A model generated the notes under the pieces. The model was not told the origin of the DNA and searched no databases. It saw nothing but the letters and a program-made list of their open reading frames with translations. The position numbers were made by a program, and so were the translations under genes. DNA of 45,880 bases from a virus (taxonomy: Duplodnaviria; Heunggongvirae; Uroviricota; Caudoviricetes). This document shows positions 1 through 45,880 of the stretch, one piece after another. Numbering within the stretch: the first letter of the stretch is position 1; every line of letters begins with the position of its first letter. The stretch covers positions 1-45,880 of the IMG/VR virus record IMGVR_UViG_2870484749_000003. The stretch is one strand, 5' to 3'.

Positions 1-708
1 ATGTGGGTCAATAAGTATATTGACGATTGCACTGATGAGGATTTAAACGATCGTGACTTTATTGCATCAGTTGTTGACCGGGCTATTTTTCATTTCGCGA
101 TTAATAGTATATGTAATCCTGGGGATAATAAAGATGCAATGCCCATTGAACAATGTACTTTTGATGTAGAAACTAAGAATGACCTTCCCTCCACGGTTCA
201 GCTATTTTATGAGGAATCTAAGGATAATGAACCTTTAGCGAATATACATTTTCAAGCAATAGGTTCTGGTTTTTTAACGTTTGTTAATGCCTGCCAGGAA
301 CATGATGACAACAGCTTAAAATTATTTGCTTCGCTGTTAATTTCACTTTCATATTCTAGTGCCTACGCAGATTTATCAGAAACAGTGTATATTAATGAAA
401 ATAATGAGAGCTACCTGAAAGCTCAGTTTGAAAAATTATCTCAACGTGATATGAAGAAGTACCTGGGAGAGATGAAGCGTCTGGCTGATGGGGGAGAAAT
501 GAATTTTGATGGCTATCTGGATAAGATGTCACATCTGGTGAATGAAGGAACGCTCGATCCTGATATTTTAAGCAAAATGCGAGATGCTGCACCACAATTA
601 ATTAGCTTCGCGAAGTCGTTTGACCCAACCTCAAAGGAAGAGATTAAAATACTTACAGACACTTCTAAATTAATTTATGATTTGTTCGGGGTTAAATCGG
701 AGAAATAA
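1..708 (+). CDS. hypothetical protein in host flank upstream of dusA (235 aa); position and length are consistent with E. coli yjbM but sequence identity not verified
   Basis: Complete ORF starting at window position 1, AT-rich, lies outside the prophage left junction; no recognisable motif. Confidence 0.5.
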   Translation: MWVNKYIDDCTDEDLNDRDFIASVVDRAIFHFAINSICNPGDNKDAMPIEQCTFDVETKNDLPSTVQLFYEESKDNEPLANIHFQAIGSGFLTFVNACQEHDDNSLKLFASLLISLSYSSAYADLSETVYINENNESYLKAQFEKLSQRDMKKYLGEMKRLADGGEMNFDGYLDKMSHLVNEGTLDPDILSKMRDAAPQLISFAKSFDPTSKEEIKILTDTSKLIYDLFGVKSEK

Positions 709-1066
709 TATGTGAAGTTCTTCGATAGTATGGAAGGCATTATATAAAAGGACCCAATATTTATTGGGTTCTTTTTTCTCTATCAATGCTATTAGCAGGG
801 AGATATATCACCAGAGTTTAATGTGTGATTTTTTATTTATCGTCGAACCTGGATTGTTTATCATTGGCCTTAACAAAGTTAACGGCTAATAAGATTATTT
901 CCATCACTTCGTGAGAGCTTCATGCCTTGAGAGGATCTCAATTTTCTTTTGCAATGAGACAGGCGCTTCCTGTTGTTATGGTATAGTACCCCGCTATTGA
1001 GCCTCCTGAATAGTGATGCTGAATAACATAACCCCATGATATATCGATAAAATAATCTCTACATTT

Positions 1067-1174
1067 GAAAATGCACGGTAATTCTGAAATGCAAAAAATC
1101 AACCAAACCAGCGCAATGCCTGAAAAAACTGACGTTCACTGGAGTGGTCGGTTTAGCGTTGCACCAATGCTCGA
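1067..1174. other. attL: native dusA 5' region, imperfectly homologous (~80% by eye) to attR at 44464-44570
   Basis: aaaatgcacggtaattctgaaatgcaaaaaatcaacc...atgctcga aligns with aaaatgcacgataatcatgaaacacaaaaaattaatc...atgctcga at the start of the intact dusA; similarity ends at atgctcga in both copies. Confidence 0.75.
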
Positions 1175-1193
1175 TAGGATGTACCGTTGTTGA
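1071..1193 (+). pseudogene. displaced native dusA 5' fragment (35 dusA-like codons, then 5 codons of prophage-end sequence and a stop)
   Basis: Translates MHGNSEMQKINQTSAMPEKTDVHWSGRFSVAPMLD then RMYRC*, paralleling the N-terminus of the intact DusA at 44467 ([38 protein letters not shown]...). Confidence 0.7.
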
Positions 1194-1318
1194 AAAACAA
1201 GTAGTTATACACTCTGTGGGAGCCTATTGGGAACCCGGCGTTTTCATTTCAAGGTGTAATCCATACGCGGCTTAAGAATGAGATATAATGCGACTTTTAG
1301 TGTTCCGCTTGAGAGGCC

Positions 1319-1855
1319 ATGATGCTTACCCTGGACGAGATAGGTCAATCAGTACGTAACAATATCCAGTTGATTATTGATCATGTCGGCTTACCTCTTG
1401 CTGTTGGTCCGCTCAGTGATGATGATTACAAGATTCTGTGTGGTGGCTATGGTGAGCTTGAATGGGACTATGCGTTAAGTACCTATGGCAACTCCAGAGA
1501 AAAGTATGAGTTCTGCATAAAACTTGTTCAGCAAGGTCGGGTTCAGGGAATACCATCAGGAGCAGCAATTTGTGTTTATGGGGTTGAAGAAAACATCTTT
1601 CGTATCCATATGATCGAAAGGTTTTCTAGAGAAGATGAATCTCACCCATTGAAAGGGCGCATGGTTTTACTCACTCTTATGAGTGCTTTTATATTTTGTA
1701 AAGCTGTTGAATGTAAAGTTGTCCACATTGTAGAGCCAGTACCAGAACTGGTGCAGTATTACGAGTCTTTTGGTTTCCGCATGGAACAGTGCGGTTATGT
1801 GATGTCGGCAGTCATTGATGAGCTGCAGGATATCTTTCTTAAATTTGCTCAGTAG
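1319..1855 (+). CDS. hypothetical cargo protein, possibly GNAT-fold acetyltransferase-like
   Basis: 178 aa ORF with RBS gagagg before ATG; C-terminal YYESFGF resembles GNAT motif B; first gene inside attL, opposite orientation to the early-left operon. Confidence 0.5.
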   Translation: MMLTLDEIGQSVRNNIQLIIDHVGLPLAVGPLSDDDYKILCGGYGELEWDYALSTYGNSREKYEFCIKLVQQGRVQGIPSGAAICVYGVEENIFRIHMIERFSREDESHPLKGRMVLLTLMSAFIFCKAVECKVVHIVEPVPELVQYYESFGFRMEQCGYVMSAVIDELQDIFLKFAQ

Positions 1856-2051
1856 GTATAGACGAGAAGGGTCTACAAATTGTAGGATACCCGTCCAGAT
1901 TACCTTAAAGGTACATCTATGGCAGTCGTTTTGTGCTTAAACTACTAAGAAACGATGTCACCAATCGACATGATCGATTGGCATAAGTTAGCGAAACAAG
2001 CTAGCTTTAAAGAAAGGGTTAGAGACGCCTTTACTGTCTCGGGAGTTTTCT

Positions 2052-2225
2052 ATGAAAGATCAAAAAGCAACCAAGCCACAGGTTAAGTTCGACACAATGA
2101 AAGCATTCGCAGGTATGGGTGCTGCTGTTGAAGTTCTGATGAAGGCTGCTCCTAATGCGTTCACTCACGCTACTGTCTCTGGTAAAGAGCAGCAGGGTAA
2201 GCTTCGTCGTCGCAAAGCAGCATGA
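2052..2225 (+). CDS. small hypothetical protein (57 aa)
   Basis: ATG preceded by gggag RBS at 2041-2045 and followed by an intrinsic terminator; below the 60 aa cutoff of the ORF track. Confidence 0.4.
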   Translation: MKDQKATKPQVKFDTMKAFAGMGAAVEVLMKAAPNAFTHATVSGKEQQGKLRRRKAA

Positions 2226-2244
2226 TCATAGCTGGTGCTTTTTG

Positions 2245-2273
2245 AAAACCCGCCTTCAGGCGGGTTTTTTCTT
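2245..2273 (+). terminator. rho-independent terminator
   Basis: cccgcc-ttca-ggcggg hairpin followed by a T-run (tttttt ctt). Confidence 0.6.
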
Positions 2274-2554
2274 TAGTGATGTTCTTTGTCCTTCTGTTTG
2301 ACTGTTCTGACCTGTTCCCACTCGATACGTCCTTCTTCTCGCCTTTTGTCTATGTATTCCGCAAGATCCTGAATATTGATGCAACGTTTTGCTTTTTGTG
2401 ATGTGCCGATGCGATATGTTGGAACGGGCAACTTACAAGCGTTTGCTTTTGCTTCTGCCGTGGCTGGACTCATACCAAAGTACTTTTGGCTAACTGCTGA
2501 GAGTTCAATGTTTGGGGTATTGAATTCAGCCATCAGTAAAAACAAGGTGTTCAT
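2273..2554 (-). CDS. PrtN-family (pyocin activator-like) DNA-binding protein; start chosen at the MNTLFLLMAEF methionine
   Basis: MNTLFLLMAEFNTPNIELSAVSQKYFGMSPATAEAKANACKLPVPTYRIG matches the PrtN-like family by recollection; GGAG RBS upstream of the internal ATG. Confidence 0.65.
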   Translation of the reverse strand: MNTLFLLMAEFNTPNIELSAVSQKYFGMSPATAEAKANACKLPVPTYRIGTSQKAKRCINIQDLAEYIDKRREEGRIEWEQVRTVKQKDKEHH

Positions 2555-2590
2555 AATTTTCTCCATCAAAACCGGCTGCACCCGGGAAAA

Positions 2591-3163
2591 TTATAATTCT
2601 GTGCTGGTGGCAGGAATTAATTTCTGCCAGATAGCGGAAACATATTTTGCCTGATGACGGGCATCGGCCAGGGCGTTGTGCCGTTCGCCATCGAAAGGCA
2701 TGTCCATTTTGGGGTCGAATCCGATGGAACGCCCAAGCGTAACGATCGTGCGTACATCGTGGTCATTCCAGTATGCCCACGGGCAGATTTGTCCTGCTCG
2801 CTCATAAGCTCCACGTAAAATTACGTTGTCGAAGGTGGCCCCGTTACCCCAGACTTTTAAATATTTTGTATTGTCTGCATGCTGATTAATGAAATGGCTC
2901 AGTTCAGAGAGTGCATCGCTGATCGACAAAGTATCATCAATACAGATTGCAGCTCGTGCTTCAGGGCTTTGTTTCAACCACCACAGGATGGTATCGCCGT
3001 CAGGTGTAGCTCCTTGCCCCATAGCACTTTCCAGGCTAACAACCGTATAGAATTCTTGTCCGATGTCTCCGGTTTCTGGAGTGAAGAACACCGCGCCAAT
3101 GGAAACGATCGGTGCATCCTTATTTTTCCCCATCGTCTCAAGGTCGATCATTAAGTTGTTCAT
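2591..3163 (-). CDS. DnaQ-like 3'-5' exonuclease
   Basis: Starts MNNLMIDLETMG (Asp/Glu exonuclease motif I); start ATG overlaps the upstream stop (TAATG). Confidence 0.7.
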   Translation of the reverse strand: MNNLMIDLETMGKNKDAPIVSIGAVFFTPETGDIGQEFYTVVSLESAMGQGATPDGDTILWWLKQSPEARAAICIDDTLSISDALSELSHFINQHADNTKYLKVWGNGATFDNVILRGAYERAGQICPWAYWNDHDVRTIVTLGRSIGFDPKMDMPFDGERHNALADARHQAKYVSAIWQKLIPATSTEL

Positions 3164-3957
3164 TACTTCACCTCCTGCGGCGGTTCTGGTAGCGGCATCC
3201 AATTGATTACATCGCATTCAGGGATGCTGATATCATCACCAAGCCACCCTTGACCTTCAGACCAGCATTGCACGTAATACCCGTATTCTGTGTTCACTAC
3301 GCACCACTGCGCGTCGTTCGGCATTCGCTCACTACAGCTTATCCAACCATCCGGAGTTACCGGAGAGTTGCGCATTGCGACCTTTAATGCCTCATAGAAG
3401 CAACCTTTCAGATTGTTGAACTGACGCCCATTAAGAGGACCGTGTTCAGTAAGCATGTTGCGTAATTTCCATGCCGCGTCGTTTACTTCGTTGGATGACA
3501 GGGGAGGCAACTTGTAAGTTTGGCTTACAGGTTCGGCACCATGAAGCATGGCGCCGCTCCGCTCTATGCCATCCAGCGCGATTCGCAGTGCCTGAATTGT
3601 GGTAGAGCTATCGTTTGGGGCTATTCCATATCGCTCGAATACAGCTAAATGGTTGCGCATAATCTCAGGCGTAAGCTCTTTGTAAGCATAAGCAAGAGGC
3701 TCTGATGCATTATCCGGCACAACCGACGCAGGCGCGGCAGCATAAACAGGAATAACGTCCGATTGATCTTTATTGCTTTCATCCGTCAAAGCCCAGAATA
3801 ATTTTCCGGCCGGATGTTTGAAAATATAAGCAACTGGCTCTGCTTCCAGTGATGCCAGTGCAATTCGTGCCAGTTCCATTTGTTCGCCACGGGTAAGCCC
3901 GTTTTCAAGCGGGGATTTAATGAACAATTCGATACGTTCTTTAGTGATAGTGCTCAT
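3163..3957 (-). CDS. phage protein with C-terminal DUF551-like domain
   Basis: C-terminal WCVVNTEYGYYVQCWSEGQGWLGDD...INWMPLPEPP is typical of DUF551 prophage proteins; start taken at MSTITKERIEL. Confidence 0.55.
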   Translation of the reverse strand: MSTITKERIELFIKSPLENGLTRGEQMELARIALASLEAEPVAYIFKHPAGKLFWALTDESNKDQSDVIPVYAAAPASVVPDNASEPLAYAYKELTPEIMRNHLAVFERYGIAPNDSSTTIQALRIALDGIERSGAMLHGAEPVSQTYKLPPLSSNEVNDAAWKLRNMLTEHGPLNGRQFNNLKGCFYEALKVAMRNSPVTPDGWISCSERMPNDAQWCVVNTEYGYYVQCWSEGQGWLGDDISIPECDVINWMPLPEPPQEVK

Positions 3958-3958
3958 A

Positions 3959-4645
3959 TCACTCTCCTTTGATGCGAATGCCAGCGGCGCGGGAATCATT
4001 CCATCGCTTTACTTCTTCACGAATTACGTCAATGCATTCTTTCGAATCCATTAGGTAATCTTCATCAAAAAGCCTTTCCTGTTCGTTTTCTATCGCAACA
4101 ATGATTGCTTCAACTAACTTTTGTGCCTGAGAACCACTTTCTAACTCTGCAATGCGCTTCTCTGCGGCTTCCAGCTTCTCGCGCATATCGTCAACGTACT
4201 CGACCAGAGATCCGCCAGCAGGAATTTCGCACTCCTCGACCAGTTGGAAGTAGATATCAGCTGCGGCCCGTGTGTTGCTATGCCTAGCGTCGCCCATCTC
4301 ACCTTCACGAAGAGCATCGCGTTCGGCGGTAAGATTGGCTATTTTGCTGTCTTTGCCTTCCAGCTCAACGCGCAGCTTCCCAACAGTAAGAGCAATATCC
4401 TCGTTCTCCTGGTCGCGGCTTTTGATGTATTGCTGGTTTCTTTCCCGTTCATCCAGAAGCGCCAGCACGGTTTCTGGTCCGGCCAGAAATTTGAAGGCGT
4501 TGAGCGCATCAATATCCACACCGTAATCTTTAAGTTCTTGTTCACTTAACAAATCATCATCAGCTGGCAACATTAACAGGCGTTCCATTGCTGGAATTGC
4601 ACGCTCTGCCTTTTCACGCAGTGCCTGATAGTTAATTTTGCTCAC
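3959..4645 (-). CDS. Ea22-like coiled-coil early protein
   Basis: Acidic, coiled-coil rich 228 aa protein in the early-left operon; family assignment from recollection only. Confidence 0.5.
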   Translation of the reverse strand: MSKINYQALREKAERAIPAMERLLMLPADDDLLSEQELKDYGVDIDALNAFKFLAGPETVLALLDERERNQQYIKSRDQENEDIALTVGKLRVELEGKDSKIANLTAERDALREGEMGDARHSNTRAAADIYFQLVEECEIPAGGSLVEYVDDMREKLEAAEKRIAELESGSQAQKLVEAIIVAIENEQERLFDEDYLMDSKECIDVIREEVKRWNDSRAAGIRIKGE

Positions 4646-5117
4646 TGGTCGCCTCCTTCATAAAAATAATCCAGTGGGTCTTGTCACCCTTTCCTGTTCG
4701 TTGACCGATAACAGGCTTTCTGTCGGTCAGTGCCAATATCTGGCGAACAGGTATTTGCGTTTCATTCCATTTAAAAATCAGAACGCCGTATGGACGCAAC
4801 ACACGAAAGGCTTCTTTAAATCCCTGCCGCAAATCATCACGCCAGGTATCTTTATTCAGCCGTCCATATTTCTTTCCCATCCAGGCGTTATCACCAACAC
4901 GCTCAAGATGCGGAGGGTCGAATACAACAACCGGAAACGATGCGTCTGCAAATGGTAATGCACGAAAATCTGCTATCAGGTCAGGGCTAATTATCAGCCG
5001 TCGCCCATCACACAATGTGTGCTCTTCCTTTCTGATATCGCCAAATATCGCCCGGTCGTCCTTCTTATCGAACCAGAACATGCGACTGCCACAGCACATG
5101 TCGAGGATTGACTGCAT
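4632..5117 (-). CDS. putative SAM-dependent methyltransferase (small, phage-type)
   Basis: DMCCGSRMF (motif I-like) and FDPPH (motif IV-like) in a 161 aa protein. Confidence 0.55.
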   Translation of the reverse strand: MQSILDMCCGSRMFWFDKKDDRAIFGDIRKEEHTLCDGRRLIISPDLIADFRALPFADASFPVVVFDPPHLERVGDNAWMGKKYGRLNKDTWRDDLRQGFKEAFRVLRPYGVLIFKWNETQIPVRQILALTDRKPVIGQRTGKGDKTHWIIFMKEATSEQN

Positions 5118-5123
5118 GTCCAG

Positions 5124-5603
5124 TCACTGGTTGCCTCCTTTGCGAAGCTCAGCGGCGAAGGCTACTGCGTGATCATGATGTTCAAGTGTGTATGCACACT
5201 CCGCAAACATCTCCACGCCCTGCGCCCGCACTTCCGCCAGGAAAGCGTCGGTAGCTGGCGTTTCGCTGTGGTGCAGGGCATCATTAATAATCATCGCAGC
5301 AACTCCGGCCTGCCCTGCATCCGTGACCGACACATGCTCAAGAGTTACAGCCATTGCATGTTTCAGCCCCGCATTCTCCGCCGCCAGCGCCGAAAACTTC
5401 TCGTGTGCCAACTTAACAGCCGCATCAGCCTGCTTAATTGACTCAATCGCTTTCTGTTGGTCTTCGGCCAGCGCCGCGCACTTGGCCTCAGCTTCAGCAA
5501 ATTTACGCACCAGGTACTCAGCGTTTGTTTCGTTCACTTTCAGATCTCGCGGTACACATTTTCCGCGAAGAAACCCTTCCATTTCGAAAACATTCATGCG
5601 CAT
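5124..5603 (-). CDS. hypothetical phage protein
   Basis: 159 aa ORF in operon context; no recognisable motif. Confidence 0.5.
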   Translation of the reverse strand: MRMNVFEMEGFLRGKCVPRDLKVNETNAEYLVRKFAEAEAKCAALAEDQQKAIESIKQADAAVKLAHEKFSALAAENAGLKHAMAVTLEHVSVTDAGQAGVAAMIINDALHHSETPATDAFLAEVRAQGVEMFAECAYTLEHHDHAVAFAAELRKGGNQ

Positions 5604-6130
5604 TTGCGTAACCCCGATAACTCGTTAAAACGTTCCATAAACATCCCGTAGGCATGGCCTGGTGACAGTGGAATAACTTTGAACATCTCTGTCGCCGGGA
5701 TACCTTCCAGTACAGGCCAGAAAGAACCATCATCAAGCCCGAGATCGCTGCGTTCGGTTGCCAGCATAATGAGATCGGCATATTTCACTGGCGTGCTCAT
5801 AACAGGAGGTAACCCGTATTTCTCACGGATTACGGCGTCTATTTTTTCTTCCATCCGTTTATAGTCAGGAAGAAGTCGTTTCAGTGGTGCGGGGATGTCC
5901 TGGCAATATGCTTCTGTTGCATCATGCATTAAAGCTTCAAAAGCAAATTCCTGTGGCACCAGCTGGCTGCAAAGCACCGCATGTTGGGCGACACTGTAGA
6001 AGTGTGAAAGATGTCCTGCAAAGCGACAGATATTTGAAAGGGAAATCGCGATATCGTTAATAACGATGTCGTCTTTATTTATCCTGTCATAATAAAAATG
6101 CTTCCCGGAAAAAGTTTTAATAAATGACAT
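5594..6130 (-). CDS. HD-domain phosphohydrolase (YfdR-like 5'-deoxynucleotidase family)
   Basis: HD-type motifs (VAQHAV, ALMHDATEAY); start taken at MSFIKTF with a GGAG RBS. Confidence 0.65.
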   Translation of the reverse strand: MSFIKTFSGKHFYYDRINKDDIVINDIAISLSNICRFAGHLSHFYSVAQHAVLCSQLVPQEFAFEALMHDATEAYCQDIPAPLKRLLPDYKRMEEKIDAVIREKYGLPPVMSTPVKYADLIMLATERSDLGLDDGSFWPVLEGIPATEMFKVIPLSPGHAYGMFMERFNELSGLRKCA

Positions 6131-6254
6131 TTTGTTCTCCACGTATATGCGCTGCACCGCGCTGAATTCGGGTAAAAGGAAGCCCTCACCGTCCGGCGAT
6201 TATTGAGTCAATTACATTTCCATAAATGCCCCCGTAGGGGCGGTTAGTTTCTCC

Positions 6255-6358
6255 ACAAAACAGAGAAGAACACCTGCGGTGGCAGCCGCCCGGATGGATT
6301 GGATTATGAGCCCGTCGTCCGGTGATGCCCTTCTCTGTTTTGTAAAAAGAGCGGTACC
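6255..6358 (-). promoter_or_regulatory. candidate nut/put-like RNA element: boxA-like CGCTCTTTTTACAA followed by a large hairpin closed by a perfect 14-bp inverted repeat
   Basis: On the minus strand, GCTCTTTTTACAA resembles boxA (GCTCTTTAACAA); arms acaaaacagagaag (6255-6268) and cttctctgttttgt (6330-6343) enclose 61 nt; lies in the ORF-free leader of the early-left operon. Confidence 0.3.
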
Positions 6359-6542
6359 AGCCGGAAGCAAGTGTACAAACTGGTACCGCCAAAGCAGTGG
6401 CTGTTGTGGTGACCGGTGCTGATCTCCGGCTTGCGGTTATTTCAGACTCTCACGGGCGTTTAATTGCCCCGCCGAACAGCTCTTTTCCGCAATAGCTGCA
6501 ATGTCTTTCGCGCATCAGCCTGCGCATTCACCACAACGCTGA

Positions 6543-6651
6543 GAGCATTGCCGGTGTCCGAATCGAACGGACCTTTTCCCTGCCCAACCCTCCCATCTGA
6601 ATGGGACTGTCTGGAATTGAACCAGCACTTATGCCTTGCTCGTCAATGCTC
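6543..6651 (-). ncRNA. candidate structured RNA (~109 nt) closed by an 8-bp stem, with three internal hairpins, two carrying tRNA T-loop-like sequences
   Basis: Closing stem gagcattg/caatgctc; minus-strand hairpins CUGG-UUCAAUU-CCAG, CCCAU-UCAG-AUGGG and GUCCG-UUCGAUU-CGGAC; no canonical cloverleaf could be drawn. Confidence 0.25.
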
Positions 6652-6891
6652 TCATCGTTGCGTCCTGGTCTCTTCCCAAGCGTCAAACCGAATCGCCACG
6701 CTGGTTAGGCGTCTTATCAGCATCCTCATTGACTTGCACATTCCGGCTACCTGGTTTGTTTGCCCGAGCAAGGAGTGGATTATCCCCTTTAACGTCCCCA
6801 GACCGCTAACGACGCATGTGCCATACGCCGTGTTACAACCAAATTTTGTTAGTACCTTGTTTGTTTGTCTGGAAAGAAAGATAAAATGAAG

Positions 6892-6930
6892 TTGCGCATT
6901 ATGCAAGTGTTTTTGTTGCGAGATATGCAA
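6892..6930. promoter_or_regulatory. candidate left operator sites
   Basis: TTGCGCATTATGCAA (6892-6906) and TTGCGAGATATGCAA (6916-6930) share the architecture of TTGCGCGTTAAGCAA at the cI/cro intergenic region. Confidence 0.45.
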
Positions 6931-6937
6931 TTTAAAG

Positions 6938-6966
6938 GGTAATGAAAAGCCACCTTTGGGTGGCTA
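6938..6966 (-). terminator. rho-independent terminator downstream of the cI-like gene
   Basis: agccacc-tttg-ggtggct hairpin followed on the minus strand by tttcatt. Confidence 0.55.
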
Positions 6967-6985
6967 ATTGATGAGGAGGTAAGGG

Positions 6986-7678
6986 TTAATTGTGTCGCTT
7001 AAGGGTTTGTGACTGGCTGATTAAGACCTTTCCAAAGACCATAAACCGGTGTTCATTTTCGCTGGTAATTCCCCATTCACGGTAAATCTGGTTATCAGAA
7101 ATCACCAGTAGTTTGTCAGGTATCATTTGCAGTCGTTTGACATAAATTTTATCATCAAAACCAAATACATAGATACCATCTCCATCAAACTGATTGATAC
7201 TGACATCAACGAAGATGAGATCTCCTGGCTCAATGGTTGGACACATACTGTCCCCACGAACGTTGATAACTTTAATGTGATTGGCTGGCCGTCCGCCAAA
7301 CATCGATACAGCATTATCAGTTCTGTATTCAATGGCATGAATCACATCAATGACATCACCGCCCTGGATAAGGCCATTTCCCGCACTGGCACTGACATCC
7401 AGCATTTCAATACGGAATACATCCTTCACCTGCGCAACATCCTCACTAATACTGTTTTTACATACAGTATTACTTTTGACGTCTGAGGTAAAGAGATCAG
7501 CAATATCAACACCTAAGCTCCTGGCAATATTACTCAGGGCTTGTTCAGTGAATTGTTTCTGCTTACCTGTTTCCAGGCGTGAGATATTCGCCGCATCCAC
7601 TCCTATTGCTTCAGCGAGATCGGCGATTTTCATGTTCTTCGCCTGGCGAAGTTGTCTGACTCGGTTTCCTATGTTCAT
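6986..7678 (-). CDS. CI-like prophage repressor (HTH plus S24 LexA-like autopeptidase domain)
   Basis: N-terminal HTH (IADLAEAIGVDAANISRLETG); C-terminal GDSM serine and KR lysine motifs; possible Ala-Gly cleavage site in SASAGNG; divergent from the cro-like gene. Confidence 0.9.
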   Translation of the reverse strand: MNIGNRVRQLRQAKNMKIADLAEAIGVDAANISRLETGKQKQFTEQALSNIARSLGVDIADLFTSDVKSNTVCKNSISEDVAQVKDVFRIEMLDVSASAGNGLIQGGDVIDVIHAIEYRTDNAVSMFGGRPANHIKVINVRGDSMCPTIEPGDLIFVDVSINQFDGDGIYVFGFDDKIYVKRLQMIPDKLLVISDNQIYREWGITSENEHRFMVFGKVLISQSQTLKRHN

Positions 7679-7698
7679 GCGTTTATTACATTTCTTTA

Positions 7699-7770
7699 TT
7701 GCGCGTTAAGCAAATCAACTTGCGCAAAATATTTGCGTGAAATAATATGCTTATCACGCAATATGTGGAG
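7699..7770. promoter_or_regulatory. candidate right operators and divergent promoters
   Basis: TTGCGCGTTAAGCAA (7699-7713), TTGCGCAAAATATTTGCGTGAA and TCACGCAATATG between the repressor and cro-like starts. Confidence 0.5.
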
Positions 7771-7775
7771 GTTAT

Positions 7776-8036
7776 ATGCAATCACCATTACGGAATGTGC
7801 GTAAGGCGCACGGATTTACTTTGCAGCATGTTGCTGCTGGCGTTCAGGTCAATCCAGCGACGCTGAGTCGTATTGAAAGACTGGAACAAATTCCATCTAT
7901 CGATCTTGCAGAACGTCTGGCCAATTTTTTTAAGGGTGAAATCAGCGAAATGCAGATTCTTTATCCGGCACGTTTTCAATCTAGCCAAAACCAGAATGGG
8001 TTTAAACCACAGGAACAGGAGGTAAGCCGTGGGTAA
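7776..8036 (+). CDS. Cro-like HTH (XRE family) regulator
   Basis: 86 aa, HTH FTLQHVAAGVQVNPATLSRIE, divergent from the repressor. Confidence 0.8.
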   Translation: MQSPLRNVRKAHGFTLQHVAAGVQVNPATLSRIERLEQIPSIDLAERLANFFKGEISEMQILYPARFQSSQNQNGFKPQEQEVSRG

Positions 8037-8586
8037 TCATCACTGGAAAGTGGAAAAACAGCCTGAGTGGTACGTGAAAGCTGTCAGAAAAACTATCGCG
8101 GCGTTGCCGGGGGGTTACGCTGAAGCTGCTGAGTGGCTGGATGTAACAGAGAACGCATTATTTAACCGCCTTCGTGCCGATGGCGATCAGATTTTCCCGC
8201 TGGGATGGGCAATGATTTTACAACGTGCTGGTGGCACTCACTTCATTGCCGACGCTGTGGCGCAGTCTGCAAATGGCGTCTTTGTGTCTCTTCCTGACGT
8301 CGAGGATGTGGACAATGCCGATATTAACCAGCGTTTACTGGAAGTCATTGAACAGATCGGCAGTTATTCAAAACAGATTCGTTCGGCAATCGAAGACGGT
8401 GTAGTGGAACCGCATGAGAAGACAGCAATTAACGACGAGCTGTACCTCTCAATTTCGAAGCTGCAGGAGCATGCAGCACTTGTCTACAAAATTTTTTGCG
8501 TTTCAGAAAGTAATGACGCCCGCGAGTGTGCAGCTCCGGGCGTCGTGGCGTCGATTGCTTCTGGTTGTGGAGAAACTAACGCATGA
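8029..8586 (+). CDS. hypothetical early-right protein (possibly a CII-like regulator)
   Basis: 185 aa ORF overlapping the cro-like stop; product assignment is a guess from position. Confidence 0.5.
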
Positions 8587-8921
8587 ACAGTTTAACAACA
8601 CACTACCGTCGCTCGCAACTGATTGCGCTTCCTGTACCGGGTGGAAAAGCGAAGGTGGAGTATTGCTATGCAGTAAATGTACCAGGTGACAGGGAAATTG
8701 TAACCCACAGCTTTGCTGAGTGGGCTGTGGGGGATTTCAACCGGCAGAAGGAGACAGTCCTTTGCGACAAGTTAACCGCTGGTTCAAAGATCACTACGGA
8801 GTGCCCGTCAGAGTCATTCGTTGGGAGCCGGAAACACAACGGGTTATCTACCTCCGTGAAGGCTATGAGCATGAGTGCTTCAGCCCGCTCGAACAGTTTC
8901 GTCGTAAATTCAGGGAAATAG
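8583..8921 (+). CDS. hypothetical protein; only the N-terminal half looks protein-like
   Basis: ATG overlaps the upstream stop (ATGA coupling); C-terminal half is low-complexity and overlaps the 8720 ORF in another frame. Confidence 0.35.
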
Positions 8922-8941
8922 AGGTCGGTCATGAGCACTAA
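8720..8941 (+). CDS. hypothetical protein, alternative frame; C-terminal region looks protein-like
   Basis: [45 protein letters not shown]; stop overlaps the start of the replication gene. Confidence 0.35.
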
Positions 8942-9872
8942 ATTAACCGGCTATGTATGGGATGGTTGCGCTGCGTCAGGCATGAAATTATCCAGCGTGG
9001 CAATTATGGCCCGCCTGGCTGATTTCAGTAATGACGAAGGTGTGTGCTGGCCATCAATTGAAACTATTGCCCGTCAGATTGGCGCGGGGATGAGTACCGT
9101 CAGAACGGCTATCGCACGGCTGGAAGCAGAAGGCTGGTTAACGCGTAAGGCGCGTCGCCAGGGTAACCGCAATGCGTCGAATGTTTATCAGCTTAACGTT
9201 GCGAAGCTTCAGGCAGCGGCATTTTCTCAACTGTCAGATTCTGACCCGTCAAAATCTGACGCATCAAAATCTGACACGTCAAAATTTGATGCGTCGAAAT
9301 CTGGCAAAAAAGCGGGTTTTCACCCGTCAGAATCTGGCGGGGATCCGTCAGTAAAATCAAAACATGATCCGTCAGATAAAAAACCTTCTCGTCCGGACGC
9401 TTCGCAACCGGACACGCAGACGGCTGAACAGGATTTTTTAACTCGCCATCCTGATGCGGTTGTATTCAGCCCTAAAAAGCGCCAGTGGGGAACGCAGGAT
9501 GATTTGACCTGCGCACAGTGGCTCTGGAAAAAAATCATTGCCCTGTACGAGCAGGCCGCCGAATGTGACGGCGAGGTGGTTCGTCCCAAAGAACCGAACT
9601 GGACAGCCTGGGCAAACGAAATTCGCCTGATGTGTGTGCAGGATGGTCGTACTCACAAACAAATCTGCGAGATGTACAGCCGCGTCAGCCGCGATCCGTT
9701 CTGGTGCCGTAACGTGCTCAGCCCGTCGAAGCTGCGGGAAAAATGGGATGAGCTTTCCCTGCGCTTATCGCCGTCCATCAGCACATACACAGAAAAACGC
9801 GAAGACCCGTATTTCAAATCCAGTTACGACAGCGTGGACTACAGCCAGATCCCGGCAGGATTCAGGGGGTGA
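8931..9872 (+). CDS. replication initiation protein (O-like, N-terminal winged HTH), with iterons inside the gene
   Basis: N-terminal wHTH (PSIETIARQIGAGMSTVRTAIARLEAEGWL); SKSDASKSDTSKFDASKSG peptide repeats correspond to DNA iterons, as with lambda ori inside O. Confidence 0.75.
   Translation: MSTKLTGYVWDGCAASGMKLSSVAIMARLADFSNDEGVCWPSIETIARQIGAGMSTVRTAIARLEAEGWLTRKARRQGNRNASNVYQLNVAKLQAAAFSQLSDSDPSKSDASKSDTSKFDASKSGKKAGFHPSESGGDPSVKSKHDPSDKKPSRPDASQPDTQTAEQDFLTRHPDAVVFSPKKRQWGTQDDLTCAQWLWKKIIALYEQAAECDGEVVRPKEPNWTAWANEIRLMCVQDGRTHKQICEMYSRVSRDPFWCRNVLSPSKLREKWDELSLRLSPSISTYTEKREDPYFKSSYDSVDYSQIPAGFRG
9231..9384. repeat. iteron array (putative replication origin)
   Basis: Five contiguous ~15-bp repeats of type nCGTCAAAATCTGAC (9231-9305), then degenerate copies CCGTCAGAATCTGGC, CCGTCAGTAAAATC and CCGTCAGATAAAAAAC. 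Confidence 0.65.
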
Positions 9873-9874
9873 GC

Positions 9875-10204
9875 ATGAGTCTTTTGAATGAAGTTCAGAA
9901 ATTCATTGAAGCCCATCCGGGCTGTACTTCCGGAGACATTGCGGATGCTTTTGCAGGTTACTCACGGCAGCGCGTTCTGCAGTCAGCAAGCAAGTTACGT
10001 CAGAGTGGGCGTGTGGCTCACCGTTGTGAAGGGGATACACGCAGACATTTCCCGCGCCTGACTGAGAGAGCGCAGGAGCCGGAACCACAACCAGTTCGTG
10101 AAACCAGACCTGTGCGCAATTTCTATGTCGGCACTAACGATTCCCGGGTGATTTTGTGCCTGACTCGCCAGGCGGAAAAACTGGTCAGGGAGATGGCGGC
10201 ATGA
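9875..10204 (+). CDS. hypothetical protein (possible winged-helix DNA-binding)
   Basis: ATG with GGGGG RBS; translationally coupled (ATGA) to the downstream gene. Confidence 0.5.
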   Translation: MSLLNEVQKFIEAHPGCTSGDIADAFAGYSRQRVLQSASKLRQSGRVAHRCEGDTRRHFPRLTERAQEPEPQPVRETRPVRNFYVGTNDSRVILCLTRQAEKLVREMAA

Positions 10205-10527
10205 CGACGTTAACTCAATGCCAGCAGCAGGTGCTGGATATGCTGATTTCTTACCAGAAAGAACGTGGCTTCCCGCCAACCAATCAGGAGGTGGCAACCA
10301 TGCTGGGATACCGTTCAGTGAATGCAGCGGTGGAGCATCTTCGCGCACTGGAGAAAAAAGGCGTCATCACGATAAAGCGTGGCGTGGCCCGGGGGATCAC
10401 GCTTCATACCGCAGTGAAGGACGACGACAGCGAAGCGGTCGGTATCATCCGCGCACTGCTTGCCGGTGAGGAGAACGCTAGGTTGCGTGCAGCCCACTGG
10501 TTACATGAGAGGGGCCTGAAAGTATGA
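10201..10527 (+). CDS. LexA N-terminal DNA-binding-domain-like protein lacking the S24 peptidase domain
   Basis: LTQCQQQVLDMLISYQKERGFPPTNQEVATMLGYRSVNAAVEHLRALEKKGVITIKRGVARGITL aligns with the LexA N-terminus ([65 protein letters not shown], from memory); only 108 aa. Confidence 0.7.
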   Translation: MTTLTQCQQQVLDMLISYQKERGFPPTNQEVATMLGYRSVNAAVEHLRALEKKGVITIKRGVARGITLHTAVKDDDSEAVGIIRALLAGEENARLRAAHWLHERGLKV

Positions 10528-10913
10528 AGTTGATCCTTCCTTTCCCGCCCAGTGTGAACACGTACTGGCGACACCCCAACAAAGGGGCATTTGCTGGTAA
10601 GAGCCTGATAAGCGAGGCGGGGCGAAAATTTCAGAGCGCGGCGTGCGCAGCAATAGTTGAGCAGTTACGTCGTCTGCCGAAACCAACGTCGGCACCTGCT
10701 TCAGTGGAGATCGTGTTGTTTCCTCCGGATAACCGGATCCGCGATCTGGACAACTATAACAAGGCTCTGTTTGACGCCCTGACCCACGCGGGTGTGTGGG
10801 AAGACGACAGACAGGTGAAAAGAATGCTGGTGGAGTGGGGACCGGTTATCCCGAAAGGGAAGGTCGAGATCACTATCAGTAAGTATGAGAAACCGGCGGG
10901 TGCAGCCGCCTGA
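10524..10913 (+). CDS. rusA: RusA Holliday-junction resolvase
   Basis: MKLILPFPPSVNTYWR...DLDNYNKALFDALTHAGVWEDDRQV, typical RusA; ATGA overlap with the upstream gene. Confidence 0.85.
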   Translation: MKLILPFPPSVNTYWRHPNKGAFAGKSLISEAGRKFQSAACAAIVEQLRRLPKPTSAPASVEIVLFPPDNRIRDLDNYNKALFDALTHAGVWEDDRQVKRMLVEWGPVIPKGKVEITISKYEKPAGAAA

Positions 10914-10932
10914 TTAAGAGGAGAAACGAAGT

Positions 10933-11742
10933 ATGAATAATCTGATGGTCATTGATGGTATTGAAGTTCATCGTGATGCTTATGGGCGTTACAGCCTGAA
11001 CGATCTGCATCGCGCAGCAGTAGCATCTGGTGCAAATGCCAGAACCAAGGAGCCAGGAAAGTTTCTTTCCAGCCAACAAACTGTTGAGCTTGTTCATGAA
11101 TTGACCAACACCCAGAATTTGGGTGTTGACCCGGTGAGTGTGATTCATGGGGGAAATGAACGGGGAACGTATGTCTGCAAGGAACTGGTGTATGCCTATG
11201 CAATGTGGATCAGCCCGTCATTCCATCTGAAGGTGATCCGTACTTTCGACATGGTAACCAGCGCACCGGAAAAATTATCCGGACAGGCTGCTGACAAGAT
11301 GCAGGCTGGTGTGATTCTGCTGGACTTTATGCGCCGGGAATTAAACCTGTCTAACTCTTCAGTGCTTGGTGCCTGTCAGAAACTCCAGGAGGCTGTTGGC
11401 TTACCGAATCTGGCACCGCGCTATGCCATTGATGCTCCTGCTGACGCGCCTGATGGCTCAAGCCGCCCCACGCTGTCGCTGAGTGCACTGCTGAAACAGT
11501 ATGGTATCCGCCTGACGGCTAATCAGGCATATCACCAGATGGCGAAGCTGGGGATCGTTGAACAACGCGAACGATACAGCCGTACCGCGATTAACAACAT
11601 CAAAAAATTCTGGTCGCTGACAGCGAAAGGCTGCATGTTCGGCAAGAACATCACCAGTCCCGCAAATCCGCGCGAGACGCAGCCGCATTTCTTCGAATCC
11701 CGATTCCCTGAGCTGTTAAAGCTGCTCGATACCGTTCATTGA
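10933..11742 (+). CDS. KilA-N domain protein / antirepressor-like
   Basis: N-terminal KilA-N-like region (MVIDGIEVHRDAYGRYSLNDLHRAA...GTYVCKELVYAYAMWISPSFHLKVI) and an Ant/KilAC-like C-terminal region. Confidence 0.7.
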   Translation: MNNLMVIDGIEVHRDAYGRYSLNDLHRAAVASGANARTKEPGKFLSSQQTVELVHELTNTQNLGVDPVSVIHGGNERGTYVCKELVYAYAMWISPSFHLKVIRTFDMVTSAPEKLSGQAADKMQAGVILLDFMRRELNLSNSSVLGACQKLQEAVGLPNLAPRYAIDAPADAPDGSSRPTLSLSALLKQYGIRLTANQAYHQMAKLGIVEQRERYSRTAINNIKKFWSLTAKGCMFGKNITSPANPRETQPHFFESRFPELLKLLDTVH

Positions 11743-11743
11743 G

Positions 11744-12739
11744 GTGACCGTGAGAGCACTACTGACCCCTGAAATTGCCCCGCGTATGGGGATCGTATTG
11801 TTCAGGCCCGGTTCAGAGCTGATGCCCCTGTTTATGCAGGGGCGTGTCCTGCTGGAGCCTGAGCCGGAGCATTATTCATCTTTCGCCAGTGGTGCCGTTC
11901 CCGCGGCGTCACAACCGCTGGCGGATGATCCTGCCGTTTGGGCCGTGTTCCGCAATGAGGCAGTGATCCGTCGTGCTGGTGGCGTGGAATGTCTTGAAAG
12001 CTGGTTACTTCGTGAAAAAGGCTGCCAGTGGCCTCATTCCGACTGGCACAGCGAGAACATGACCACAATGCGACACGCTCCGGGTGCAATCCGTCTGTGC
12101 TGGCACTGCGATAACCAGCTGCGCGATCAGTTCACGGAACGGCTGGAATCAATGGCAACGGATAACTGTGCCCGCTGGGTGTTGTCTGTTGTGCGTCGGG
12201 ATCTCGGTTTTGATGACAGTCACGTTGTGACAATGCCGGAACTGTGCTGGTGGCTGATTCGTAATGACCTGGCGGATGCCTTACCGGAAAGTGCAGCCCG
12301 TAAGGCACTGAGATTACCGAAGCCTGTTGTGCCGTCTGTCACCCGGGAAAGTGACCTTGTGCCTTCGGTTCCTGCTACCAGCATCATCCAGGATAAGGCG
12401 AAAAAGGTGCTGGCGCTGAAAGTGGATCCGGAGTCGCCGGAGTCTTTTATGTTACGCCCAAAACGTCGCCGCTGGGTTAATGAAAAGTACACGCGCTGGG
12501 TTAAGACACAGCCGTGTGCATGTTGTGGAAAGCCTGCTGATGATCCCCACCACCTGATAGGTCACGGTCAGGGTGGAATGGGTACAAAAGCGCATGACCT
12601 CTTTGTGTTGCCTTTGTGCAGAAAGCATCACGACGAGCTGCATGCAGATACCGTGGCATTTGAAGAGATGTATGGCTCCCAGCTGGAGCTGATATTTCGT
12701 TTTATCGATCGTGCGCTGGCAATTGGCGTGCTGGCCTGA
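11744..12739 (+). CDS. DUF968-family protein (YdfU-like) with C-terminal HNH-like Cys/His motif
   Basis: GTG start; C-terminal CACCGKPADDPHHLIGHGQGGMGTKAHDLFVLPLCRKHHDELH; lies immediately upstream of the Q-like gene. Confidence 0.6.
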   Translation: MTVRALLTPEIAPRMGIVLFRPGSELMPLFMQGRVLLEPEPEHYSSFASGAVPAASQPLADDPAVWAVFRNEAVIRRAGGVECLESWLLREKGCQWPHSDWHSENMTTMRHAPGAIRLCWHCDNQLRDQFTERLESMATDNCARWVLSVVRRDLGFDDSHVVTMPELCWWLIRNDLADALPESAARKALRLPKPVVPSVTRESDLVPSVPATSIIQDKAKKVLALKVDPESPESFMLRPKRRRWVNEKYTRWVKTQPCACCGKPADDPHHLIGHGQGGMGTKAHDLFVLPLCRKHHDELHADTVAFEEMYGSQLELIFRFIDRALAIGVLA

Positions 12740-12756
12740 TTTTGTGGAGAAAGTTG

Positions 12757-13110
12757 ATGCGTGATATGTATGAAGTTTTGGACCGCTGGGGGGCATGGGC
12801 TGCTGCAGAAAACAGTGGTGTGGACTGGCAACCGGTAGCTGCTGGCTTCAAGCGGCTTTTACCTCATGGCAGAAAGTCCCGGATTCAGTGCGATGATGAT
12901 GAGGGCATCATAATAGACGGTTGTGTCGCTAGGTTGCGTAAATACAAGCCGGCAGAGTATGAGCTGATAATTGCTCACTTTGTTGTTGGCATTTCGCTCC
13001 GTACAATTGCAAAGAAGCGGAAATGTTCAGACGGAACAGTTCGAAAAGATATGCAAACAGCTATGGGGTTTATTGATGGATGCTTGTCATTTTTTTATTT
13101 AATACAATGA
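12757..13110 (+). CDS. putative late antitermination protein Q (small QuuD-like family)
   Basis: 117 aa from the ATG with GGAGA RBS; HTH-like ELIIAHFVVGISLRTIAKKRKCSDGTVRKDM; position between nin-type genes and the late/lysis region. Confidence 0.5.
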   Translation: MRDMYEVLDRWGAWAAAENSGVDWQPVAAGFKRLLPHGRKSRIQCDDDEGIIIDGCVARLRKYKPAEYELIIAHFVVGISLRTIAKKRKCSDGTVRKDMQTAMGFIDGCLSFFYLIQ

Positions 13111-13189
13111 GTTAAGTGCTATGTAAAATCATTCTACTTTCCCAACTTTTATGTGTATATAATACCAGGGTAAAGTAACGGAGAATCTT

Positions 13190-14230
13190 GTGAACATTCA
13201 AGCAGTAGACATTTTTTGTGGCGCAGGGGGCTTAACTTTTGGGCTAAAAAAAGCCGGGATTGAAGTTTCTCATGGCATTGATATTGATGAGTCCTGCCGT
13301 TTCGCTATTGAGAGCAATAATCCCTTAACGAAGTTCATTAACCAGTCAGTTACTGAACTGCAATCCAGCGATGTGTCTGCTATGTTCAAGGAAGGAAATA
13401 TTAGATTACTTGCAGGCTGTGCCCCTTGCCAACCGTTTTCCAAGTATCGTAATCCAAATAGCAGAAAAGATGATACAAAGTGGCGTCTTTTATCTGAGTT
13501 TCAGAGGATTGTAAGTGATGTCATGCCAGAGCTTGTGACTATGGAAAATGTTCCTCAACTTAGAAATCATAAGGTTTTTGAAGAGTTTGTTAGTGTATTA
13601 AAGACTCTTGGGTATCATCTGTGGTACGACGTTGTAAAATGTTCCGAGTATGGCTTGCCTCAAAATAGACGTAGATTAATTCTAATTGGGTCCATATTGG
13701 GGCCAATCAGCCTTGATCAAAAAAAAGTAAGCCGTAAAGTTACAGTAAAGGATGCTATTGGTCAGTTGCCAAAAATAGGTGCAGGGGAGAAACTCGAAAG
13801 TGATCCATTGCATCGTTCGCCTAAATTAAGGGATATTAACCTTAAACGAATCTTGCACTCTTTACCAGGTGGTACGTGGGATGATTGGCCTGAAGAAATT
13901 AGAGCGGATTGCCATAAAAAGCATTCAGGTGCTACCTATAAAAGTGTTTATGGACGGATGGTTTGGGACGATACTAGTCCTACAATAACTACCCAATGTT
14001 ATGGATATGGTAATGGGCGATTCGGACATCCTGAGCAAAATAGAGCAATAACTTTGCGTGAAGCTGCTATTTTACAATCTTTTCCTATGGATTATAAATT
14101 TATTGGAAAAAATACGCCTTTTTCATTCCAAAAGTTAGGAACGATGATTGGTAATGCTGTTCCCCCTATAATTGGCCAAGTAATAGGGAGAACGTTTGTT
14201 AGGCATGTTGAGGGGATAAATATCCGTTAG
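13190..14230 (+). CDS. DNA (cytosine-5)-methyltransferase (Dcm-like)
   Basis: Canonical C5-MTase motifs: FCGAGG (I), GCAPCQPFS (IV, catalytic PC), ENV (VI), QNRRR (VIII), GNAVPP (X); GTG start with GGAG RBS; AT-rich by eye. Confidence 0.9.
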   Translation: MNIQAVDIFCGAGGLTFGLKKAGIEVSHGIDIDESCRFAIESNNPLTKFINQSVTELQSSDVSAMFKEGNIRLLAGCAPCQPFSKYRNPNSRKDDTKWRLLSEFQRIVSDVMPELVTMENVPQLRNHKVFEEFVSVLKTLGYHLWYDVVKCSEYGLPQNRRRLILIGSILGPISLDQKKVSRKVTVKDAIGQLPKIGAGEKLESDPLHRSPKLRDINLKRILHSLPGGTWDDWPEEIRADCHKKHSGATYKSVYGRMVWDDTSPTITTQCYGYGNGRFGHPEQNRAITLREAAILQSFPMDYKFIGKNTPFSFQKLGTMIGNAVPPIIGQVIGRTFVRHVEGINIR

Positions 14231-14888
14231 AGATAATATAATCTTCAGTTGAGTTTATTAATAAACGAAGATATAGATCAACTCTCTCTGCTCTAGACTT
14301 AACTTCTTCTAAGGGGTCAATTTGCCCCTTTTTAGAGAAGCTAGTACTTCCATGCGCGAGTTCGTTTCTGATATCCTTAAGCAAGTCTAAGTCAATACCA
14401 TTTCTACATTCAGGTGAGTTTGCGATAGTTATTCCGTAAGCCTGCGTTATTTTGTGTAATACAGGCTTGCAAACATTACCATTGAATTCTTTACGAATAT
14501 TCAATGAGGCTGAAATTATTCTTTTGGAAATGTCAGTGCCTATCTTTTTATAAAGGGATTGCCCTGTTTCATTATCTGAAACAATTCTATGTAATATATT
14601 TACTTGAAGCTTCTCCCTGAGTGATGCGTAATTCACCTCATTATCTTGTAAATGATCATAAATTGACTCGATGCAACCTCTGGCAGTATTTTCAACTTGA
14701 TTATATAGCATCATATGAACGGATGATTTTAAAATATTTACCCTTAGGATATTAGATTCTATTTCATCTTGATGCGCTTGCGGATCTAACTGCTGAGTAT
14801 GAATCTCTATAGATGATGCAAGAGAAAGCAGTTCCATAATGTCTCTTGCTCTTTCTTCATATTCATCTCGTAAATCAATTAGACTCAT
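14199..14888 (-). CDS. HEPN-like nuclease (resembles MAE_28990/MAE_18760 family)
   Basis: C-terminal Rx4H HEPN motif in DIRNELAHG; start 2 nt after the DUF262 stop; 3' end overlaps the convergent C5-MTase by 32 bp; AT-rich. Confidence 0.75.
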   Translation of the reverse strand: MSLIDLRDEYEERARDIMELLSLASSIEIHTQQLDPQAHQDEIESNILRVNILKSSVHMMLYNQVENTARGCIESIYDHLQDNEVNYASLREKLQVNILHRIVSDNETGQSLYKKIGTDISKRIISASLNIRKEFNGNVCKPVLHKITQAYGITIANSPECRNGIDLDLLKDIRNELAHGSTSFSKKGQIDPLEEVKSRAERVDLYLRLLINSTEDYIISNGYLSPQHA

Positions 14889-14890
14889 TT

Positions 14891-16051
14891 TTAAATCCCT
14901 AACAACTTATTTTTAACGTAAAAGATTCTGTTTTTTAGCTGGCTGGTATTGTTTGCACTATCAGCAGTAACAAGTGTTTCAAATTCCTCTTCAAATAGCC
15001 ATTCACCTACAGGTACGGCTGGACTCTGGAGTTGTGGGTTAGTTTTTAATGCAAGTGCAGTTCCCACGGCAATGGCTTCGTATCTGGCTCGTGGGGTGGT
15101 TTTACTTGTTGCGGTCTTTTTAAAGCCAATAGGGAAATGGGTAGCAACAAAAGCAAGCATCATTTCAAAATCATGTTTAAAATTATCAACATCTTGTTGA
15201 GTAGTCACAGCTGCTGCTTGTTCATTTAAATAATTATCAATAAAGGGACGGACAAATCCCTTATAGTTTTCTAAATCATTTAAATATGCAAAAAATCTCA
15301 AAACTAACTCACGATGATCGCCATTCGACCGTTTCCGGTCTGATAATGGAGCTAGTTGGGAAAAAAGTGAGTTTGTTGAGCATGGGGTCACAACATCTTT
15401 ATAGAACATTGAGGTAGCAGCATCTGAGCCATGCCTCACTTCCATCGCTTCTAATCTTTTAACACCTGAGTTGATCCTTTCAAATAAATCTCTTCTATGT
15501 TGTTCCTCAACATCACCTTTCAACTCAATAAATCTTAGTGAAGCTCTTAAAAATCTTCTTTGGCGGCTAGCTAAAAGATCTGAAAATTTGAAACCTTCTA
15601 AACTTTTAAGCTCTTTCAAATCCTTTAACTCAAATTGATCGTTCCAAAAATAATAAATAGAGCGTATCCGTTGTGAACCATCAATGATTTCTACCCTACC
15701 ATCTAATTCAGGGTCTTCATTAAATACATCAGCAATGTAAAGGTAAGGTATTGGAAAGTCTAATAGAATACTTTCTATAAAGCGAGAGGCTGTTTTTGTA
15801 TCCCACTTGTAATCACGTTGATAATCTGGAATAAAAAGCTCGTTTTTGTCATTTTCAATATTATCACCATACTTTTGAATAATGACTTCAACGGTCCACT
15901 CACGTACATTGTATCCAATGTTTCTCTGAGCGAGTCTGATTTCATTGTCAGCGGAAGCGGTTAAAGCTGCAATTTCAGCCTTTTTTCTGTTCTTAGCGTG
16001 TTCATCTTGTATCTGAGCAAGCTCTTCTTTGAGTTCTTTGAGTGTAGTCAT
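14891..16051 (-). CDS. DUF262 (ParB/Srx-like) domain protein
   Basis: IPDYQRDYKW and IDGSQR (DGQQR-type) DUF262 signatures; AAGGAA RBS; no recognisable DUF1524/HNH C-terminal domain; AT-rich. Confidence 0.8.
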   Translation of the reverse strand: MTTLKELKEELAQIQDEHAKNRKKAEIAALTASADNEIRLAQRNIGYNVREWTVEVIIQKYGDNIENDKNELFIPDYQRDYKWDTKTASRFIESILLDFPIPYLYIADVFNEDPELDGRVEIIDGSQRIRSIYYFWNDQFELKDLKELKSLEGFKFSDLLASRQRRFLRASLRFIELKGDVEEQHRRDLFERINSGVKRLEAMEVRHGSDAATSMFYKDVVTPCSTNSLFSQLAPLSDRKRSNGDHRELVLRFFAYLNDLENYKGFVRPFIDNYLNEQAAAVTTQQDVDNFKHDFEMMLAFVATHFPIGFKKTATSKTTPRARYEAIAVGTALALKTNPQLQSPAVPVGEWLFEEEFETLVTADSANNTSQLKNRIFYVKNKLLGI

Positions 16052-16067
16052 GTTTTCGTTCCTTTAA

Positions 16068-16096
16068 TTGAAAGTTGATTGTAAGAAAACTATAAC
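16068..16096 (+). promoter_or_regulatory. candidate sigma70 promoter (TTGAAA-N17-TATAAC), possibly the late promoter feeding the terminator at 16152
   Basis: -35/-10 match by eye about 55 nt upstream of a strong terminator, resembling a pR'/tR' arrangement; speculative. Confidence 0.25.
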
Positions 16097-16151
16097 GCGT
16101 ACGCAAAAAGTATTGTATTGTGTTAAGAGTGGTTACTTCGCCACACAACTT

Positions 16152-16178
16152 AAACCCGCCGTCGAGCGGGTTTTTTTG
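16152..16178 (+). terminator. rho-independent terminator (candidate tR')
   Basis: cccgc-cgtcga-gcggg hairpin followed by ttttttt. Confidence 0.7.
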
Positions 16179-16299
16179 TACCTGTAAACCTGGTGCAGTA
16201 CGGTAAACACGCTGGTGGTCGTGAATACTGACTTTTTATCTTGCTGGCTTTTTAGACAAGAGTTATTGGTATGTCATGTTAACCAGAAGGAAAAAAGAC

Positions 16300-16494
16300 A
16301 TGCTAAAACAGCAAGATATGACAGAAACGGCGAAAGTTGTTTTTAATGAATTAAGCATCGAACCGGCAACAGTCGGGGAGATTGCACAAAACACATATCT
16401 TTCACGCGAACGCTGTCAGTTAATACTGACCCAGTTGGTTATGGCGGGGCTGGCAGATTACCAGTTCGGCTGTTACAGACGCCTTCAGCAATGA
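16300..16494 (+). CDS. small HTH-like protein (64 aa) upstream of the N6-methyltransferase
   Basis: AGGA RBS; helix-turn-helix-like VGEIAQNTYLSRERCQLILTQL. Confidence 0.45.
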   Translation: MLKQQDMTETAKVVFNELSIEPATVGEIAQNTYLSRERCQLILTQLVMAGLADYQFGCYRRLQQ

Positions 16495-16643
16495 AGGACT
16501 TTTAATTTGTGAAAATGGGCGGCTGGTGGGTGTTGGTAGCACCTGCCAGCCATTCGCTCATGCTTACTGGTCACAAGCGAACCACGGCCCACTGCTTTAG
16601 CGCAAAAGCAGAGTGAGCCTACCAGAGTTACGCTTACTGATCC

Positions 16644-17696
16644 ATGAAAAATACTGTAAAAATAAACAGTGTTGATTTAATCAACGCTGATTGCCTGCAT
16701 TTTATTCAGTCCCTGCCTGATGATTCCATTGACCTGATTGTTACCGATCCGCCTTACTTCAAGGTGAAACCCAACGGTTGGGACAATCAGTGGAAAGGGG
16801 ACGAAGATTACCTTAAGTGGCTGGACCACTGTCTGGCCCAGTTCTGGCGGGTGTTGAAACCTGCCGGAAGCCTTTACCTGTTCTGTGGGCATCGCCTGGC
16901 ATCTGATATTGAGATCATGATGCGTGAACGTTTCAACGTGCTTAACCATATCATCTGGGCGAAGCCGTCCGGACGTTGGAATGGGTGTAATAAAGAAAGT
17001 CTGCGCGCATATTTTCCTGCCACAGAGCGCGTTCTGTTTGCTGAACATTACCAGGGGCCATATCGCGGCAAAAGTGACGGCTATGCGGCAAAAGAAAGGG
17101 AACTCAAACAGCACATAATGGCACCGCTGATATCGTATTTCAGGGATGCTCGTGCCGAACTGGGTATAACGGCAAAACAAATTGCCGAAGCCACAGGTAA
17201 GAAAAATATGGTTTCCCACTGGTTTGGTGCCAGTCAGTGGCAGTTGCCGAATGAGGCTGACTATCGGAAGTTACAGGCACTGTTTTCCCGTATAGCGGCA
17301 GAGAAGTTTCAGGAACAACAACTGGAACAACCACACCACCAGCTGGTGGCATCTTATGATTCACTGAATCGCAAATATTCTGAATTGCTGGATGAGTTTA
17401 AATCTCTCCGGCGCTATTTCTCCGTATCAGTCTCCGTGCCTTATACCGATGTCTGGATGCATAAACCCGTTCAGTTCTACCCGGGTAAACATCCGTGTGA
17501 GAAACCGGCGGATATGCTCAGGCAAATAATCAATGCCAGTAGTCGACCTGGTGATCTGGTTGCTGATTTTTTTATGGGATCCGGTTCCACAATAAAAGCA
17601 GCAATGGCGCTGGGGCGTCGGGCCTTAGGTGTTGAGCTTGAGTCAGAGCGGTTTAACCAGACAGTGAAAGAGATAAACGAGCTGGTGGGGAAATAA
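16644..17696 (+). CDS. DNA N6-adenine (or N4-cytosine) methyltransferase, beta-class
   Basis: DPPY catalytic motif near the N-terminus and FxGSGST SAM-binding motif near the C-terminus. Confidence 0.85.
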
Positions 17697-17702
17697 TCTG
17701 GT

Positions 17703-17728
17703 GGCCACGTCAGGTGGCCTTTTTATTT
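17703..17728 (+). terminator. rho-independent terminator before the lysis genes
   Basis: ggccac-gtcag-gtggcc hairpin then tttttattt. Confidence 0.55.
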
Positions 17729-17763
17729 CCATTACACAGCACCCGCATCTGCGAGGTGGGGTT

Positions 17764-17979
17764 ATGAAATCCATGGATAAGTTAACAACGGGTGTCGCCT
17801 ATGGCACCTCAGCAGGTAGTGCCGGGTACTGGTTTTTACAGTTGCTCGATAAAGTCACGCCCTCACAGTGGGCGGCAATAGGTGTGCTGGGTAGTCTGGT
17901 ATTTGGCCTGCTGACGTACCTGACAAACCTTTATTTCAAGATTAAAGAAGATAAGCGCAAGGCTGCGAGAGGTGAATAA
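17764..17979 (+). CDS. holin, phage-21 S21-like pinholin with dual-start motif
   Basis: [71 protein letters not shown] closely resembles S21 as recalled; Met1/Met4 dual start. Confidence 0.85.
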
Positions 17980-18476
17980 TGCCTCCATCATTACGAAAAG
18001 CAGTTGCTGCTGCTATTGGTGGCGGAGCAATTGCTATAGCATCAGTGTTAATCACTGGCCCAAGTGGTGACGATGGCCTGGAAGGTGTCAGCTACATACC
18101 ATACAAAGATATCGTTGGCGTATGGACTGTATGTCACGGACACACCGGAAAAGACATCATGCTCGGTAAAACGTATACCGAAGCAGAATGCAAAGCCCTC
18201 CTGAATAAAGACCTTGCCACGGTCGCCAGACAAATTAACCCGTACATCAAAGTCGATATACCGGAAACAACGCGCGGCGCTCTTTACTCGTTCGTCTACA
18301 ACGTGGGTGCTGGCAATTTCAGAACATCGACGCTTCTTCGCAAAATAAACCAGGGCGATATCAAAGGCGCATGTGACCAGCTACGTCGCTGGACATACGC
18401 TGGCGGTAAGCAATGGAAAGGCCTGATGACTCGTCGTGAGATTGAGCGTGAAGTCTGTTTGTGGGGGCAACAATGA
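17979..18476 (+). CDS. SAR endolysin (R21-like lysozyme)
   Basis: N-terminal signal-anchor-release segment [20 protein letters not shown]; start overlaps the holin stop. Confidence 0.85.
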
Positions 18477-18940
18477 GCAGAGTAACCGCGATTATCTCCG
18501 CTCTGGTTATCTGCATCATCGTCTGCCTGTCGTGGGCGGTCAATCATTACCGTGATAACGCCATCGCCTACAAAGAACAGCGAGATAAAAAAGTCAGTGA
18601 GCTGAAGCAGGCGACCGCCACCATTACTGACATGCAGCAGCGCCAGCGTTCTGCTGATGCACTCGATGCTAAATACACGAAGGAGTTAGCTGATGCGAAA
18701 GCTGAAAATGATGCTCTTCGGCGCAAGCTTGATAATGGTGGTCGGGTGTTCGTCAAAGGAAAATGCCCTGTGCCATCCTCAGCCGAAACCTCCAGCGCCT
18801 CCGGCATGGGCAATGATGCCACCGTCGAACTCTCTCCAGTTGCTGGACGAAACGTTCTCGGTATCCGGGACGGAATCATCAGCGACCAAACAGCACTGAG
18901 AACGCTTCAGGAATACATCAGGACGCAATGCCTTCGATGA
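18473..18940 (+). CDS. Rz-like i-spanin
   Basis: N-terminal TMD then coiled coil; ATG overlaps the endolysin stop; contains an embedded +1 frame lipoprotein gene. Confidence 0.75.
18693..18899 (+). CDS. Rz1-like o-spanin lipoprotein embedded in the Rz gene
   Basis: Signal peptide with lipobox (LIMVVGC), proline-rich mature region, entirely within Rz in the +1 frame. Confidence 0.7.
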
Positions 18941-19569
18941 TAGCGATAATTTTACTTATCATCCTTCACATCTGGCTCTGTAGACAGGGTGGTGATCACT
19001 TCTGGAGTGAATCCAGATTAAACATCTCATTGCTGATGCTTGATATTGAGCATCTTGCGCGCGGTAAGGGGCTGCGTTGAGATAAGAGCCAGTCATTACA
19101 AATACCAGGATTTAGCCTCGTATTCGCGGGGCTTTTTATTGCCATTACAAAAGCCACTCCCTACAGAGTGGCTTTGATAATGGCTTATACCCTACACGGG
19201 ATAGCTTAACTGATATCCCTTTTAACGGATAAAGGTATTCAAGCCTGACACATCATGCGCTGTATCGTCGCCGTATTCCCGTATTAACAGAGACCGTAGC
19301 CCGACGGGGAACTCCTTCTGCGCGAGTGTGCGGGAATAATCAAAAACGATGCACACCGGGTTTTTACCGCGTTTATGGTTCGCGGGTTTGTCCCTCATGC
19401 TCGCCAGTCCTGTGCGGGGGTGGAAGAAACAGGACACTTACACAGATTCTTGTGGGCACGATGCTATGCCTTTCTGGATTATCCCGATGCCATTCATGCA
19501 AGGCGTTGTATCAGACGTTCGTCAGAGCTGTCAGGCTGACGGGTCCTCCCGGTGGGGTGGCCTGCCACG

Positions 19570-19581
19570 GGGCGGGAGCGT
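19570..19581. other. candidate cosN cohesive-end site
   Basis: GGGCGGGAGCGT followed by CGCGG resembles lambda cosN GGGCGGCGACCT CGCGG (from memory); lies ~185 bp upstream of the small terminase gene. Confidence 0.35.
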
Positions 19582-19755
19582 CGCGGAAAAAGGCTAGTTT
19601 TTGAAATTTCATTCGTCATCACCACCACTGTAATTGATTGATATTACAGTGATTTTATTTTTATGGTGTCGATTCTGATTGTTTTTTGTTCATCACTAAC
19701 ACCGTTTGCCTAAAGTTGTTCGCAAGATGCATGTTTAAAACATTCTGGAGCGGGT

Positions 19756-20250
19756 ATGGATCGAGAGTTAAAAAATCTGACGCTGAATATCAGTCAACTG
19801 GCGGCATTGTCAGGTGTACATCGCCAGACTGCTGCGGCAAGGCTGCAAAATCTACCCGTTGCAGGGGGGCATGAAAGCAACCTCAAGCTTTATCGGGTGG
19901 TTGATATTGTGTCGGCATTTCTGGCATTACCACCGCCGGTTGCAGAAGGCGAAATGGACGCGCATGAGCGCAAAGCCTGGTATCAGTCTGAACGTGAGCG
20001 TCTTAAGTTCGAACAGGAAACGGCACAACTCATTCCGGCCAGTGATGTCAGACGGGAGTTTGCCATCTGGGCAAAAGCGGTCGTGCAGGTGCTGGAGACA
20101 TTACCGGATATTCTTGAACGTGACTGCGGTCTGCAGCCTGCCGCTGTGAGCCGTGTTCAGTCCATTATTGATGATCTTCGCGATCAGATAGCCCTGCGGG
20201 TGACTGAAGCAGGTGCGGATGATGAGGAGGAATTACAGCAGGAGGAGTAA
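19756..20250 (+). CDS. terminase small subunit (Nu1-like)
   Basis: N-terminal HTH (LNISQLAALSGVHRQTAAARL), acidic C-terminus, stop overlaps the large terminase start. Confidence 0.7.
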   Translation: MDRELKNLTLNISQLAALSGVHRQTAAARLQNLPVAGGHESNLKLYRVVDIVSAFLALPPPVAEGEMDAHERKAWYQSERERLKFEQETAQLIPASDVRREFAIWAKAVVQVLETLPDILERDCGLQPAAVSRVQSIIDDLRDQIALRVTEAGADDEEELQQEE

Positions 20251-22352
20251 TGCTGAATCAGGAAACCGCAAAGGCAGCACGAACCGATTCAGGTTATATC
20301 CTTCGCGCACCGAGACGAATGCGGGTTGCTGATGCCGTTGCTCAGTATATGCGGGTGCCCATGGGGGCAGGGAACTCAGTCCCGTGGGATCCGCTGGTGG
20401 CACCGTATGTTATTGAGCCTATGAACTGCCTGGCCTCGCGTGAATACGACGCAGTGATATTTGTTGGCCCGGCACGAACCGGCAAGACTATCGGCCTGAT
20501 TGACGGCTGGGTGATTTACAACGTGATTTGCGATCCTGCTGATATGCTGATTATTCAGATGACGGAGGAAAAAGCCCGCGAACACTCCAAAAAACGACTC
20601 GCCAGAACGTTTCGCGTCAGCCCGGAAGTGGTCAGTCGCCTGAGTCCGAACAAAAATGACAACAACGTTTATGACAGAACATTCCTTGCTGGTAACTACC
20701 TGAAAATCGGCTGGCCGTCAGTCAATATCATGTCCTCATCAGATTATAAATGCGTCGCGCTGACGGATTATGATCGTTTTCCGGAAGATATTGATGGCGA
20801 GGGGGATGCTTTCTCTCTTGCCTCAAAACGTACCACAACATTTATGTCCAGTGGTATGACGCTGGTGGAGAGTTCCCCCGGCAGGGATGTGAAGGATGTG
20901 AAATGGCGACGGACTTCACCGCATGAGGCTCCACCAACCACGGGGATACTGTCGCTCTATAACCGTGGCGATCGCCGTCGCTGGTACTGGCCCTGTCCAC
21001 ACTGTGGTGAGTATTTTCAGCCCTGCGGCGATGTGGTTGCTGGTTTCCGTGATATTGCCGATCCCGTTCTGGCAAGTGAGGCGGCTTATATTCAGTGTCC
21101 TTCCTGTTCAGGACGGATTATGCCTGAACAAAAACGTGAGCTGAACGGACGTGGGGTCTGGTTGCGGGATGGTGAATCCATCAATGCGGATGGCAGTCGT
21201 TATGGTGATCCCCGACGCTCACGTATTGCGTCATTCTGGATGGAGGGGCCGGCAGCTGCTTACCAGACACTCTCGCAACTCGTTTACAAACTGCTTACTG
21301 CAGAACAGGAATACGAGACAACCGGAAGTGAAGAAACACTCAAGACGGTTATCAATACCGACTGGGGATTACCTTATCTTCCCCGCGCCAGCATGGAGCA
21401 ACGAAAAAGTGAACTGCTTGAGCAGCGGGCAGAGCCAGTTCCTTCCCGCAGTGTGCCGGATGGCGTTAATTTTCTTGTGGCGACAGTGGATGTGCAGGCG
21501 GGACGTCATCGCCGTTTTGTGGTTCAGGTAACGGGCTATGGCAGCCGTGGCGAACGCTGGATTATTGATCGTTACAACATCACGCAGTCATTGCGCGGTG
21601 ACTGCGACGGGGAGAGCCAGCGAATTGATCCGGCCAGCTACCCGGAAGACTGGGATGTCCTGCTGACGGATGTTTTTCATAAAAGCTGGCCGCTGGCCTC
21701 CGATCCTTCTCAACAAATGCGACTGATGGCAATGGCGGTGGACTCCGGCGGTGAAGACGGGGTCACTGATAATGCCTATAAATTCTGGCGTCGTTGCCGT
21801 CGTGATGGCCTTGGTAAACGTATTTACCTGTTTAAGGGTGACAGCATCCGGCGCGCAAAACTGATCAGCCGTACATTCCCTGATAACACCGGACGAACGG
21901 GCCGCCGGGCGCAGGCCGCAGGTGATGTGCCGCTCTGGCTTCTTCAGACGGATGCCCTGAAAGACCGGGTGAATAACGCGTTATGGCGTGACTCGCCAGG
22001 TCCCGGCTATGTGCATTTCCCTGACTGGCTGGGGAGCTGGTTTTACGACGAACTGACGTATGAAGAGCGGAGCAGTGACGGGAAATGGAGTAAGCCGGGT
22101 CGCGGTGCCAACGAAGCTTTTGACCTGATGGTGTATGCCGAGGCTCTGGTCATTCTGCATGGATACGAAAAGATCCGCTGGCCGGATGCACCGGAGTGGG
22201 CGAGCCGGGAAACCTGGCTGGAGTGTGTCCCGGACAGTACCGAACCGTCACCCTCACCGGAACCGGTATCCACGCCTGTTAAAAAACAAAAACGGAAGAA
22301 AACAGTAACTGACGATGTTAACCCCTGGCTGACTTCCGGAGGATGGTTATGA
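20250..22352 (+). CDS. terminase large subunit (GpA-like)
   Basis: 700 aa; Walker A-like GPARTGKT; size and position typical of gpA-family terminases. Confidence 0.9.
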   Translation: MLNQETAKAARTDSGYILRAPRRMRVADAVAQYMRVPMGAGNSVPWDPLVAPYVIEPMNCLASREYDAVIFVGPARTGKTIGLIDGWVIYNVICDPADMLIIQMTEEKAREHSKKRLARTFRVSPEVVSRLSPNKNDNNVYDRTFLAGNYLKIGWPSVNIMSSSDYKCVALTDYDRFPEDIDGEGDAFSLASKRTTTFMSSGMTLVESSPGRDVKDVKWRRTSPHEAPPTTGILSLYNRGDRRRWYWPCPHCGEYFQPCGDVVAGFRDIADPVLASEAAYIQCPSCSGRIMPEQKRELNGRGVWLRDGESINADGSRYGDPRRSRIASFWMEGPAAAYQTLSQLVYKLLTAEQEYETTGSEETLKTVINTDWGLPYLPRASMEQRKSELLEQRAEPVPSRSVPDGVNFLVATVDVQAGRHRRFVVQVTGYGSRGERWIIDRYNITQSLRGDCDGESQRIDPASYPEDWDVLLTDVFHKSWPLASDPSQQMRLMAMAVDSGGEDGVTDNAYKFWRRCRRDGLGKRIYLFKGDSIRRAKLISRTFPDNTGRTGRRAQAAGDVPLWLLQTDALKDRVNNALWRDSPGPGYVHFPDWLGSWFYDELTYEERSSDGKWSKPGRGANEAFDLMVYAEALVILHGYEKIRWPDAPEWASRETWLECVPDSTEPSPSPEPVSTPVKKQKRKKTVTDDVNPWLTSGGWL

Positions 22353-22561
22353 ACCAGAATGATATCGAAGCCATGATTCAGCGTTATACGGAAGCTGAAA
22401 TGGCGGTGCTGGACGGAAAATCCGTCACCTTTAATGGTCAGCAGATGACCATGGAAAACTTATCTGAGATCCGGCAGGGACGGCAGGAGTGGGAGCGCCG
22501 CCTTGCGGCTCTGATTACACGACGACGGGGGCATCCCGGGTACCGGCTGGCGAGGTTCTGA
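22343..22561 (+). CDS. head-tail joining protein (gpW-like)
   Basis: 72 aa between terminase and portal, stop overlapping the portal start. Confidence 0.6.
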   Translation: MVMNQNDIEAMIQRYTEAEMAVLDGKSVTFNGQQMTMENLSEIRQGRQEWERRLAALITRRRGHPGYRLARF

Positions 22562-24069
22562 TGGCAATTCTTGATGATGTGATTGGCGTTTTTTCACCAG
22601 GATGGAAAGCGGCAAGGCTGCGTTCCCGGGCGGTGATCCAGGCTTATGAGGCCGTAAAAACGACGCGGACACACAAAGCCCGGCGGGAAAACCGAACTGC
22701 CGACCAGTTAAGCCAGTACGGGGCCGTGTCGTTACGTGAGCAGGCCCGTTACCTTGATAACAACCACGATCTGGTCATTGGTGTATTTGACAAGCTGGAA
22801 GAACGGGTGGTGGGGAAAAACGGGATTATTGTCGAGCCACATCCGGTATTACGCAATGGGGCCATTGCCCGTGATCTGGCTGCGGAGATTCGCACCCGAT
22901 GGAGTGAATGGTCTGTCAGCCCGGAAGTCACCGGGCAGTTTACCCGTCCGATGCTGGAACGTCTGATGCTGCGTACCTGGCTGCGCGATGGTGAGGTGTT
23001 TGCCCAGATGGTTTCCGGGCGCATAAACAGCCTGACGCCTTCTGCCGGTGTTCATTTCTGGCTGGAGGCGCTCGAGCCGGACTTTATTCCCATGACCAGT
23101 GATGAGAGCAACAGGCTGAATCAGGGCGTGTTTGTTGATGACTGGGGGCGTCCCGAAAAATATCTGGTGTATAAAAGCCGTCCCGTATCCGGACGGCAGA
23201 TGGAAACCAAAGAAGTGGATGCAGAGCGAATGCTGCATCTTAAATTTGTTCGCCGTCTGCACCAGATGCGCGGGACGTCTTTATTGTCCGGTGTGCTGAT
23301 CCGCCTCAGTGCTCTGAAAGAGTATGAAGATTCTGAGCTGACTGCAGCAAGGATCGCCGCTGCTCTGGGGATGTACATCCGGAAAGGCGACGGGCAGAGC
23401 TATGAAGCGGATGGTAATGGCAGCAAGGATAAGGAACGCGAGCTTACCATTCAGCCAGGCATTATTTACGATGATCTGAAACCCGGCGAAGAAATCGGAA
23501 TGGTGAAGTCGGATCGCCCCAATCCTAACCTTGAAACTTTTCGTAATGGTCAGTTGCGTGCCGTGGCGGCGGGCAGTCGTCTGAGTTTTTCCAGTACAGC
23601 GCGCAACTATAACGGCACTTACAGCGCCCAGCGTCAGGAGCTGGTTGAATCCACTGATGGCTACCTGATCCTGCAGGACTGGTTTATTGGTGCCGTCACC
23701 CGTCCGATGTATCGTGCCTGGCTGAAACAGGCTGTGGCATCCGGTGTTATCAGGCTACCCCGCGATCTTGACCGTTCTTCACTGTATACCGCGGTGTATT
23801 CCGGACCGGTGATGCCGTGGATTGACCCTGTTAAGGAGGCTGAGGCCTGGAAAATCCAGATTCGTGGTGGAGCGGCGACAGAATCAGACTGGGTACGTGC
23901 TGGTGGTCGTAATCCGGATGATGTCAAACGTCGGCGCAAGGCCGAAATTGATGAAAACCGCAAACTGGATCTGGTATTTGATACCGATCCGGCCAGTGAT
24001 AAAGGAGGCAGCAGTGCCGCAACGAAACGACAGGAGCCGCAGCACACCGACGACCAGTCCGAAGAATAA
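22561..24069 (+). CDS. portal protein (lambda gpB family)
   Basis: About 500 aa after the W-like gene; start taken at the ATG overlapping the W stop. Confidence 0.85.
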   Translation: MAILDDVIGVFSPGWKAARLRSRAVIQAYEAVKTTRTHKARRENRTADQLSQYGAVSLREQARYLDNNHDLVIGVFDKLEERVVGKNGIIVEPHPVLRNGAIARDLAAEIRTRWSEWSVSPEVTGQFTRPMLERLMLRTWLRDGEVFAQMVSGRINSLTPSAGVHFWLEALEPDFIPMTSDESNRLNQGVFVDDWGRPEKYLVYKSRPVSGRQMETKEVDAERMLHLKFVRRLHQMRGTSLLSGVLIRLSALKEYEDSELTAARIAAALGMYIRKGDGQSYEADGNGSKDKERELTIQPGIIYDDLKPGEEIGMVKSDRPNPNLETFRNGQLRAVAAGSRLSFSSTARNYNGTYSAQRQELVESTDGYLILQDWFIGAVTRPMYRAWLKQAVASGVIRLPRDLDRSSLYTAVYSGPVMPWIDPVKEAEAWKIQIRGGAATESDWVRAGGRNPDDVKRRRKAEIDENRKLDLVFDTDPASDKGGSSAATKRQEPQHTDDQSEE

Positions 24070-24082
24070 TTCCTGGTTCAGG

Positions 24083-26041
24083 ATGCAGGCTGGTCACCAG
24101 AGTGACGCGGATATTTATATTTATGACGAGATTGGTTTCTGGGGTGTTACAGCGAAGCAGTTTATCAGTGATCTGAATGCACTGGGCGATATCACCCACA
24201 TTAATCTCCATATTAATTCACCGGGTGGCGATGTCTTTGAAGGCATCGCCATTTTTAATGCGCTGAAAACACATGGTGCGTCCATTACCGTTTATGTCGA
24301 CGGTGTGGCGGCGTCAATGGCGTCGGTCATTGCGATGGTGGGAAACCCGGTCATTATGCCGGAAAACACCTTCATGATGATTCATAAACCATTTGGCTTT
24401 ACGGGCGGTGATGCGGAGGACATGCGCACCTATGCCGACCTGCTCGATAAAGTTGAGGCGGTTCTGTTACCCGCTTATGCACAGAAAACCGGGAAAACCA
24501 CCGATGAAATTGCTGCCATGCTGGCGGATGAGACCTGGATGTCCGGTGCCGAATGTCTGGCACATGGATTTGCTGATCAGGTAACGCCAGCCGTTAAGGC
24601 AATGGCATGTATTCAGTCAAAACGTACAGAGGAATTTAAAAAGATGCCGGAATCCATTCGAAACATGATTACTCCGCCACGCAACAGTGCTCCACGCGTA
24701 CAGGATGATGAACCTGCAGCCTCCCGGACGCCAGTGCAGGCAGCAGCACCCGTGGTGGATGAAAACAGTATCCGTGCGCAGGTACTGGCAGAGCAAAAAG
24801 CGCGTGTAAACGGTATTAATGATCTGTTTGCCATGTTTGGCGGGCGTTATCAGACGCTGCAGGCCCAGTGTCTTGCCGATCCTGAATGTTCGCTGGAGCA
24901 GGCCCGCGAAAAGTTGTTGAACGAGATGGGGCGCGAGTCCACGCCATCCAATAAAAATACCCCGGCTCATATTTATGCCGGTAACGGTAATTTTGTGGGG
25001 GACGGGATCCGCCAGGCGCTGATGGCGCGTGCCGGATTTGAAAAAACCGAACGTGATAATGTCTACAACGGGATGACCCTGCGTGAATATGCCCGTATGT
25101 CACTGACTGAACGGGGTATTGGGGTTTCCGGTTATAACCCGATGCAGATGGTCGGTGCGGCGTTCACACACAGTACGTCTGACTTCGGTAATATTCTGCT
25201 GGATGTTGCGAACAAAGCCATTCTGCAGGGCTGGGAAGATGCCCCTGAAACCTATGAACAGTGGACGCGGAAAGGTCAGTTGTCTGATTTTAAAATTGCC
25301 CATCGTGTGGGTATGGGGGGCTTCAGTGCTCTGCGTCAGGTGCGTGAAGGGGCGGAATATAAATACGTCACCACCGGAGATAAACAGGCCACTATTGCAC
25401 TGGCGACCTATGGCGAGCTGTTCAGTATCACCCGTCAGGCCATTATCAATGATGATCTGAATATGCTGACCGATGTCCCGATGAAGCTGGGCCGTGCGGC
25501 GAAATCCACTATTGCCGATCTGGTTTATGCCATTCTGACGTCTAACCCGAAAATCTCCACAGATAATGTAAGTCTGTTCGATAAAGCGAAACATGCAAAC
25601 GTACTGGAGAGCGCTGCAATGGACGTGGCATCGCTGGATAAAGCCCGCCAGTTGATGCGCGTTCAGAAAGAGGGGGAGCGTCATCTGAATATTCGTCCTG
25701 CGTTCGTACTGGTACCGACGGCGATGGAGTCTGTTGCTAACCAGGTCATTCGCTCCTCAAGTGTCAAGGGGGCTGACATTAACGCCGGTATTATTAACCC
25801 GGTGAAAGATTTTGCGACCGTTATTGCAGAGCCTCGTCTTGATGATAACAGCCAGACCACCTTCTACCTGGCTGCGTCAAAAGGCTCCGATACGATTGAA
25901 GTGGCTTATCTCAACGGTGTGGATACGCCATATATTGATCAGATGGAGGGCTTCAGTGTGGATGGCGTGACAACGAAAGTGCGTATTGACGCCGGTGTCG
26001 CGCCAGTTGATCACCGCGGTCTGGTGAAATGTACGGCGTAA
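24083..26041 (+). CDS. head maturation protease (ClpP/S49-like) fused to an HK97-fold major capsid protein
   Basis: N-terminal ClpP-like region (INSPGGDVFEGIAIFNALKTH...VDGVAASMASVIAM) and C-terminal capsid-like region in one uninterrupted ORF; start taken at MQAGHQ just after the portal stop. Confidence 0.75.
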   Translation: MQAGHQSDADIYIYDEIGFWGVTAKQFISDLNALGDITHINLHINSPGGDVFEGIAIFNALKTHGASITVYVDGVAASMASVIAMVGNPVIMPENTFMMIHKPFGFTGGDAEDMRTYADLLDKVEAVLLPAYAQKTGKTTDEIAAMLADETWMSGAECLAHGFADQVTPAVKAMACIQSKRTEEFKKMPESIRNMITPPRNSAPRVQDDEPAASRTPVQAAAPVVDENSIRAQVLAEQKARVNGINDLFAMFGGRYQTLQAQCLADPECSLEQAREKLLNEMGRESTPSNKNTPAHIYAGNGNFVGDGIRQALMARAGFEKTERDNVYNGMTLREYARMSLTERGIGVSGYNPMQMVGAAFTHSTSDFGNILLDVANKAILQGWEDAPETYEQWTRKGQLSDFKIAHRVGMGGFSALRQVREGAEYKYVTTGDKQATIALATYGELFSITRQAIINDDLNMLTDVPMKLGRAAKSTIADLVYAILTSNPKISTDNVSLFDKAKHANVLESAAMDVASLDKARQLMRVQKEGERHLNIRPAFVLVPTAMESVANQVIRSSSVKGADINAGIINPVKDFATVIAEPRLDDNSQTTFYLAASKGSDTIEVAYLNGVDTPYIDQMEGFSVDGVTTKVRIDAGVAPVDHRGLVKCTA

Positions 26042-26065
26042 ACGTCGCAGACAACAACTCTGATG

Positions 26066-26085
26066 GCCCGTAAGGGCTTTTTTTG
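26066..26085 (+). terminator. weak rho-independent terminator after the capsid gene
   Basis: gccc-gtaa-gggc hairpin followed by ttttttt. Confidence 0.45.
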
Positions 26086-26127
26086 TACCTGAAATCAGCC
26101 CCTGAACGGGGCTGTGCGGAGACAGTT

Positions 26128-26451
26128 ATGGCAAAGAATTTTGTAGAAGAAGGAAAAACGGTGGCGATTGTTGCCAGTGCAGCCATCAGCAGCGGAGATC
26201 TGGTGCAGGTGGGTGATGTTTTTGCGGTGGCGCTGACCGATATTCCACAGGGTGAAACAGGCGACGGCATGACCGAAGGTGTGTTTATGCTGCCTAAGCT
26301 GAAAACGGATGACATGAAAACGGGTAAGAAGGTTTATCTGAAGTCCGGAAAAGTTCAGCTGACTAACAGCGGCTCTGATCCGCTGGTCGGGGTTGTCTGG
26401 GCAGATGCCGGAACCAGTGCAGAAGAAGTGCCGGTAAAACTCAATGTCTGA
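26128..26451 (+). CDS. head-associated protein (DUF2190-like, putative decoration/stabilisation protein)
   Basis: 107 aa from MAKNFVEEGKT with GGAG RBS; position after the capsid gene. Confidence 0.5.
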   Translation: MAKNFVEEGKTVAIVASAAISSGDLVQVGDVFAVALTDIPQGETGDGMTEGVFMLPKLKTDDMKTGKKVYLKSGKVQLTNSGSDPLVGVVWADAGTSAEEVPVKLNV

Positions 26452-26719
26452 TCCCTTTTCCCGGCTGGCAGCGCGTATGGATGCGATCACGGTCAGAAAG
26501 ATGGGAAAGACAGCCTCGATTAATGATGCCGATATGACTGTGATCCCGGGAGAAACACTGGCAGAGCTGAATGCTCTGTCCGGACCTGCGGTCTCTCTGG
26601 TGGTGTTTTCTTCGGGATACCGCCCACGGCGCGGGGATCGCGTTGTTTATGACGGACAACAATGGACGGTCACACGGCATGAACGTTTTAACGGTAAGCC
26701 AATGATCTTTATTGAGTAA
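26444..26719 (+). CDS. head-tail connector protein (FII-like)
   Basis: 91 aa, positioned between head and tail genes. Confidence 0.5.
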   Translation: MSDPFSRLAARMDAITVRKMGKTASINDADMTVIPGETLAELNALSGPAVSLVVFSSGYRPRRGDRVVYDGQQWTVTRHERFNGKPMIFIE

Positions 26720-26730
26720 AGAGGTGTGGG

Positions 26731-27309
26731 ATGAAGGGGCTTGAGAATGCCATCCGTAATCTGAACAGCCTTGATACCCGTATGGTGCCACAGGCCAGCG
26801 CATGGGCGATAAACCGTGTGGCACAGAAAGCGGTCTCGGTCGCCACCCGGCAGGTTGCCGGGAATACCGTTGCGGGAGATAACCAGGTGAAAGGGATCCC
26901 CCTGAAACTGGTACGTCAGCGTGTCCGGGTGTTTAAAGCCAGTCCGTCAGGAAAAATGACGGCCAGGATCCGCGTTAACCGGGGCAATCTGCCCGCTATT
27001 AAGCTGGGGACAGCCCGGGTCAGACTGGCCCGGCGTGGTGGAAAACTGCAGTACCGTGGCAGTGTGCTGAAGGTGGGTAAATATCTTTTCCGGGATGCGT
27101 TTATTCAGCAACTGGCGAATGGTCGCTGGCATGTGATGCGGCGTATTGATGGCAAAAATCGTTACCCCATTGATGTGGTGAAAATCCCGCTGTCCGGACC
27201 GCTGACACAGGCATTTGAAGATGCCCGCGACCGCATCATTGCTGCGGAAATGCCGAAACAGCTGGGGTATGCACTGAAACAACAACTGAGGTTATGGCTG
27301 ACCCGATGA
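26731..27309 (+). CDS. Z: tail completion protein Z-like
   Basis: 192 aa immediately upstream of the U gene, same size and position as lambda Z. Confidence 0.65.
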   Translation: MKGLENAIRNLNSLDTRMVPQASAWAINRVAQKAVSVATRQVAGNTVAGDNQVKGIPLKLVRQRVRVFKASPSGKMTARIRVNRGNLPAIKLGTARVRLARRGGKLQYRGSVLKVGKYLFRDAFIQQLANGRWHVMRRIDGKNRYPIDVVKIPLSGPLTQAFEDARDRIIAAEMPKQLGYALKQQLRLWLTR

Positions 27310-27707
27310 ACCGACATACACAAATCCGCCAGGCCGTACTGGCACGCCTTCGGGAACAGTGTGGAGACAGCGCCACGTTTTTTGACGGGCTTCCGGCATT
27401 TATTGATGCGCAGGAACTGCCTGCCGTGGCGGTGTGGCTGAGTGATGCTCAGTACACCGGAAAAATGACGGATGAAGATGACTGGCAGGCTGTTCTGCAT
27501 ATTGCTGTCTTCATCCGGGCACAGGCACCGGATTCAGAGCTGGATATGTGGATGGAGAGCACCATTTTCCCGGCTCTGAATGATATACCGGCACTTTCCG
27601 GACTCATCGACACCCTGATCCCTCTCGGTTTTAACTATCAACGTGATAATGAGATGGCCACCTGGGCGATGGCGGAAATCACGTACCAGATCACGTACAC
27701 GAATTAA
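27306..27707 (+). CDS. U: tail terminator protein U
   Basis: ATG overlaps the Z stop; TFFDGLPAFIDAQELPAVAVWLSDAQYTG resembles lambda U. Confidence 0.8.
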   Translation: MNRHTQIRQAVLARLREQCGDSATFFDGLPAFIDAQELPAVAVWLSDAQYTGKMTDEDDWQAVLHIAVFIRAQAPDSELDMWMESTIFPALNDIPALSGLIDTLIPLGFNYQRDNEMATWAMAEITYQITYTN

Positions 27708-27718
27708 AGGAGGTGGCA

Positions 27719-28462
27719 ATGACCACACCAAATCCACTGGCAAAAACGAAAGGTGCGGGAACGACGTTCTGGATGTACACCGGCAAGGGCGATGCGTTTG
27801 CGAACCCTTTATCGGACACTGACTGGCTGCGTCTTGCGATGGTGAAGGATCTGCAGCCTGGCGAAATGACCGCTGATGCAGAAGATGACACTTATCTCGA
27901 TGATGAAGATGCAGACTGGAAAACGACAACCCAGGGGCAGAAATCCGTCGGTGATACTTCGGCGACGCTGGCCTGGCGTCCGGGTGACAGCGGGCAGAAA
28001 AAACTGGTTCAGTTGTTCGACTCCGGTGAAGTCTGCGCGTTTCGTATCAAATATCCCAACGGTACTGTTGATGTTTTCCGTGGCTGGCTGAGTTCACTGG
28101 GTAAAACCATTGCCTCAAAAGACGTGATGACCCGCACAGTGAAAATCAGCGGTGTGGGGCGTCCGTATCTGGCAGAAGAAGGCACTGAAACCGTGGGCGT
28201 TACCGGGCTGACGGTGGCACCGGCATCTGCCAGTGTAAAAGTGGGAGCAACCACCACGCTGACCTTTACAGTAAAACCTGACGGAGCCAGTGACAAAGCG
28301 ATCAGTGTGCATTCGACAGATCCACAGACTGCCACGGTGACCCTGAACGGGCTTGTGGCCACGGTGAAAGGCGTGAAGCAGGGCAGTGTCAGCATTGTGG
28401 GCATGACTTCTGACGGCGATTTTGTGGCAGTGACTACGGTGGCTGTCAGCGCCGCAGGTTAA
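27719..28462 (+). CDS. V: major tail protein V (with C-terminal Big_2-like domain)
   Basis: KGAGTTFWMY...ANPLSD...DDEDADW...FRGWLSSLGK closely matches lambda V as recalled; GGAGG RBS. Confidence 0.9.
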   Translation: MTTPNPLAKTKGAGTTFWMYTGKGDAFANPLSDTDWLRLAMVKDLQPGEMTADAEDDTYLDDEDADWKTTTQGQKSVGDTSATLAWRPGDSGQKKLVQLFDSGEVCAFRIKYPNGTVDVFRGWLSSLGKTIASKDVMTRTVKISGVGRPYLAEEGTETVGVTGLTVAPASASVKVGATTTLTFTVKPDGASDKAISVHSTDPQTATVTLNGLVATVKGVKQGSVSIVGMTSDGDFVAVTTVAVSAAG

Positions 28463-28482
28463 CAGGACGATACTCATCATTT

Positions 28483-28507
28483 GCCCCGGTTATCCGGGGC
28501 TTTTTTG
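28483..28507 (+). terminator. rho-independent terminator after V
   Basis: gccccgg-ttat-ccggggc hairpin followed by tttttt. Confidence 0.65.
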
Positions 28508-28519
28508 CAGGTGGAGAAC

Positions 28520-28909
28520 ATGATGTTTCTGAAACAGGGCACGTTTAATTATGAAAAGCAGTCCGTGGTGCTCAGTGAGCTGTCCGGGCTGCAGAGAATT
28601 GAATATCTGGCGTTTGTTCAGCAGCGAACGGCAAAGTTTGATGCCGAAGAGGGAGAACTGCCGGAGGCTGAACGACAGATTGCTTTTCTGCGGATGGGGA
28701 TGGATATCAATGCCTGGCTGGTTTCCCGCTCACTGTGGAATGCGGATCAGTCTAAGGATGTAGAGACGCTTTGCGCATCCGTTATTACAACATGGTCGTA
28801 TGATGCCCTGGGGGCGGGGGCGGAGATGGTTCTGTCGCTGAGCGGTATGGGGACCATTGATAATGCCGGGGATGATGAGCATGAGGCGCTGACGCCGGAA
28901 AAGTCCTGA
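28520..28909 (+). CDS. G: tail assembly chaperone G
   Basis: Starts MMFLKQGTFNYE with GGAG RBS, after the V terminator. Confidence 0.8.
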   Translation: MMFLKQGTFNYEKQSVVLSELSGLQRIEYLAFVQQRTAKFDAEEGELPEAERQIAFLRMGMDINAWLVSRSLWNADQSKDVETLCASVITTWSYDALGAGAEMVLSLSGMGTIDNAGDDEHEALTPEKS

Positions 28910-29247
28910 CGCGGGAAATGCAGTTTGTCATGCGGCTTGCCCGGGAGTTCCGGCGGGCAGACTGGCGGCGGATGCTGTCGGAAATGTCGGCCACTGAGCT
29001 TGGTGAGTGGGGCGATTATTTCCGGATGCAGAGCTTCAGTGATGTGTGGATGGATGCGCAGTTTGCCTCGCTGAAGGCATTGATCGTGAGAATGGTGTCC
29101 GGCAGTAGTGATGCTGCGGTGGCTGATTTCAGCCTTTTACCGGAAGAGAACGGGATACCGGAGCGAACGGACGAAGAACTGATGCATCTTGGGGAAGGTA
29201 TTTCCGGAGGTGTGCGTTATGGACCAGATAGCCAACCTGGTCATTGA
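28897..29247 (+). CDS. T: T portion of the G-T tail assembly chaperone, reached by -1 programmed frameshift
   Basis: The -1 frame is open from 28885 and the G stop is at 28907-28909, so the shift must occur in 28885-28906; the only slippery-like run is GGAAAAG at 28897-28903. Confidence 0.6.
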   Translation, partial: GKVLTREMQFVMRLAREFRRADWRRMLSEMSATELGEWGDYFRMQSFSDVWMDAQFASLKALIVRMVSGSSDAAVADFSLLPEENGIPERTDEELMHLGEGISGGVRYGPDSQPGH

Positions 29248-32200
29248 TTTGGGGATTGATGCGGCAGAGTTTAAAAATGAAATCCCCCGTATCAAAAACC
29301 TTCTGAATGGTGCAGCCAGCGATGCAGAACGGTCTTCTGCCCGTATGCAGCGTTTTATGGAGCGTCAGACTCAGGCCGCCCGGCAGACAACGCAGGCGGC
29401 TTCTTCGGCTGCAACAGCCGCATCCGTCCATGCGCAGACGGTGGAGAAGAACGCACAGGCTCATGAACGCATGGCCCGCGAGGTGGAGAAAACCCGCCAG
29501 CGCATGGAGGCACTGAGCCAGAAAATGCGTGAGGAACAGGCGCAGGCCATGGCTCTGGCGGAGGCTCAGGATAAAGCGGCTGCTGCGTTTTATCGTCAGA
29601 TTGACAGTGTGAAACAGGCCAGTGCGGGGCTGCAGGAATTACAGCGTATTCAGCAGCAGGTCCGACAGGCCAGAAACAGTGGCGGGATTGGTCAGCAGGA
29701 TTATCTGGCGCTGATTTCTGAGGTTACGGCGAAAACCCGTGTTCTTACACAGGCTGAGGAAGAGGCTACCCGACAGAAAGTGGCGTTTATCCGTCAGCTT
29801 AAAGAGCAGGCAACCCGCCAGAATCTTTCATCTTCTGAGTTGCTTCGTGCCAGGGCAGCCCAGCTGGGGGTAAGCAGTGCTGCAGAAGTGTATATCCGCA
29901 AAATGGAGCAGGCAGGAAAAGCCACGCATTCGCTGGGTCTGAAAAGTGCAGCAGCCCGCCAGGAGATAGGCGTTCTGATAGGTGAACTGGCCCGTGGCAA
30001 TTTAGGAGCGCTGAGGGGAACCGGGATAACGCTGGCTAACCGTGCCGGATGGATAGACACACTGATGTCACCGAAAGGCATGATGCTGGGCGGGGTTATT
30101 GGCGGTATTGCCGCGGCCGTCTATGGTCTGGGTAAAGCCTGGTATGACGGTCAGAAGGAGGGGGAAGAATTTAACCGCCAGCTGTCACTGACGGGGCATT
30201 ATGCCGGAGTCACTGCCGGGCAGCTGTGGACGCTCAGTCGTGCTATTTCCGGAAATGGTATCACGCAACATGCTGCAGCCGGTGCGCTGGCTCAGGTGGT
30301 GGGGAGTGGTGCATTTCGTGGAAACGATATCGGTATGGTGGCGAGAGCTGCCGCACAGATGGAGCGATCGGTTGGCCAGTCGGTCAGCGATACCATAAAT
30401 CAGTTTAAGCGGCTGAAGGATGATCCTGTAAATGCCGCGAAGGCTCTGGACAATGAGCTGCATTTTCTTACTGCCACTCAGCTTGAGCAGATACGCGTCC
30501 TTGGGGATCAGGGGCGGTCCAGTGATGCGGCACGGATAGCCATGTCTGCACTGGCAGAGGAAACCGGTCGGCGTACTGCGGATATTGATAATAACCTCAA
30601 TGCGCTGGGCAGTACGCTGAAGTATCTGTCTGATTTATGGAGTCGTTTCTGGGATGCGGCCATGAATATTGGTCGTGAAGACTCGCTGGATGAACAGATT
30701 GCCGCTTTACAGGAGAAAGTGTCGCGGGCGAAAAGACTCCCCTGGACGGCATCATCTTCTCAGGTTGAATACGATCAGCAGCGTCTTAACGATCTTCAGG
30801 AGAAAAAACGCCAGAAGGATTTGCAGGATGCAAAAGAGCAGGCAGAGCGGAATTATCAGGAGCAACAGAAACGCCGTAATGCTGAAAATGCTGCACTGAA
30901 CCGGATGAATGAAACGGAAGCAGCACGACATCAGCGTGAAATTGCGCGTATTAATGCCATGCAGTACGCCGATCAGGCTGTCAGGGATGCGGCGATACAA
31001 CGTGAAAATGAACGTTACGAGAAAGCCCTGGCATCCGGTAAGAAAAAAACACGCGAAACCCGTAATGATGAGGCCACCCGGTTATTGCTGCAGTACAGTC
31101 AGCAACAGGCACAGGTGGAAGGACAGATTGCTGCTGCCAGACAGTCAGCAGGCATTGCCACGGAAAGGATGACAGAAGCGCATAAACAGCTTCTGGCTCT
31201 GCAGCAGCGCATCAGCGACCTGGACGGGAAAAAACTGACGGCAGATGAAAAGAGTGTGCTGGCCCGTAAAGATGAACTGATTCAGGCACTGACGCTGCTG
31301 GATGTAAAACAGCAGGAGCTTCAGAAACAGACGGCACTCAACGAGCTGAAGAAAAAAACAATTCAGCTGACCAGTCAACTGGCTGAAGAAGAGCGCGCTC
31401 AGCGTCAGCAACATGACCTGGATATCGCCACGGTGGGTATGGGTGATCAGCAGCGGCAGCGATATCAGGTACAACTGAGTCTTCGCCAGAAATACCAGCA
31501 ACAGCTGGAGCAGTTGAGGCGGGATAGTGAGCAGAAAGGGACATATAACACGGATGACTACAGAAAGGCCGAGCAGGCGCTGACGGAGAGCCTGAACCGA
31601 CAACTGAATGAGAATCGCCGTTACTGGCAACAGCTTGAAGTTGTGCAGGGTGACTGGAAAAACGGAGTCCTGCGTGCACTCCAGAATGTCACTGAGAATG
31701 CGGATAACACAGCCGGGACAGTGGAACAGTTGTTCACGTCTGCGTTCAGTAGCATGAGTGACTGGCTGGCGACATTCTGTACTACAGGCAAACTCAATTT
31801 CAAATCCTTCACCTCTTCTGTGCTGTCAGATATGTCCAGAATCATGGCTCAGATAGCTTTAATGAAAGCGGTAAAAGGCATTGCTTCCGCGCTGCCTTTT
31901 GATTTTGTAGCCAATGCTGATGGCGGTGTTTATCAGTCGGCTGATTTGAGTCGCTACAGTGGCACGGTGGTTAACCGTCCGACGTTTTTTGCTTTTGCAA
32001 AAGGCGCGGGTGTGATGGGGGAAGCGGGACCTGAAGCCATTCTGCCACTGCGTCGTGATGCTGACGGTAAGCTGGGGGTTGTGGCGGATATTGGTGGTTC
32101 AGGTATGGCGATGTTTGCCCCGCAGTACAACATAGAGATCAATAACGATGGCACGAACGGGCAGATAGGTCCGGCTGCTCTGAAGGTGGTTTATGACCTC

Positions 32201-32275
32201 GGGAAAAAAGCAGCAGCGGACTTTATGCAACAGCAGGCCCGTGATGGTGGTCGGTTAAGTGGAGCATATCGGTAA
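29219..32275 (+). CDS. H: tail tape measure protein H
   Basis: About 1020 aa, coiled-coil rich, between G-T and M. Confidence 0.9.
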   Translation: MDQIANLVIDLGIDAAEFKNEIPRIKNLLNGAASDAERSSARMQRFMERQTQAARQTTQAASSAATAASVHAQTVEKNAQAHERMAREVEKTRQRMEALSQKMREEQAQAMALAEAQDKAAAAFYRQIDSVKQASAGLQELQRIQQQVRQARNSGGIGQQDYLALISEVTAKTRVLTQAEEEATRQKVAFIRQLKEQATRQNLSSSELLRARAAQLGVSSAAEVYIRKMEQAGKATHSLGLKSAAARQEIGVLIGELARGNLGALRGTGITLANRAGWIDTLMSPKGMMLGGVIGGIAAAVYGLGKAWYDGQKEGEEFNRQLSLTGHYAGVTAGQLWTLSRAISGNGITQHAAAGALAQVVGSGAFRGNDIGMVARAAAQMERSVGQSVSDTINQFKRLKDDPVNAAKALDNELHFLTATQLEQIRVLGDQGRSSDAARIAMSALAEETGRRTADIDNNLNALGSTLKYLSDLWSRFWDAAMNIGREDSLDEQIAALQEKVSRAKRLPWTASSSQVEYDQQRLNDLQEKKRQKDLQDAKEQAERNYQEQQKRRNAENAALNRMNETEAARHQREIARINAMQYADQAVRDAAIQRENERYEKALASGKKKTRETRNDEATRLLLQYSQQQAQVEGQIAAARQSAGIATERMTEAHKQLLALQQRISDLDGKKLTADEKSVLARKDELIQALTLLDVKQQELQKQTALNELKKKTIQLTSQLAEEERAQRQQHDLDIATVGMGDQQRQRYQVQLSLRQKYQQQLEQLRRDSEQKGTYNTDDYRKAEQALTESLNRQLNENRRYWQQLEVVQGDWKNGVLRALQNVTENADNTAGTVEQLFTSAFSSMSDWLATFCTTGKLNFKSFTSSVLSDMSRIMAQIALMKAVKGIASALPFDFVANADGGVYQSADLSRYSGTVVNRPTFFAFAKGAGVMGEAGPEAILPLRRDADGKLGVVADIGGSGMAMFAPQYNIEINNDGTNGQIGPAALKVVYDLGKKAAADFMQQQARDGGRLSGAYR

Positions 32276-32604
32276 TGGAGACGTTTCACTGGAAAGTGCG
32301 CCCGGATATGAATGTGGTATCAGAGCCGAAAGTGGTGACAGTGAAGCTGGGCGATGGTTATGAACAGCGTCGTGCGGCGGGACTGAATAACCAGTTGTCG
32401 ACTTACAGCGTGACGATACGTGTTCGTAAATGTGAACACCCATCTTTAAAAGCCTTTCTGGAACGGCACGGTGGCGTCCGCGCATTTCAGTGGACGCCAC
32501 CTTATGACTGGAAGCCGATCAGGGTGGTTTGTCGTAAATGGTCGGCAAGCGTGGGGGCGCTGTGGGTAACCATAACGGCAGATTTTGAACAGGTCGTGGC
32601 ATAG
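32275..32604 (+). CDS. M: minor tail protein M
   Basis: ATG overlaps the H stop; 109 aa. Confidence 0.9.
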   Translation: METFHWKVRPDMNVVSEPKVVTVKLGDGYEQRRAAGLNNQLSTYSVTIRVRKCEHPSLKAFLERHGGVRAFQWTPPYDWKPIRVVCRKWSASVGALWVTITADFEQVVA

Positions 32605-32613
32605 GAGGCTCTG

Positions 32614-33312
32614 ATGCAGGATATTCCACAGGAAACACATCATGAGACGACACGCCTCACTCAGTCAGCCCAGGTGGTGCTCTGGGAAATCGATCTGACA
32701 GTGGTCGGTGGAGAACGTTATTTTTTCTGTAATGAGCAGAACGAAAAAGGTGAGCCGGTCACCTGGCAGGGGCGACAGTATCAGGCGTATCCCATTCAGG
32801 GGACGGGATTTGAACTGAACGGCAAGGGCAGTGCTGCCCGTCCGACACTGACGGTTTCTAACCTGCACGGCATGGTCACCGGGATGGCGGAAGACCTGCA
32901 GAGTCTGGTCGGAGGAACGGTGGTCCGGCGTAAGGTTTACGCCCGCTTTCTGGATGCGGTGAACTTCGTCAACGGAAACAGCGAAGCCGATCCGGAGCAG
33001 GAGGTGATCAGCCGCTGGCGCATCGAGCAGTGCAGCGAACTGAGCGCGGTGAGTGCCTCTTTTGTACTGTCCACGCCGACGGAAACGGACGGTGCCGTTT
33101 TTCCGGGACGTATCATGCTGGCCAACACCTGCACCTGGACCTATCGCGGTGATGAGTGCGGTTATCACGGTCCGGCGGTCGCGGATGAATATGATCAGCC
33201 GACGTCCGATATCACGAAGGATAAATGCAGCAAATGCCTGAGTGGCTGTAAGTTTCGCAATAATGTCGGCAACTTTGGCAGCTTCCTTTCCATTAACAAA
33301 CTTTCGCAGTAA
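32614..33312 (+). CDS. L: minor tail protein L
   Basis: 232 aa with C-terminal cysteine cluster, lambda L-like. Confidence 0.9.
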   Translation: MQDIPQETHHETTRLTQSAQVVLWEIDLTVVGGERYFFCNEQNEKGEPVTWQGRQYQAYPIQGTGFELNGKGSAARPTLTVSNLHGMVTGMAEDLQSLVGGTVVRRKVYARFLDAVNFVNGNSEADPEQEVISRWRIEQCSELSAVSASFVLSTPTETDGAVFPGRIMLANTCTWTYRGDECGYHGPAVADEYDQPTSDITKDKCSKCLSGCKFRNNVGNFGSFLSINKLSQ

Positions 33313-33317
33313 ATCCC

Positions 33318-34061
33318 ATGACACAGACAGAATCAGCGATTCTGGCGCACGCCCGGCGATGTGCGCCAGCGGAGTCGTGCGGCTTCGTGGTGAGAACGCC
33401 GGAGGGGGAAAGATATTTTCCCTGCGTGAATATCTCCGGTGAGCCGGAGGATTATTTCCGGATGGCTCCGGAGGACTGGCTGCAGACAGAAATGCAGGGT
33501 GAGATTGTGGCGCTGGTCCACAGCCACCCCGGTGGTCTGCCCTGGCTGAGTGAGGCCGACCGGCGGCTGCAGGTGCAGAGTGATTTGCCGTGGTGGCTGG
33601 TTTGCCGGGGGGCGATTCACAAGTTCCGCTGTGTGCCACATCTTTCCGGGCGGCGCTTTGAGCACGGGGTGACGGACTGTTACACGCTGTTCCGGGATGC
33701 TTACCATCTGGCGGGGATTGAGATGCCGGATTTTCATCGCGAGGATGACTGGTGGCGTAACGGTCAGAATCTCTATCTGGATAATCTGGAGGCCACAGGG
33801 CTGTATCAGGTGCCGTTGTCAGCGGCGCAGCCGGGCGATGTGCTGCTGTGCTGTTTTGGTTCATCGGTGCCGAATCATGCCGCCATTTACTGTGGTGACA
33901 GCGAGCTGCTGCACCATATTCCTGAACAACTGAGCAAACGAGAGAGGTACACCGACAAATGGCAGCGACGCACACACTCCCTCTGGCGTCACCGGGCATG
34001 GCACGCATCTGCCTTTACGGGGATTTACAACGATTTGGCCGCCGCATCGACCTTCGAGTGA
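33318..34061 (+). CDS. K: tail assembly protein K (NlpC/P60 and JAB-like domains)
   Basis: Closely matches lambda K as recalled (MTQTESAILAHARRCAPAESCGFVV...). Confidence 0.9.
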   Translation: MTQTESAILAHARRCAPAESCGFVVRTPEGERYFPCVNISGEPEDYFRMAPEDWLQTEMQGEIVALVHSHPGGLPWLSEADRRLQVQSDLPWWLVCRGAIHKFRCVPHLSGRRFEHGVTDCYTLFRDAYHLAGIEMPDFHREDDWWRNGQNLYLDNLEATGLYQVPLSAAQPGDVLLCCFGSSVPNHAAIYCGDSELLHHIPEQLSKRERYTDKWQRRTHSLWRHRAWHASAFTGIYNDLAAASTFE

Positions 34062-34606
34062 AAACGGGGTCCGAAGCCATCCGGGCGCTGGCCATGCAGA
34101 ACCCGGCGTTTCGTCAGAAACTGAGTGACGGCTGGTACCAGGTACGCATTGCCGGGCGTGATGCAGGTGAAACCGAATTGTCTGCCCGTCTTAATGAGCC
34201 GCTGGCAAATGGTGCCGTGATCCACATCGTGCCGCGTCTGGCGGGAGCTAAAAGTGGAGGTGTGTTTCAGGTGGTGCTGGGGGCGGCGCTGATTGCGGTG
34301 GCATGGTGGAACCCTGTGGGCTGGCTGGGTGCCGCGGCTGTATCGGGCATGTATGCGGCAGGGGCCAGTATGATCCTGGGCGGAGTGGCGCAGATGCTGG
34401 CACCGAAAGCCAGGACGCCCACGGCAGCAAGTACAGATAACGGCAAACAGAACACCTATTTCTCCTCACTGGATAACATGGTTGCCCAGGGCAATGTTCT
34501 GCCGGTTCTGTACGGTGAAATGCGCGTGGGGTCTCGCGTGGTTTCTCAGGAGATCAGCACGGCAGACGAAGGGGACGGTGGTCAGGTTGTGGTGATTGGT
34601 CGCTGA
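33959..34606 (+). CDS. I: tail assembly protein I
   Basis: MAATHTLPLASPGMARICLYGDLQRFGRRIDLRVKTG... matches lambda I as recalled; overlaps the K 3' end. Confidence 0.9.
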   Translation: MAATHTLPLASPGMARICLYGDLQRFGRRIDLRVKTGSEAIRALAMQNPAFRQKLSDGWYQVRIAGRDAGETELSARLNEPLANGAVIHIVPRLAGAKSGGVFQVVLGAALIAVAWWNPVGWLGAAAVSGMYAAGASMILGGVAQMLAPKARTPTAASTDNGKQNTYFSSLDNMVAQGNVLPVLYGEMRVGSRVVSQEISTADEGDGGQVVVIGR

Positions 34607-34666
34607 TGCAAAATGTTTTATGTGAAACCGCCTGCGGGCGGTTTTGTCATTTATGGAGCGTGAGGA

Positions 34667-37600
34667 ATGGGTAAAGGCAGCAGTAAGGGGCATACCCCGC
34701 GCGAAGCGAAGGACAACCTGAAGTCCACGCAGCTGCTGAGTGTGATCGATGCCATCAGCGAAGGGCCGGTTGAAGGTCCGGTGGATGGATTAAAAAGCGT
34801 GCTGCTGAACAGTACGCCGGTGCTGGACAGTGATGGGAATACCAACATCGCCGGTGTCACGGTGGTGTTCCGGGCCGGTGAGCAGGAGCAGACTCCGCCG
34901 GAGGGATTTGAATCCTCCGGCTCCGAGACGGTGTTGGGTACGGAAGTGAAATACGACACGCCGATCACCCGGACCATCACGTCGGCAAACATTGACCGTC
35001 TGCGTTTTACTTTCGGCGTGCAGGCACTGGTGGAAACCACCTCAAAGGGGGACAGGAATCCATCGGAAGTCCGCCTGCTGGTTCAGATACAACGTAACGG
35101 TGGCTGGGTGACGGAAAAAGACATCACCATTAAGGGTAAAACCACTTCACAGTATCTGGCCTCGGTGGTGGTGGATAACCTGCCGCCGCGCCCGTTTAAT
35201 ATCCGGATGCGCAGGATGACGCCGGACAGCACCACAGACCAGCTGCAGAACAAAACGCTCTGGTCGTCATACACCGAAATTATCGATGTGAAACAGTGCT
35301 ACCCGAACACGGCACTGGTCGGCGTGCAGGTGGACTCGGAGCAGTTCGGCAGCCAGCAGGTGAGCCGTAATTATCATCTGCGCGGGCGTATTCTGCAGGT
35401 GCCGTCGAATTATAACCCGCAGACGCGGCAATACAGCGGTATCTGGGACGGAACGTTTAAACCGGCATACAGCAACAACCCGGCCTGGTGTCTGTGGGAT
35501 ATGCTGACCCATCCGCGCTACGGCATGGGGAAACGTCTTGGTGCGGTGGATGTGGATAAATGGGCGCTGTATCTTATCGGCCAGTACTGCGACCAGTCAG
35601 TGCCGGACGGCTTTGGCGGCACGGAGCCGCGCATCACCTGTAATGCCTGGCTGACCACACAGCGTAAGGCGTGGGATGTGCTCAGCGATTTCTGCTCGGC
35701 GATGCGCTGTATGCCGGTATGGAACGGGCAGACGCTGACGTTCGTGCAGGACCGACCGTCGGATAAGGTGTGGACCTATAACCGCAGTAATGTGGTGATG
35801 CCGGATGATGGCGCGCCGTTCCGCTACAGTTTCAGCGCCCTGAAAGACCGCCATAATGCCGTTGAGGTGAACTGGATTGACCCGGATAACGGCTGGGAGA
35901 CGGCGACAGAGCTTGTGGAGGACACGCAGGCCATTCTCCGTTACGGTCGTAACGTCACGAAGATGGATGCCTTTGGCTGTACCAGCCGGGGGCAGGCACA
36001 CCGCGCCGGGCTGTGGCTGATTAAAACGGAGCTGCTGGAGACGCAGACCGTGGACTTCAGCGTGGGTGCCGAAGGGCTTCGCCATGTACCGGGCGATGTC
36101 ATTGAAATCTGCGATGATGACTATGCCGGTATCAGCACCGGCGGGCGCGTGCTGGCGGTGAACAGCCAGACCCGGACGCTGACGCTCGACCGTGAAATCA
36201 CGCTGCCATCTTCCGGTACCACGCTGATAAGCCTGGTTGACGGGCAGGGGAGTCCGGTCAGCGTGGAGGTCCAGTCCGTCACCGACGGCGTGAAGGTGAA
36301 AGTGAGCCGTGTTCCTGACGGCGTTGCCGGATACAGCGTATGGGGGCTGAAGCTGCCGACGCTGCGCCAGCGCCTGTTCCGCTGCGTGAGTATCCGTGAG
36401 AACGATGACGGCACGTATGCCATCACCGCCGTGCAGCATGTACCGGAAAAAGAGGCCATCGTGGATAACGGGGCGCACTTTGACGGCGACCAGAGCGGCA
36501 CGGTGAATGGTGTCACGCCGCCAGCGGTGCAGCACCTGACTGCCGAAGTCACCGCAGACAGCGGGGAATATCAGGTGCTGGCGCGCTGGGACACGCCGAA
36601 GGTGGTGAAGGGGGTGAGCTTCCTGCTCCGTCTGACCGTAACAGCGGACGACGGCAGTGAGCGGCTGGTCAGCACGGCCCGGACGACGGAAACCACATAC
36701 CGCTTCAGGCAACTGGCGCTGGGGAACTACAGGCTGACAGTCCGGGCGGTAAATGCGTGGGGGCAGCAGGGCGATCCGGCGTCGGTATCGTTCCGGATTG
36801 CCGCACCGGCAGCACCGTCGAGGATTGAGCTGACGCCGGGCTATTTTCAGATAACCGCCACGCCGCATCTTGCCGTTTATGACCCGACGGTACAGTTTGA
36901 GTTCTGGTTCTCGGAAAAACGGATTGCGGATATCAGGCAGGTTGAAACCAGCGCGCGTTATCTTGGTACGGCACTGTACTGGATAGCCGCCAGTATCAAT
37001 ATCAAACCGGGCCATGATTATTATTTTTACGTTCGCAGTGTGAACACCGTTGGCAAATCGGCATTCGTGGAGGCTGTCGGTCAGCCGAGTGATGATGCAT
37101 CAGGCTATCTGGATTTTTTCAAAGGCGAGATAGGGAAAACCCATCTGGCTCAGGAGCTGTGGACGCAGATTGATAACGGTCAGCTTGCGCCTGACCTGAC
37201 TGAAATCAGGACGTCCATAACGGATGTCAGCAATGAAATAACACAGACCGTCAATAAGAAACTGGAAGACCAGAGTGCGGCAATCCAGCAGATACAGAAG
37301 GTTCAGGTTGATACAAATAATAACCTGAACAGCATGTGGGCAGTGAAGCTGCAGCAGATGCAGGACGGACGCCTTTATATTGCGGGTATCGGTGCCGGTA
37401 TTGAGAACACCCCTGACGGCATGCAGAGTCAGGTGCTGCTGGCAGCAGACAGGATTGCGATGATTAATCCTGCGAATGGCAACACAAAGCCGATGTTTGT
37501 TGGTCAGGGCGATCAGATATTCATGAATGAAGTGTTCCTGAAACGCCTGACGGCCCCCACCATTACCAGCGGTGGCAGTCCTCCGGTATTTTCCCTGACA

Positions 37601-38164
37601 TCAGACGGAAAGCTGACCGCTAAAAATGCGGATATCAGTGGTAGTGTGAATGCGAACTCAGGAACGCTCAACAATGTCACGATTAACCAGAACTGTACGA
37701 TTAAGGGCATGCTGGAGGCGACCCAGGTCAGAGGGGATTTCGTTAAAGCTGTATCAAAAGCCTTCCCGAAAAAAGTCGGTACGTGGGGTAACACGGAAAC
37801 ACCAAACGGTACGGTTACAGTCACCATCAGCGATGATCATAACTTTGACCGCCAGATTATTATTCCGCCCATTATCTTTAACGGAATAGCGTATAGCGAT
37901 CCGGGAAGTGGTAATAACCCGGGAGGTACAAGATACACGGGTTATGGTTTTGAAGTTCGCAAAAACGGCGTATTAATCGCATCCAGAGAAACTAAAGGGG
38001 CCATTCCCGGTAGTTACAGTGCGGTTATTGATATGCCGAGTGGCAGGGGAAGCGTCACTCTGGAGTTTAAGATTTTCCAGAAAGGCAATCAGGGGGCAGG
38101 CAATATCACCGACTGTACGGTGATTGTGACCAAAAAGGCTGCTTCCGGCATCAGTATTCGTTGA
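34667..38164 (+). CDS. J: host specificity / central tail fibre protein J
   Basis: 1165 aa; [34 protein letters not shown]... matches lambda J as recalled. Confidence 0.95.
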
Positions 38165-38185
38165 AATTGTTATAACCCCAATAAA

Positions 38186-38212
38186 GGGCGTCAGGAATGA
38201 CGCCTTTTTTAT
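38186..38212 (+). terminator. rho-independent terminator after J
   Basis: ggcgtca-ggaa-tgacgcc hairpin then tttttta. Confidence 0.65.
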
Positions 38213-38234
38213 TGCAGAAAAGCGAGAGGTAATT

Positions 38235-38834
38235 ATGCGTAAAGTTTGTGCAGCCATTTTGTCCGCAGCCATCTGTCTGGTCGTATCCGGTGCGCCTTCA
38301 TGGGCGTCTGAACATCAGTCCACGCTGAGCGCGGGGTATCTTCATGCCTCGACGAACGTTCCCGGCAGCGATGATCTTAACGGGATTAACGTGAAATACC
38401 GCTATGAGTTTACGGACACGCTGGGGATGGTGACGTCATTCAGCTATGCAGAAGACAAGAATCGCCAGCTGACTCATTACAGCGATACCCGCTGGCATGA
38501 AGATTCCGTGCGTAATCGCTGGTTCAGCGTGATGGCGGGGCCGTCTGTGCGCGTGAATGAATGGTTCAGCGCGTATGCGATGGCGGGTGTGGCTTACAGC
38601 CGTGTTTCGACTTTCTCCGGGGATTATCTCCGCGTAACTGACAACAAGGGGAAAACGCACGAAGTGCTGACCGGAAGTGATGACGGTCGCCGCAGCAACA
38701 CGTCTCTGGCGTGGGGGGCTGGCGTGCAGTTTAACCCGACCGAATCCGTGGCCATTGATATTGCTTATGAAGGCTCCGGCAGTGGTGACTGGCGCACTGA
38801 CGGTTTCATCATGGGTGTCGGTTATAAGTTCTGA
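38235..38834 (+). CDS. lom: Lom-like outer membrane beta-barrel protein (Ail/Lom family)
   Basis: Signal peptide, alternating beta-strand pattern, C-terminal aromatic residue (GVGYKF); position after J as in lambda. Confidence 0.85.
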   Translation: MRKVCAAILSAAICLVVSGAPSWASEHQSTLSAGYLHASTNVPGSDDLNGINVKYRYEFTDTLGMVTSFSYAEDKNRQLTHYSDTRWHEDSVRNRWFSVMAGPSVRVNEWFSAYAMAGVAYSRVSTFSGDYLRVTDNKGKTHEVLTGSDDGRRSNTSLAWGAGVQFNPTESVAIDIAYEGSGSGDWRTDGFIMGVGYKF

Positions 38835-38860
38835 TTAGCCAGGTAACACAGTGTTATGAC

Positions 38861-38888
38861 AGCCCGCCGGTTCAGGCGGGCTTTTTTG
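38861..38888 (+). terminator. rho-independent terminator after lom
   Basis: gcccgcc-ggttcag-ggcgggc hairpin then tttttt. Confidence 0.7.
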
Positions 38889-38892
38889 TGGG

Positions 38893-41800
38893 GTGAATAT
38901 GGCAGTAAAGATTTCAGGTGTACTGAAAGACGGTGCAGGTAAACCGGTACAGAACTGCACAATCCAGCTGAAAGCAAAACGTAACAGCACCACGGTGGTG
39001 GTGAACACGGTGGCCTCAGAAAATCCGGATGAAGCCGGGCGTTACAGCATGGACGTTGAGTACGGTCAGTACAGCGTTATTCTGTTGGTGGAAGGATTCC
39101 CGCCGTCACATGCCGGGACCATCACCGTGTATGAAGATTCCCGACCCGGTACGCTGAATGATTTTCTCGGTGCCATGACGGAGGATGATGCCCGTCCGGA
39201 GGCACTGCGCCGCTTTGAACTGATGGTGGAAGAGGTGGCGCGTAACGCGTCCGCAGTGGCGCAGAACACAGCAGCCGCGAAGAAGTCAGCCAGCGATGCC
39301 GGCACATCAGCCCGTGAGGCGGCAACCCGTGCGACTGATGCTGCAGGCTCAGCACGTGCAGCCAGCACGTCAGCCGGACAGGCCGCGTCGTCGGCTCAGT
39401 CAGCGTCTTCCAGCGCAGGAACGGCATCAACAAAGGCCACTGAAGCATTAAAAAGTGCTGCCGCCGCAGAGTCTTCAAAAAGCGCGGCAGCCACCAGTGC
39501 CGGTGCGGCGAAAACGTCAGAAACGAATGCCGCAGCGTCACAAAAATCTGCGGCCACATCTGCATCCACCGCGACCACGAAAGCGTCAGAAGCTGCCACC
39601 TCAGCCCGGGATGCGTCGGCTTCAAAAGTGGCGGCAAAATCATCAGAAACGAGCGCAGCCTCGAGCGCCGGCAGTGCAGCTTCCTCGGCAACGGCGGCAG
39701 GAAATTCCGCGAAGGCCGCAAAAACGTCTGAGACGAATGCGGATAACAGCGCACAGGCGGCAGCAGACTCACAAACTGCATCGGCAAACTCCGCGACAGC
39801 AGCCAAAAAATCAGAAACCAACGCGAAAAATAGTGAGGCAGCAGCAAAGGTCAGCGAAACCAACGCTAAAGCGTCAGAGAACAAGGCGAAAGAATATCTC
39901 GACAAGGTCGGGGGACTCGTCAGCCCGATGACGCAATACGATTGGCCCGTTGTTACTGGTAATGAGTCTTTTTACATCAAGATCGCGAAACTTTCCGATC
40001 CCGGAAGCAACAATTGCCATGTAACGCTAATGGTTACTAACGGCGGTAACTACGGCTCCCCTTACGGAAACATTGACTTTATCGAGATCTCGGCGCGCGG
40101 TCTGCCTTCTTCGCTTACTGCGGATAATGTTTCTCGTCATCTGAGTATACGCCGCTTAGGGTCAACCGGGCTGACCGATAACAACCAGATGCGTTACGGC
40201 CTGGTTAAAGGTGACGGCTTTATTGAGGTTTGGGCCTTCCAGCGTGCATTTATCAACGGCGCAAAGGTTGCGGTACTGGCGCAGACGGCACGCACGGAAT
40301 TATACATTCCAGACGGATTTGTTAAGCAAACCGCCGCGCCTTCTGGATATGTTGAAAGCCCCGTTGTAAGGATTTACGACCAGTTAAACAAGCCGACTAA
40401 AGCAGATTTGGGTCTTTCTAATGCTATGCTTACAGGCGCTTTCGGTCTTGGCGGTAGCGGGATATCAACAACCGGCAAGATGAGCGATGTAGAGATCTTA
40501 AAAGCTCTGCGTGACAAAGGTGGTCATTTCTGGCGCGGTGATAAGCCGACCGGAAGTACGGCGACCATTTATAGCCACGGTTCTGGTATATTCTCGCGGT
40601 GCGGCGATACGTGGTCGGCGATCAATATCGACTACGGAACAGGTAAAGTCAAGGTTTACGCTGGTAACGATGGTGGACTTAATAATGGTAATTTTTCCGT
40701 CAATGAGCTATACGGAACCAAAAATAAGCCGTCGAAATCGGACGTTGGACTTGGCAACGTAACGAACGATGCGCAGGTGAAAAAATCCGGCGATAATATG
40801 TCTGGAGACCTGGCGATCATTAAAGGAACACCGTCACTCTTCCTGCGGTCAAAAAGTGGAACCGCCCATGTATGGTTCCAAAATGAGGATCAGTCGGAAC
40901 GCGGCGTTATTTGGGCGCCTACAAATACTGATACGCTTGGCGAAGTTCACATCAGGGCTAAAAACGCAAAAGGCGAATCAAGGGGTGATTTTATTGTTCG
41001 TCACGACGGGAGGGTAGAATCCCGTGATCTAAAAGTAACGTACAAAATCAGCGCAGCCACCGCAGAATTTGCAAACACATCAACTAACCCGCTTGATAAC
41101 ACTTTAAAAATTAGCGGTCCACAGCATACGCCGTTACTTTTAACGCGTTCTGGTTCTTCTGAAAATGTGTCCATTGGGTTTAAGTTAGACAACATGAACC
41201 CAAAGTATCTTGGAATTGATACTAATGGGGATCTGGCTTTTGGTGAGAGTCCTGATCAGAAACAAAACAGCAAATTGATCACGCAAGCGAAACTCGACAA
41301 GGGATTAACGATTGGTGGTCAACTGGCTTTCAAAGGTACGACAGCGTTTTCAGCCGCTGCTACGTTCAGTGCCGGGATAGCAGGAGCCATCGATCCGGAA
41401 GACATTGGCGGCCAGACGGTTGATCTTAACAACCTGACCATCATCTCAGATGTCGGGGCAATTAAATATTATTATTGTCCAACCATTGGAGGTGGTGCAA
41501 ATATCACCAACAAGCCTGACGGCGTAAACGGTAACTTTTTGCTCCGTGTAGAGTCGACTCGCAAAGTTTCTGCTTCGGATTATGCGAACATGCAAACGCT
41601 GATCAGCAACGACACAAAACGTATATACGTTCGCTTTGTTGTTGGTGGAAGCTGGGCAGCGTGGAGTCAGGTTGTTGTTTCCGGATGGAATCAGGATGTA
41701 ACCGTCAGGTCGTTAACCTCGACGACTCCATCAAAATTAGGTGGCGGGCGGATTGATGTGCTTGGAAGTACGTCAGATTATGGCAGCATGAATTGTACCG

Positions 41801-42672
41801 TTCGTGGTGTTGATAGCACTGGAACCAATTCGGCGTGGTCGGTAGGCACATCAGAAAGCACAGGCAAAAAGTTGTTCCTGAAAAACCACAGAAGCAGCGC
41901 TCAAGTGCTGTTAAATGGCGATGATGGAGCGGTTCAACTACTAAGTGGCACTGTTAACGGTGCTACAGCGCAGGCGCTAACCATCAACAAAGATGAGGTT
42001 AACTCAACTGCCGATTTAGTAATTAGAAAACAAACAGGGACTGGCAATCGTTTTGCTTTACTTAATTCAGGTAATTCAGAACTGCCAGTTAGCATCGCGG
42101 TCTGGGGGTCAAGTGATCGACAAAACGTTTTTGAGGTTGCAACGTCTGCTGCGTATCTGTTTTATGCGCAAAGAACACCAGCAGGCCAGTTGTTTGATGT
42201 AAATGGCGCTATTAATTGCACAACGCTGAATCAGTCATCAGACCGCGACCTTAAAGACGATATTCGCGTTATCAGCGACGCGACGAAAGCAATCCGCAAA
42301 ATGAACGGTTACACCTACACGCTCAGGGAAAACGGGATGCCTTATGCTGGCGTTATTGCACAGGAAGTAATGGAGGCGATACCAGAAGCTGTGGGATCGT
42401 TTACTCATTATGGTGAAGAGTTGCAAGGTCCGACCGTTGACGGCAACGCGCTACGCGAAGAAACGCGCTATCTTAATGTTGACTACGCCGCCGTGACGGG
42501 TTTACTTGTTCAGGTCGCCCGTGAAACAGATGATCGCGTTACCTCGCTGGAAGAGGAAAACACAACGCTACGTGAAAATCTGGCAACAGCAGACACCCGG
42601 ATCAGCACTCTGGAAAATCAGGTAAGCGAACTGGTTGCACTTGTCCGGCAGTTAACAGGAAGCGAACATTGA
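38893..42672 (+). CDS. stf: side tail fibre: lambda Stf-like N-terminus, Ala/Ser-rich repeats, divergent distal region, C-terminal S74-type intramolecular chaperone domain
   Basis: N-terminus MAVKISGVLKDGAGKPVQNCTIQLKAKRNSTTVVVNT matches lambda Stf as recalled; C-terminus DLKDDIRVISDATKAIRKMNGYTYTL plus coiled coil is typical of the autoproteolytic chaperone domain. Confidence 0.85.
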   Translation: MNMAVKISGVLKDGAGKPVQNCTIQLKAKRNSTTVVVNTVASENPDEAGRYSMDVEYGQYSVILLVEGFPPSHAGTITVYEDSRPGTLNDFLGAMTEDDARPEALRRFELMVEEVARNASAVAQNTAAAKKSASDAGTSAREAATRATDAAGSARAASTSAGQAASSAQSASSSAGTASTKATEALKSAAAAESSKSAAATSAGAAKTSETNAAASQKSAATSASTATTKASEAATSARDASASKVAAKSSETSAASSAGSAASSATAAGNSAKAAKTSETNADNSAQAAADSQTASANSATAAKKSETNAKNSEAAAKVSETNAKASENKAKEYLDKVGGLVSPMTQYDWPVVTGNESFYIKIAKLSDPGSNNCHVTLMVTNGGNYGSPYGNIDFIEISARGLPSSLTADNVSRHLSIRRLGSTGLTDNNQMRYGLVKGDGFIEVWAFQRAFINGAKVAVLAQTARTELYIPDGFVKQTAAPSGYVESPVVRIYDQLNKPTKADLGLSNAMLTGAFGLGGSGISTTGKMSDVEILKALRDKGGHFWRGDKPTGSTATIYSHGSGIFSRCGDTWSAINIDYGTGKVKVYAGNDGGLNNGNFSVNELYGTKNKPSKSDVGLGNVTNDAQVKKSGDNMSGDLAIIKGTPSLFLRSKSGTAHVWFQNEDQSERGVIWAPTNTDTLGEVHIRAKNAKGESRGDFIVRHDGRVESRDLKVTYKISAATAEFANTSTNPLDNTLKISGPQHTPLLLTRSGSSENVSIGFKLDNMNPKYLGIDTNGDLAFGESPDQKQNSKLITQAKLDKGLTIGGQLAFKGTTAFSAAATFSAGIAGAIDPEDIGGQTVDLNNLTIISDVGAIKYYYCPTIGGGANITNKPDGVNGNFLLRVESTRKVSASDYANMQTLISNDTKRIYVRFVVGGSWAAWSQVVVSGWNQDVTVRSLTSTTPSKLGGGRIDVLGSTSDYGSMNCTVRGVDSTGTNSAWSVGTSESTGKKLFLKNHRSSAQVLLNGDDGAVQLLSGTVNGATAQALTINKDEVNSTADLVIRKQTGTGNRFALLNSGNSELPVSIAVWGSSDRQNVFEVATSAAYLFYAQRTPAGQLFDVNGAINCTTLNQSSDRDLKDDIRVISDATKAIRKMNGYTYTLRENGMPYAGVIAQEVMEAIPEAVGSFTHYGEELQGPTVDGNALREETRYLNVDYAAVTGLLVQVARETDDRVTSLEEENTTLRENLATADTRISTLENQVSELVALVRQLTGSEH
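39230..39900 (+). repeat. degenerate tandem repeats encoding the Ala/Ser/Thr-rich tail-fibre segment
   Basis: Recurrent aaaacgtc(a/t)ga(a/g)acgaatgc units and SETNA/AKTSETNA peptide repeats; generates long spurious antisense ORFs. Confidence 0.6.
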
Positions 42673-42855
42673 TATCCTTCAAGCTCTGAAGGAGGCTGTT
42701 CCCGGTACGTTCAGACTGTTGTTGAGCTGGAGATCGCAACGGAGGAAGAGACATCGTTACTGGCGGCATGGAAAAAGTATCGGGTGTTGCTGAACCGTGT
42801 TGATACATCAACTGCACCTGATATTGAGTGGCCGGAAGAACCAGACACAATGTAA
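42673..42855 (+). pseudogene. 3' remnant of a tail fibre assembly (tfa) gene, no start codon, in frame directly after the stf stop
   Basis: Encodes ...[44 protein letters not shown], the conserved Tfa C-terminal motif; no ATG/GTG start after the stf stop. Confidence 0.6.
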
Positions 42856-42902
42856 GCGAAAAAGAAAAACCGCAGACACGACGTATGCAGGACGTGCTGC
42901 GG
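42856..42902 (-). terminator. rho-independent terminator downstream of the DinI-like gene
   Basis: Imperfect hairpin ccgcagacacgacg...cgtgctgcgg followed on the minus strand by tttttctttttc. Confidence 0.5.
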
Positions 42903-42970
42903 TTGGCTGGTGAACTTTCGATAGTGCGAGTATTGAATGATTTCCAGCCGTTACCGATTTTACGTGTTTA

Positions 42971-43219
42971 TTAGTGAACAAACCACTCGTCAGCAGACTC
43001 CCAGGTATCTTTCAGAGTCTCCTGAACAAATGTTTTTGCAGAATCTTTATCTGCGGTGCGTGTAACAGAAAGGCCATCGTTGCTGGTGGCTTTTACGATC
43101 ACCTCTACATCGTCATAACGTTTACTGATGCGTCGGGTTAATTCTTCCTTTAACGCATCCACAGCACCGGTTGGCATTTTAGTCATTTTCTCTTTGGCTA
43201 TGCAGATTTCAATACGCAT
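42971..43219 (-). CDS. DinI-family protein
   Basis: [37 protein letters not shown]...[17 protein letters not shown] resembles DinI (81 aa) as recalled; two SOS boxes upstream. Confidence 0.8.
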
Positions 43220-43232
43220 AAAAGTCCCTCTA

Positions 43233-43280
43233 TACTGTGTTTGTATACAGTGTTATTTTTAACTGTATGGATAAACAGTA
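43233..43280. promoter_or_regulatory. two tandem LexA (SOS) boxes in the promoter region of the DinI-like gene
   Basis: tACTGTgtttgtatACAGtg (43233-43252) and aACTGTatggataaACAGta (43261-43280) both fit CTGT-N8-ACAG. Confidence 0.65.
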
Positions 43281-44378
43281 TCAAGGGGTCTTATTTCTGC
43301 TCCTTTGGAGCTCTTCAAAACGATTATGTAAAGATTTCGGATACAGTTCGGTATATACCTGCCATAGCACGTTTAATGAACGATGCCCTGTAACCTGGGC
43401 TACTTCCTCAATACTAAAACCAGCCTCAAATAAGCGACTTGCCCCTTCTCTACGCAAATCATGGTATCGCAGATCCTTAATACCTAATTTGCTTCTTACC
43501 CTCTGAAATCCCGCAGTAACAGAAGTGCTGTTATATGGAAAAATGAATTCCGATTTTTTGGGCTGTCGTTGGACGATATCCCAGGCTTCCCCAAGCAAGG
43601 CTACTTTCATGTGGTTGCCTTCCTTTTTGCGTGGATCTTTCCTGTCTCTTACGAGTATAGATTTTTGTTCCTGGTCGAGATCTTCCCATCGTAACCTGCA
43701 TACTTCTCCGATTCGCATACAGGACCACACAGAAAATTTGAGGATATCAACGAACGGAATTTTTGAGCATTTATGAGTAGATCGTTGTTGAAGGCCTTCA
43801 ATGAGCATGTCCAGTTCATCAGATGCTGGTCTACGATTACGACGGTTTGATTTACCAATCAAACCAAGTTTAAGTAGATATGGACGAGCACTTTTCGCCG
43901 GGTTTGATGTGTAATTAATTCCGTATACAGGTTTGGCCGCATCCAGAACACTGCCAAGATAACTAACATCGTGGCTGACTGTTGCTGGACCTGCGCCAGC
44001 GTTGTTTCTTAGCCTGCAATGTTCAATTACGTCATTTTCTGTCAGTTCAGATAGTTTGATCGCGGAGATGTCACTATCCATAAGCAGTTCCAGCACATAT
44101 CTTTTAGTACGGCCTGCTTTACCTCCGGCATTTGGGTCATTTAAATATTTGTGTAGTAAGTCACGGACTGTAAGTCCGTCAACTGCATTTGATGATGGAA
44201 TGCCATATAGATCTAATTCCATCACTTTCTGTGTGCCCCATGTTTTGGCATGAGCATGTTTAGGGAATGTTTTGCTTTCCCTGTAAGTGATAACACCTTT
44301 TTCTTTGATAATCACATTACAGCGATAGCGTGGTGTGCCATCGGATTTTAGTCGTTTCTCTATGTTATAGTACGCCAT
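43281..44378 (-). CDS. int: tyrosine site-specific integrase (dusA-associated type)
   Basis: 365 aa with C-terminal R...HxLR...Y catalytic pattern (RYHDLRREGASRL...HRSLNVLWQVY); adjacent to and divergent from dusA. Confidence 0.9.
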   Translation of the reverse strand: MAYYNIEKRLKSDGTPRYRCNVIIKEKGVITYRESKTFPKHAHAKTWGTQKVMELDLYGIPSSNAVDGLTVRDLLHKYLNDPNAGGKAGRTKRYVLELLMDSDISAIKLSELTENDVIEHCRLRNNAGAGPATVSHDVSYLGSVLDAAKPVYGINYTSNPAKSARPYLLKLGLIGKSNRRNRRPASDELDMLIEGLQQRSTHKCSKIPFVDILKFSVWSCMRIGEVCRLRWEDLDQEQKSILVRDRKDPRKKEGNHMKVALLGEAWDIVQRQPKKSEFIFPYNSTSVTAGFQRVRSKLGIKDLRYHDLRREGASRLFEAGFSIEEVAQVTGHRSLNVLWQVYTELYPKSLHNRFEELQRSRNKTP

Positions 44379-44463
44379 TACACGACCTCGTTATTTCGGG
44401 TTCCCATAAAACGTGGGAACCTGTGCGGGAACCTAATGCGAGAAAAATAGCCTGAAATGTTCA

Positions 44464-44570
44464 AAAATGCACGATAATCATGAAACACAAAAAATTAATC
44501 AAACCAGCGTGATGCCTGAAAAAACTGGTGTTTACTGGAATTCTCGGTTTAGCATTGCTCCTATGCTCGA
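44464..44570. other. attR: prophage-supplied replacement 5' end of dusA, homologous to attL
   Basis: See attL; similarity to 1067-1174 ends at atgctcga (44563-44570). Confidence 0.75.
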
Positions 44571-45504
44571 CTGGACGGACAGACATTGCCGCTATTTCTT
44601 GCGTCTGCTTTCCCGCAATACGTTGCTGTATACCGAAATGGTGACCACAGGGGCGATTATTCACGGTAAAGGTGATTATCTGGCGTACAGTGAAGAAGAA
44701 CATCCGGTAGCGTTGCAACTGGGCGGTAGCGATCCGGCGGCGCTGGCGCAGTGTGCAAAGCTGGCAGAAGCGCGCGGATATGATGAGATCAACCTGAATG
44801 TCGGCTGCCCGTCTGACCGGGTGCAGAACGGCATGTTTGGTGCGTGTCTGATGGGTAATGCGCAGCTGGTTGCCGACTGCGTGAAAGCGATGCGCGATGT
44901 GGTGTCGATTCCGGTGACGGTGAAAACGCGTATTGGCATCGACGACCAGGACAGCTATGAATTTCTCTGCGATTTCATCAATACCGTTTCCGGCAAAGGC
45001 GAGTGTGAGATGTTCATCATCCACGCACGTAAAGCCTGGCTTTCGGGGTTAAGCCCGAAAGAAAACCGTGAAATCCCGCCGCTCGATTATCCGCGTGTGT
45101 ATCAACTGAAGCGTGACTTTCCGCATCTGACAATGTCGATTAACGGTGGTATCAAGTCGCTGGAAGAGGCCAAAGCACACCTGCAACATATGGATGGCGT
45201 GATGGTCGGGCGCGAGGCGTATCAGAATCCGGGTATTCTGGCGGCGGTAGACCGGGAGATCTTTGGTTCCTCGGATACCGATGCCGATCCGGTGGCGGTA
45301 GTGCGCGCCATGTATCCGTACATTGAGCGTGAACTCAGCCAGGGGACGTATCTCGGCCATATTACCCGGCATATGTTGGGCTTGTTCCAGGGTATTCCTG
45401 GCGCGCGGCAGTGGCGGCGTTATTTAAGTGAAAATGCCCATAAAGCGGGTGCAGACATTAATGTGCTGGAACACGCGCTCAAACTGGTGGCGGATAAGCG
45501 TTAA
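44467..45504 (+). CDS. dusA: tRNA-dihydrouridine synthase A with prophage-derived N-terminal codons
   Basis: 345 aa Dus-family TIM-barrel protein ([15 protein letters not shown], catalytic Cys region [11 protein letters not shown]); followed by pspG as in E. coli. Confidence 0.95.
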
Positions 45505-45585
45505 CTTTTCACCAAAAAGTAGTCAAATTCACCACGCCCTGCGCACCGTCGCGGGGCGTTTTGCTGTTAAATCAATAGATTATTT

Positions 45586-45602
45586 TTGGCATGATTCTTG
45601 TA
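45586..45602 (+). promoter_or_regulatory. candidate sigma54 (-24/-12) promoter of pspG
   Basis: TGGCATgattcTTGTA approximates TGGCAC-N5-TTGCA, about 35 nt upstream of the pspG ATG. Confidence 0.4.
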
Positions 45603-45637
45603 ATGCCAGCAAGAGATTTCATATTTGGGAGAGCATC

Positions 45638-45880
45638 ATGCTGGAACTACTTTTTGTGATTGGCTTTTTTGTCATGCTGATGGTCACCGGCGTTTCGTTG
45701 CTGGGCATTATCGCCGCGCTGGTTGTGGCGACGGCCATTATGTTCCTCGGCGGTATGCTGGCATTGATGATTAAGTTGCTGCCGTGGTTACTACTGGCGA
45801 TTGCGGTGGTGTGGGTTATTAAGGCGATTAAAGCACCAAAAGTGCCGAAATATCAGCGTTATGACCGCTGGCGTTACTAA
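45638..45880 (+). CDS. pspG: phage shock protein G
   Basis: 80 aa hydrophobic protein MLELLFVIGFFVMLMVTGVSLLGIIAALVV... ending ...KYQRYDRWRY at the window end; the 150 aa track ORF is an upstream over-extension. Confidence 0.85.
   Translation: MLELLFVIGFFVMLMVTGVSLLGIIAALVVATAIMFLGGMLALMIKLLPWLLLAIAVVWVIKAIKAPKVPKYQRYDRWRY

Follow-up and report, generated by a model that had tools for sequence, protein, structure and literature searches.

Terminators are typical edges of moron inserts in lambdoid phages, in which illegitimate or micro-homology recombination links morons and modules. This moron and module-boundary architecture was reportedly set out by Juhala, Hendrix and colleagues. The lambdoid late promoter is constitutive and its transcription is terminated immediately downstream until Q acts, as illustrated by lambda 6S RNA and by StxS (PMC7547250). 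Terminators inside late operons, after the capsid or procapsid module, are known from phage L/P22 and described as common, although "their roles are not known"; partial termination or the stopping of spurious transcription has been suggested in the phage L study (PMC8022706).

The sequence features of intrinsic terminators have been derived from about 10^4 sequences with mapped termination sites, among which strong terminators carry GC(U)7RU (Battaglia, Ermis, Omollo and Li, bioRxiv 2026, doi 10.64898/2026.05.29.728758). In this signature, termed HUB, the RNA 3' end is the final U. Termination depends on the GC and RU dinucleotides, which are similar to the elemental pause signal GS(N)7RY (doi 10.64898/2026.05.29.728758). 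The HUB consensus comes from a single preprint and was obtained mostly in vitro with RNA polymerase from Bacillus subtilis, the E. coli enzyme serving as a check (doi 10.64898/2026.05.29.728758).

The window analysed here (the whole stretch of 45,880 nucleotides) is a lambdoid phage of the mEp460/cdtI/Ayreon/SfV group. The first-pass annotation had noticed that one 14-mer, TTTTTTTGTACCTG, is located on the 3' side of two separate terminators, and both its description and its coordinates prove correct, from the sequence as well as from a terminator scan. A whole-window search finds exactly two exact copies, on the + strand, at 16171-16184 (site 1) and 26078-26091 (site 2), and no further copy in the 45.9-kb window when up to two mismatches are allowed. 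Each copy begins inside or right behind a G+C-rich hairpin of the same strand, and both hairpins are found by the terminator scan (Table 1). We consider it quite probable (about 0.77) that these are two independent, ordinary intrinsic terminators and that the shared 14-mer is the U7-R-U consensus plus a five-base coincidence.

Table 1. Features of the cargo slot with site 1 and of the capsid-decoration region with site 2 (window coordinates).
Feature	Position	Strand	Basis or remark
Antiterminator Q, small type, PF06530	12742..13110	+	Pfam E = 5e-46
Variable cargo between Q and site 1	13190..16051	both	Pfam, PADLOC, comparison of relatives
C5 cytosine methylase	13190..14230	+	Pfam
HEPN_MAE_28990 protein	14199..14888	-	Pfam
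GmrSD_N protein, matches PADLOC models NsnA and PD-T4-2_A	14891..16051	-	Pfam, PADLOC
Segment common to small-Q phages whatever the cargo, ~66 nt	16086..16151	+	Alignment with cdtI and 569R4
Site 1 hairpin AAACCCGCC GTCGAG [G]GCGGGTTT, 8 pairs	16152..16173	+	Terminator scan, RNA fold
Site 1 U-tract, T7 + G-T (RU "bubble-edge" dinucleotide)	16171..16179	+	Sequence, consensus fit
Site 1 ACCTG, shared bases outside the terminator consensus	16180..16184	+	Not conserved among homologues
ClpP-protease/major-capsid fusion gene	23822..26041		Stop codon 24 nt before site 2
Site 2 hairpin 1, GGCCC GTAA GGGCT	26065..26078	+	Terminator scan
Site 2 U-tract, T7 + G-T	26078..26086	+	Sequence; T7 invariant, R-Y in every homologue
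Site 2 linker AC-CTGAAA-T, with CTGAAA at 26089-26094	26087..26095	+	AC variable (transitions only), CTGAAA conserved
Site 2 hairpin 2, CAGCCCC TGAAC GGGGCTG	26096..26114	+	Consensus fold
Shine-Dalgarno GGAG	26118-26121	+	Just downstream of hairpin 2
Cement/decoration gene, PF09956 Phage_cement_2	ATG at 26128		Pfam; ATG 50 nt after site 2

Terminator consensus and chance

That both elements are terminators, as initially proposed, is supported by their sequence: they are convincing intrinsic terminators, each with a hairpin and T7, and their homologues are annotated in the GenBank records of relatives (a rho-independent terminator in SfV and Ayreon for site 1, a terminator in Ayreon and mEp460 for site 2). 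They are of an ordinary, already known kind. The hairpin comprises 8 pairs (5 G-C) at site 1 and 5 pairs (4 G-C) at site 2, and the T7 of both sites lies within the usual U-tract length of about 7-9 nt. As in the canonical intrinsic terminator, a purine-U dinucleotide directly follows the 7-nt U-tract behind a G+C-rich hairpin. Inspection of the bubble-edge positions (GC at -11/-10, RU at -2/-1) shows that site 2, GGGC-T7-GT, is an exact GC(U)7RU. Site 1 reads CGGG-T7-GT: it has the RU dinucleotide and agrees with GS(N)7RY, but differs from the canonical GC(U)7RU terminator by having GG rather than GC at -11/-10 and by a stem which runs into the T-tract via A-U pairs.

The same bias is seen in related phages, where T-runs associated with a hairpin are followed by a purine in 87% and by R-Y in 83% of cases (75 distinct terminators, 1.7 Mb of related-phage DNA), the corresponding values for T-runs without a hairpin being 62% and 35%. 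Nine of the 14 shared bases, U7 plus G-U, thus belong to the terminator consensus and only ACCTG is left over. RNA polymerase would pause after the 7-nt U-tract and purine-U and release the RNA at that U, with predicted RNA 3' ends at 16179 (site 1) and 26086 (site 2). On the DNA, ACCTG would come immediately downstream of the release point, past the predicted 3' end, and hence be absent from the terminated RNA if this end is the U of GU; its identity at the two sites is most likely a coincidence.

The likeness between the two sites does not extend far. The 14-mer is followed by TAAAC at site 1 and by AAATC at site 2, and the identity amounts to 14 nt, or 17 with one gap, with a loose resemblance beyond it: (T)AAA, then C/T, then C. 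An ungapped comparison over 60 nt on each side reveals no likeness past the 14-mer plus AA, and the hairpins and flanks of the two sites are unrelated to each other.

The first-pass annotation called a 14-nt exact match unlikely by chance, which is incorrect as worded. First-order Markov simulations of the window yield on average 5.1 exact direct 14-mer pairs (sd 2.5), and the observed number is 14, with 10 maximal repeats of at least 14 nt. The window also contains 173 T-runs of five or more, among which two pairs have identical next 7 nt, with about 1.5 expected. A narrower coincidence is that both copies occur, in the same register, among the 8 strong hairpin sites of the window followed by T6 or longer. 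Its post hoc probability is ~0.0025 with the window composition and ~0.008 with the base frequencies after the 75 distinct related-phage terminators. This conditional probability (about 0.003-0.008) is low, yet it concerns, after the fact, one of many coincidences that a reader might flag.

No Rfam 15 family matches the window or either site at gathering thresholds, and a permissive search gives no meaningful match. The sub-threshold matches are terminator-like only. For example, Trp_leader reaches 19 bits, for a gathering score of 41; this weak match at site 1 reflects the resemblance of the stems to the E. coli trp attenuator hairpin. Another terminator of the window, at ~2245-2270 (AACCCGCC-TTCA-GGCGGGTT, T6), has stem arms nearly those of site 1 (AACCCGC...GCGGGTT) and also resembles the trp attenuator hairpin.

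The terminator bordering the cargo slot

Comparison with relatives indicates that site 1, besides being a terminator, is a mosaic joint that delimits a cargo slot on its right-hand side. Homology to relatives starts at 16086-16153, and the region downstream of site 1 encodes a 72-aa ORF, an N6/N4 methylase, a holin and an endolysin. The slot itself looks like a defence island in the window. Its methylase gene (+) and convergent HEPN gene (-) overlap by 32 nt at their 3' ends (14199-14230) without an intervening terminator, and methylase transcription would consequently run antisense into the two defence genes up to site 1.

In small-Q relatives, the terminator is always located 1.2-3.1 kb from Q, with at least 14 cargo length classes. 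For example, cdtI and 569R4 carry other minus-strand genes in the slot between Q and the terminator, and in cdtI only 24 nt separate the Q stop codon from the cargo. Since relatives with the same Q carry differing genes in the slot, the cargo apparently keeps Q apart from its target promoter. In Ayreon and mEp460, the site 1 hairpin is present twice (Ayreon copies at 1813-1856 and 2492-2530 of the retrieved locus) and flanks an insert of ~650 bp, which includes a lipoprotein-like ORF with a signal peptide and an LVGC lipobox. Different bases follow the two hairpin copies: GTGCCAG after the first and T6-GTACCTGTAAAC at the second. The insert resembles a moron that entered through recombination at the terminator. 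Site 1 therefore resembles lambdoid morons in bounding inserted cargo and in the duplication of its hairpin around an insert in these two phages. It is unlike lambdoid moron boundaries in that the 14-mer is found at two non-homologous places only, just one of which is a mosaic junction.

The proposal of the first-pass annotation that site 1 is a candidate tR' is supported for the SfV-type homologue. This allele always follows a large Q gene by 127 nt and has a promoter-like TTGCAT-17-TAAGAT in front of it, an arrangement that is the classic Q-pR'-tR' layout. The label is reasonable for site 1 because of this homology, and for the present phage it is one that we infer. Q lies 3 kb upstream of site 1 in the window, and a consensus promoter scan calls no promoter in the 16086-16151 segment. 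This segment, which is retained whatever the cargo, holds a -10-like hexamer TATTGT (TATnnT; 16111-16116), 36 nt before the hairpin, and a small predicted hairpin (GUGGU-UACUUC-GCCAC). It could contain a late promoter whose leader of ~55 nt would be ended by site 1. Its counterpart in Stx phages would be the short pR' transcript that functions as the small RNA StxS (PMC7547250), and site 1, like lambda tR' in the case of 6S RNA and like the StxS terminator (PMC7547250), would be the first terminator of the late region. Site 1 has no sequence similarity to lambda tR' or StxS. Moreover, unlike lambda tR', it is parted from Q by 1.2-3.1 kb of variable cargo in the window and in all small-Q relatives. 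As a candidate tR', site 1 would stop constitutive late-promoter transcription until Q makes the polymerase terminator-resistant; the Q-modified RNA polymerase would then read through both terminators.

The variability of site 1 was surveyed in 80 IMG/VR loci (81 anchor matches) by means of a conserved anchor located 20 nt downstream of the motif. Three terminator alleles occupy this position. The window type (T6-T8) is followed by GTACCTG in 50/81 matches and by ATACCTG in 6/81; the SfV type, which has a related hairpin, is followed by GTGCCTT (11/81), and an unrelated hairpin by ATAAATT (14/81). GTGCCAG and GTGCCTG also exist as site 1 variants, and the T-tract of the homologues varies from 6 to 8. 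The site 1 alleles are evidently interchangeable, since 25/81 have GTGCCTT or ATAAATT and GTGCCAG is found in addition. A coding role for the 39-aa ORF ending at TAA 16185-16187 was considered and rejected, as the site 1 alleles differ.

The capsid-decoration intercistronic element

Relatives of site 2 were assembled as two samples, one pattern-based and one anchored solely on the decoration protein, and the two agree. A genome-contig search with a single decoration protein retrieved near-identical relatives only, and the alignment-based scans are dominated by window-type copies, yet they include 21 distinct intergenic versions. All 21 share the same layout, with decoration proteins down to ~42% identity: GCCCG-nn-AGGGC, T7, R-Y-R-Y, CT(G/T)AAA, a variable hairpin 2, GGAG and the start codon. 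Among 14 lineage representatives, the mean pairwise identity of the 28-nt core (hairpin 1 to CTGAAA) is 92%, while that of the 28 nt directly upstream is 32% and that of the decoration gene start is 59%. The hairpin 1 stem (GCCC/GGGC) is invariant in 15 lineages. In the consensus fold, hairpin 2 includes 4 pairs with compensatory double changes and the linker is left unpaired. Phages of Providencia, Citrobacter and Klebsiella, and Gifsy-2, have a hairpin 1 of other sequence and keep T7, R-Y, CT(G/A)AA(A/G), hairpin 2 and GGAG. The two-hairpin element is absent from the Ralstonia relative, and the CTGAAA linker (26089-26094) is part of no Rfam family. By these alignments, site 2 is a strongly conserved two-hairpin element in which CTG(AAA) is truly constrained.

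The bases directly after T7 are more variable. In the pattern-based sample they are GTAC (57), ATAC (35), ATGC (18), GTGT (6), ACGC (6) and others (3); counted by lineage, GTAC is found in 2/14 and ATAC in 7/14. GTAC is a lineage-specific variant at site 2, and the exact identity of the 14-mer therefore depends on a lineage-specific transition there.

Several other explanations of features in this region were discarded. Pairing of CUG with CGG beside the Shine-Dalgarno sequence is not compatible with the base before GGAG, which varies (C/U/A) without compensation; pairing of the hairpin 1 3' arm with the hairpin 2 5' arm is not kept in Fels-1-type variants; and extension of the decoration gene in frame from a TTG at 26083 is contradicted by hairpin 2 indels that break the frame. 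The upstream fusion ORF (23822-26041), as called mechanically, starts at TTG and encodes 739 aa. Its true start is probably located further downstream, because relatives annotate shorter products.

Like the late-operon terminators of phage L/P22 (PMC8022706), site 2 is located right after the major capsid gene in an operon read by antiterminated polymerase. Terminator Tphi of T7 (NC_001604 24190-24230) is found at the corresponding gene position, behind major capsid gene 10, and reads GGGG-TTTTTT-G-CTGAAA-GGAGG-N7-ATG (gene 11), with CTGAAA followed by the ribosome-binding site. However, T7 is unrelated to the present phage and uses its own RNA polymerase, and the CTGAAA likeness to the site 2 linker may be due to chance. 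In contrast to both phage L/P22 and T7 Tphi, site 2 has a second, covarying hairpin between linker and Shine-Dalgarno sequence, and across Enterobacterales phages the conservation of its core is unusually high. It seems probable that the element sets the ratio of capsid message to downstream message, a dosage role which could be achieved by partial termination of non-antiterminated polymerase, by protection of the capsid-message 3' end, or by both.

Readings of the shared motif

The first-pass annotation had suggested that the 14-mer marks a shared module or processing signal. What stands of this suggestion is CTG(AAA), and only at site 2, where it is part of a truly conserved non-coding element. 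Otherwise the suggestion is not borne out, since T7-GT is consensus, ACCTG lies past the predicted 3' end, the sites are independent, site 1 is freely replaced by motif-less alleles and no other terminator carries the motif. Examined as a shared cassette, the motif has no extended similarity, two copies only and unlinked states at its two sites; examined as a conserved processing signal, it is lacking in 25/81 site 1 homologues and reduces to CTGAAA at site 2. Contigs on which both sites are readable combine T7-GTACCTG at site 2 either with GTACCTG (behind T6, T7 or T8) or with ATAAATT at site 1. Judged by these combinations, sites 1 and 2 vary independently and are unlinked across genomes.

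Among 87 distinct terminator/7-mer combinations, RYRCCTG is restricted to homologues of sites 1 and 2, plus one GCGCCTG, and 1.7 Mb of related-phage DNA yielded no third class of terminator carrying the motif. The motif is thus not a recurrent feature of terminators in these phages, as had been envisaged, except trivially at the two orthologous positions. An exact 14-mer scan of IMG/VR gives at least 119 loci. Among the matches listed, 85 are unrelated to either site; about one fifth of these are located behind a hairpin, a proportion to be expected of T7 runs, and what follows the 14-mer differs from match to match, with no common context. One metagenomic match (L097) has 18 nt in common with site 2; among 85 trials, such a match carries no significance. 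L027, L048, L082 and L092 carry TCACCCCGT(C/T)AG(C/T)GTGA-TTTTTTTGTACCTG in an intergenic position upstream of Rha/antirepressor-like early genes. This family was not accepted as a third class of terminator, since it lacks a G+C-rich stem and is located in an early regulatory intergenic region of unrelated phages. The stretch is probably a regulatory region rather than a terminator.

It has to be considered whether RYRY-CUG-(U)AAA after the U-tract could be a cis-acting signal with the same function at both sites, for example an RNase E-type cleavage site, a ribosome-standby segment in read-through late mRNA or a downstream-duplex element tuning pausing and termination. The conservation of the site 2 linker, T7-RY-nn-CTGAAA, greatly exceeds that of the surrounding sequence; the linker is retained in relatives with a different hairpin 1 and is predicted to be single-stranded between two hairpins. 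At site 1, CTG-TAAAC stands in the same register, and RYRC-CTG is present in two alleles (GTACCTG and GTGCCTG). The T6-G-CTGAAA-GGAGG of the post-capsid T7 Tphi and the low conditional chance of the coincidence point in the same direction. However, the 25/81 site 1 homologues with GTGCCTT or ATAAATT, and the existence of GTGCCAG, argue against a function at that site, and GTAC, which is needed for the exact 14-mer, is the variable part at site 2. No other related-phage terminator has the motif, the RNase E preference for U at +2 is lost in the variants CTGAAACC and CTGAAAAA, and ACCTG would be missing from the terminated RNA if its 3' end is the U of GU. A common function at both sites is therefore unlikely. 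A more specific proposal, that the U7-RY-nn-CUGAAA linker is a post-transcriptional control element and that the tR'-type terminator of the same phages has converged on part of the signal, is in our view rather improbable. If it were true, the linker would be a processing or ribosome-standby site setting the ratio of capsid to decoration protein in an operon whose polymerase ignores terminators.

Another possibility is common ancestry: illegitimate or micro-homology recombination at the T-tract would have copied the post-terminator bases from one site to the other, or to both from a single terminator cassette. Such a scar would suit site 1, which is demonstrably a recombination joint where homology to relatives begins exactly at the hairpin; the hairpin duplicated around the lipoprotein-like insert of Ayreon and mEp460, with different downstream bases, the three site 1 alleles and the 14 or more cargo lengths agree with it. 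Moreover, GTAC at site 2 is confined to a lineage where the window-type site 1 allele is common. However, the identity ends after 14 nt (17 with one gap) between unrelated hairpins, the sites are unlinked across genomes, and the relatives sampled contain no intermediate alleles, neither a site 1 copy with GTACCTGAAAT nor a site 2 copy with GTACCTGTAAAC. A tract of 5-7 nt is, in addition, too short to bear phylogenetic signal. We regard recombinational copying as distinctly improbable. A DNA-level binding site for a regulator or nucleoid protein beside both terminators is highly improbable: although GTAC is palindromic and GTACCTG forms with CAGTAC (16197-16202) an imperfect inverted repeat at site 1, no matching inverted repeat exists at site 2, no LexA or IHF consensus fits by eye, and the motif is not conserved at site 1 and has only two copies in 45.9 kb at up to two mismatches.

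The reading of two independent terminators removes a false lead. T7-G-T recurs after terminators because it is part of the terminator itself, and the 14-mer is not a separate signal, a result which in itself matters little. Two side results may be of modest use for phage biology. In lambdoid phages with a small Q, the region from Q to the late leader and terminator is a slot of highly variable, defence-rich cargo, and the capsid-decoration element, far better conserved than the neighbouring genes, bears on the role of terminators in antiterminated late operons.

Follow-up and report, generated by a model that had tools for sequence, protein, structure and literature searches.

The stretch of DNA that we analysed (45,880 nt, hereafter the window) carries in the late operon of a prophage a plus-strand cassette (16152–17727) made up of a small winged-helix protein gene, a structured leader RNA and an adenine DNA methyltransferase gene, in this order. 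Upstream of the cassette, the gene for antiterminator Q (12742–13110, + strand; PF06530, E = 5e-46) is followed by a TATAAT (13158–13163) that, on inspection of the sequence, is a candidate -10 element of pR'. The cassette itself opens with a strong intrinsic terminator of the tR' type, detected in a terminator scan (16152–16180, + strand), whose hairpin (16152–16173, AAACCCGCCGTCGAGCGGGTTT) runs into a T-run. It continues with the gene for the winged-helix protein of 64 residues (16300–16494, + strand), assigned by its match to phrog_331, an AF2 model and synteny; with a weak-to-moderate terminator from the same scan (16482–16506, + strand), a hairpin (16482–16497) and U-tract that overlap the stop of the small ORF; with the leader RNA (16516–16643, + strand), delimited by alignment and covariation; and with the gene for a beta-class N6-adenine DNA methyltransferase of 350 residues (16644–17696, + strand), placed in the M.EcoGII family by PF01555 and homology. 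A second strong intrinsic terminator (17703–17727, hairpin 17703–17719, + strand; terminator scan) closes the cassette 37 nt 5' of the start of a P21-type holin gene (17764–17979, + strand; PF04971, E = 4e-35), after which comes a lysozyme gene (17979–18476, + strand; PF00959, E = 1e-45); in an identical prophage RefSeq names these two genes essD and rrrD. The initial annotation had described an orphan beta-class adenine methyltransferase in the late operon, 3' of a tR'-type terminator and 5' of the holin, and the ORFs, the PF01555 match and the terminator scan confirm this arrangement.

The same annotation counted three methyltransferases in the prophage, and all three are real. Besides the PF01555 protein there is a C5-cytosine DNA methyltransferase (13190–14230, + strand; PF00145, E = 3e-54; TIGR00675) and a small amino-methyltransferase of 161 residues (phrog_954, E = 5e-88; PADLOC MTase_II, 2e-75, and oMTase, 3e-50), whose gene, formerly given as 4632–5117, has to be assigned to the minus strand (4635–5117). 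In the translation of the latter, motif I (DMCCGS) precedes motif IV (DPPH), and its phage homologs are annotated as DNA methyltransferases. The claim that the orphan gene has no adjacent nuclease holds in so far as a cognate restriction endonuclease is absent, the order being small gene, methyltransferase, holin; it is too broad as worded, however, given two predicted nuclease genes, HEPN (14199–14888) and DUF262/GmrSD_N (14891–16051), immediately upstream on the opposite strand. These two genes travel with the C5-methyltransferase gene as one unit and are separated from the cassette by the terminator.

The cassette is self-contained and widespread in lambdoid prophages of Enterobacterales. 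Of 5426 complete E. coli genomes 1533 carry it, and it recurs in SfV, phiP27, cdtI, mEp460 and Stx2 phages, with Q/tR' invariably on one side of it and the lysis or stx genes on the other. Terminators are annotated at either side of it in SfV, phiP27 and Ayreon, the closing one at the matching place in SfV and Ayreon, and the position of the terminator upstream of the small ORF is conserved across genera, directly 3' of Q/pR' in SfV and in Photorhabdus/Proteus loci. The hairpin between the small gene and the methyltransferase gene takes a stronger form in phiP27 (GCCTTCCGCAGTGAAGGCTTTTTTATTT), and T-rich tracts lie ahead of the leader in most loci. As tRNAs come after the cassette in phiP27, we considered a tRNA-like element here too; ARAGORN detected none. 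A scan of the window for consensus sigma-70 sites revealed no promoter-like site within the cassette, and its position suggests that expression of the methyltransferase is late and Q-dependent.

The methyltransferase and its relatives

The Pfam match of the methyltransferase to N6_N4_Mtase (PF01555, E = 2e-42) spans residues 29–341, and its translation contains TDPPYF at residues 34–39 (DPPY at 35–38) and FFMGSGS at residues 309–315, giving the motif order of the beta class, i.e., an N-terminal DPPY (motif IV), a central TRD and a C-terminal FxGxG (motif I). The protein also matches PADLOC MTase_II PDLC03265 (E = 3e-152), and a sequence search of the PDB returned only distant beta-class methyltransferases, with no M.EcoGII structure among them. 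Over its full length it is identical to M.EcoGII at 281 of 349 residues (81%), with a gap-free TRD (residues 160–237), and to the reconstructed ancestor Anc291 at 310 of 348 (89%); both reference sequences come from the machine-read supplement of the SUPREM work, with a few reading errors, and the true identities may be slightly higher. Within our set of loci, the methyltransferase closest to M.EcoGII (94.6% identity) is that of locus L011, in which both the small gene and the leader are present.

M.EcoGII and M.EcoGI (Murray et al. 2018, PMC5778455) are methyltransferases of prophages of E. coli O104:H4 C227-11; both modify adenine whatever its sequence context, in DNA and, more weakly, in RNA. 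M.EcoGII alone is fully active in vitro, its constitutive expression slows growth, and it is silent in its lysogen, as are M.EcoGI and the homologs in O111 STEC. Two reconstructed ancestors, Anc291 and Anc284, act on DNA as well as RNA, with non-site-specificity demonstrated on RNA (SUPREM work). Judging from this kinship, the methyltransferase of the window most probably modifies adenines irrespective of the surrounding sequence, and the name given to it by NCBI, 'site-specific DNA-methyltransferase', is probably wrong. An alternative reading would take that name at its word and see a site-specific orphan enzyme, under a C-protein-like controller, by which the chromosome of a lysogenic host would be methylated at a new motif; the PF01555 beta-class fold is, after all, common to RsrI, MboIIA and CcrM, a small HTH-type gene does precede the methyltransferase gene, and the 19% of residues in which the enzyme departs from M.EcoGII might in principle mask a specificity. 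We consider this very unlikely, however, since the nearest characterised relatives (81–89% identity) are non-specific, the protein scores far below the cut-offs of the YhdJ and CcrM equivalogs, and the family is silent in lysogens.

Part of what the initial annotation expected of the enzyme has to be revised. Where it looked for a target specificity to assign, the tested members of the M.EcoGII family modify adenine regardless of context. Anti-restriction stands as the likely purpose of the methyltransferase, whereas the epigenetic manipulation of the host, also suggested, is unlikely in the lysogen, given that M.EcoGI and M.EcoGII are silent and that terminators enclose the gene, which is not accompanied by any promoter-like site. 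By homology, the window enzyme too would be silent in its lysogen, and since silence is expected there, the lack of a new methylation motif in a lysogen would refute nothing.

The small winged-helix gene and the motif before it

The small protein matches phrog_331 with an E-value of 4.5e-35. Its start at 16300, with AAGGA in front, is kept among homologs; an in-frame ATG upstream, at 16276, would give an alternative product of 72 residues (16276–16494). The AF2 model (pLDDT 85.8 for the best model) is a winged helix, composed of H1, a strand, H2, H3 and a hairpin wing. Pfam yielded only sub-threshold matches, to TrmB (16.4 bits; cut-off, 25.6) and DprA_WH, and the label 'TrmB family regulator' carried by the small gene is unsupported. 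In 80 loci, counting that of the window, the upstream sequence was long enough for comparison; of the 79 related methyltransferase loci among them, 58 have the small ORF in synteny, and in 75 of 78 viral loci it is followed by the methyltransferase gene. A dN/dS of 0.04–0.21 places it under purifying selection, with its invariant residues, a single Cys among them (position 39 of 64), specified by differing codons across homologs. The HTH-like ORF of the initial annotation, which was to be conserved with the methyltransferase, is thus a genuine winged-helix-type HTH gene linked to it. About a quarter of the methyltransferase loci are without the small gene yet retain the leader, and the small protein is therefore not strictly required for expression of the methyltransferase; in Photorhabdus and Xenorhabdus the small gene is present and the leader is shorter and different. 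We rejected the palindrome GTCAGTTAATACTGAC inside the small ORF (coding for CQLILTQ) as a DNA element, its synonymous codons varying freely across genera.

C-proteins are Xre-type HTH proteins that are co-transcribed with a nuclease and have palindromic C-boxes in front of them. The small protein resembles them in being a small HTH-type protein encoded beside a DNA methyltransferase, and the initial annotation had accordingly proposed a controller-type regulator. This proposal, and with it the controller half of the site-specific reading above, fails: the winged helix has no HTH_3 match in Pfam and is not of the Xre type, no partner restriction gene accompanies it, its gene lies in a phage late operon, and we found neither a conserved dyad nor a palindromic C-box in 16175–16300, the conserved element there being asymmetric.

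This element, CTTGCTG-N10-nnAGAGTTAYnTGnRTGTCA (16240–16275, + strand), emerged from the locus alignment 25–35 nt 5' of the ATG of the small gene and is promoter-like in geometry (TTGCTG, 17 nt, TAYnTG), based on which a promoter dedicated to the small gene is possible. With a regular expression for its commonest form, we recovered the motif in 48 of 57 related loci that have the small ORF and in no locus that lacks this ORF; in the alignment, the motif type of the window and a few other variants deviate at two or three positions. As a coding element ('LAG..QSYLYV' in frame) the motif was rejected, because its frame relative to the small ORF shifts between loci and no start codon is available. 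In the window, 16237–16246 is complementary to 16309–16318 at ten of ten positions, and this complementarity is lost in Morganellaceae.

The small protein could be a DNA-binding transcription factor that acts on this motif, as part of an autoregulated or activator-dependent promoter, with the leader RNA of the methyltransferase serving as a fixed, unregulated damper. Several observations fit: motif and small gene co-occur and are never found apart, the 17-nt spacing is fixed, as in a -35/-10 pair, RNAalifold gives no consensus RNA structure in the small gene's own leader, the best fold matches include the DNA-binding domains of IclR and MarR (TM 0.77–0.84, E about 4e-3), and conservation of the protein peaks in helix 3, the usual recognition helix. 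Nevertheless we regard this as unlikely, as the motif has no sigma-70 consensus match, its -10-like box lacking the consensus T6, and no dyad symmetry is kept across genera; moreover, most alleles of the small protein have a net charge that is neutral or acidic, uncommon in nucleic-acid binders, and a dimerisation or effector domain is absent. Its relatives are stand-alone proteins of about 65 residues, and a profile search of 1.84 billion representative proteins gave 82 clusters, 80 of them stand-alone and of at most 114 residues, the remaining two (1264 and 1681 residues, with several short partial matches) being presumed spurious, such that no convincing domain fusion was seen among the 82.

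The charge of most alleles would be easier to reconcile with a protein that acts by protein–protein contact, tuning or restraining a dimeric methyltransferase, or shielding m6A-rich phage DNA from type IV nucleases in the next host. The N-terminal peptide MLKQxDMT, which is strongly conserved and predicted with low confidence, would suit such a contact, and the alleles vary in helix 1–2 and the wing, in the manner of an arms race, beside a constant methyltransferase and constant flanks; e.g., the methyltransferase protein of Ayreon is identical to that of the window, and the small protein only about 50% identical. The top Foldseek matches are winged-helix dimerisation domains of methyltransferases, and winged helices of prokaryotes are known to serve as m6A sensors. 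These Foldseek E-values are weak, however (1e-3 at best) and generic for winged helices, and M.EcoGII needs no partner for full activity in vitro, which together make this reading improbable. Alleles of the small gene have also been exchanged while the methyltransferase and leader remained unchanged.

The leader RNA and the proposed control of the methyltransferase

No Shine–Dalgarno sequence stands at canonical spacing before the AUG of the methyltransferase. The 130 nt 5' of the methyltransferase gene form a conserved, previously undescribed leader RNA that is supported by covariation. From an alignment of 42 sequences and RNAalifold we derived two mutually exclusive conserved folds, with covariation in both. 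One is a three-way junction of helices P1 (16516–16520 with 16587–16591), P2 (16521–16532 with 16540–16551) and P3 (16555–16558 with 16576–16579), with P4 (16594–16598 with 16605–16609) downstream; the other contains a competing long-range helix (16569–16573 with 16638–16642 and 16575–16579 with 16631–16635), in which -13 to -2, counted from the AUG, are paired (all + strand). Across the alignment 94% of cells were paired, against 25–45% with slid partners, and 12 pairs showed compensatory double changes, a result matched by none of 500 shuffles; the MFE has a z-score of -3.6. The sequestered fold is the MFE structure in 38 of the 42 homologs, with a mean energy of -53.2 kcal/mol versus -47.2 kcal/mol for the open fold. 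A covariance model of the leader found a single copy per locus, exclusively upstream of the methyltransferase. A search of 13000–18000 against Rfam 15 (E ≤ 1, without gathering cut-offs) left the leader unmatched, and a search of 16150–16670 (521 nt, E ≤ 10) gave generic terminator-type matches at 16150–16213 and two weak matches to snoRNA models; one of the latter, to TtnuCD6 (E = 8, 15.5 bits), covers 16465–16528 and so extends 13 nt into the leader, an overlap that we attribute to chance.

The spacer of some 130 nt might instead be kept for a reason at the level of DNA, such as Chi sites or a lambdoid recombination joint. A Chi octamer does lie at 16522, held at -122 in nearly all Enterobacteriaceae loci, and the window has 13 Chi sites on the plus strand versus one on the minus strand. 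But Proteus and Gilliamella lose Chi and retain the hairpin via compensatory changes, on which ground we rejected Chi as the cause of the conservation of the leader, and the doubly changed pairs, the series of G.U, A-U and G-C pairs in the start-site helix, valid solely for plus-strand RNA, and the predominance of the sequestered fold as MFE structure likewise speak for RNA. An explanation from DNA is highly improbable.

Taken together, we think it probable that the cassette is a late-only, translationally throttled anti-restriction methyltransferase accompanied by a selected small partner gene. Shortly before packaging, the enzyme would cover freshly replicated phage DNA in m6A, and the progeny so modified would evade the many restriction systems that are blocked by m6A within their sites. 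Being harmful to the host, the methyltransferase would be kept off in the lysogen at the levels of both transcription and translation. With no consensus sigma-70 promoter and three bracketing terminators, transcription of the cassette should be confined to RNA polymerase that arrives from pR' and has been made terminator-resistant by Q. As to translation, the anatomy of the leader suggests throttling: its most stable fold would hide the region just before the start codon of a gene without a Shine–Dalgarno sequence, and the alternative P1–P2–P3 junction would expose it, so that the leader may switch between the two. The small protein would most likely be a positive or timing regulator of methyltransferase expression, analogous and not homologous to Com of phage Mu, although this is conjecture, and the loci without the small gene, the exchange of its alleles and their mostly neutral or acidic charge speak against it. 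A more specific version, in which the leader is a two-state riboregulator that gates the non-specific methyltransferase and the winged-helix protein an RNA-binding activator that stabilises P1–P2–P3 and so frees the start, is a tentative proposal that we hold to be rather unlikely; as a variant of it, the junction may sense a small molecule, e.g., SAM.

Comparison with known systems

M.EcoGII is widely used as a reagent in chromatin-accessibility and RNA-methylation tools, and is a textbook case of phage anti-restriction by methylating everything. The methyltransferase of the window shares with M.EcoGII and M.EcoGI the family, length, motif order and prophage location, and differs from M.EcoGII in 19% of its residues, its non-specific activity being a prediction from homology. 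The M.EcoGII and SUPREM papers and the review of beta-class enzymes make no mention of Q or terminators around the gene, of a small gene upstream of it or of a leader RNA, and our literature search for EcoGII in a lambdoid late context found nothing. How phages control a harmful non-specific methyltransferase has not been described, the papers stating only that the genes are 'transcriptionally silent' in lysogens. The cassette, carried by over a quarter of complete E. coli genomes and situated 5' of stx in some Shiga-toxin phages, suggests a testable scheme for such control, consisting of terminator insulation, a start-sequestering leader that has a second possible fold, and a small partner protein of its own. 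In having exclusive folds, of which one pairs the region upstream of the AUG and the other, a three-way junction, frees it, the leader resembles riboswitches and translational riboregulators; it differs from them in that its switch is putative and that it matches no Rfam family.

The closest parallel is found in phage Mu, in which the translation start of mom is reportedly locked in mRNA secondary structure (work of Hattman and Kahmann). Mu-like prophages combine a gene for the translational activator Com with mom or, instead of mom, with a non-specific adenine methyltransferase, as in the com-hia5 and com-hin1523 operons, the FluMu-type enzyme being a non-specific adenine methyltransferase (PMC6483171, PMC3299994). 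The com-mom and com-hia5 operons share with our cassette a late, host-harmful, broad anti-restriction enzyme that modifies adenine, and a regulator gene for roughly 40–65 residues immediately upstream in the same operon. The parts themselves are unrelated: Com is a zinc finger with four cysteines (about 40–62 residues), whereas the small protein has a winged-helix fold and only one invariant Cys; Hia5 belongs to the alpha class and is Dam-like, and the methyltransferase here is beta-class; and the RNA here is a multi-helix leader of 130 nt, as opposed to a single stem-loop. Activation by the small protein is also putative here, and a quarter of the cassette loci do without its gene. If the leader and the small protein work as proposed, however, the cassette would represent a second, independently evolved answer to a problem for which Mu employs Com.

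An M.EcoGII-like methyltransferase and its companions in the prophage

The window is a lambdoid prophage; several complete E. coli genomes carry prophages of identical sequence over this stretch, and the gene order was checked against the RefSeq annotation of an identical prophage. ORFs, Pfam matches and the RefSeq annotation all confirmed the methyltransferase region as located and described in the initial annotation: a 350-residue methyltransferase at 16644–17696 (plus strand; PF01555, E-value 2e-42) is preceded by a 149-nt spacer (16495–16643) and by a small plus-strand ORF at 16300–16494 (64 residues, or 72 if read from 16276). The two further methyltransferases counted there proved real as well, one being a C5-cytosine methyltransferase (13190–14230, plus strand; PF00145), and the other, at 4635–5117 on the minus strand, having strong methyltransferase matches in PHROG and PADLOC, with motif I (DMCCGS) preceding motif IV (DPPH). 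The nearest deposited relative of this 161-residue amino-methyltransferase of the early-left region lies in an Stx2c phage (94%); relatives at 47–65%, some labelled N4-cytosine methyltransferases, are spread over an unusually wide range of hosts, in phages of Gordonia, Acinetobacter, Staphylococcus, Streptococcus and Vibrio.

The 350-residue enzyme has the motif order of the beta class, with DPPY near the N-terminus and FxGxG near the C-terminus, and it scored far under the curated cut-offs of the site-specific equivalogs YhdJ (110 bits; cut-off 292) and CcrM (68 bits; cut-off 830). The PDB contained distant relatives and no close one. Taking the sequences of M.EcoGII and of Anc291, the reconstructed ancestor of the M.EcoGII cluster, from the supplement of the SUPREM paper (PMC11551740), we found 81% identity to M.EcoGII over the full length, gap-free in the target-recognition region, and 89% identity to Anc291. 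M.EcoGII methylates adenine in any context, is unexpressed in the lysogen it comes from, and sickens cells when produced constitutively (PMC5778455); all reconstructed ancestors retained DNA and RNA methylation activity, and M.EcoGII, Anc291 and SUPREM methylated RNA without a sequence motif by nanopore direct RNA sequencing (PMC11551740). Because of these identities and the known properties of the relatives, we add the protein, on its sequence, to the M.EcoGII family, and homology predicts non-specific adenine methylation. The target specificity that the initial annotation looked to have assigned gives way to a family whose tested members methylate adenine in any context. The expectation of a new methylation motif in lysogens does not hold, as M.EcoGII is silent in its lysogen and acts in any context, and homologues in O111 STEC, listed as 'nonspecific', belong to lysogens whose methylomes were without signal. 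Phage methyltransferases of this kind are very common and already characterised, and this core of the finding is ordinary.

Late-operon position of the cassette

The genes lie in the order antiterminator Q (12742–13110; PF06530), a 3-kb insert, a strong intrinsic terminator (16152–16173), small gene, methyltransferase, a second strong terminator (17703–17719), P21-type holin (17764–17979; PF04971) and lysozyme (17979–18476; PF00959), all but part of the insert on the plus strand, with Rz and terminase coming next. The 1.58-kb cassette was present in 1533 of 5426 complete E. coli genomes, at up to eight copies per genome, and in phages SfV, cdtI, mEp460, Ayreon, phiP27 and Stx2a and Stx2c phages, and its late-operon order (terminator, small gene, terminator, leader, methyltransferase, terminator) is conserved. 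In SfV it directly follows Q (Q, ~100 nt, terminator, orf47, the methyltransferase gene orf48, terminator, holin), in Ayreon two small genes intervene, and in phiP27 it sits between Q and the tRNA-stx2e genes; loci of Photorhabdus, Xenorhabdus and Proteus have a perfect TTGACA promoter immediately 5' of the equivalent terminator. Given this order of Q, promoter and terminator in relatives, the earlier designation of the first terminator as a candidate tR' is right in a family sense. A scan of the cassette found terminator-like hairpins at three places (ahead of the small gene, at the stop codon of that gene and behind the methyltransferase), and a consensus scan found no sigma-70-like site inside it; therefore, judging by this anatomy, only terminator-resistant, Q-modified polymerase should reach the methyltransferase gene. 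Chi octamers (GCTGGTGG) number 13 on the plus strand and 1 on the minus strand across 45.9 kb, an orientation that fits protection from RecBCD entry at the cos-proximal (right) end; four lie within the 1.5-kb cassette (16211, 16522, 17342 and 17681).

The insert between Q and the tR'-type terminator (13190–16051) is a three-gene unit of the C5-methyltransferase and two minus-strand genes identified by Pfam, a MAE_28990-type HEPN gene (14199–14888) and a DUF262/GmrSD_N gene (14891–16051). It recurs intact in 8 of 80 IMG/VR loci as two variants of about 90–93% amino-acid identity, was not found in the deposited phage collection at megablast level, and gave NsnA/PD-T4-2_A-like and DrmMII-like PADLOC matches; we take it as a probable defence module, a moron sitting between Q and tR'. 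The 80-nt gap between Q and the C5-methyltransferase (13110–13190) has a perfect TATAAT at 13158–13163 and no terminator ahead of the gene. Were this pR', C5-methyltransferase transcription would be constitutive without Q, unlike that of the terminator-shielded adenine methyltransferase.

A conserved winged-helix partner gene

We assembled 80 loci with methyltransferase relatives (56–93% identity), one genome per species, spanning Enterobacteriaceae, Erwiniaceae, Morganellaceae and Gilliamella; those with enough upstream sequence also came to 80, counting three phage records and the window. An ORF of 62–71 residues (mostly 63–67), whose product starts MLKQxDMT and carries RCQL(I/L)LTQ..AGL, lay directly 5' of the methyltransferase in 58 of the 80, the window included. 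Conversely, among 80 viral contigs found via the small protein, 78 had room for a downstream gene, and the methyltransferase followed in 75, in 73 of them 150–155 nt 3' of the small gene. In one exception, IMG/VR contig L128, an AraC-family gene (3204–4048) directly follows the small gene and a degraded leader copy persists (45 bits), which shows that the slot can exchange cargo. The invariant residues T8, A11, C40, L44, Q46 and A50 (alignment columns) are each encoded by several different codons, and dN/dS within allele types is 0.04–0.21. From this synteny, codon variety and dN/dS, the small gene is protein-coding and under purifying selection; its conservation with the methyltransferase, on which the initial annotation had staked its proposal, is borne out.

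AlphaFold predicted a canonical winged helix (best-model pLDDT 85.8, the other four models lower). Foldseek gave weak and generic matches: the DNA-binding domains of IclR and MarR, the winged helix at the N-terminus of O-methyltransferases, and the winged helices with which SelB binds SECIS RNA. In Pfam, TrmB and DprA_WH scored under threshold, and the protein's PHROGs family is one of unknown function. Searching 1.84 billion representatives with a profile returned 82 clusters, 80 of them stand-alone proteins of ≤114 residues and two of them long proteins with several short partial matches that we take as spurious. The initial annotation's controller protein we reject, there being no Xre-type HTH (Pfam, AlphaFold), no partner nuclease and no C-box.

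A motif, CTTGCTG-N10-nnAGAGTTAYnTGnRTGTCA, lies 25–35 nt 5' of the small gene (16240–16275). Its commonest form matched 48 of 57 related loci with the small gene and none of the loci lacking that gene; the window and some others have variants of it. With its fixed spacing it resembles a –35/17 nt/–10 promoter that lacks the sigma-70 T6, and it has no consensus RNA fold. A conventional DNA-binding role for the small protein at this motif is possible, though we consider it rather unlikely, and a role in protein contact more doubtful still. Any simple regulator model is limited by the absence of the gene from a quarter of methyltransferase loci, by the mostly neutral or acidic charge of the alleles, and by their sharp divergence in helix 1–2 and the wing while the methyltransferase and flanking DNA stay constant; the Ayreon methyltransferase is identical to that of the window, and its small protein aligns at only about 50% identity. 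Synonymous change is almost absent from the first eight codons (16300–16323) of the small gene, and window 16237–46 is complementary to 16309–18 (10/10).

A covarying leader RNA and its possible working

Already in the first alignment the non-coding DNA was better conserved than the small ORF. Aligning 42 distinct spacers with MAFFT, we obtained from RNAalifold a consensus with a long-range helix P1 (UGGGC/GCCCA), a 12-bp hairpin P2, a short hairpin P3 and a further hairpin P4. Paired cells made up 94.4%, against 25–45% with partners slid 1–3 columns; 12 pairs changed on both sides, and 0 of 500 shuffles matched the observed values. P1 covaries to UGAGC/GCUCA in one Mixta sequence and UGGGG/CCCCA in Gilliamella, P3 appears as CGCU/AGCG, AGCU/AGCU, UGCU/AGCA, CCGU/ACGG and AUAC/GUAU, and P2 is rebuilt from different bases in Proteus and Gilliamella; the Chi at 16522 is also its 5' arm. 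The P3 loop GGUCA (16569–16573) pairs with UGAUC at –6 to –2 of the methyltransferase AUG, and across the alignment this pairing varies as G.U, A-U or G-C, a series that makes sense for plus-strand RNA only. On this alignment the spacer is a structured RNA.

AAGCG (16575–16579) can also pair, with covariation, with CGCUU at –13 to –9, which is incompatible with P3, and a P4 extension (GGCCCAC/GUGAGCC) is incompatible with P1, so the leader has two mutually exclusive folds. The open fold comprises a P1-P2-P3 junction and P4 and leaves the start region free; the closed fold buries –13 to –2, has the lowest energy under unconstrained folding for 38 of the 42 homologues, and averages –53.2 kcal/mol versus –47.2 for the open fold. 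Compared with shuffles, the fold of the window leader was better by 3.6 standard deviations. No Shine-Dalgarno sequence stands at the normal distance from the methyltransferase start; the small gene has AAGGA. A covariance model from the alignment matched 49 of the 84 sources, among them loci that lack the small gene, and had no match elsewhere; there was exactly one copy per locus, always on the plus strand and abutting the methyltransferase start. The model does not match Photorhabdus and Xenorhabdus loci L044–L076, whose spacer is shorter and different; these retain the small gene together with the motif upstream of it, and about 77–100 nt 5' of the methyltransferase start a terminator-like hairpin and one small hairpin replace the four-helix leader.

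Lambda-type late control and what is known of M.EcoGII suggest that the cassette would stay silent during lysogeny and that Q-modified polymerase alone would read it, late in the lytic cycle; replicated phage DNA would then be methylated at many adenines by the enzyme, and the progeny may resist restriction. The anatomy of the leader suggests that it would hold translation of the methyltransferase low by default. That some factor stabilises the open fold, and that the small protein might be this factor, is our conjecture, and we give such a Com-like reading a small chance of being correct. The leader had no match in Rfam and no mention in the M.EcoGII paper, the SUPREM paper or the beta-class review; as far as the literature and Rfam show, what is new is the control architecture of a conserved partner gene with a covarying two-state leader RNA, the leader above all.

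The closest known logic is that of com-mom in phage Mu. The start of mom is reportedly locked in an mRNA stem-loop that Com opens, according to the work of Hattman and Kahmann. Com is described as a small protein encoded just 5' of the harmful DNA-modification gene mom (PMC6483171, PMC3299994), and Mu-like prophages of Haemophilus and Neisseria are described as having mom replaced by the non-specific adenine methyltransferases Hia5 and Hin1523, with the com gene and putative Com sites kept (PMC3299994). The layouts are alike and the parts unrelated: Com is a zinc finger whereas the cassette protein is a winged helix, the Mu-like enzyme is of the alpha class and ours of the beta class, and the single stem-loop of mom contrasts with a multi-helix leader.

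Follow-up and report, generated by a model that had tools for sequence, protein, structure and literature searches.

The DNA directly behind the side tail fiber gene stf of an Escherichia coli lambdoid prophage contains the 3' end of a tail fiber assembly gene, tfa. We read it, with a probability of about 0.85, as a non-coding piece of tfa that was joined once to an S74-ending fiber, was passed on with that fiber as a block through the lambdoid phages of E. coli and serves as a patch for crossovers; this figure covers the whole reading (fragment identity, single origin, spread and crossover patch). The locus is a case of ordinary phage mosaicism, with an inherited tfa pseudogene at a conserved joint. 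The fragment was already known, since RefSeq annotates it as a pseudogene. What is added here is that the junction most probably arose once, that about 15% of the complete genomes of E. coli have it and that the fragment probably acts as a crossover site.

The window, that is, the whole 45,880-nucleotide stretch of DNA that was analyzed, carries in its right end a prophage of lambdoid type integrated at dusA in E. coli. The genes are ordered J, lom, stf, tfa fragment, dinI, tyrosine integrase and dusA, and positions 36000-45880 are 100% identical to E. coli AR_0014 (NZ_CP024859). The features referred to below are as follows, with their basis in parentheses.

34667-38164, context: J (open reading frame list and Pfam)
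38235-38834, context: lom (open reading frame list and Pfam)
38893-42672, plus strand: stf, side tail fiber gene, one intact open reading frame of 1259 aa (open reading frame list)
38899-39872, plus strand: conserved lambda-type proximal stf, anchor and Ala/Ser-rich region (similarity limits)
39873-42228, plus strand: variable distal receptor-binding part of stf (unrelated sequence in relatives)
42229-42672, plus strand: Peptidase_S74 intramolecular chaperone and C-terminal coiled coil (PF13884)
42561-42744, plus strand: low-diversity island of stf 3' end, stop codon, spacer and tfa fragment start (pi)
42673-42708, plus strand: 36-bp spacer between the stf stop and the tfa homology (outside the tfa profile match)
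42709-42855, plus strand: tfa 3' fragment, conserved C-terminal part of Tfa, TAA stop at 42853-42855 (PF02413)
42859-42902, minus strand: hairpin and U-tract, probable dinI terminator (fold -20 kcal/mol, z -3.3)
42971-43219, minus strand: dinI-like gene (PF06183, E 1e-19)
43281-44378, minus strand: tyrosine integrase adjoining dusA, prophage end (PF00589; RefSeq annotation)

A chaperone-ending side tail fiber and the tfa fragment behind it

The stf frame opens at GTG 38893 and closes with a TGA at 42670-42672, the true start being likely ATG 38899, as in RefSeq. The preliminary description had given the fiber a lambda-like N terminus and an S74-type intramolecular chaperone at its C terminus, and both assignments hold. 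The prophage tail fiber N-terminal domain PF08400 covers residues 3-136 (E 5e-72), and between 38707 and 39740 the nucleotide identity with lambda stf is 86%; this anchor and the position after J and lom mark the gene as a lambda-type side tail fiber. At the other end, PF13884 (Peptidase_S74) covers residues 1116-1167 of 1259 with 48.9 bits (cut-off, 22), and the motif SSDRDLKDDI aligns with SSDRRIKKDI of the solved phage fiber chain 6F45. The NCBI product name for the same architecture begins with "prophage tail fiber N-terminal domain and S74 family," while an NCBIfam search of the fiber found no family. RefSeq (NZ_CP024859) cuts stf in two, giving a "pseudogene, missing C-terminus" at 38899-39876 and an S74 peptidase CDS at 39928-42672. 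The split coincides with the mosaic module boundary near 39872 and looks like an annotation artifact, since the frame is open throughout.

Cleavage in the Peptidase_S74 family depends on a Ser...Lys dyad. Both residues are present at the expected place in the profile match, Ser1116 (codon 42238-42240) being followed five residues on by Lys1121 (S1116-D-R-D-L-K1121). Ser1116 is the predicted nucleophile, and the predicted released piece is 143 aa long. The fiber would fold with its own C-terminal chaperone, which would be cut off at about Ser1116, and a Tfa protein would be unnecessary; we infer this self-cleavage and Tfa independence from the domain match and the motif. The distal subunit of the long tail fiber of phage S16 (6F45) shares the C-terminal PF13884 at the tip of a trimeric fiber, the SSDRxxK motif and the lack of a separate chaperone gene, but the S74 domain here is joined to a lambda Stf anchor, unlike the S16 fiber, and its cleavage is a prediction. 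S74 intramolecular chaperones are also carried by other fibers and spikes, such as the K1F endosialidase fiber and T5 pb1.

Downstream, the translation of 42673-42855 continues the stf frame right after the TGA. The C-terminal end of Tfa had been described as starting directly behind this stop; the shared frame and a significant similarity to Tfa are confirmed, whereas the homology starts at 42709 and not at 42673. Residues 13-57 of the translation match positions 86-130/131 of the Caudo_TAP profile PF02413 (75.1 bits; cut-off, 22.1; E 7.7e-21). Positions 42709-42843 are 80% identical in protein to residues 147-191 of lambda Tfa (tblastn), far above chance, and positions 42724-42833 are 90% identical in DNA to lambda tfa. 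RefSeq lists 42721-42855 as "tail fiber assembly protein, incomplete, missing N-terminus" (pseudogene).

Lambda tfa, like the fragment here, lies directly downstream of stf, but lambda Tfa (orf-194) is complete and itself spans profile positions 1-130, whereas the last 45 of 131 profile positions are left here, startless and without the variable N-terminal fiber-binding domain. Since only profile positions 86-130/131 are present, the region is a gene fragment and not a member protein, despite the profile match: it has neither the full two-domain length (variable N-domain plus conserved C-domain) nor the start codon and ribosome-binding site of a translatable gene. Indeed, as the preliminary description had proposed, the remnant has no start of its own. 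Its frame contains no ATG, GTG or TTG ahead of GTG 42784 and TTG 42787, and these two, which are not preceded by a Shine-Dalgarno sequence, would yield at most 23 aa. No other Tfa-like coding region was found by tblastn in the whole window.

Junction, spacer and spread of the block

Apart from two linked polymorphisms at 42685 and 42703, the left junction does not vary among 43 unique sequences (IMG/VR loci together with reference phages and genomes). Furthermore, in the 60 IMG/VR loci that combine a lambda-type stf with the chaperone domain, the stop, the spacer and the beginning of tfa are identical as far as each contig reaches. Since all 43 unique copies share this left junction, the evidence points to a single origin of the lambda-type junction. 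The signature VQTVVELE at the left end of the fragment occurs in none of the 84 collected intact tfa genes and in none of the proteins inspected from a database of 5.8 billion, the latter negative being limited to the proteins inspected. Diversity (pi), computed over 47 unique sequences, varies along the region as follows.

42229-42560: chaperone domain, 0.093
42561-42672: chaperone coiled-coil tail, 0.022
42673-42708: spacer, 0.030
42709-42744: tfa fragment, left, 0.019
42745-42775: tfa fragment, middle, 0.167
42776-42833: tfa fragment, core, 0.090
42834-42855: tfa fragment, tail, 0.51

The junction region is low in diversity because it is a unique sequence without a recombination partner; it would show only the mutations gathered since its origin, between flanks that are mosaic. 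The fact that the fragment shares the stf frame is a 1-in-3 coincidence inherited from the single junction.

The 36-bp spacer has no identifiable similarity and no tfa profile match. It holds an AAGGAGG sequence (42689-42695) without a usable start codon behind it and is known in E. coli from one context only (803 genomes). Two derivations of the spacer were considered and rejected. Its descent from diverged tfa in the +1 frame, with a 1-nt deletion near 42706, is unsupported: the reconstructed spacer peptide aligned to intact Tfa from residue 2-3 (tblastn), but the Pfam alignment still began at position 86, with a gain of only 0.7 bits, and no intact Tfa containing such a segment was met among the inspected proteins of the 5.8-billion database. 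The other derivation, from DNA downstream of the donor's fiber gene, was dropped, as the mEp021-like phages are unrelated to this region past the stop codon.

These mEp021-like phages (mEp013, mEp554 and MagusPhagus; 18 loci of about 54 kb) carry a distal fiber and chaperone module that is 80-92% identical in DNA to the one described here. The same receptor-binding module sits there on another N-terminal anchor, with a shorter coiled coil, and the fiber gene ends in GSEE-TAA. Behind it come a terminator that belongs to this gene and an integrase; tfa sequence is absent. The mEp021-like and lambda-type sequences part exactly after GGAAGCGAA, at 42666/42667; therefore, the last codon and the TGA of stf belong to the junction. 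In the mEp021-like loci (L070-L086; for example, L070 1106-4423), the anchor exchange point lies in Ala/Ser/Thr-rich repeats (...SETNAK...EYL...).

We propose that one recombination joined an S74-ending fiber module to the middle of the resident tfa of a lambda-type phage, and that this founding event removed the distal part of stf together with some three quarters of tfa. Recombination enzymes were presumably involved in the exchange. The module would have entered the lambda-type phage from the mEp021-like side, a direction of transfer that is read only from the presence of the tfa fragment. The architecture fits such an event, and an intact tfa is absent. The fragment is very probably what remains of an exchange in which distal stf and most of tfa gave way, as the preliminary description had it. 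The S74 end, the 36-bp spacer and the tfa fragment would then have traveled together, as a unit, among the lambdoid phages and prophages of E. coli. Later changes of host range would have swapped approximately 39872-42228, while the S74 end and the tfa fragment stayed in place. The founding event would be old relative to this prophage.

At a query coverage of at least 80%, a survey of 5426 complete E. coli genomes found the chaperone domain (query 42229-42672) in 802 of them, the junction (42480-42860) in 801 and the spacer with the left part of the fragment (42673-42752) in 803. Chaperone domain, junction and spacer are linked essentially one-to-one, and roughly 15% of these genomes have them. 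The E. coli copies of the low-diversity island 42561-42744 number roughly 1360. The block is found in prophages at dusA, at bioA/ybhB (lambda att) and at prfC, as well as in the isolated phages mEp460 (NC_019716), Ayreon (MF807953) and PhiR70_1 (PV340577). These three phages and the AR_0014 prophage have the same stf architecture and the same junction, but the receptor-binding regions and downstream genes of mEp460, Ayreon and PhiR70_1 are unlike those here; in the records of the three phages, the fragment is unannotated or "hypothetical." Two scans with one genome per species (185,579 species) returned no exact match to the junction, suggesting at most that it is restricted to part of E. coli.

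Crossovers within the fragment and cargo in related loci

Matches to mEp460, PhiR70_1 and PhiR49_2 all stop at 39870-39872, and the proximal part of stf (38899-39872) appears to be the left homology arm in swaps. In mEp460 (to 41732) and in PhiR70_1, unrelated sequence takes the place of distal stf, and at least 11 sequence clusters are found upstream of the chaperone domain in 67 loci. On its other side, the block that carries these receptor-binding regions is followed by at least 15 sequence clusters, among them dinI-int, a nucleotidyltransferase/SLATT pair and a ybcY-like methyltransferase accompanied by another tfa piece.

Within the fragment, at least 10 distinct C-terminal tails occur: PEEPDTM, PTVPVME, VNPVWPPPSKR and seven that are also present in the collected intact Tfa (PAVPVME, PTNPVRE, PANPVRE, PALP, PVAPIG, PAAPVG and PEEPDTV). 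Left, middle and tail segments form 36 combinations among 43 sequences. Two left haplotypes are each seen with the same middle blocks and tails and, therefore, crossovers have taken place within the fragment. Similarity to other phages ends at 42807, 42833, 42904-6 and 42969. The pattern argues that the fragment is an active crossover site with intact tfa genes. Being approximately 90% identical to intact tfa 3' ends elsewhere, it would serve as a passive right-hand homology patch, the left-hand patch being the conserved proximal stf or the chaperone domain. With homology patches on both sides, the block could be combined with many receptor-binding and downstream cargo regions. In lambda x Rac recombinants, the right-hand crossover falls in the 95%-identical tfa region in about one-third of cases (De Paepe et al. 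2014, PMC3945230). The conserved tfa region is a crossover site in that study, like in the mosaic pattern described here, but both partners had an intact tfa there, whereas one partner here is a dead fragment.

To the right, the dinI hairpin lies directly after dinI. It was detected by folding, the consensus terminator scan being negative because of a bulge. Related phages share sequence only rightwards of approximately 42865-42898, and the hairpin would be the right border of the fiber cassette in this backbone.

Other lambdoid orphan tfa fragments (PhiR29_2, L010, strain 106 and PhiR49_2), such as the tfaX-like frame adjoining ybcY and the fragment near type III effector genes of EHEC, are startless or shortened 3' ends beside swapped or inserted cargo. 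The fragment described here differs from them in that its left neighbor is an S74-ending stf and its junction is unique to this pairing. The K-12 pseudogenes tfaD, tfaX and tfaS are further orphan tfa fragments, and public databases hold many clusters named "tail fiber assembly protein, partial." One public protein of that name (P0007) begins with ...LVGSEMCIRDS, which we take to be a translated Nextera mosaic-end adapter and which would imply adapter contamination in a public assembly. Many public tfa fragments begin near ASEHIAPLQ. A site-specific recombination site at this boundary was considered and set aside in favor of a simpler explanation, the onset of conservation between Tfa families, which reportedly begins at such a boundary.

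The related loci show a variety of genes next to tfa sequence. A ybcY-like methyltransferase gene lies on the opposite strand between two tfa 3' ends in L010 (4682-5676), L026 (4682-5681) and L171 (PhiR29_2; 3735-4765). The second tfa piece is an 89-aa tfaX-like open reading frame with its own ATG in L010; PhiR29_2 has a partial tfa CDS at the matching position, and L026 has a DNA match to the tfa 3' end only. Cargo between tfa repeats seems to be a recurring pattern. Tandem tfa 3' fragments are found in L005 (E. coli R18), at about 5722-5853 (after the S74 stf) and 6504-6640 (before dinI), with a small hypothetical gene separating them. In L003 (E. coli GF124.3; prophage at bioA/ybhB), a nucleotidyltransferase gene and a SLATT-domain gene (7534-8974) lie directly 3' of the tfa fragment and may be defense cargo. 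The cargo downstream of the fiber region in L026 includes, on the minus strand (5750-7081), a gene for a multi-pass membrane protein of 443 aa whose C-terminal region is of the GGEEF type; from its sequence, we judge the protein to be diguanylate-cyclase-like. In L090 (E. coli strain 106; prophage at ssrA), a tfa fragment with an internal stop (3980-4132) lies between the type III secretion system (T3SS) effector genes espW/espM2 and dinI; lambdoid late regions commonly end on the right with a tfa 3' end and dinI. Finally, L004 (PhiR49_2; 5412-6133) has a shorter stf of another kind, behind which come two small open reading frames without annotation (92 and 97 aa) and then a tfa fragment. This arrangement may be another chaperone solution that likewise displaced tfa.

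Alternative readings and what the fragment means

Could the region still have a product? Readthrough of the TGA would add 60 residues to the released chaperone piece, or a mini-Tfa might be made that corresponds to the conserved oligomerization domain. The frame is shared with stf and stays open in 42 of the 43 unique copies, a strong AAGGAGG precedes the fragment, and the 89-aa tfaX-like frame of L010 shows that a short Tfa-like frame with its own ATG exists elsewhere. However, no in-frame ATG, GTG or TTG follows the AAGGAGG until GTG 42784, which has no ribosome-binding site, and a readthrough extension would lie on a piece that is predicted to be cleaved off. Since the frame relation comes from one junction, its conservation is not independent evidence; moreover, a frameshift disrupts one copy, and conserved residues are substituted in several (R to S in NRVD; P to L or T after IEW). 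The variable sites of the fragment show a mild third-position excess (19:14:12), and their third-position share is 42% against 60% in the chaperone domain, a weak test of relaxed constraint that is confounded by exchange with live tfa. We explain the open frame and the third-position excess by the low age of the fragment and by its recurrent exchange with tfa alleles that still function, residual constraint being a less likely cause, and we hold expression of the fragment to be highly improbable. A small RNA of the Rfam IS009 family is just as hard to credit. The model (RF02111) matches 42612-42812 on the plus strand with 88.2 bits (E 2e-20), but this falls short of the family's gathering score, 117; confident alignment is limited to the 3' half of the model, and that half is tfa coding sequence. 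A scan of the plus strand around the match found neither promoter-like nor terminator-like sites. The match suggests, rather, that the IS009 "sRNA" family may have been built on tfa gene fragments.

The two remaining readings concern the history of the fragment. The preliminary description took the junction for the fresh scar of a module swap in this prophage and, hence, for a recent host-range switch. The swap-like architecture is in keeping with this, as is the fact that just two complete genomes are 100% identical over the exact region. Yet approximately 800 genomes have the same junction, with 2-3% diversity; it is known from several integration sites and also from isolated phages, and mEp460 has another receptor-binding region next to the same junction; many flanking contexts also argue against one recently spread clone. 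We consequently abandon the recent switch as very unlikely. Selection, in turn, might have kept the fragment as a portable right-hand homology arm, such that cassettes retaining it move more readily. About 801 of 802 genomes have kept it, crossovers fall within it, and recombination in tfa was shown experimentally (PMC3945230). Nevertheless, a junction divergence of 2-3% leaves little time for the neutral loss of a 150-bp fragment, so that its retention alone needs no selection, and there are no fragment-less copies to compare. Selection for the arm is unlikely on these grounds, though less far-fetched than a fresh scar. If it were true, a near-universal tfa patch of about 125 bp would let cassettes enter any lambdoid stf-tfa phage, and chaperone-free S74 fibers would be coupled to the lambdoid tail-fiber exchange network.

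Under the preferred reading, an inherited, non-coding fragment that serves passively in crossovers, the importance of the finding is modest overall. For annotation, it means that the "tail fiber assembly protein, partial" behind S74 fibers is one inherited pseudogene. For engineering, the natural boundaries at approximately 39872 and 42229 would be proven fusion points for chimeric lambda side fibers without a separate chaperone; an engineered fusion of the lambda Stf N terminus to the K1F fiber gives working particles (PMC11338833). For the biology of the lambdoid phages, the locus offers a base-resolution view of host-range change, in which hypervariable regions for receptor binding and cargo are bordered by conserved joints (proximal stf, the S74 chaperone and the tfa 3' end) and in which a dead gene fragment can still act as a crossover site.

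Follow-up and report, generated by a model that had tools for sequence, protein, structure and literature searches.

The window, that is, the whole stretch of 45,880 nucleotides analysed here, is a lambdoid E. coli prophage in the 5' end of dusA. On its minus strand a dinI-like gene lies directly downstream of the co-directional integrase gene, and the 61 bp that separate the two genes contain two putative LexA operators. The features of this locus are given below in the direction of transcription; the heterology index (HI) used to grade the operators is defined in the next section.

43281-44378, minus strand: tyrosine integrase gene of the dusA-inserting type, 365 codons (Pfam Phage_integrase; stop codon of the reading frame at 43283-43281)
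43279-43284, minus strand: predicted -35 hexamer TTGATA, from a promoter scan (TTGACA in most relatives), with the integrase stop TGA (43283-43281) inside it
43261-43280, minus strand: distal putative LexA operator (SOS box 2), AACTGTATGGATAAACAGTA, core CTGT-N8-ACAG at 43263-43278, HI 4.7
43255-43261, minus strand: predicted -10 element, TAAAAA (17-bp spacer) or AAAAAT (18-bp spacer), invariant in 30 of 30 variants
43233-43252, minus strand: proximal putative LexA operator (SOS box 1), TACTGTGTTTGTATACAGTG, core CTGT-N8-ACAG at 43235-43250, HI 3.9
43226-43230, minus strand: Shine-Dalgarno sequence GAGGG, 6 nt 5' of the ATG, from reading of the sequence
42971-43219, minus strand: dinI-like gene, 82 aa (Pfam PF06183, 1.1e-19; PHROG 189; match to 1GHH/7YWA)
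42856-42902, minus strand: predicted intrinsic terminator of the dinI transcript, a hairpin at 42902-42870 followed by UUUUUCUUUUU (from folding, -15.8 kcal/mol)

Read in the sense of dinI, SOS box 1 is CACTGTATACAAACACAGTA and SOS box 2 is TACTGTTTATCCATACAGTT, and the minus strand between 43200 and 43300 runs ...AAGACCCC-TTGATA-CTGTTTATCCATACAGT-TAAAAAT-AA-CACTGTATACAAACACAGTA-TA-GAGGG-ACTTTT-ATG. The product of the downstream gene matches the Pfam DinI profile (PF06183) over positions 1-63 of 63 with 70.9 bits against a cut-off of 24.2, and it matches PHROG 189, 'RecA filament binding protein DinI', at 5.7e-31. Its residues 1-81 align to residues 1-79 of E. coli DinI 1GHH (1GHH/7YWA, 3.7e-13), and it carries the acidic C-terminal helix motif TWESADEWF, within a comparison of 15 residues with EILQETWESADDWFV in DinI 1GHH. 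The original prediction had called this protein DinI-like; the Pfam match (1e-19) and the full-length match to 1GHH confirm the predicted product, by homology, as a bona fide DinI-family protein.

The terminator hairpin begins 69 nt past the dinI stop codon, with no credible open reading frame between them. With the hairpin so close behind the stop codon, the dinI transcription unit is predicted to be monocistronic; the next gene is convergent. A TTG-initiated frame of 57 aa at 42808-42981, considered as a Gifsy-like antirepressor, runs through the terminator hairpin and was judged spurious from this position. The convergent sequence at 42675-42857 (plus strand) is apparently only a C-terminal remnant of tfa (tail-fibre assembly), as read from the sequence; it lies downstream of the gene for a 1259-aa side tail fibre and ends at a bidirectional-looking hairpin which it has in common with dinI.

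The prophage is a close relative of mEp460 with the same immunity region. It is flanked by yjbM on the left and by dusA-pspG on the right, with dusA at 44467-45504, and an identical 16-bp core, ATGCCTGAAAAAACTG, is present at 1116-1131 and at 44512-44527. At the boundaries (1075-1180 and 44467-44527) the displaced original 5' end of dusA is found on the left and a phage-supplied 5' end is fused to dusA on the right, a layout typical of dusA-inserting integrases. Between the nin region and the lysis genes, at 13190-16051, lies a defence-like cargo cluster which is absent at that position in mEp460 and includes the following genes.

13190-14230, plus strand: C-5 cytosine methylase gene
14199-14888, minus strand: HEPN (MAE_28990-type) protein gene, convergent with the methylase gene
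14891-16051, minus strand: GmrSD_N/DUF262 protein gene, paired with the HEPN gene

The two LexA boxes and the predicted promoter

Both boxes have an exact CTGT-N8-ACAG core within a 20-bp palindrome (the consensus for comparison being TACTGTATATATATACAGTA), and their flanks, TA/AA...TG/TA, are near the LexA consensus. Counted from the ATG of the dinI-like gene (43219), box 1 occupies -14 to -33 and box 2 occupies -42 to -61. Two CTGT-N8-ACAG sites upstream of this start had been predicted before, and the span then given, 43233-43280, proved exact to the base.

The sites were scored with the Berg-von Hippel heterology index, using a matrix built from 18 proven E. coli K-12 operators (PMC3009722, Table 4). 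With this home-made 18-site matrix, which is not the Lewis/Fernandez de Henestrosa matrix and gives values not directly comparable with published ones, the HI of 3.9 and 4.7 of the two boxes fall inside the leave-one-out range of the 18 proven operators themselves (0.6-12.6). The matrix scoring that had been proposed as a check of the prediction thus places both boxes at the quality of proven operators. Only four sites in the window have an HI below 7 (2.1-5.3), the next best scoring 11.3, and 200 random windows generated by a first-order Markov model contained no site below 7, their minimum being 7.36. The CTGT-N8-ACAG pattern itself was observed four times in the window against 0.55 expected, a number reached in 0 of 100 shuffles. 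A chance origin of the two boxes is excluded.

A sigma-70 promoter is predicted on the minus strand with a match of 9/12 at an 18-bp spacer. The distal box fills the spacer between the -35 and -10 elements of this predicted promoter, while the proximal box starts 3-4 nt past the -10 element and covers the predicted transcription start. A promoter has been annotated by the depositors at the same place in the records of mEp460 and VT1-Sakai. The boxes had also been described as abutting the integrase stop, and the TGA at 43283-43281 does directly adjoin box 2; this is because the reading frame of the dusA-type integrase terminates at the TGA contained in TTGA(C/T)A.

The centres of the two boxes are 28 bp apart, or about 2.7 helical turns, so that LexA dimers would be placed on different faces of the helix and cooperative binding is not obviously favoured. 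The lexA gene also has two boxes, at about 21 bp centre to centre against the 28 bp found at the phage dinI gene. Chromosomal E. coli dinI and the classical SOS genes with several operators (lexA, recN, colicin genes) have the same operator consensus and the same logic of operators placed over the promoter, and chromosomal DinI belongs to the same protein family. Chromosomal dinI has one box, ACCTGTATAAATAACCAGTA, in the K-12 operator list (PMC3009722).

Conservation and mobility of the dinI module

Conservation was assessed across 71 related loci whose upstream sequence extends to 72 nt or more, representing 30 distinct variants. Both boxes are kept in all 71 loci. The CTGT and ACAG of the proximal box and the -10 element never vary among the 30 variants, whereas spacer and flank positions do, and the boxes hold a fixed register with the -35 element, the -10 element and the ATG in all contexts. 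The distal box is weakened in some relatives, reading CTGG...ACAG in the VT1-Sakai/Stx type and CTGG...ACAA in BP-4795 (HI about 9.5). The two-box layout is found at the same distances in diverged members of the clade, namely PhiR12_2 (71% protein identity), P-EibC (63%) and BP-4795 (60%), and it is specific to that clade: no box precedes the gene in a Yersinia homologue, a single one is present in a Klebsiella relative (68% identity), and the 77-aa dinI type of Gifsy, mEp237 and SEN34, located in the nin region, carries one strong box at about 19-20 nt upstream of the ATG. Scans of viral and genome contigs with the DinI protein returned only copies of 96-100% identity and served for the conservation counts, not for diversity, which was sampled by tblastn against a phage collection and from ten fetched loci.

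A 541-bp query around the boxes gave at least a partial match in 5,244 of 5,426 complete E. coli genomes and in 217 phage records. Most of the sampled matches of 80-90% identity among the 5,244 genomes correspond to the segment 42882-43028, which covers the 3' end of dinI and the terminator region and has about 86% identity to an unannotated stretch in a very large proportion of the 5,426 genomes. Alignments between phages with unrelated neighbours run from the terminator to the -35 hexamer and there abruptly end; these neighbours are the yehV att site in VT1-Sakai, ssrA in CP-1639, cdt genes in cdtI and nleC in Stx2 phages. As homology extends only up to the -35 hexamer, the promoter and operators travel with the dinI gene, and promoter, both boxes, gene and terminator form a mobile cassette inherited as a unit. 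The unannotated stretch matched by 42882-43028 is, in E. coli K-12 ER3413 (at 304.8 kb), a decayed dinI-like pseudogene that has no LexA box and lies immediately upstream of ykgJ. In VT1-Sakai a ykgJ-like gene lies downstream of dinI, and for this reason ykgJ probably sits on the fossil of a phage dinI module.

The closest relative of the locus is in mEp460 (JQ182728), where gene mEp460_021 and the whole dinI-integrase junction are 98% identical to the window. The two phages share the integrase, the CI immunity region, the LexA-domain protein described below and four LexA boxes; they differ in the tail-fibre region and also beyond the late regulator, the site of the Dcm methylase gene and the HEPN/GmrSD pair in the window. 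The mEp460 record has the promoter annotated and no LexA sites. The orthologous module of VT1-Sakai, H0001 (AP000400), has about 90% nucleotide identity over gene and promoter and shares the -35 and -10 elements, the proximal box 14-33 nt before the ATG and the position at the prophage end. Its record carries the annotations 'putative SOS box' and 'putative promoter of H0001 and H0002', the SOS box annotation covering the proximal box only. That proximal box is weaker than ours (HI 8.5), and the distal one is degenerate (CTGG...ACAG, HI 9.5). The VT1-Sakai module lies beside the yehV att site and is followed by the ykgJ-like gene, whereas in the window it lies beside the dusA-type integrase gene and is followed directly by the terminator.

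The dinI homologues of Gifsy-1, -2 and -3 (Lemire, Figueroa-Bossi and Bossi, 2011; Merida-Floriano et al., 2021) resemble the locus in that each is a DinI-family gene of a prophage with a LexA box immediately in front of it. Their products, of 77 aa and about 42% identity, form a separate clade; the genes are located in the nin region, with a single box 19-20 nt before the ATG. The Gifsy dinI is the first gene of an operon with a phage-inducing antirepressor (gfoA/gftA) and an irsA homologue, neither of which is found here. The locus is not an operon of the Gifsy type, because it has no antirepressor, has a different location and belongs to a phage with a predicted cleavable CI.

Alternative readings and further LexA boxes in the phage

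The phage encodes a LexA-like protein of its own, with which the original prediction had suggested that the dinI-like gene might act together. The gene, at 10201-10527 (plus strand) between a Dam-like methylase gene and rusA, encodes 108 aa that amount to a LexA DNA-binding domain alone, without the S24 protease/dimerisation domain. The protein matches Pfam LexA_DNA_bind (4e-19) and PHROG 362 and is about 50% identical to residues 1-70 of E. coli LexA. It occurs in 63 phage records, among them SfII, SfIV, SfV, cdtI, mEp460 and Stx2c phages, and its orthologue in mEp460 is annotated 'LexA DNA binding domain protein'; our searches found no described function for this 108-aa protein. Its recognition helix reads S-V-N-A-A-V-E-H-L against S-P-N-A-A-E-E-H-L in LexA. 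The comparison of DNA contacts residue by residue refers to the LexA-DNA crystal structure (3JSO). With a recognition helix so close to that of LexA, binding of CTGT-type sites by the 108-aa protein is conceivable.

It could accordingly be proposed that the two boxes are mainly operators for this phage protein and not for host LexA. An uncleavable product of the early lytic operon, it would bind SOS-type operators again once host LexA is gone, repressing the dinI promoter or else, after the example of GIL01 gp6, activating it. Besides the LexA_DNA_bind domain with its nearly conserved recognition helix, this proposal can draw on the four strong LexA-type boxes of this phage, all conserved in mEp460, and on the observation that the boxes are stronger where the paralogue is present (mEp460, cdtI, 2H10, PhiR63_1, Stx2c) than in the VT1-Sakai/BP-4795 types, a difference that is confounded by phylogeny. 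There is also a precedent in Bacillus phage GIL01, where the truncated LexA homologue gp6 works on a promoter that carries LexA boxes in tandem (PMC6182141). Promoter P3 of GIL01 resembles the present case in its tandem LexA boxes and in the phage-encoded protein with a LexA DNA-binding domain; GIL01, however, lacks a dedicated repressor, requires gp7 as co-repressor and drives its late genes from P3 (PMC6182141), whereas the phage in the window has a CI/Cro pair and a promoter that drives dinI only, and action of its paralogue on the boxes is hypothetical.

The distribution of the two elements argues against this proposal. The dinI module with both boxes is present in 133 phage records and the paralogue in 63, and membership differs: VT1-Sakai, Stx1a/Stx2a phages and BP-4795 have the module and are not among the hits for the paralogue, while SfII, SfIV and SfV are paralogue carriers. 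With the module in about twice as many phage records as the paralogue, the boxes are maintained without it, and the lack of co-distribution gives no support to the idea that the protein at 10201 acts together with the dinI-like gene. The 108-aa protein also lacks the C-terminal dimerisation domain of LexA needed for tight binding to a palindrome and has Val in place of Glu44 of the LexA recognition helix; host LexA, for its part, is there at all times, and the boxes match its consensus. We therefore consider it improbable that the boxes serve mainly the phage protein. The same low standing is given to the wider idea of a phage-wide LexA circuit, in which the paralogue would take over the four boxes and the host SOS operators after LexA destruction. 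If such a circuit did exist, the paralogue would renew the repression of dinI and of the SOS regulon or, on the model of GIL01 gp6, activate some of the sites.

Still less probable is the reading in which the LexA sites are mainly a transcriptional barrier at the end of int that stops read-through, dinI being in effect part of an int-dinI co-transcript. The two genes are co-directional and 61 bp apart, a terminator scan of the gap found none, and box 2 abuts the int stop, all as this reading would have it. The same promoter and boxes, however, precede dinI in phages with no upstream integrase or other co-directional gene (VT1-Sakai, cdtI, CP-1639, Stx2 phages), and the -35 and -10 elements are conserved, so that a roadblock would be at most an added local consequence. 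That the palindromes are chance or structural features of the prophage end (recombination or IHF-type sites) with no LexA role can hardly be maintained, although the dinI module usually lies near phage attachment sites, since no random window gave one comparable site, let alone two in 48 bp, the att core is here separated from the boxes by the whole 1.1-kb integrase gene, and the boxes keep their register with the -35 element, the -10 element and the ATG.

The best LexA box of the window, TACTGTTTTTACATACAGTA (HI 2.1), is located elsewhere: it spans 7450-7469 within the cI-like repressor gene (minus strand, 6986-7678), where the sequence codes for the linker that joins the HTH and S24 domains. 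The box is also kept in mEp460 and in seven diverged cI homologues of about 67-93% nucleotide identity, the compared set including SfII, ST64B, two Klebsiella phages, Citrobacter phiNP and the E. coli phage Eeyore and spanning E. coli, Shigella, Salmonella, Klebsiella and Citrobacter. These homologues were taken from fetched phage records, as the alignment-based scan gave near-identical loci only. TACTGTA and CAGT are invariant among them and form the best-conserved block of a variable linker, synonymous positions included. A simple scan found no promoter beside this box, and no description of a LexA box within cI was found. A roadblock and an SOS-controlled internal or antisense promoter are both possibilities for this box, which is a better lead than the boxes of dinI. 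The fourth LexA-type box, TACTGTAAAAATAAACAGTG (16652-16671, HI 5.3), lies over codons 3-9 of an N6/N4 DNA methylase gene (16644-17696, plus strand) in the late region, just upstream of the lysis genes, and is kept in mEp460 at 41021-41040.

Proposed control of the dinI-like gene and its meaning for prophage induction

The 48-bp stretch 43233-43280 is very probably the operator region of a sigma-70 promoter that LexA represses and from which the prophage dinI-like gene is transcribed on its own. LexA control and SOS-induced expression of this gene had been the core of the original prediction, and both are well supported in silico and by homology: the sites are of operator quality, they overlap the predicted promoter, they are conserved, the VT1-Sakai record annotates an SOS box, and the Gifsy genes offer a precedent. 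For the dinI homologues of Gifsy-1, -2 and -3 LexA control has been proven, with an induction of 4.6-23-fold by nalidixic acid (PMC3121763; PMC8072944).

The analysis shows the sequence features, their statistical significance, their conservation and the joint inheritance of promoter, boxes, gene and terminator; from these we infer LexA occupancy, SOS induction and RecA binding and, most tentatively, the direction and size of any effect on prophage induction. In the undamaged lysogen, dimers of host LexA would sit on both operators, between the -35 and -10 elements and over the transcription start, and would block RNA polymerase independently of the phage CI. Upon DNA damage RecA would be activated, LexA would cleave itself and both operators would clear, allowing the synthesis of a short monocistronic mRNA composed of a leader of about 30 nt, the 82-aa reading frame and the intrinsic terminator. 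The DinI-like protein would then build up early in the SOS response, again independently of CI, and may attach to RecA filaments by its acidic C-terminal helix, in the way known for E. coli DinI. The most likely outcome would be that the co-protease activity of RecA is modulated, which would alter when, or at what threshold, the prophage is induced and would affect other RecA-dependent cleavages too.

In the CI of this phage, Ala99-Gly100, Ser144 and Lys181 belong to an S24 self-cleavage domain. Given this domain, the Ala-Gly site and the Ser/Lys dyad, inactivation of CI should depend on RecA filaments, the target of DinI, which makes the idea of threshold tuning a reasonable one; that the dinI-like gene tunes the induction threshold of the prophage is thus plausible. 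E. coli DinI is said either to stabilise RecA filaments or to inhibit the co-protease activity, depending on its concentration, and with such opposite actions the sign of an effect on induction is not fixed. In the one genetic test that our search found, non-polar deletions of dinI in the Gifsy phages did not significantly change induction; the Gifsy repressors are not cleaved and antirepressors are used instead (PMC3121763). Our literature search found no binding (EMSA or ChIP) or expression data for the E. coli dinI module and, for E. coli phage DinI and its expression in EHEC, only speculation or data on chromosomal dinI. A bioRxiv paper on the 'loss of lexA and dinI' was set aside as evidence on phage dinI, as it concerns the chromosomal genes.

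Taken as a whole the feature is real but ordinary and was largely anticipated in E. coli lambda-like and Shiga-toxin phages. It adds an instance to the known class of prophage dinI homologues under LexA control, with modest additions in the second operator within the promoter spacer, the clade-specific layout of two operators and the inheritance as one cassette. The annotation of a widespread module, present in mEp460-like phages, cdtI and many Stx1 and Stx2 phages, is tidied: it has two putative LexA operators where VT1-Sakai had one annotated, and the boundary of the unit lies at the -35 hexamer. Emergence of quinolone resistance mutations has been linked to a DinI-like prophage gene (PMC10575684). 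Shiga-toxin phages, among which the module is found, are induced by SOS-triggering antibiotics with release of the toxin, and an early, CI-independent and SOS-induced modulator of RecA could shift the induction threshold of such toxin phages, a speculation that the authors of Stx-phage genomes have also made for a DinI-like modulator (PMC8456039).
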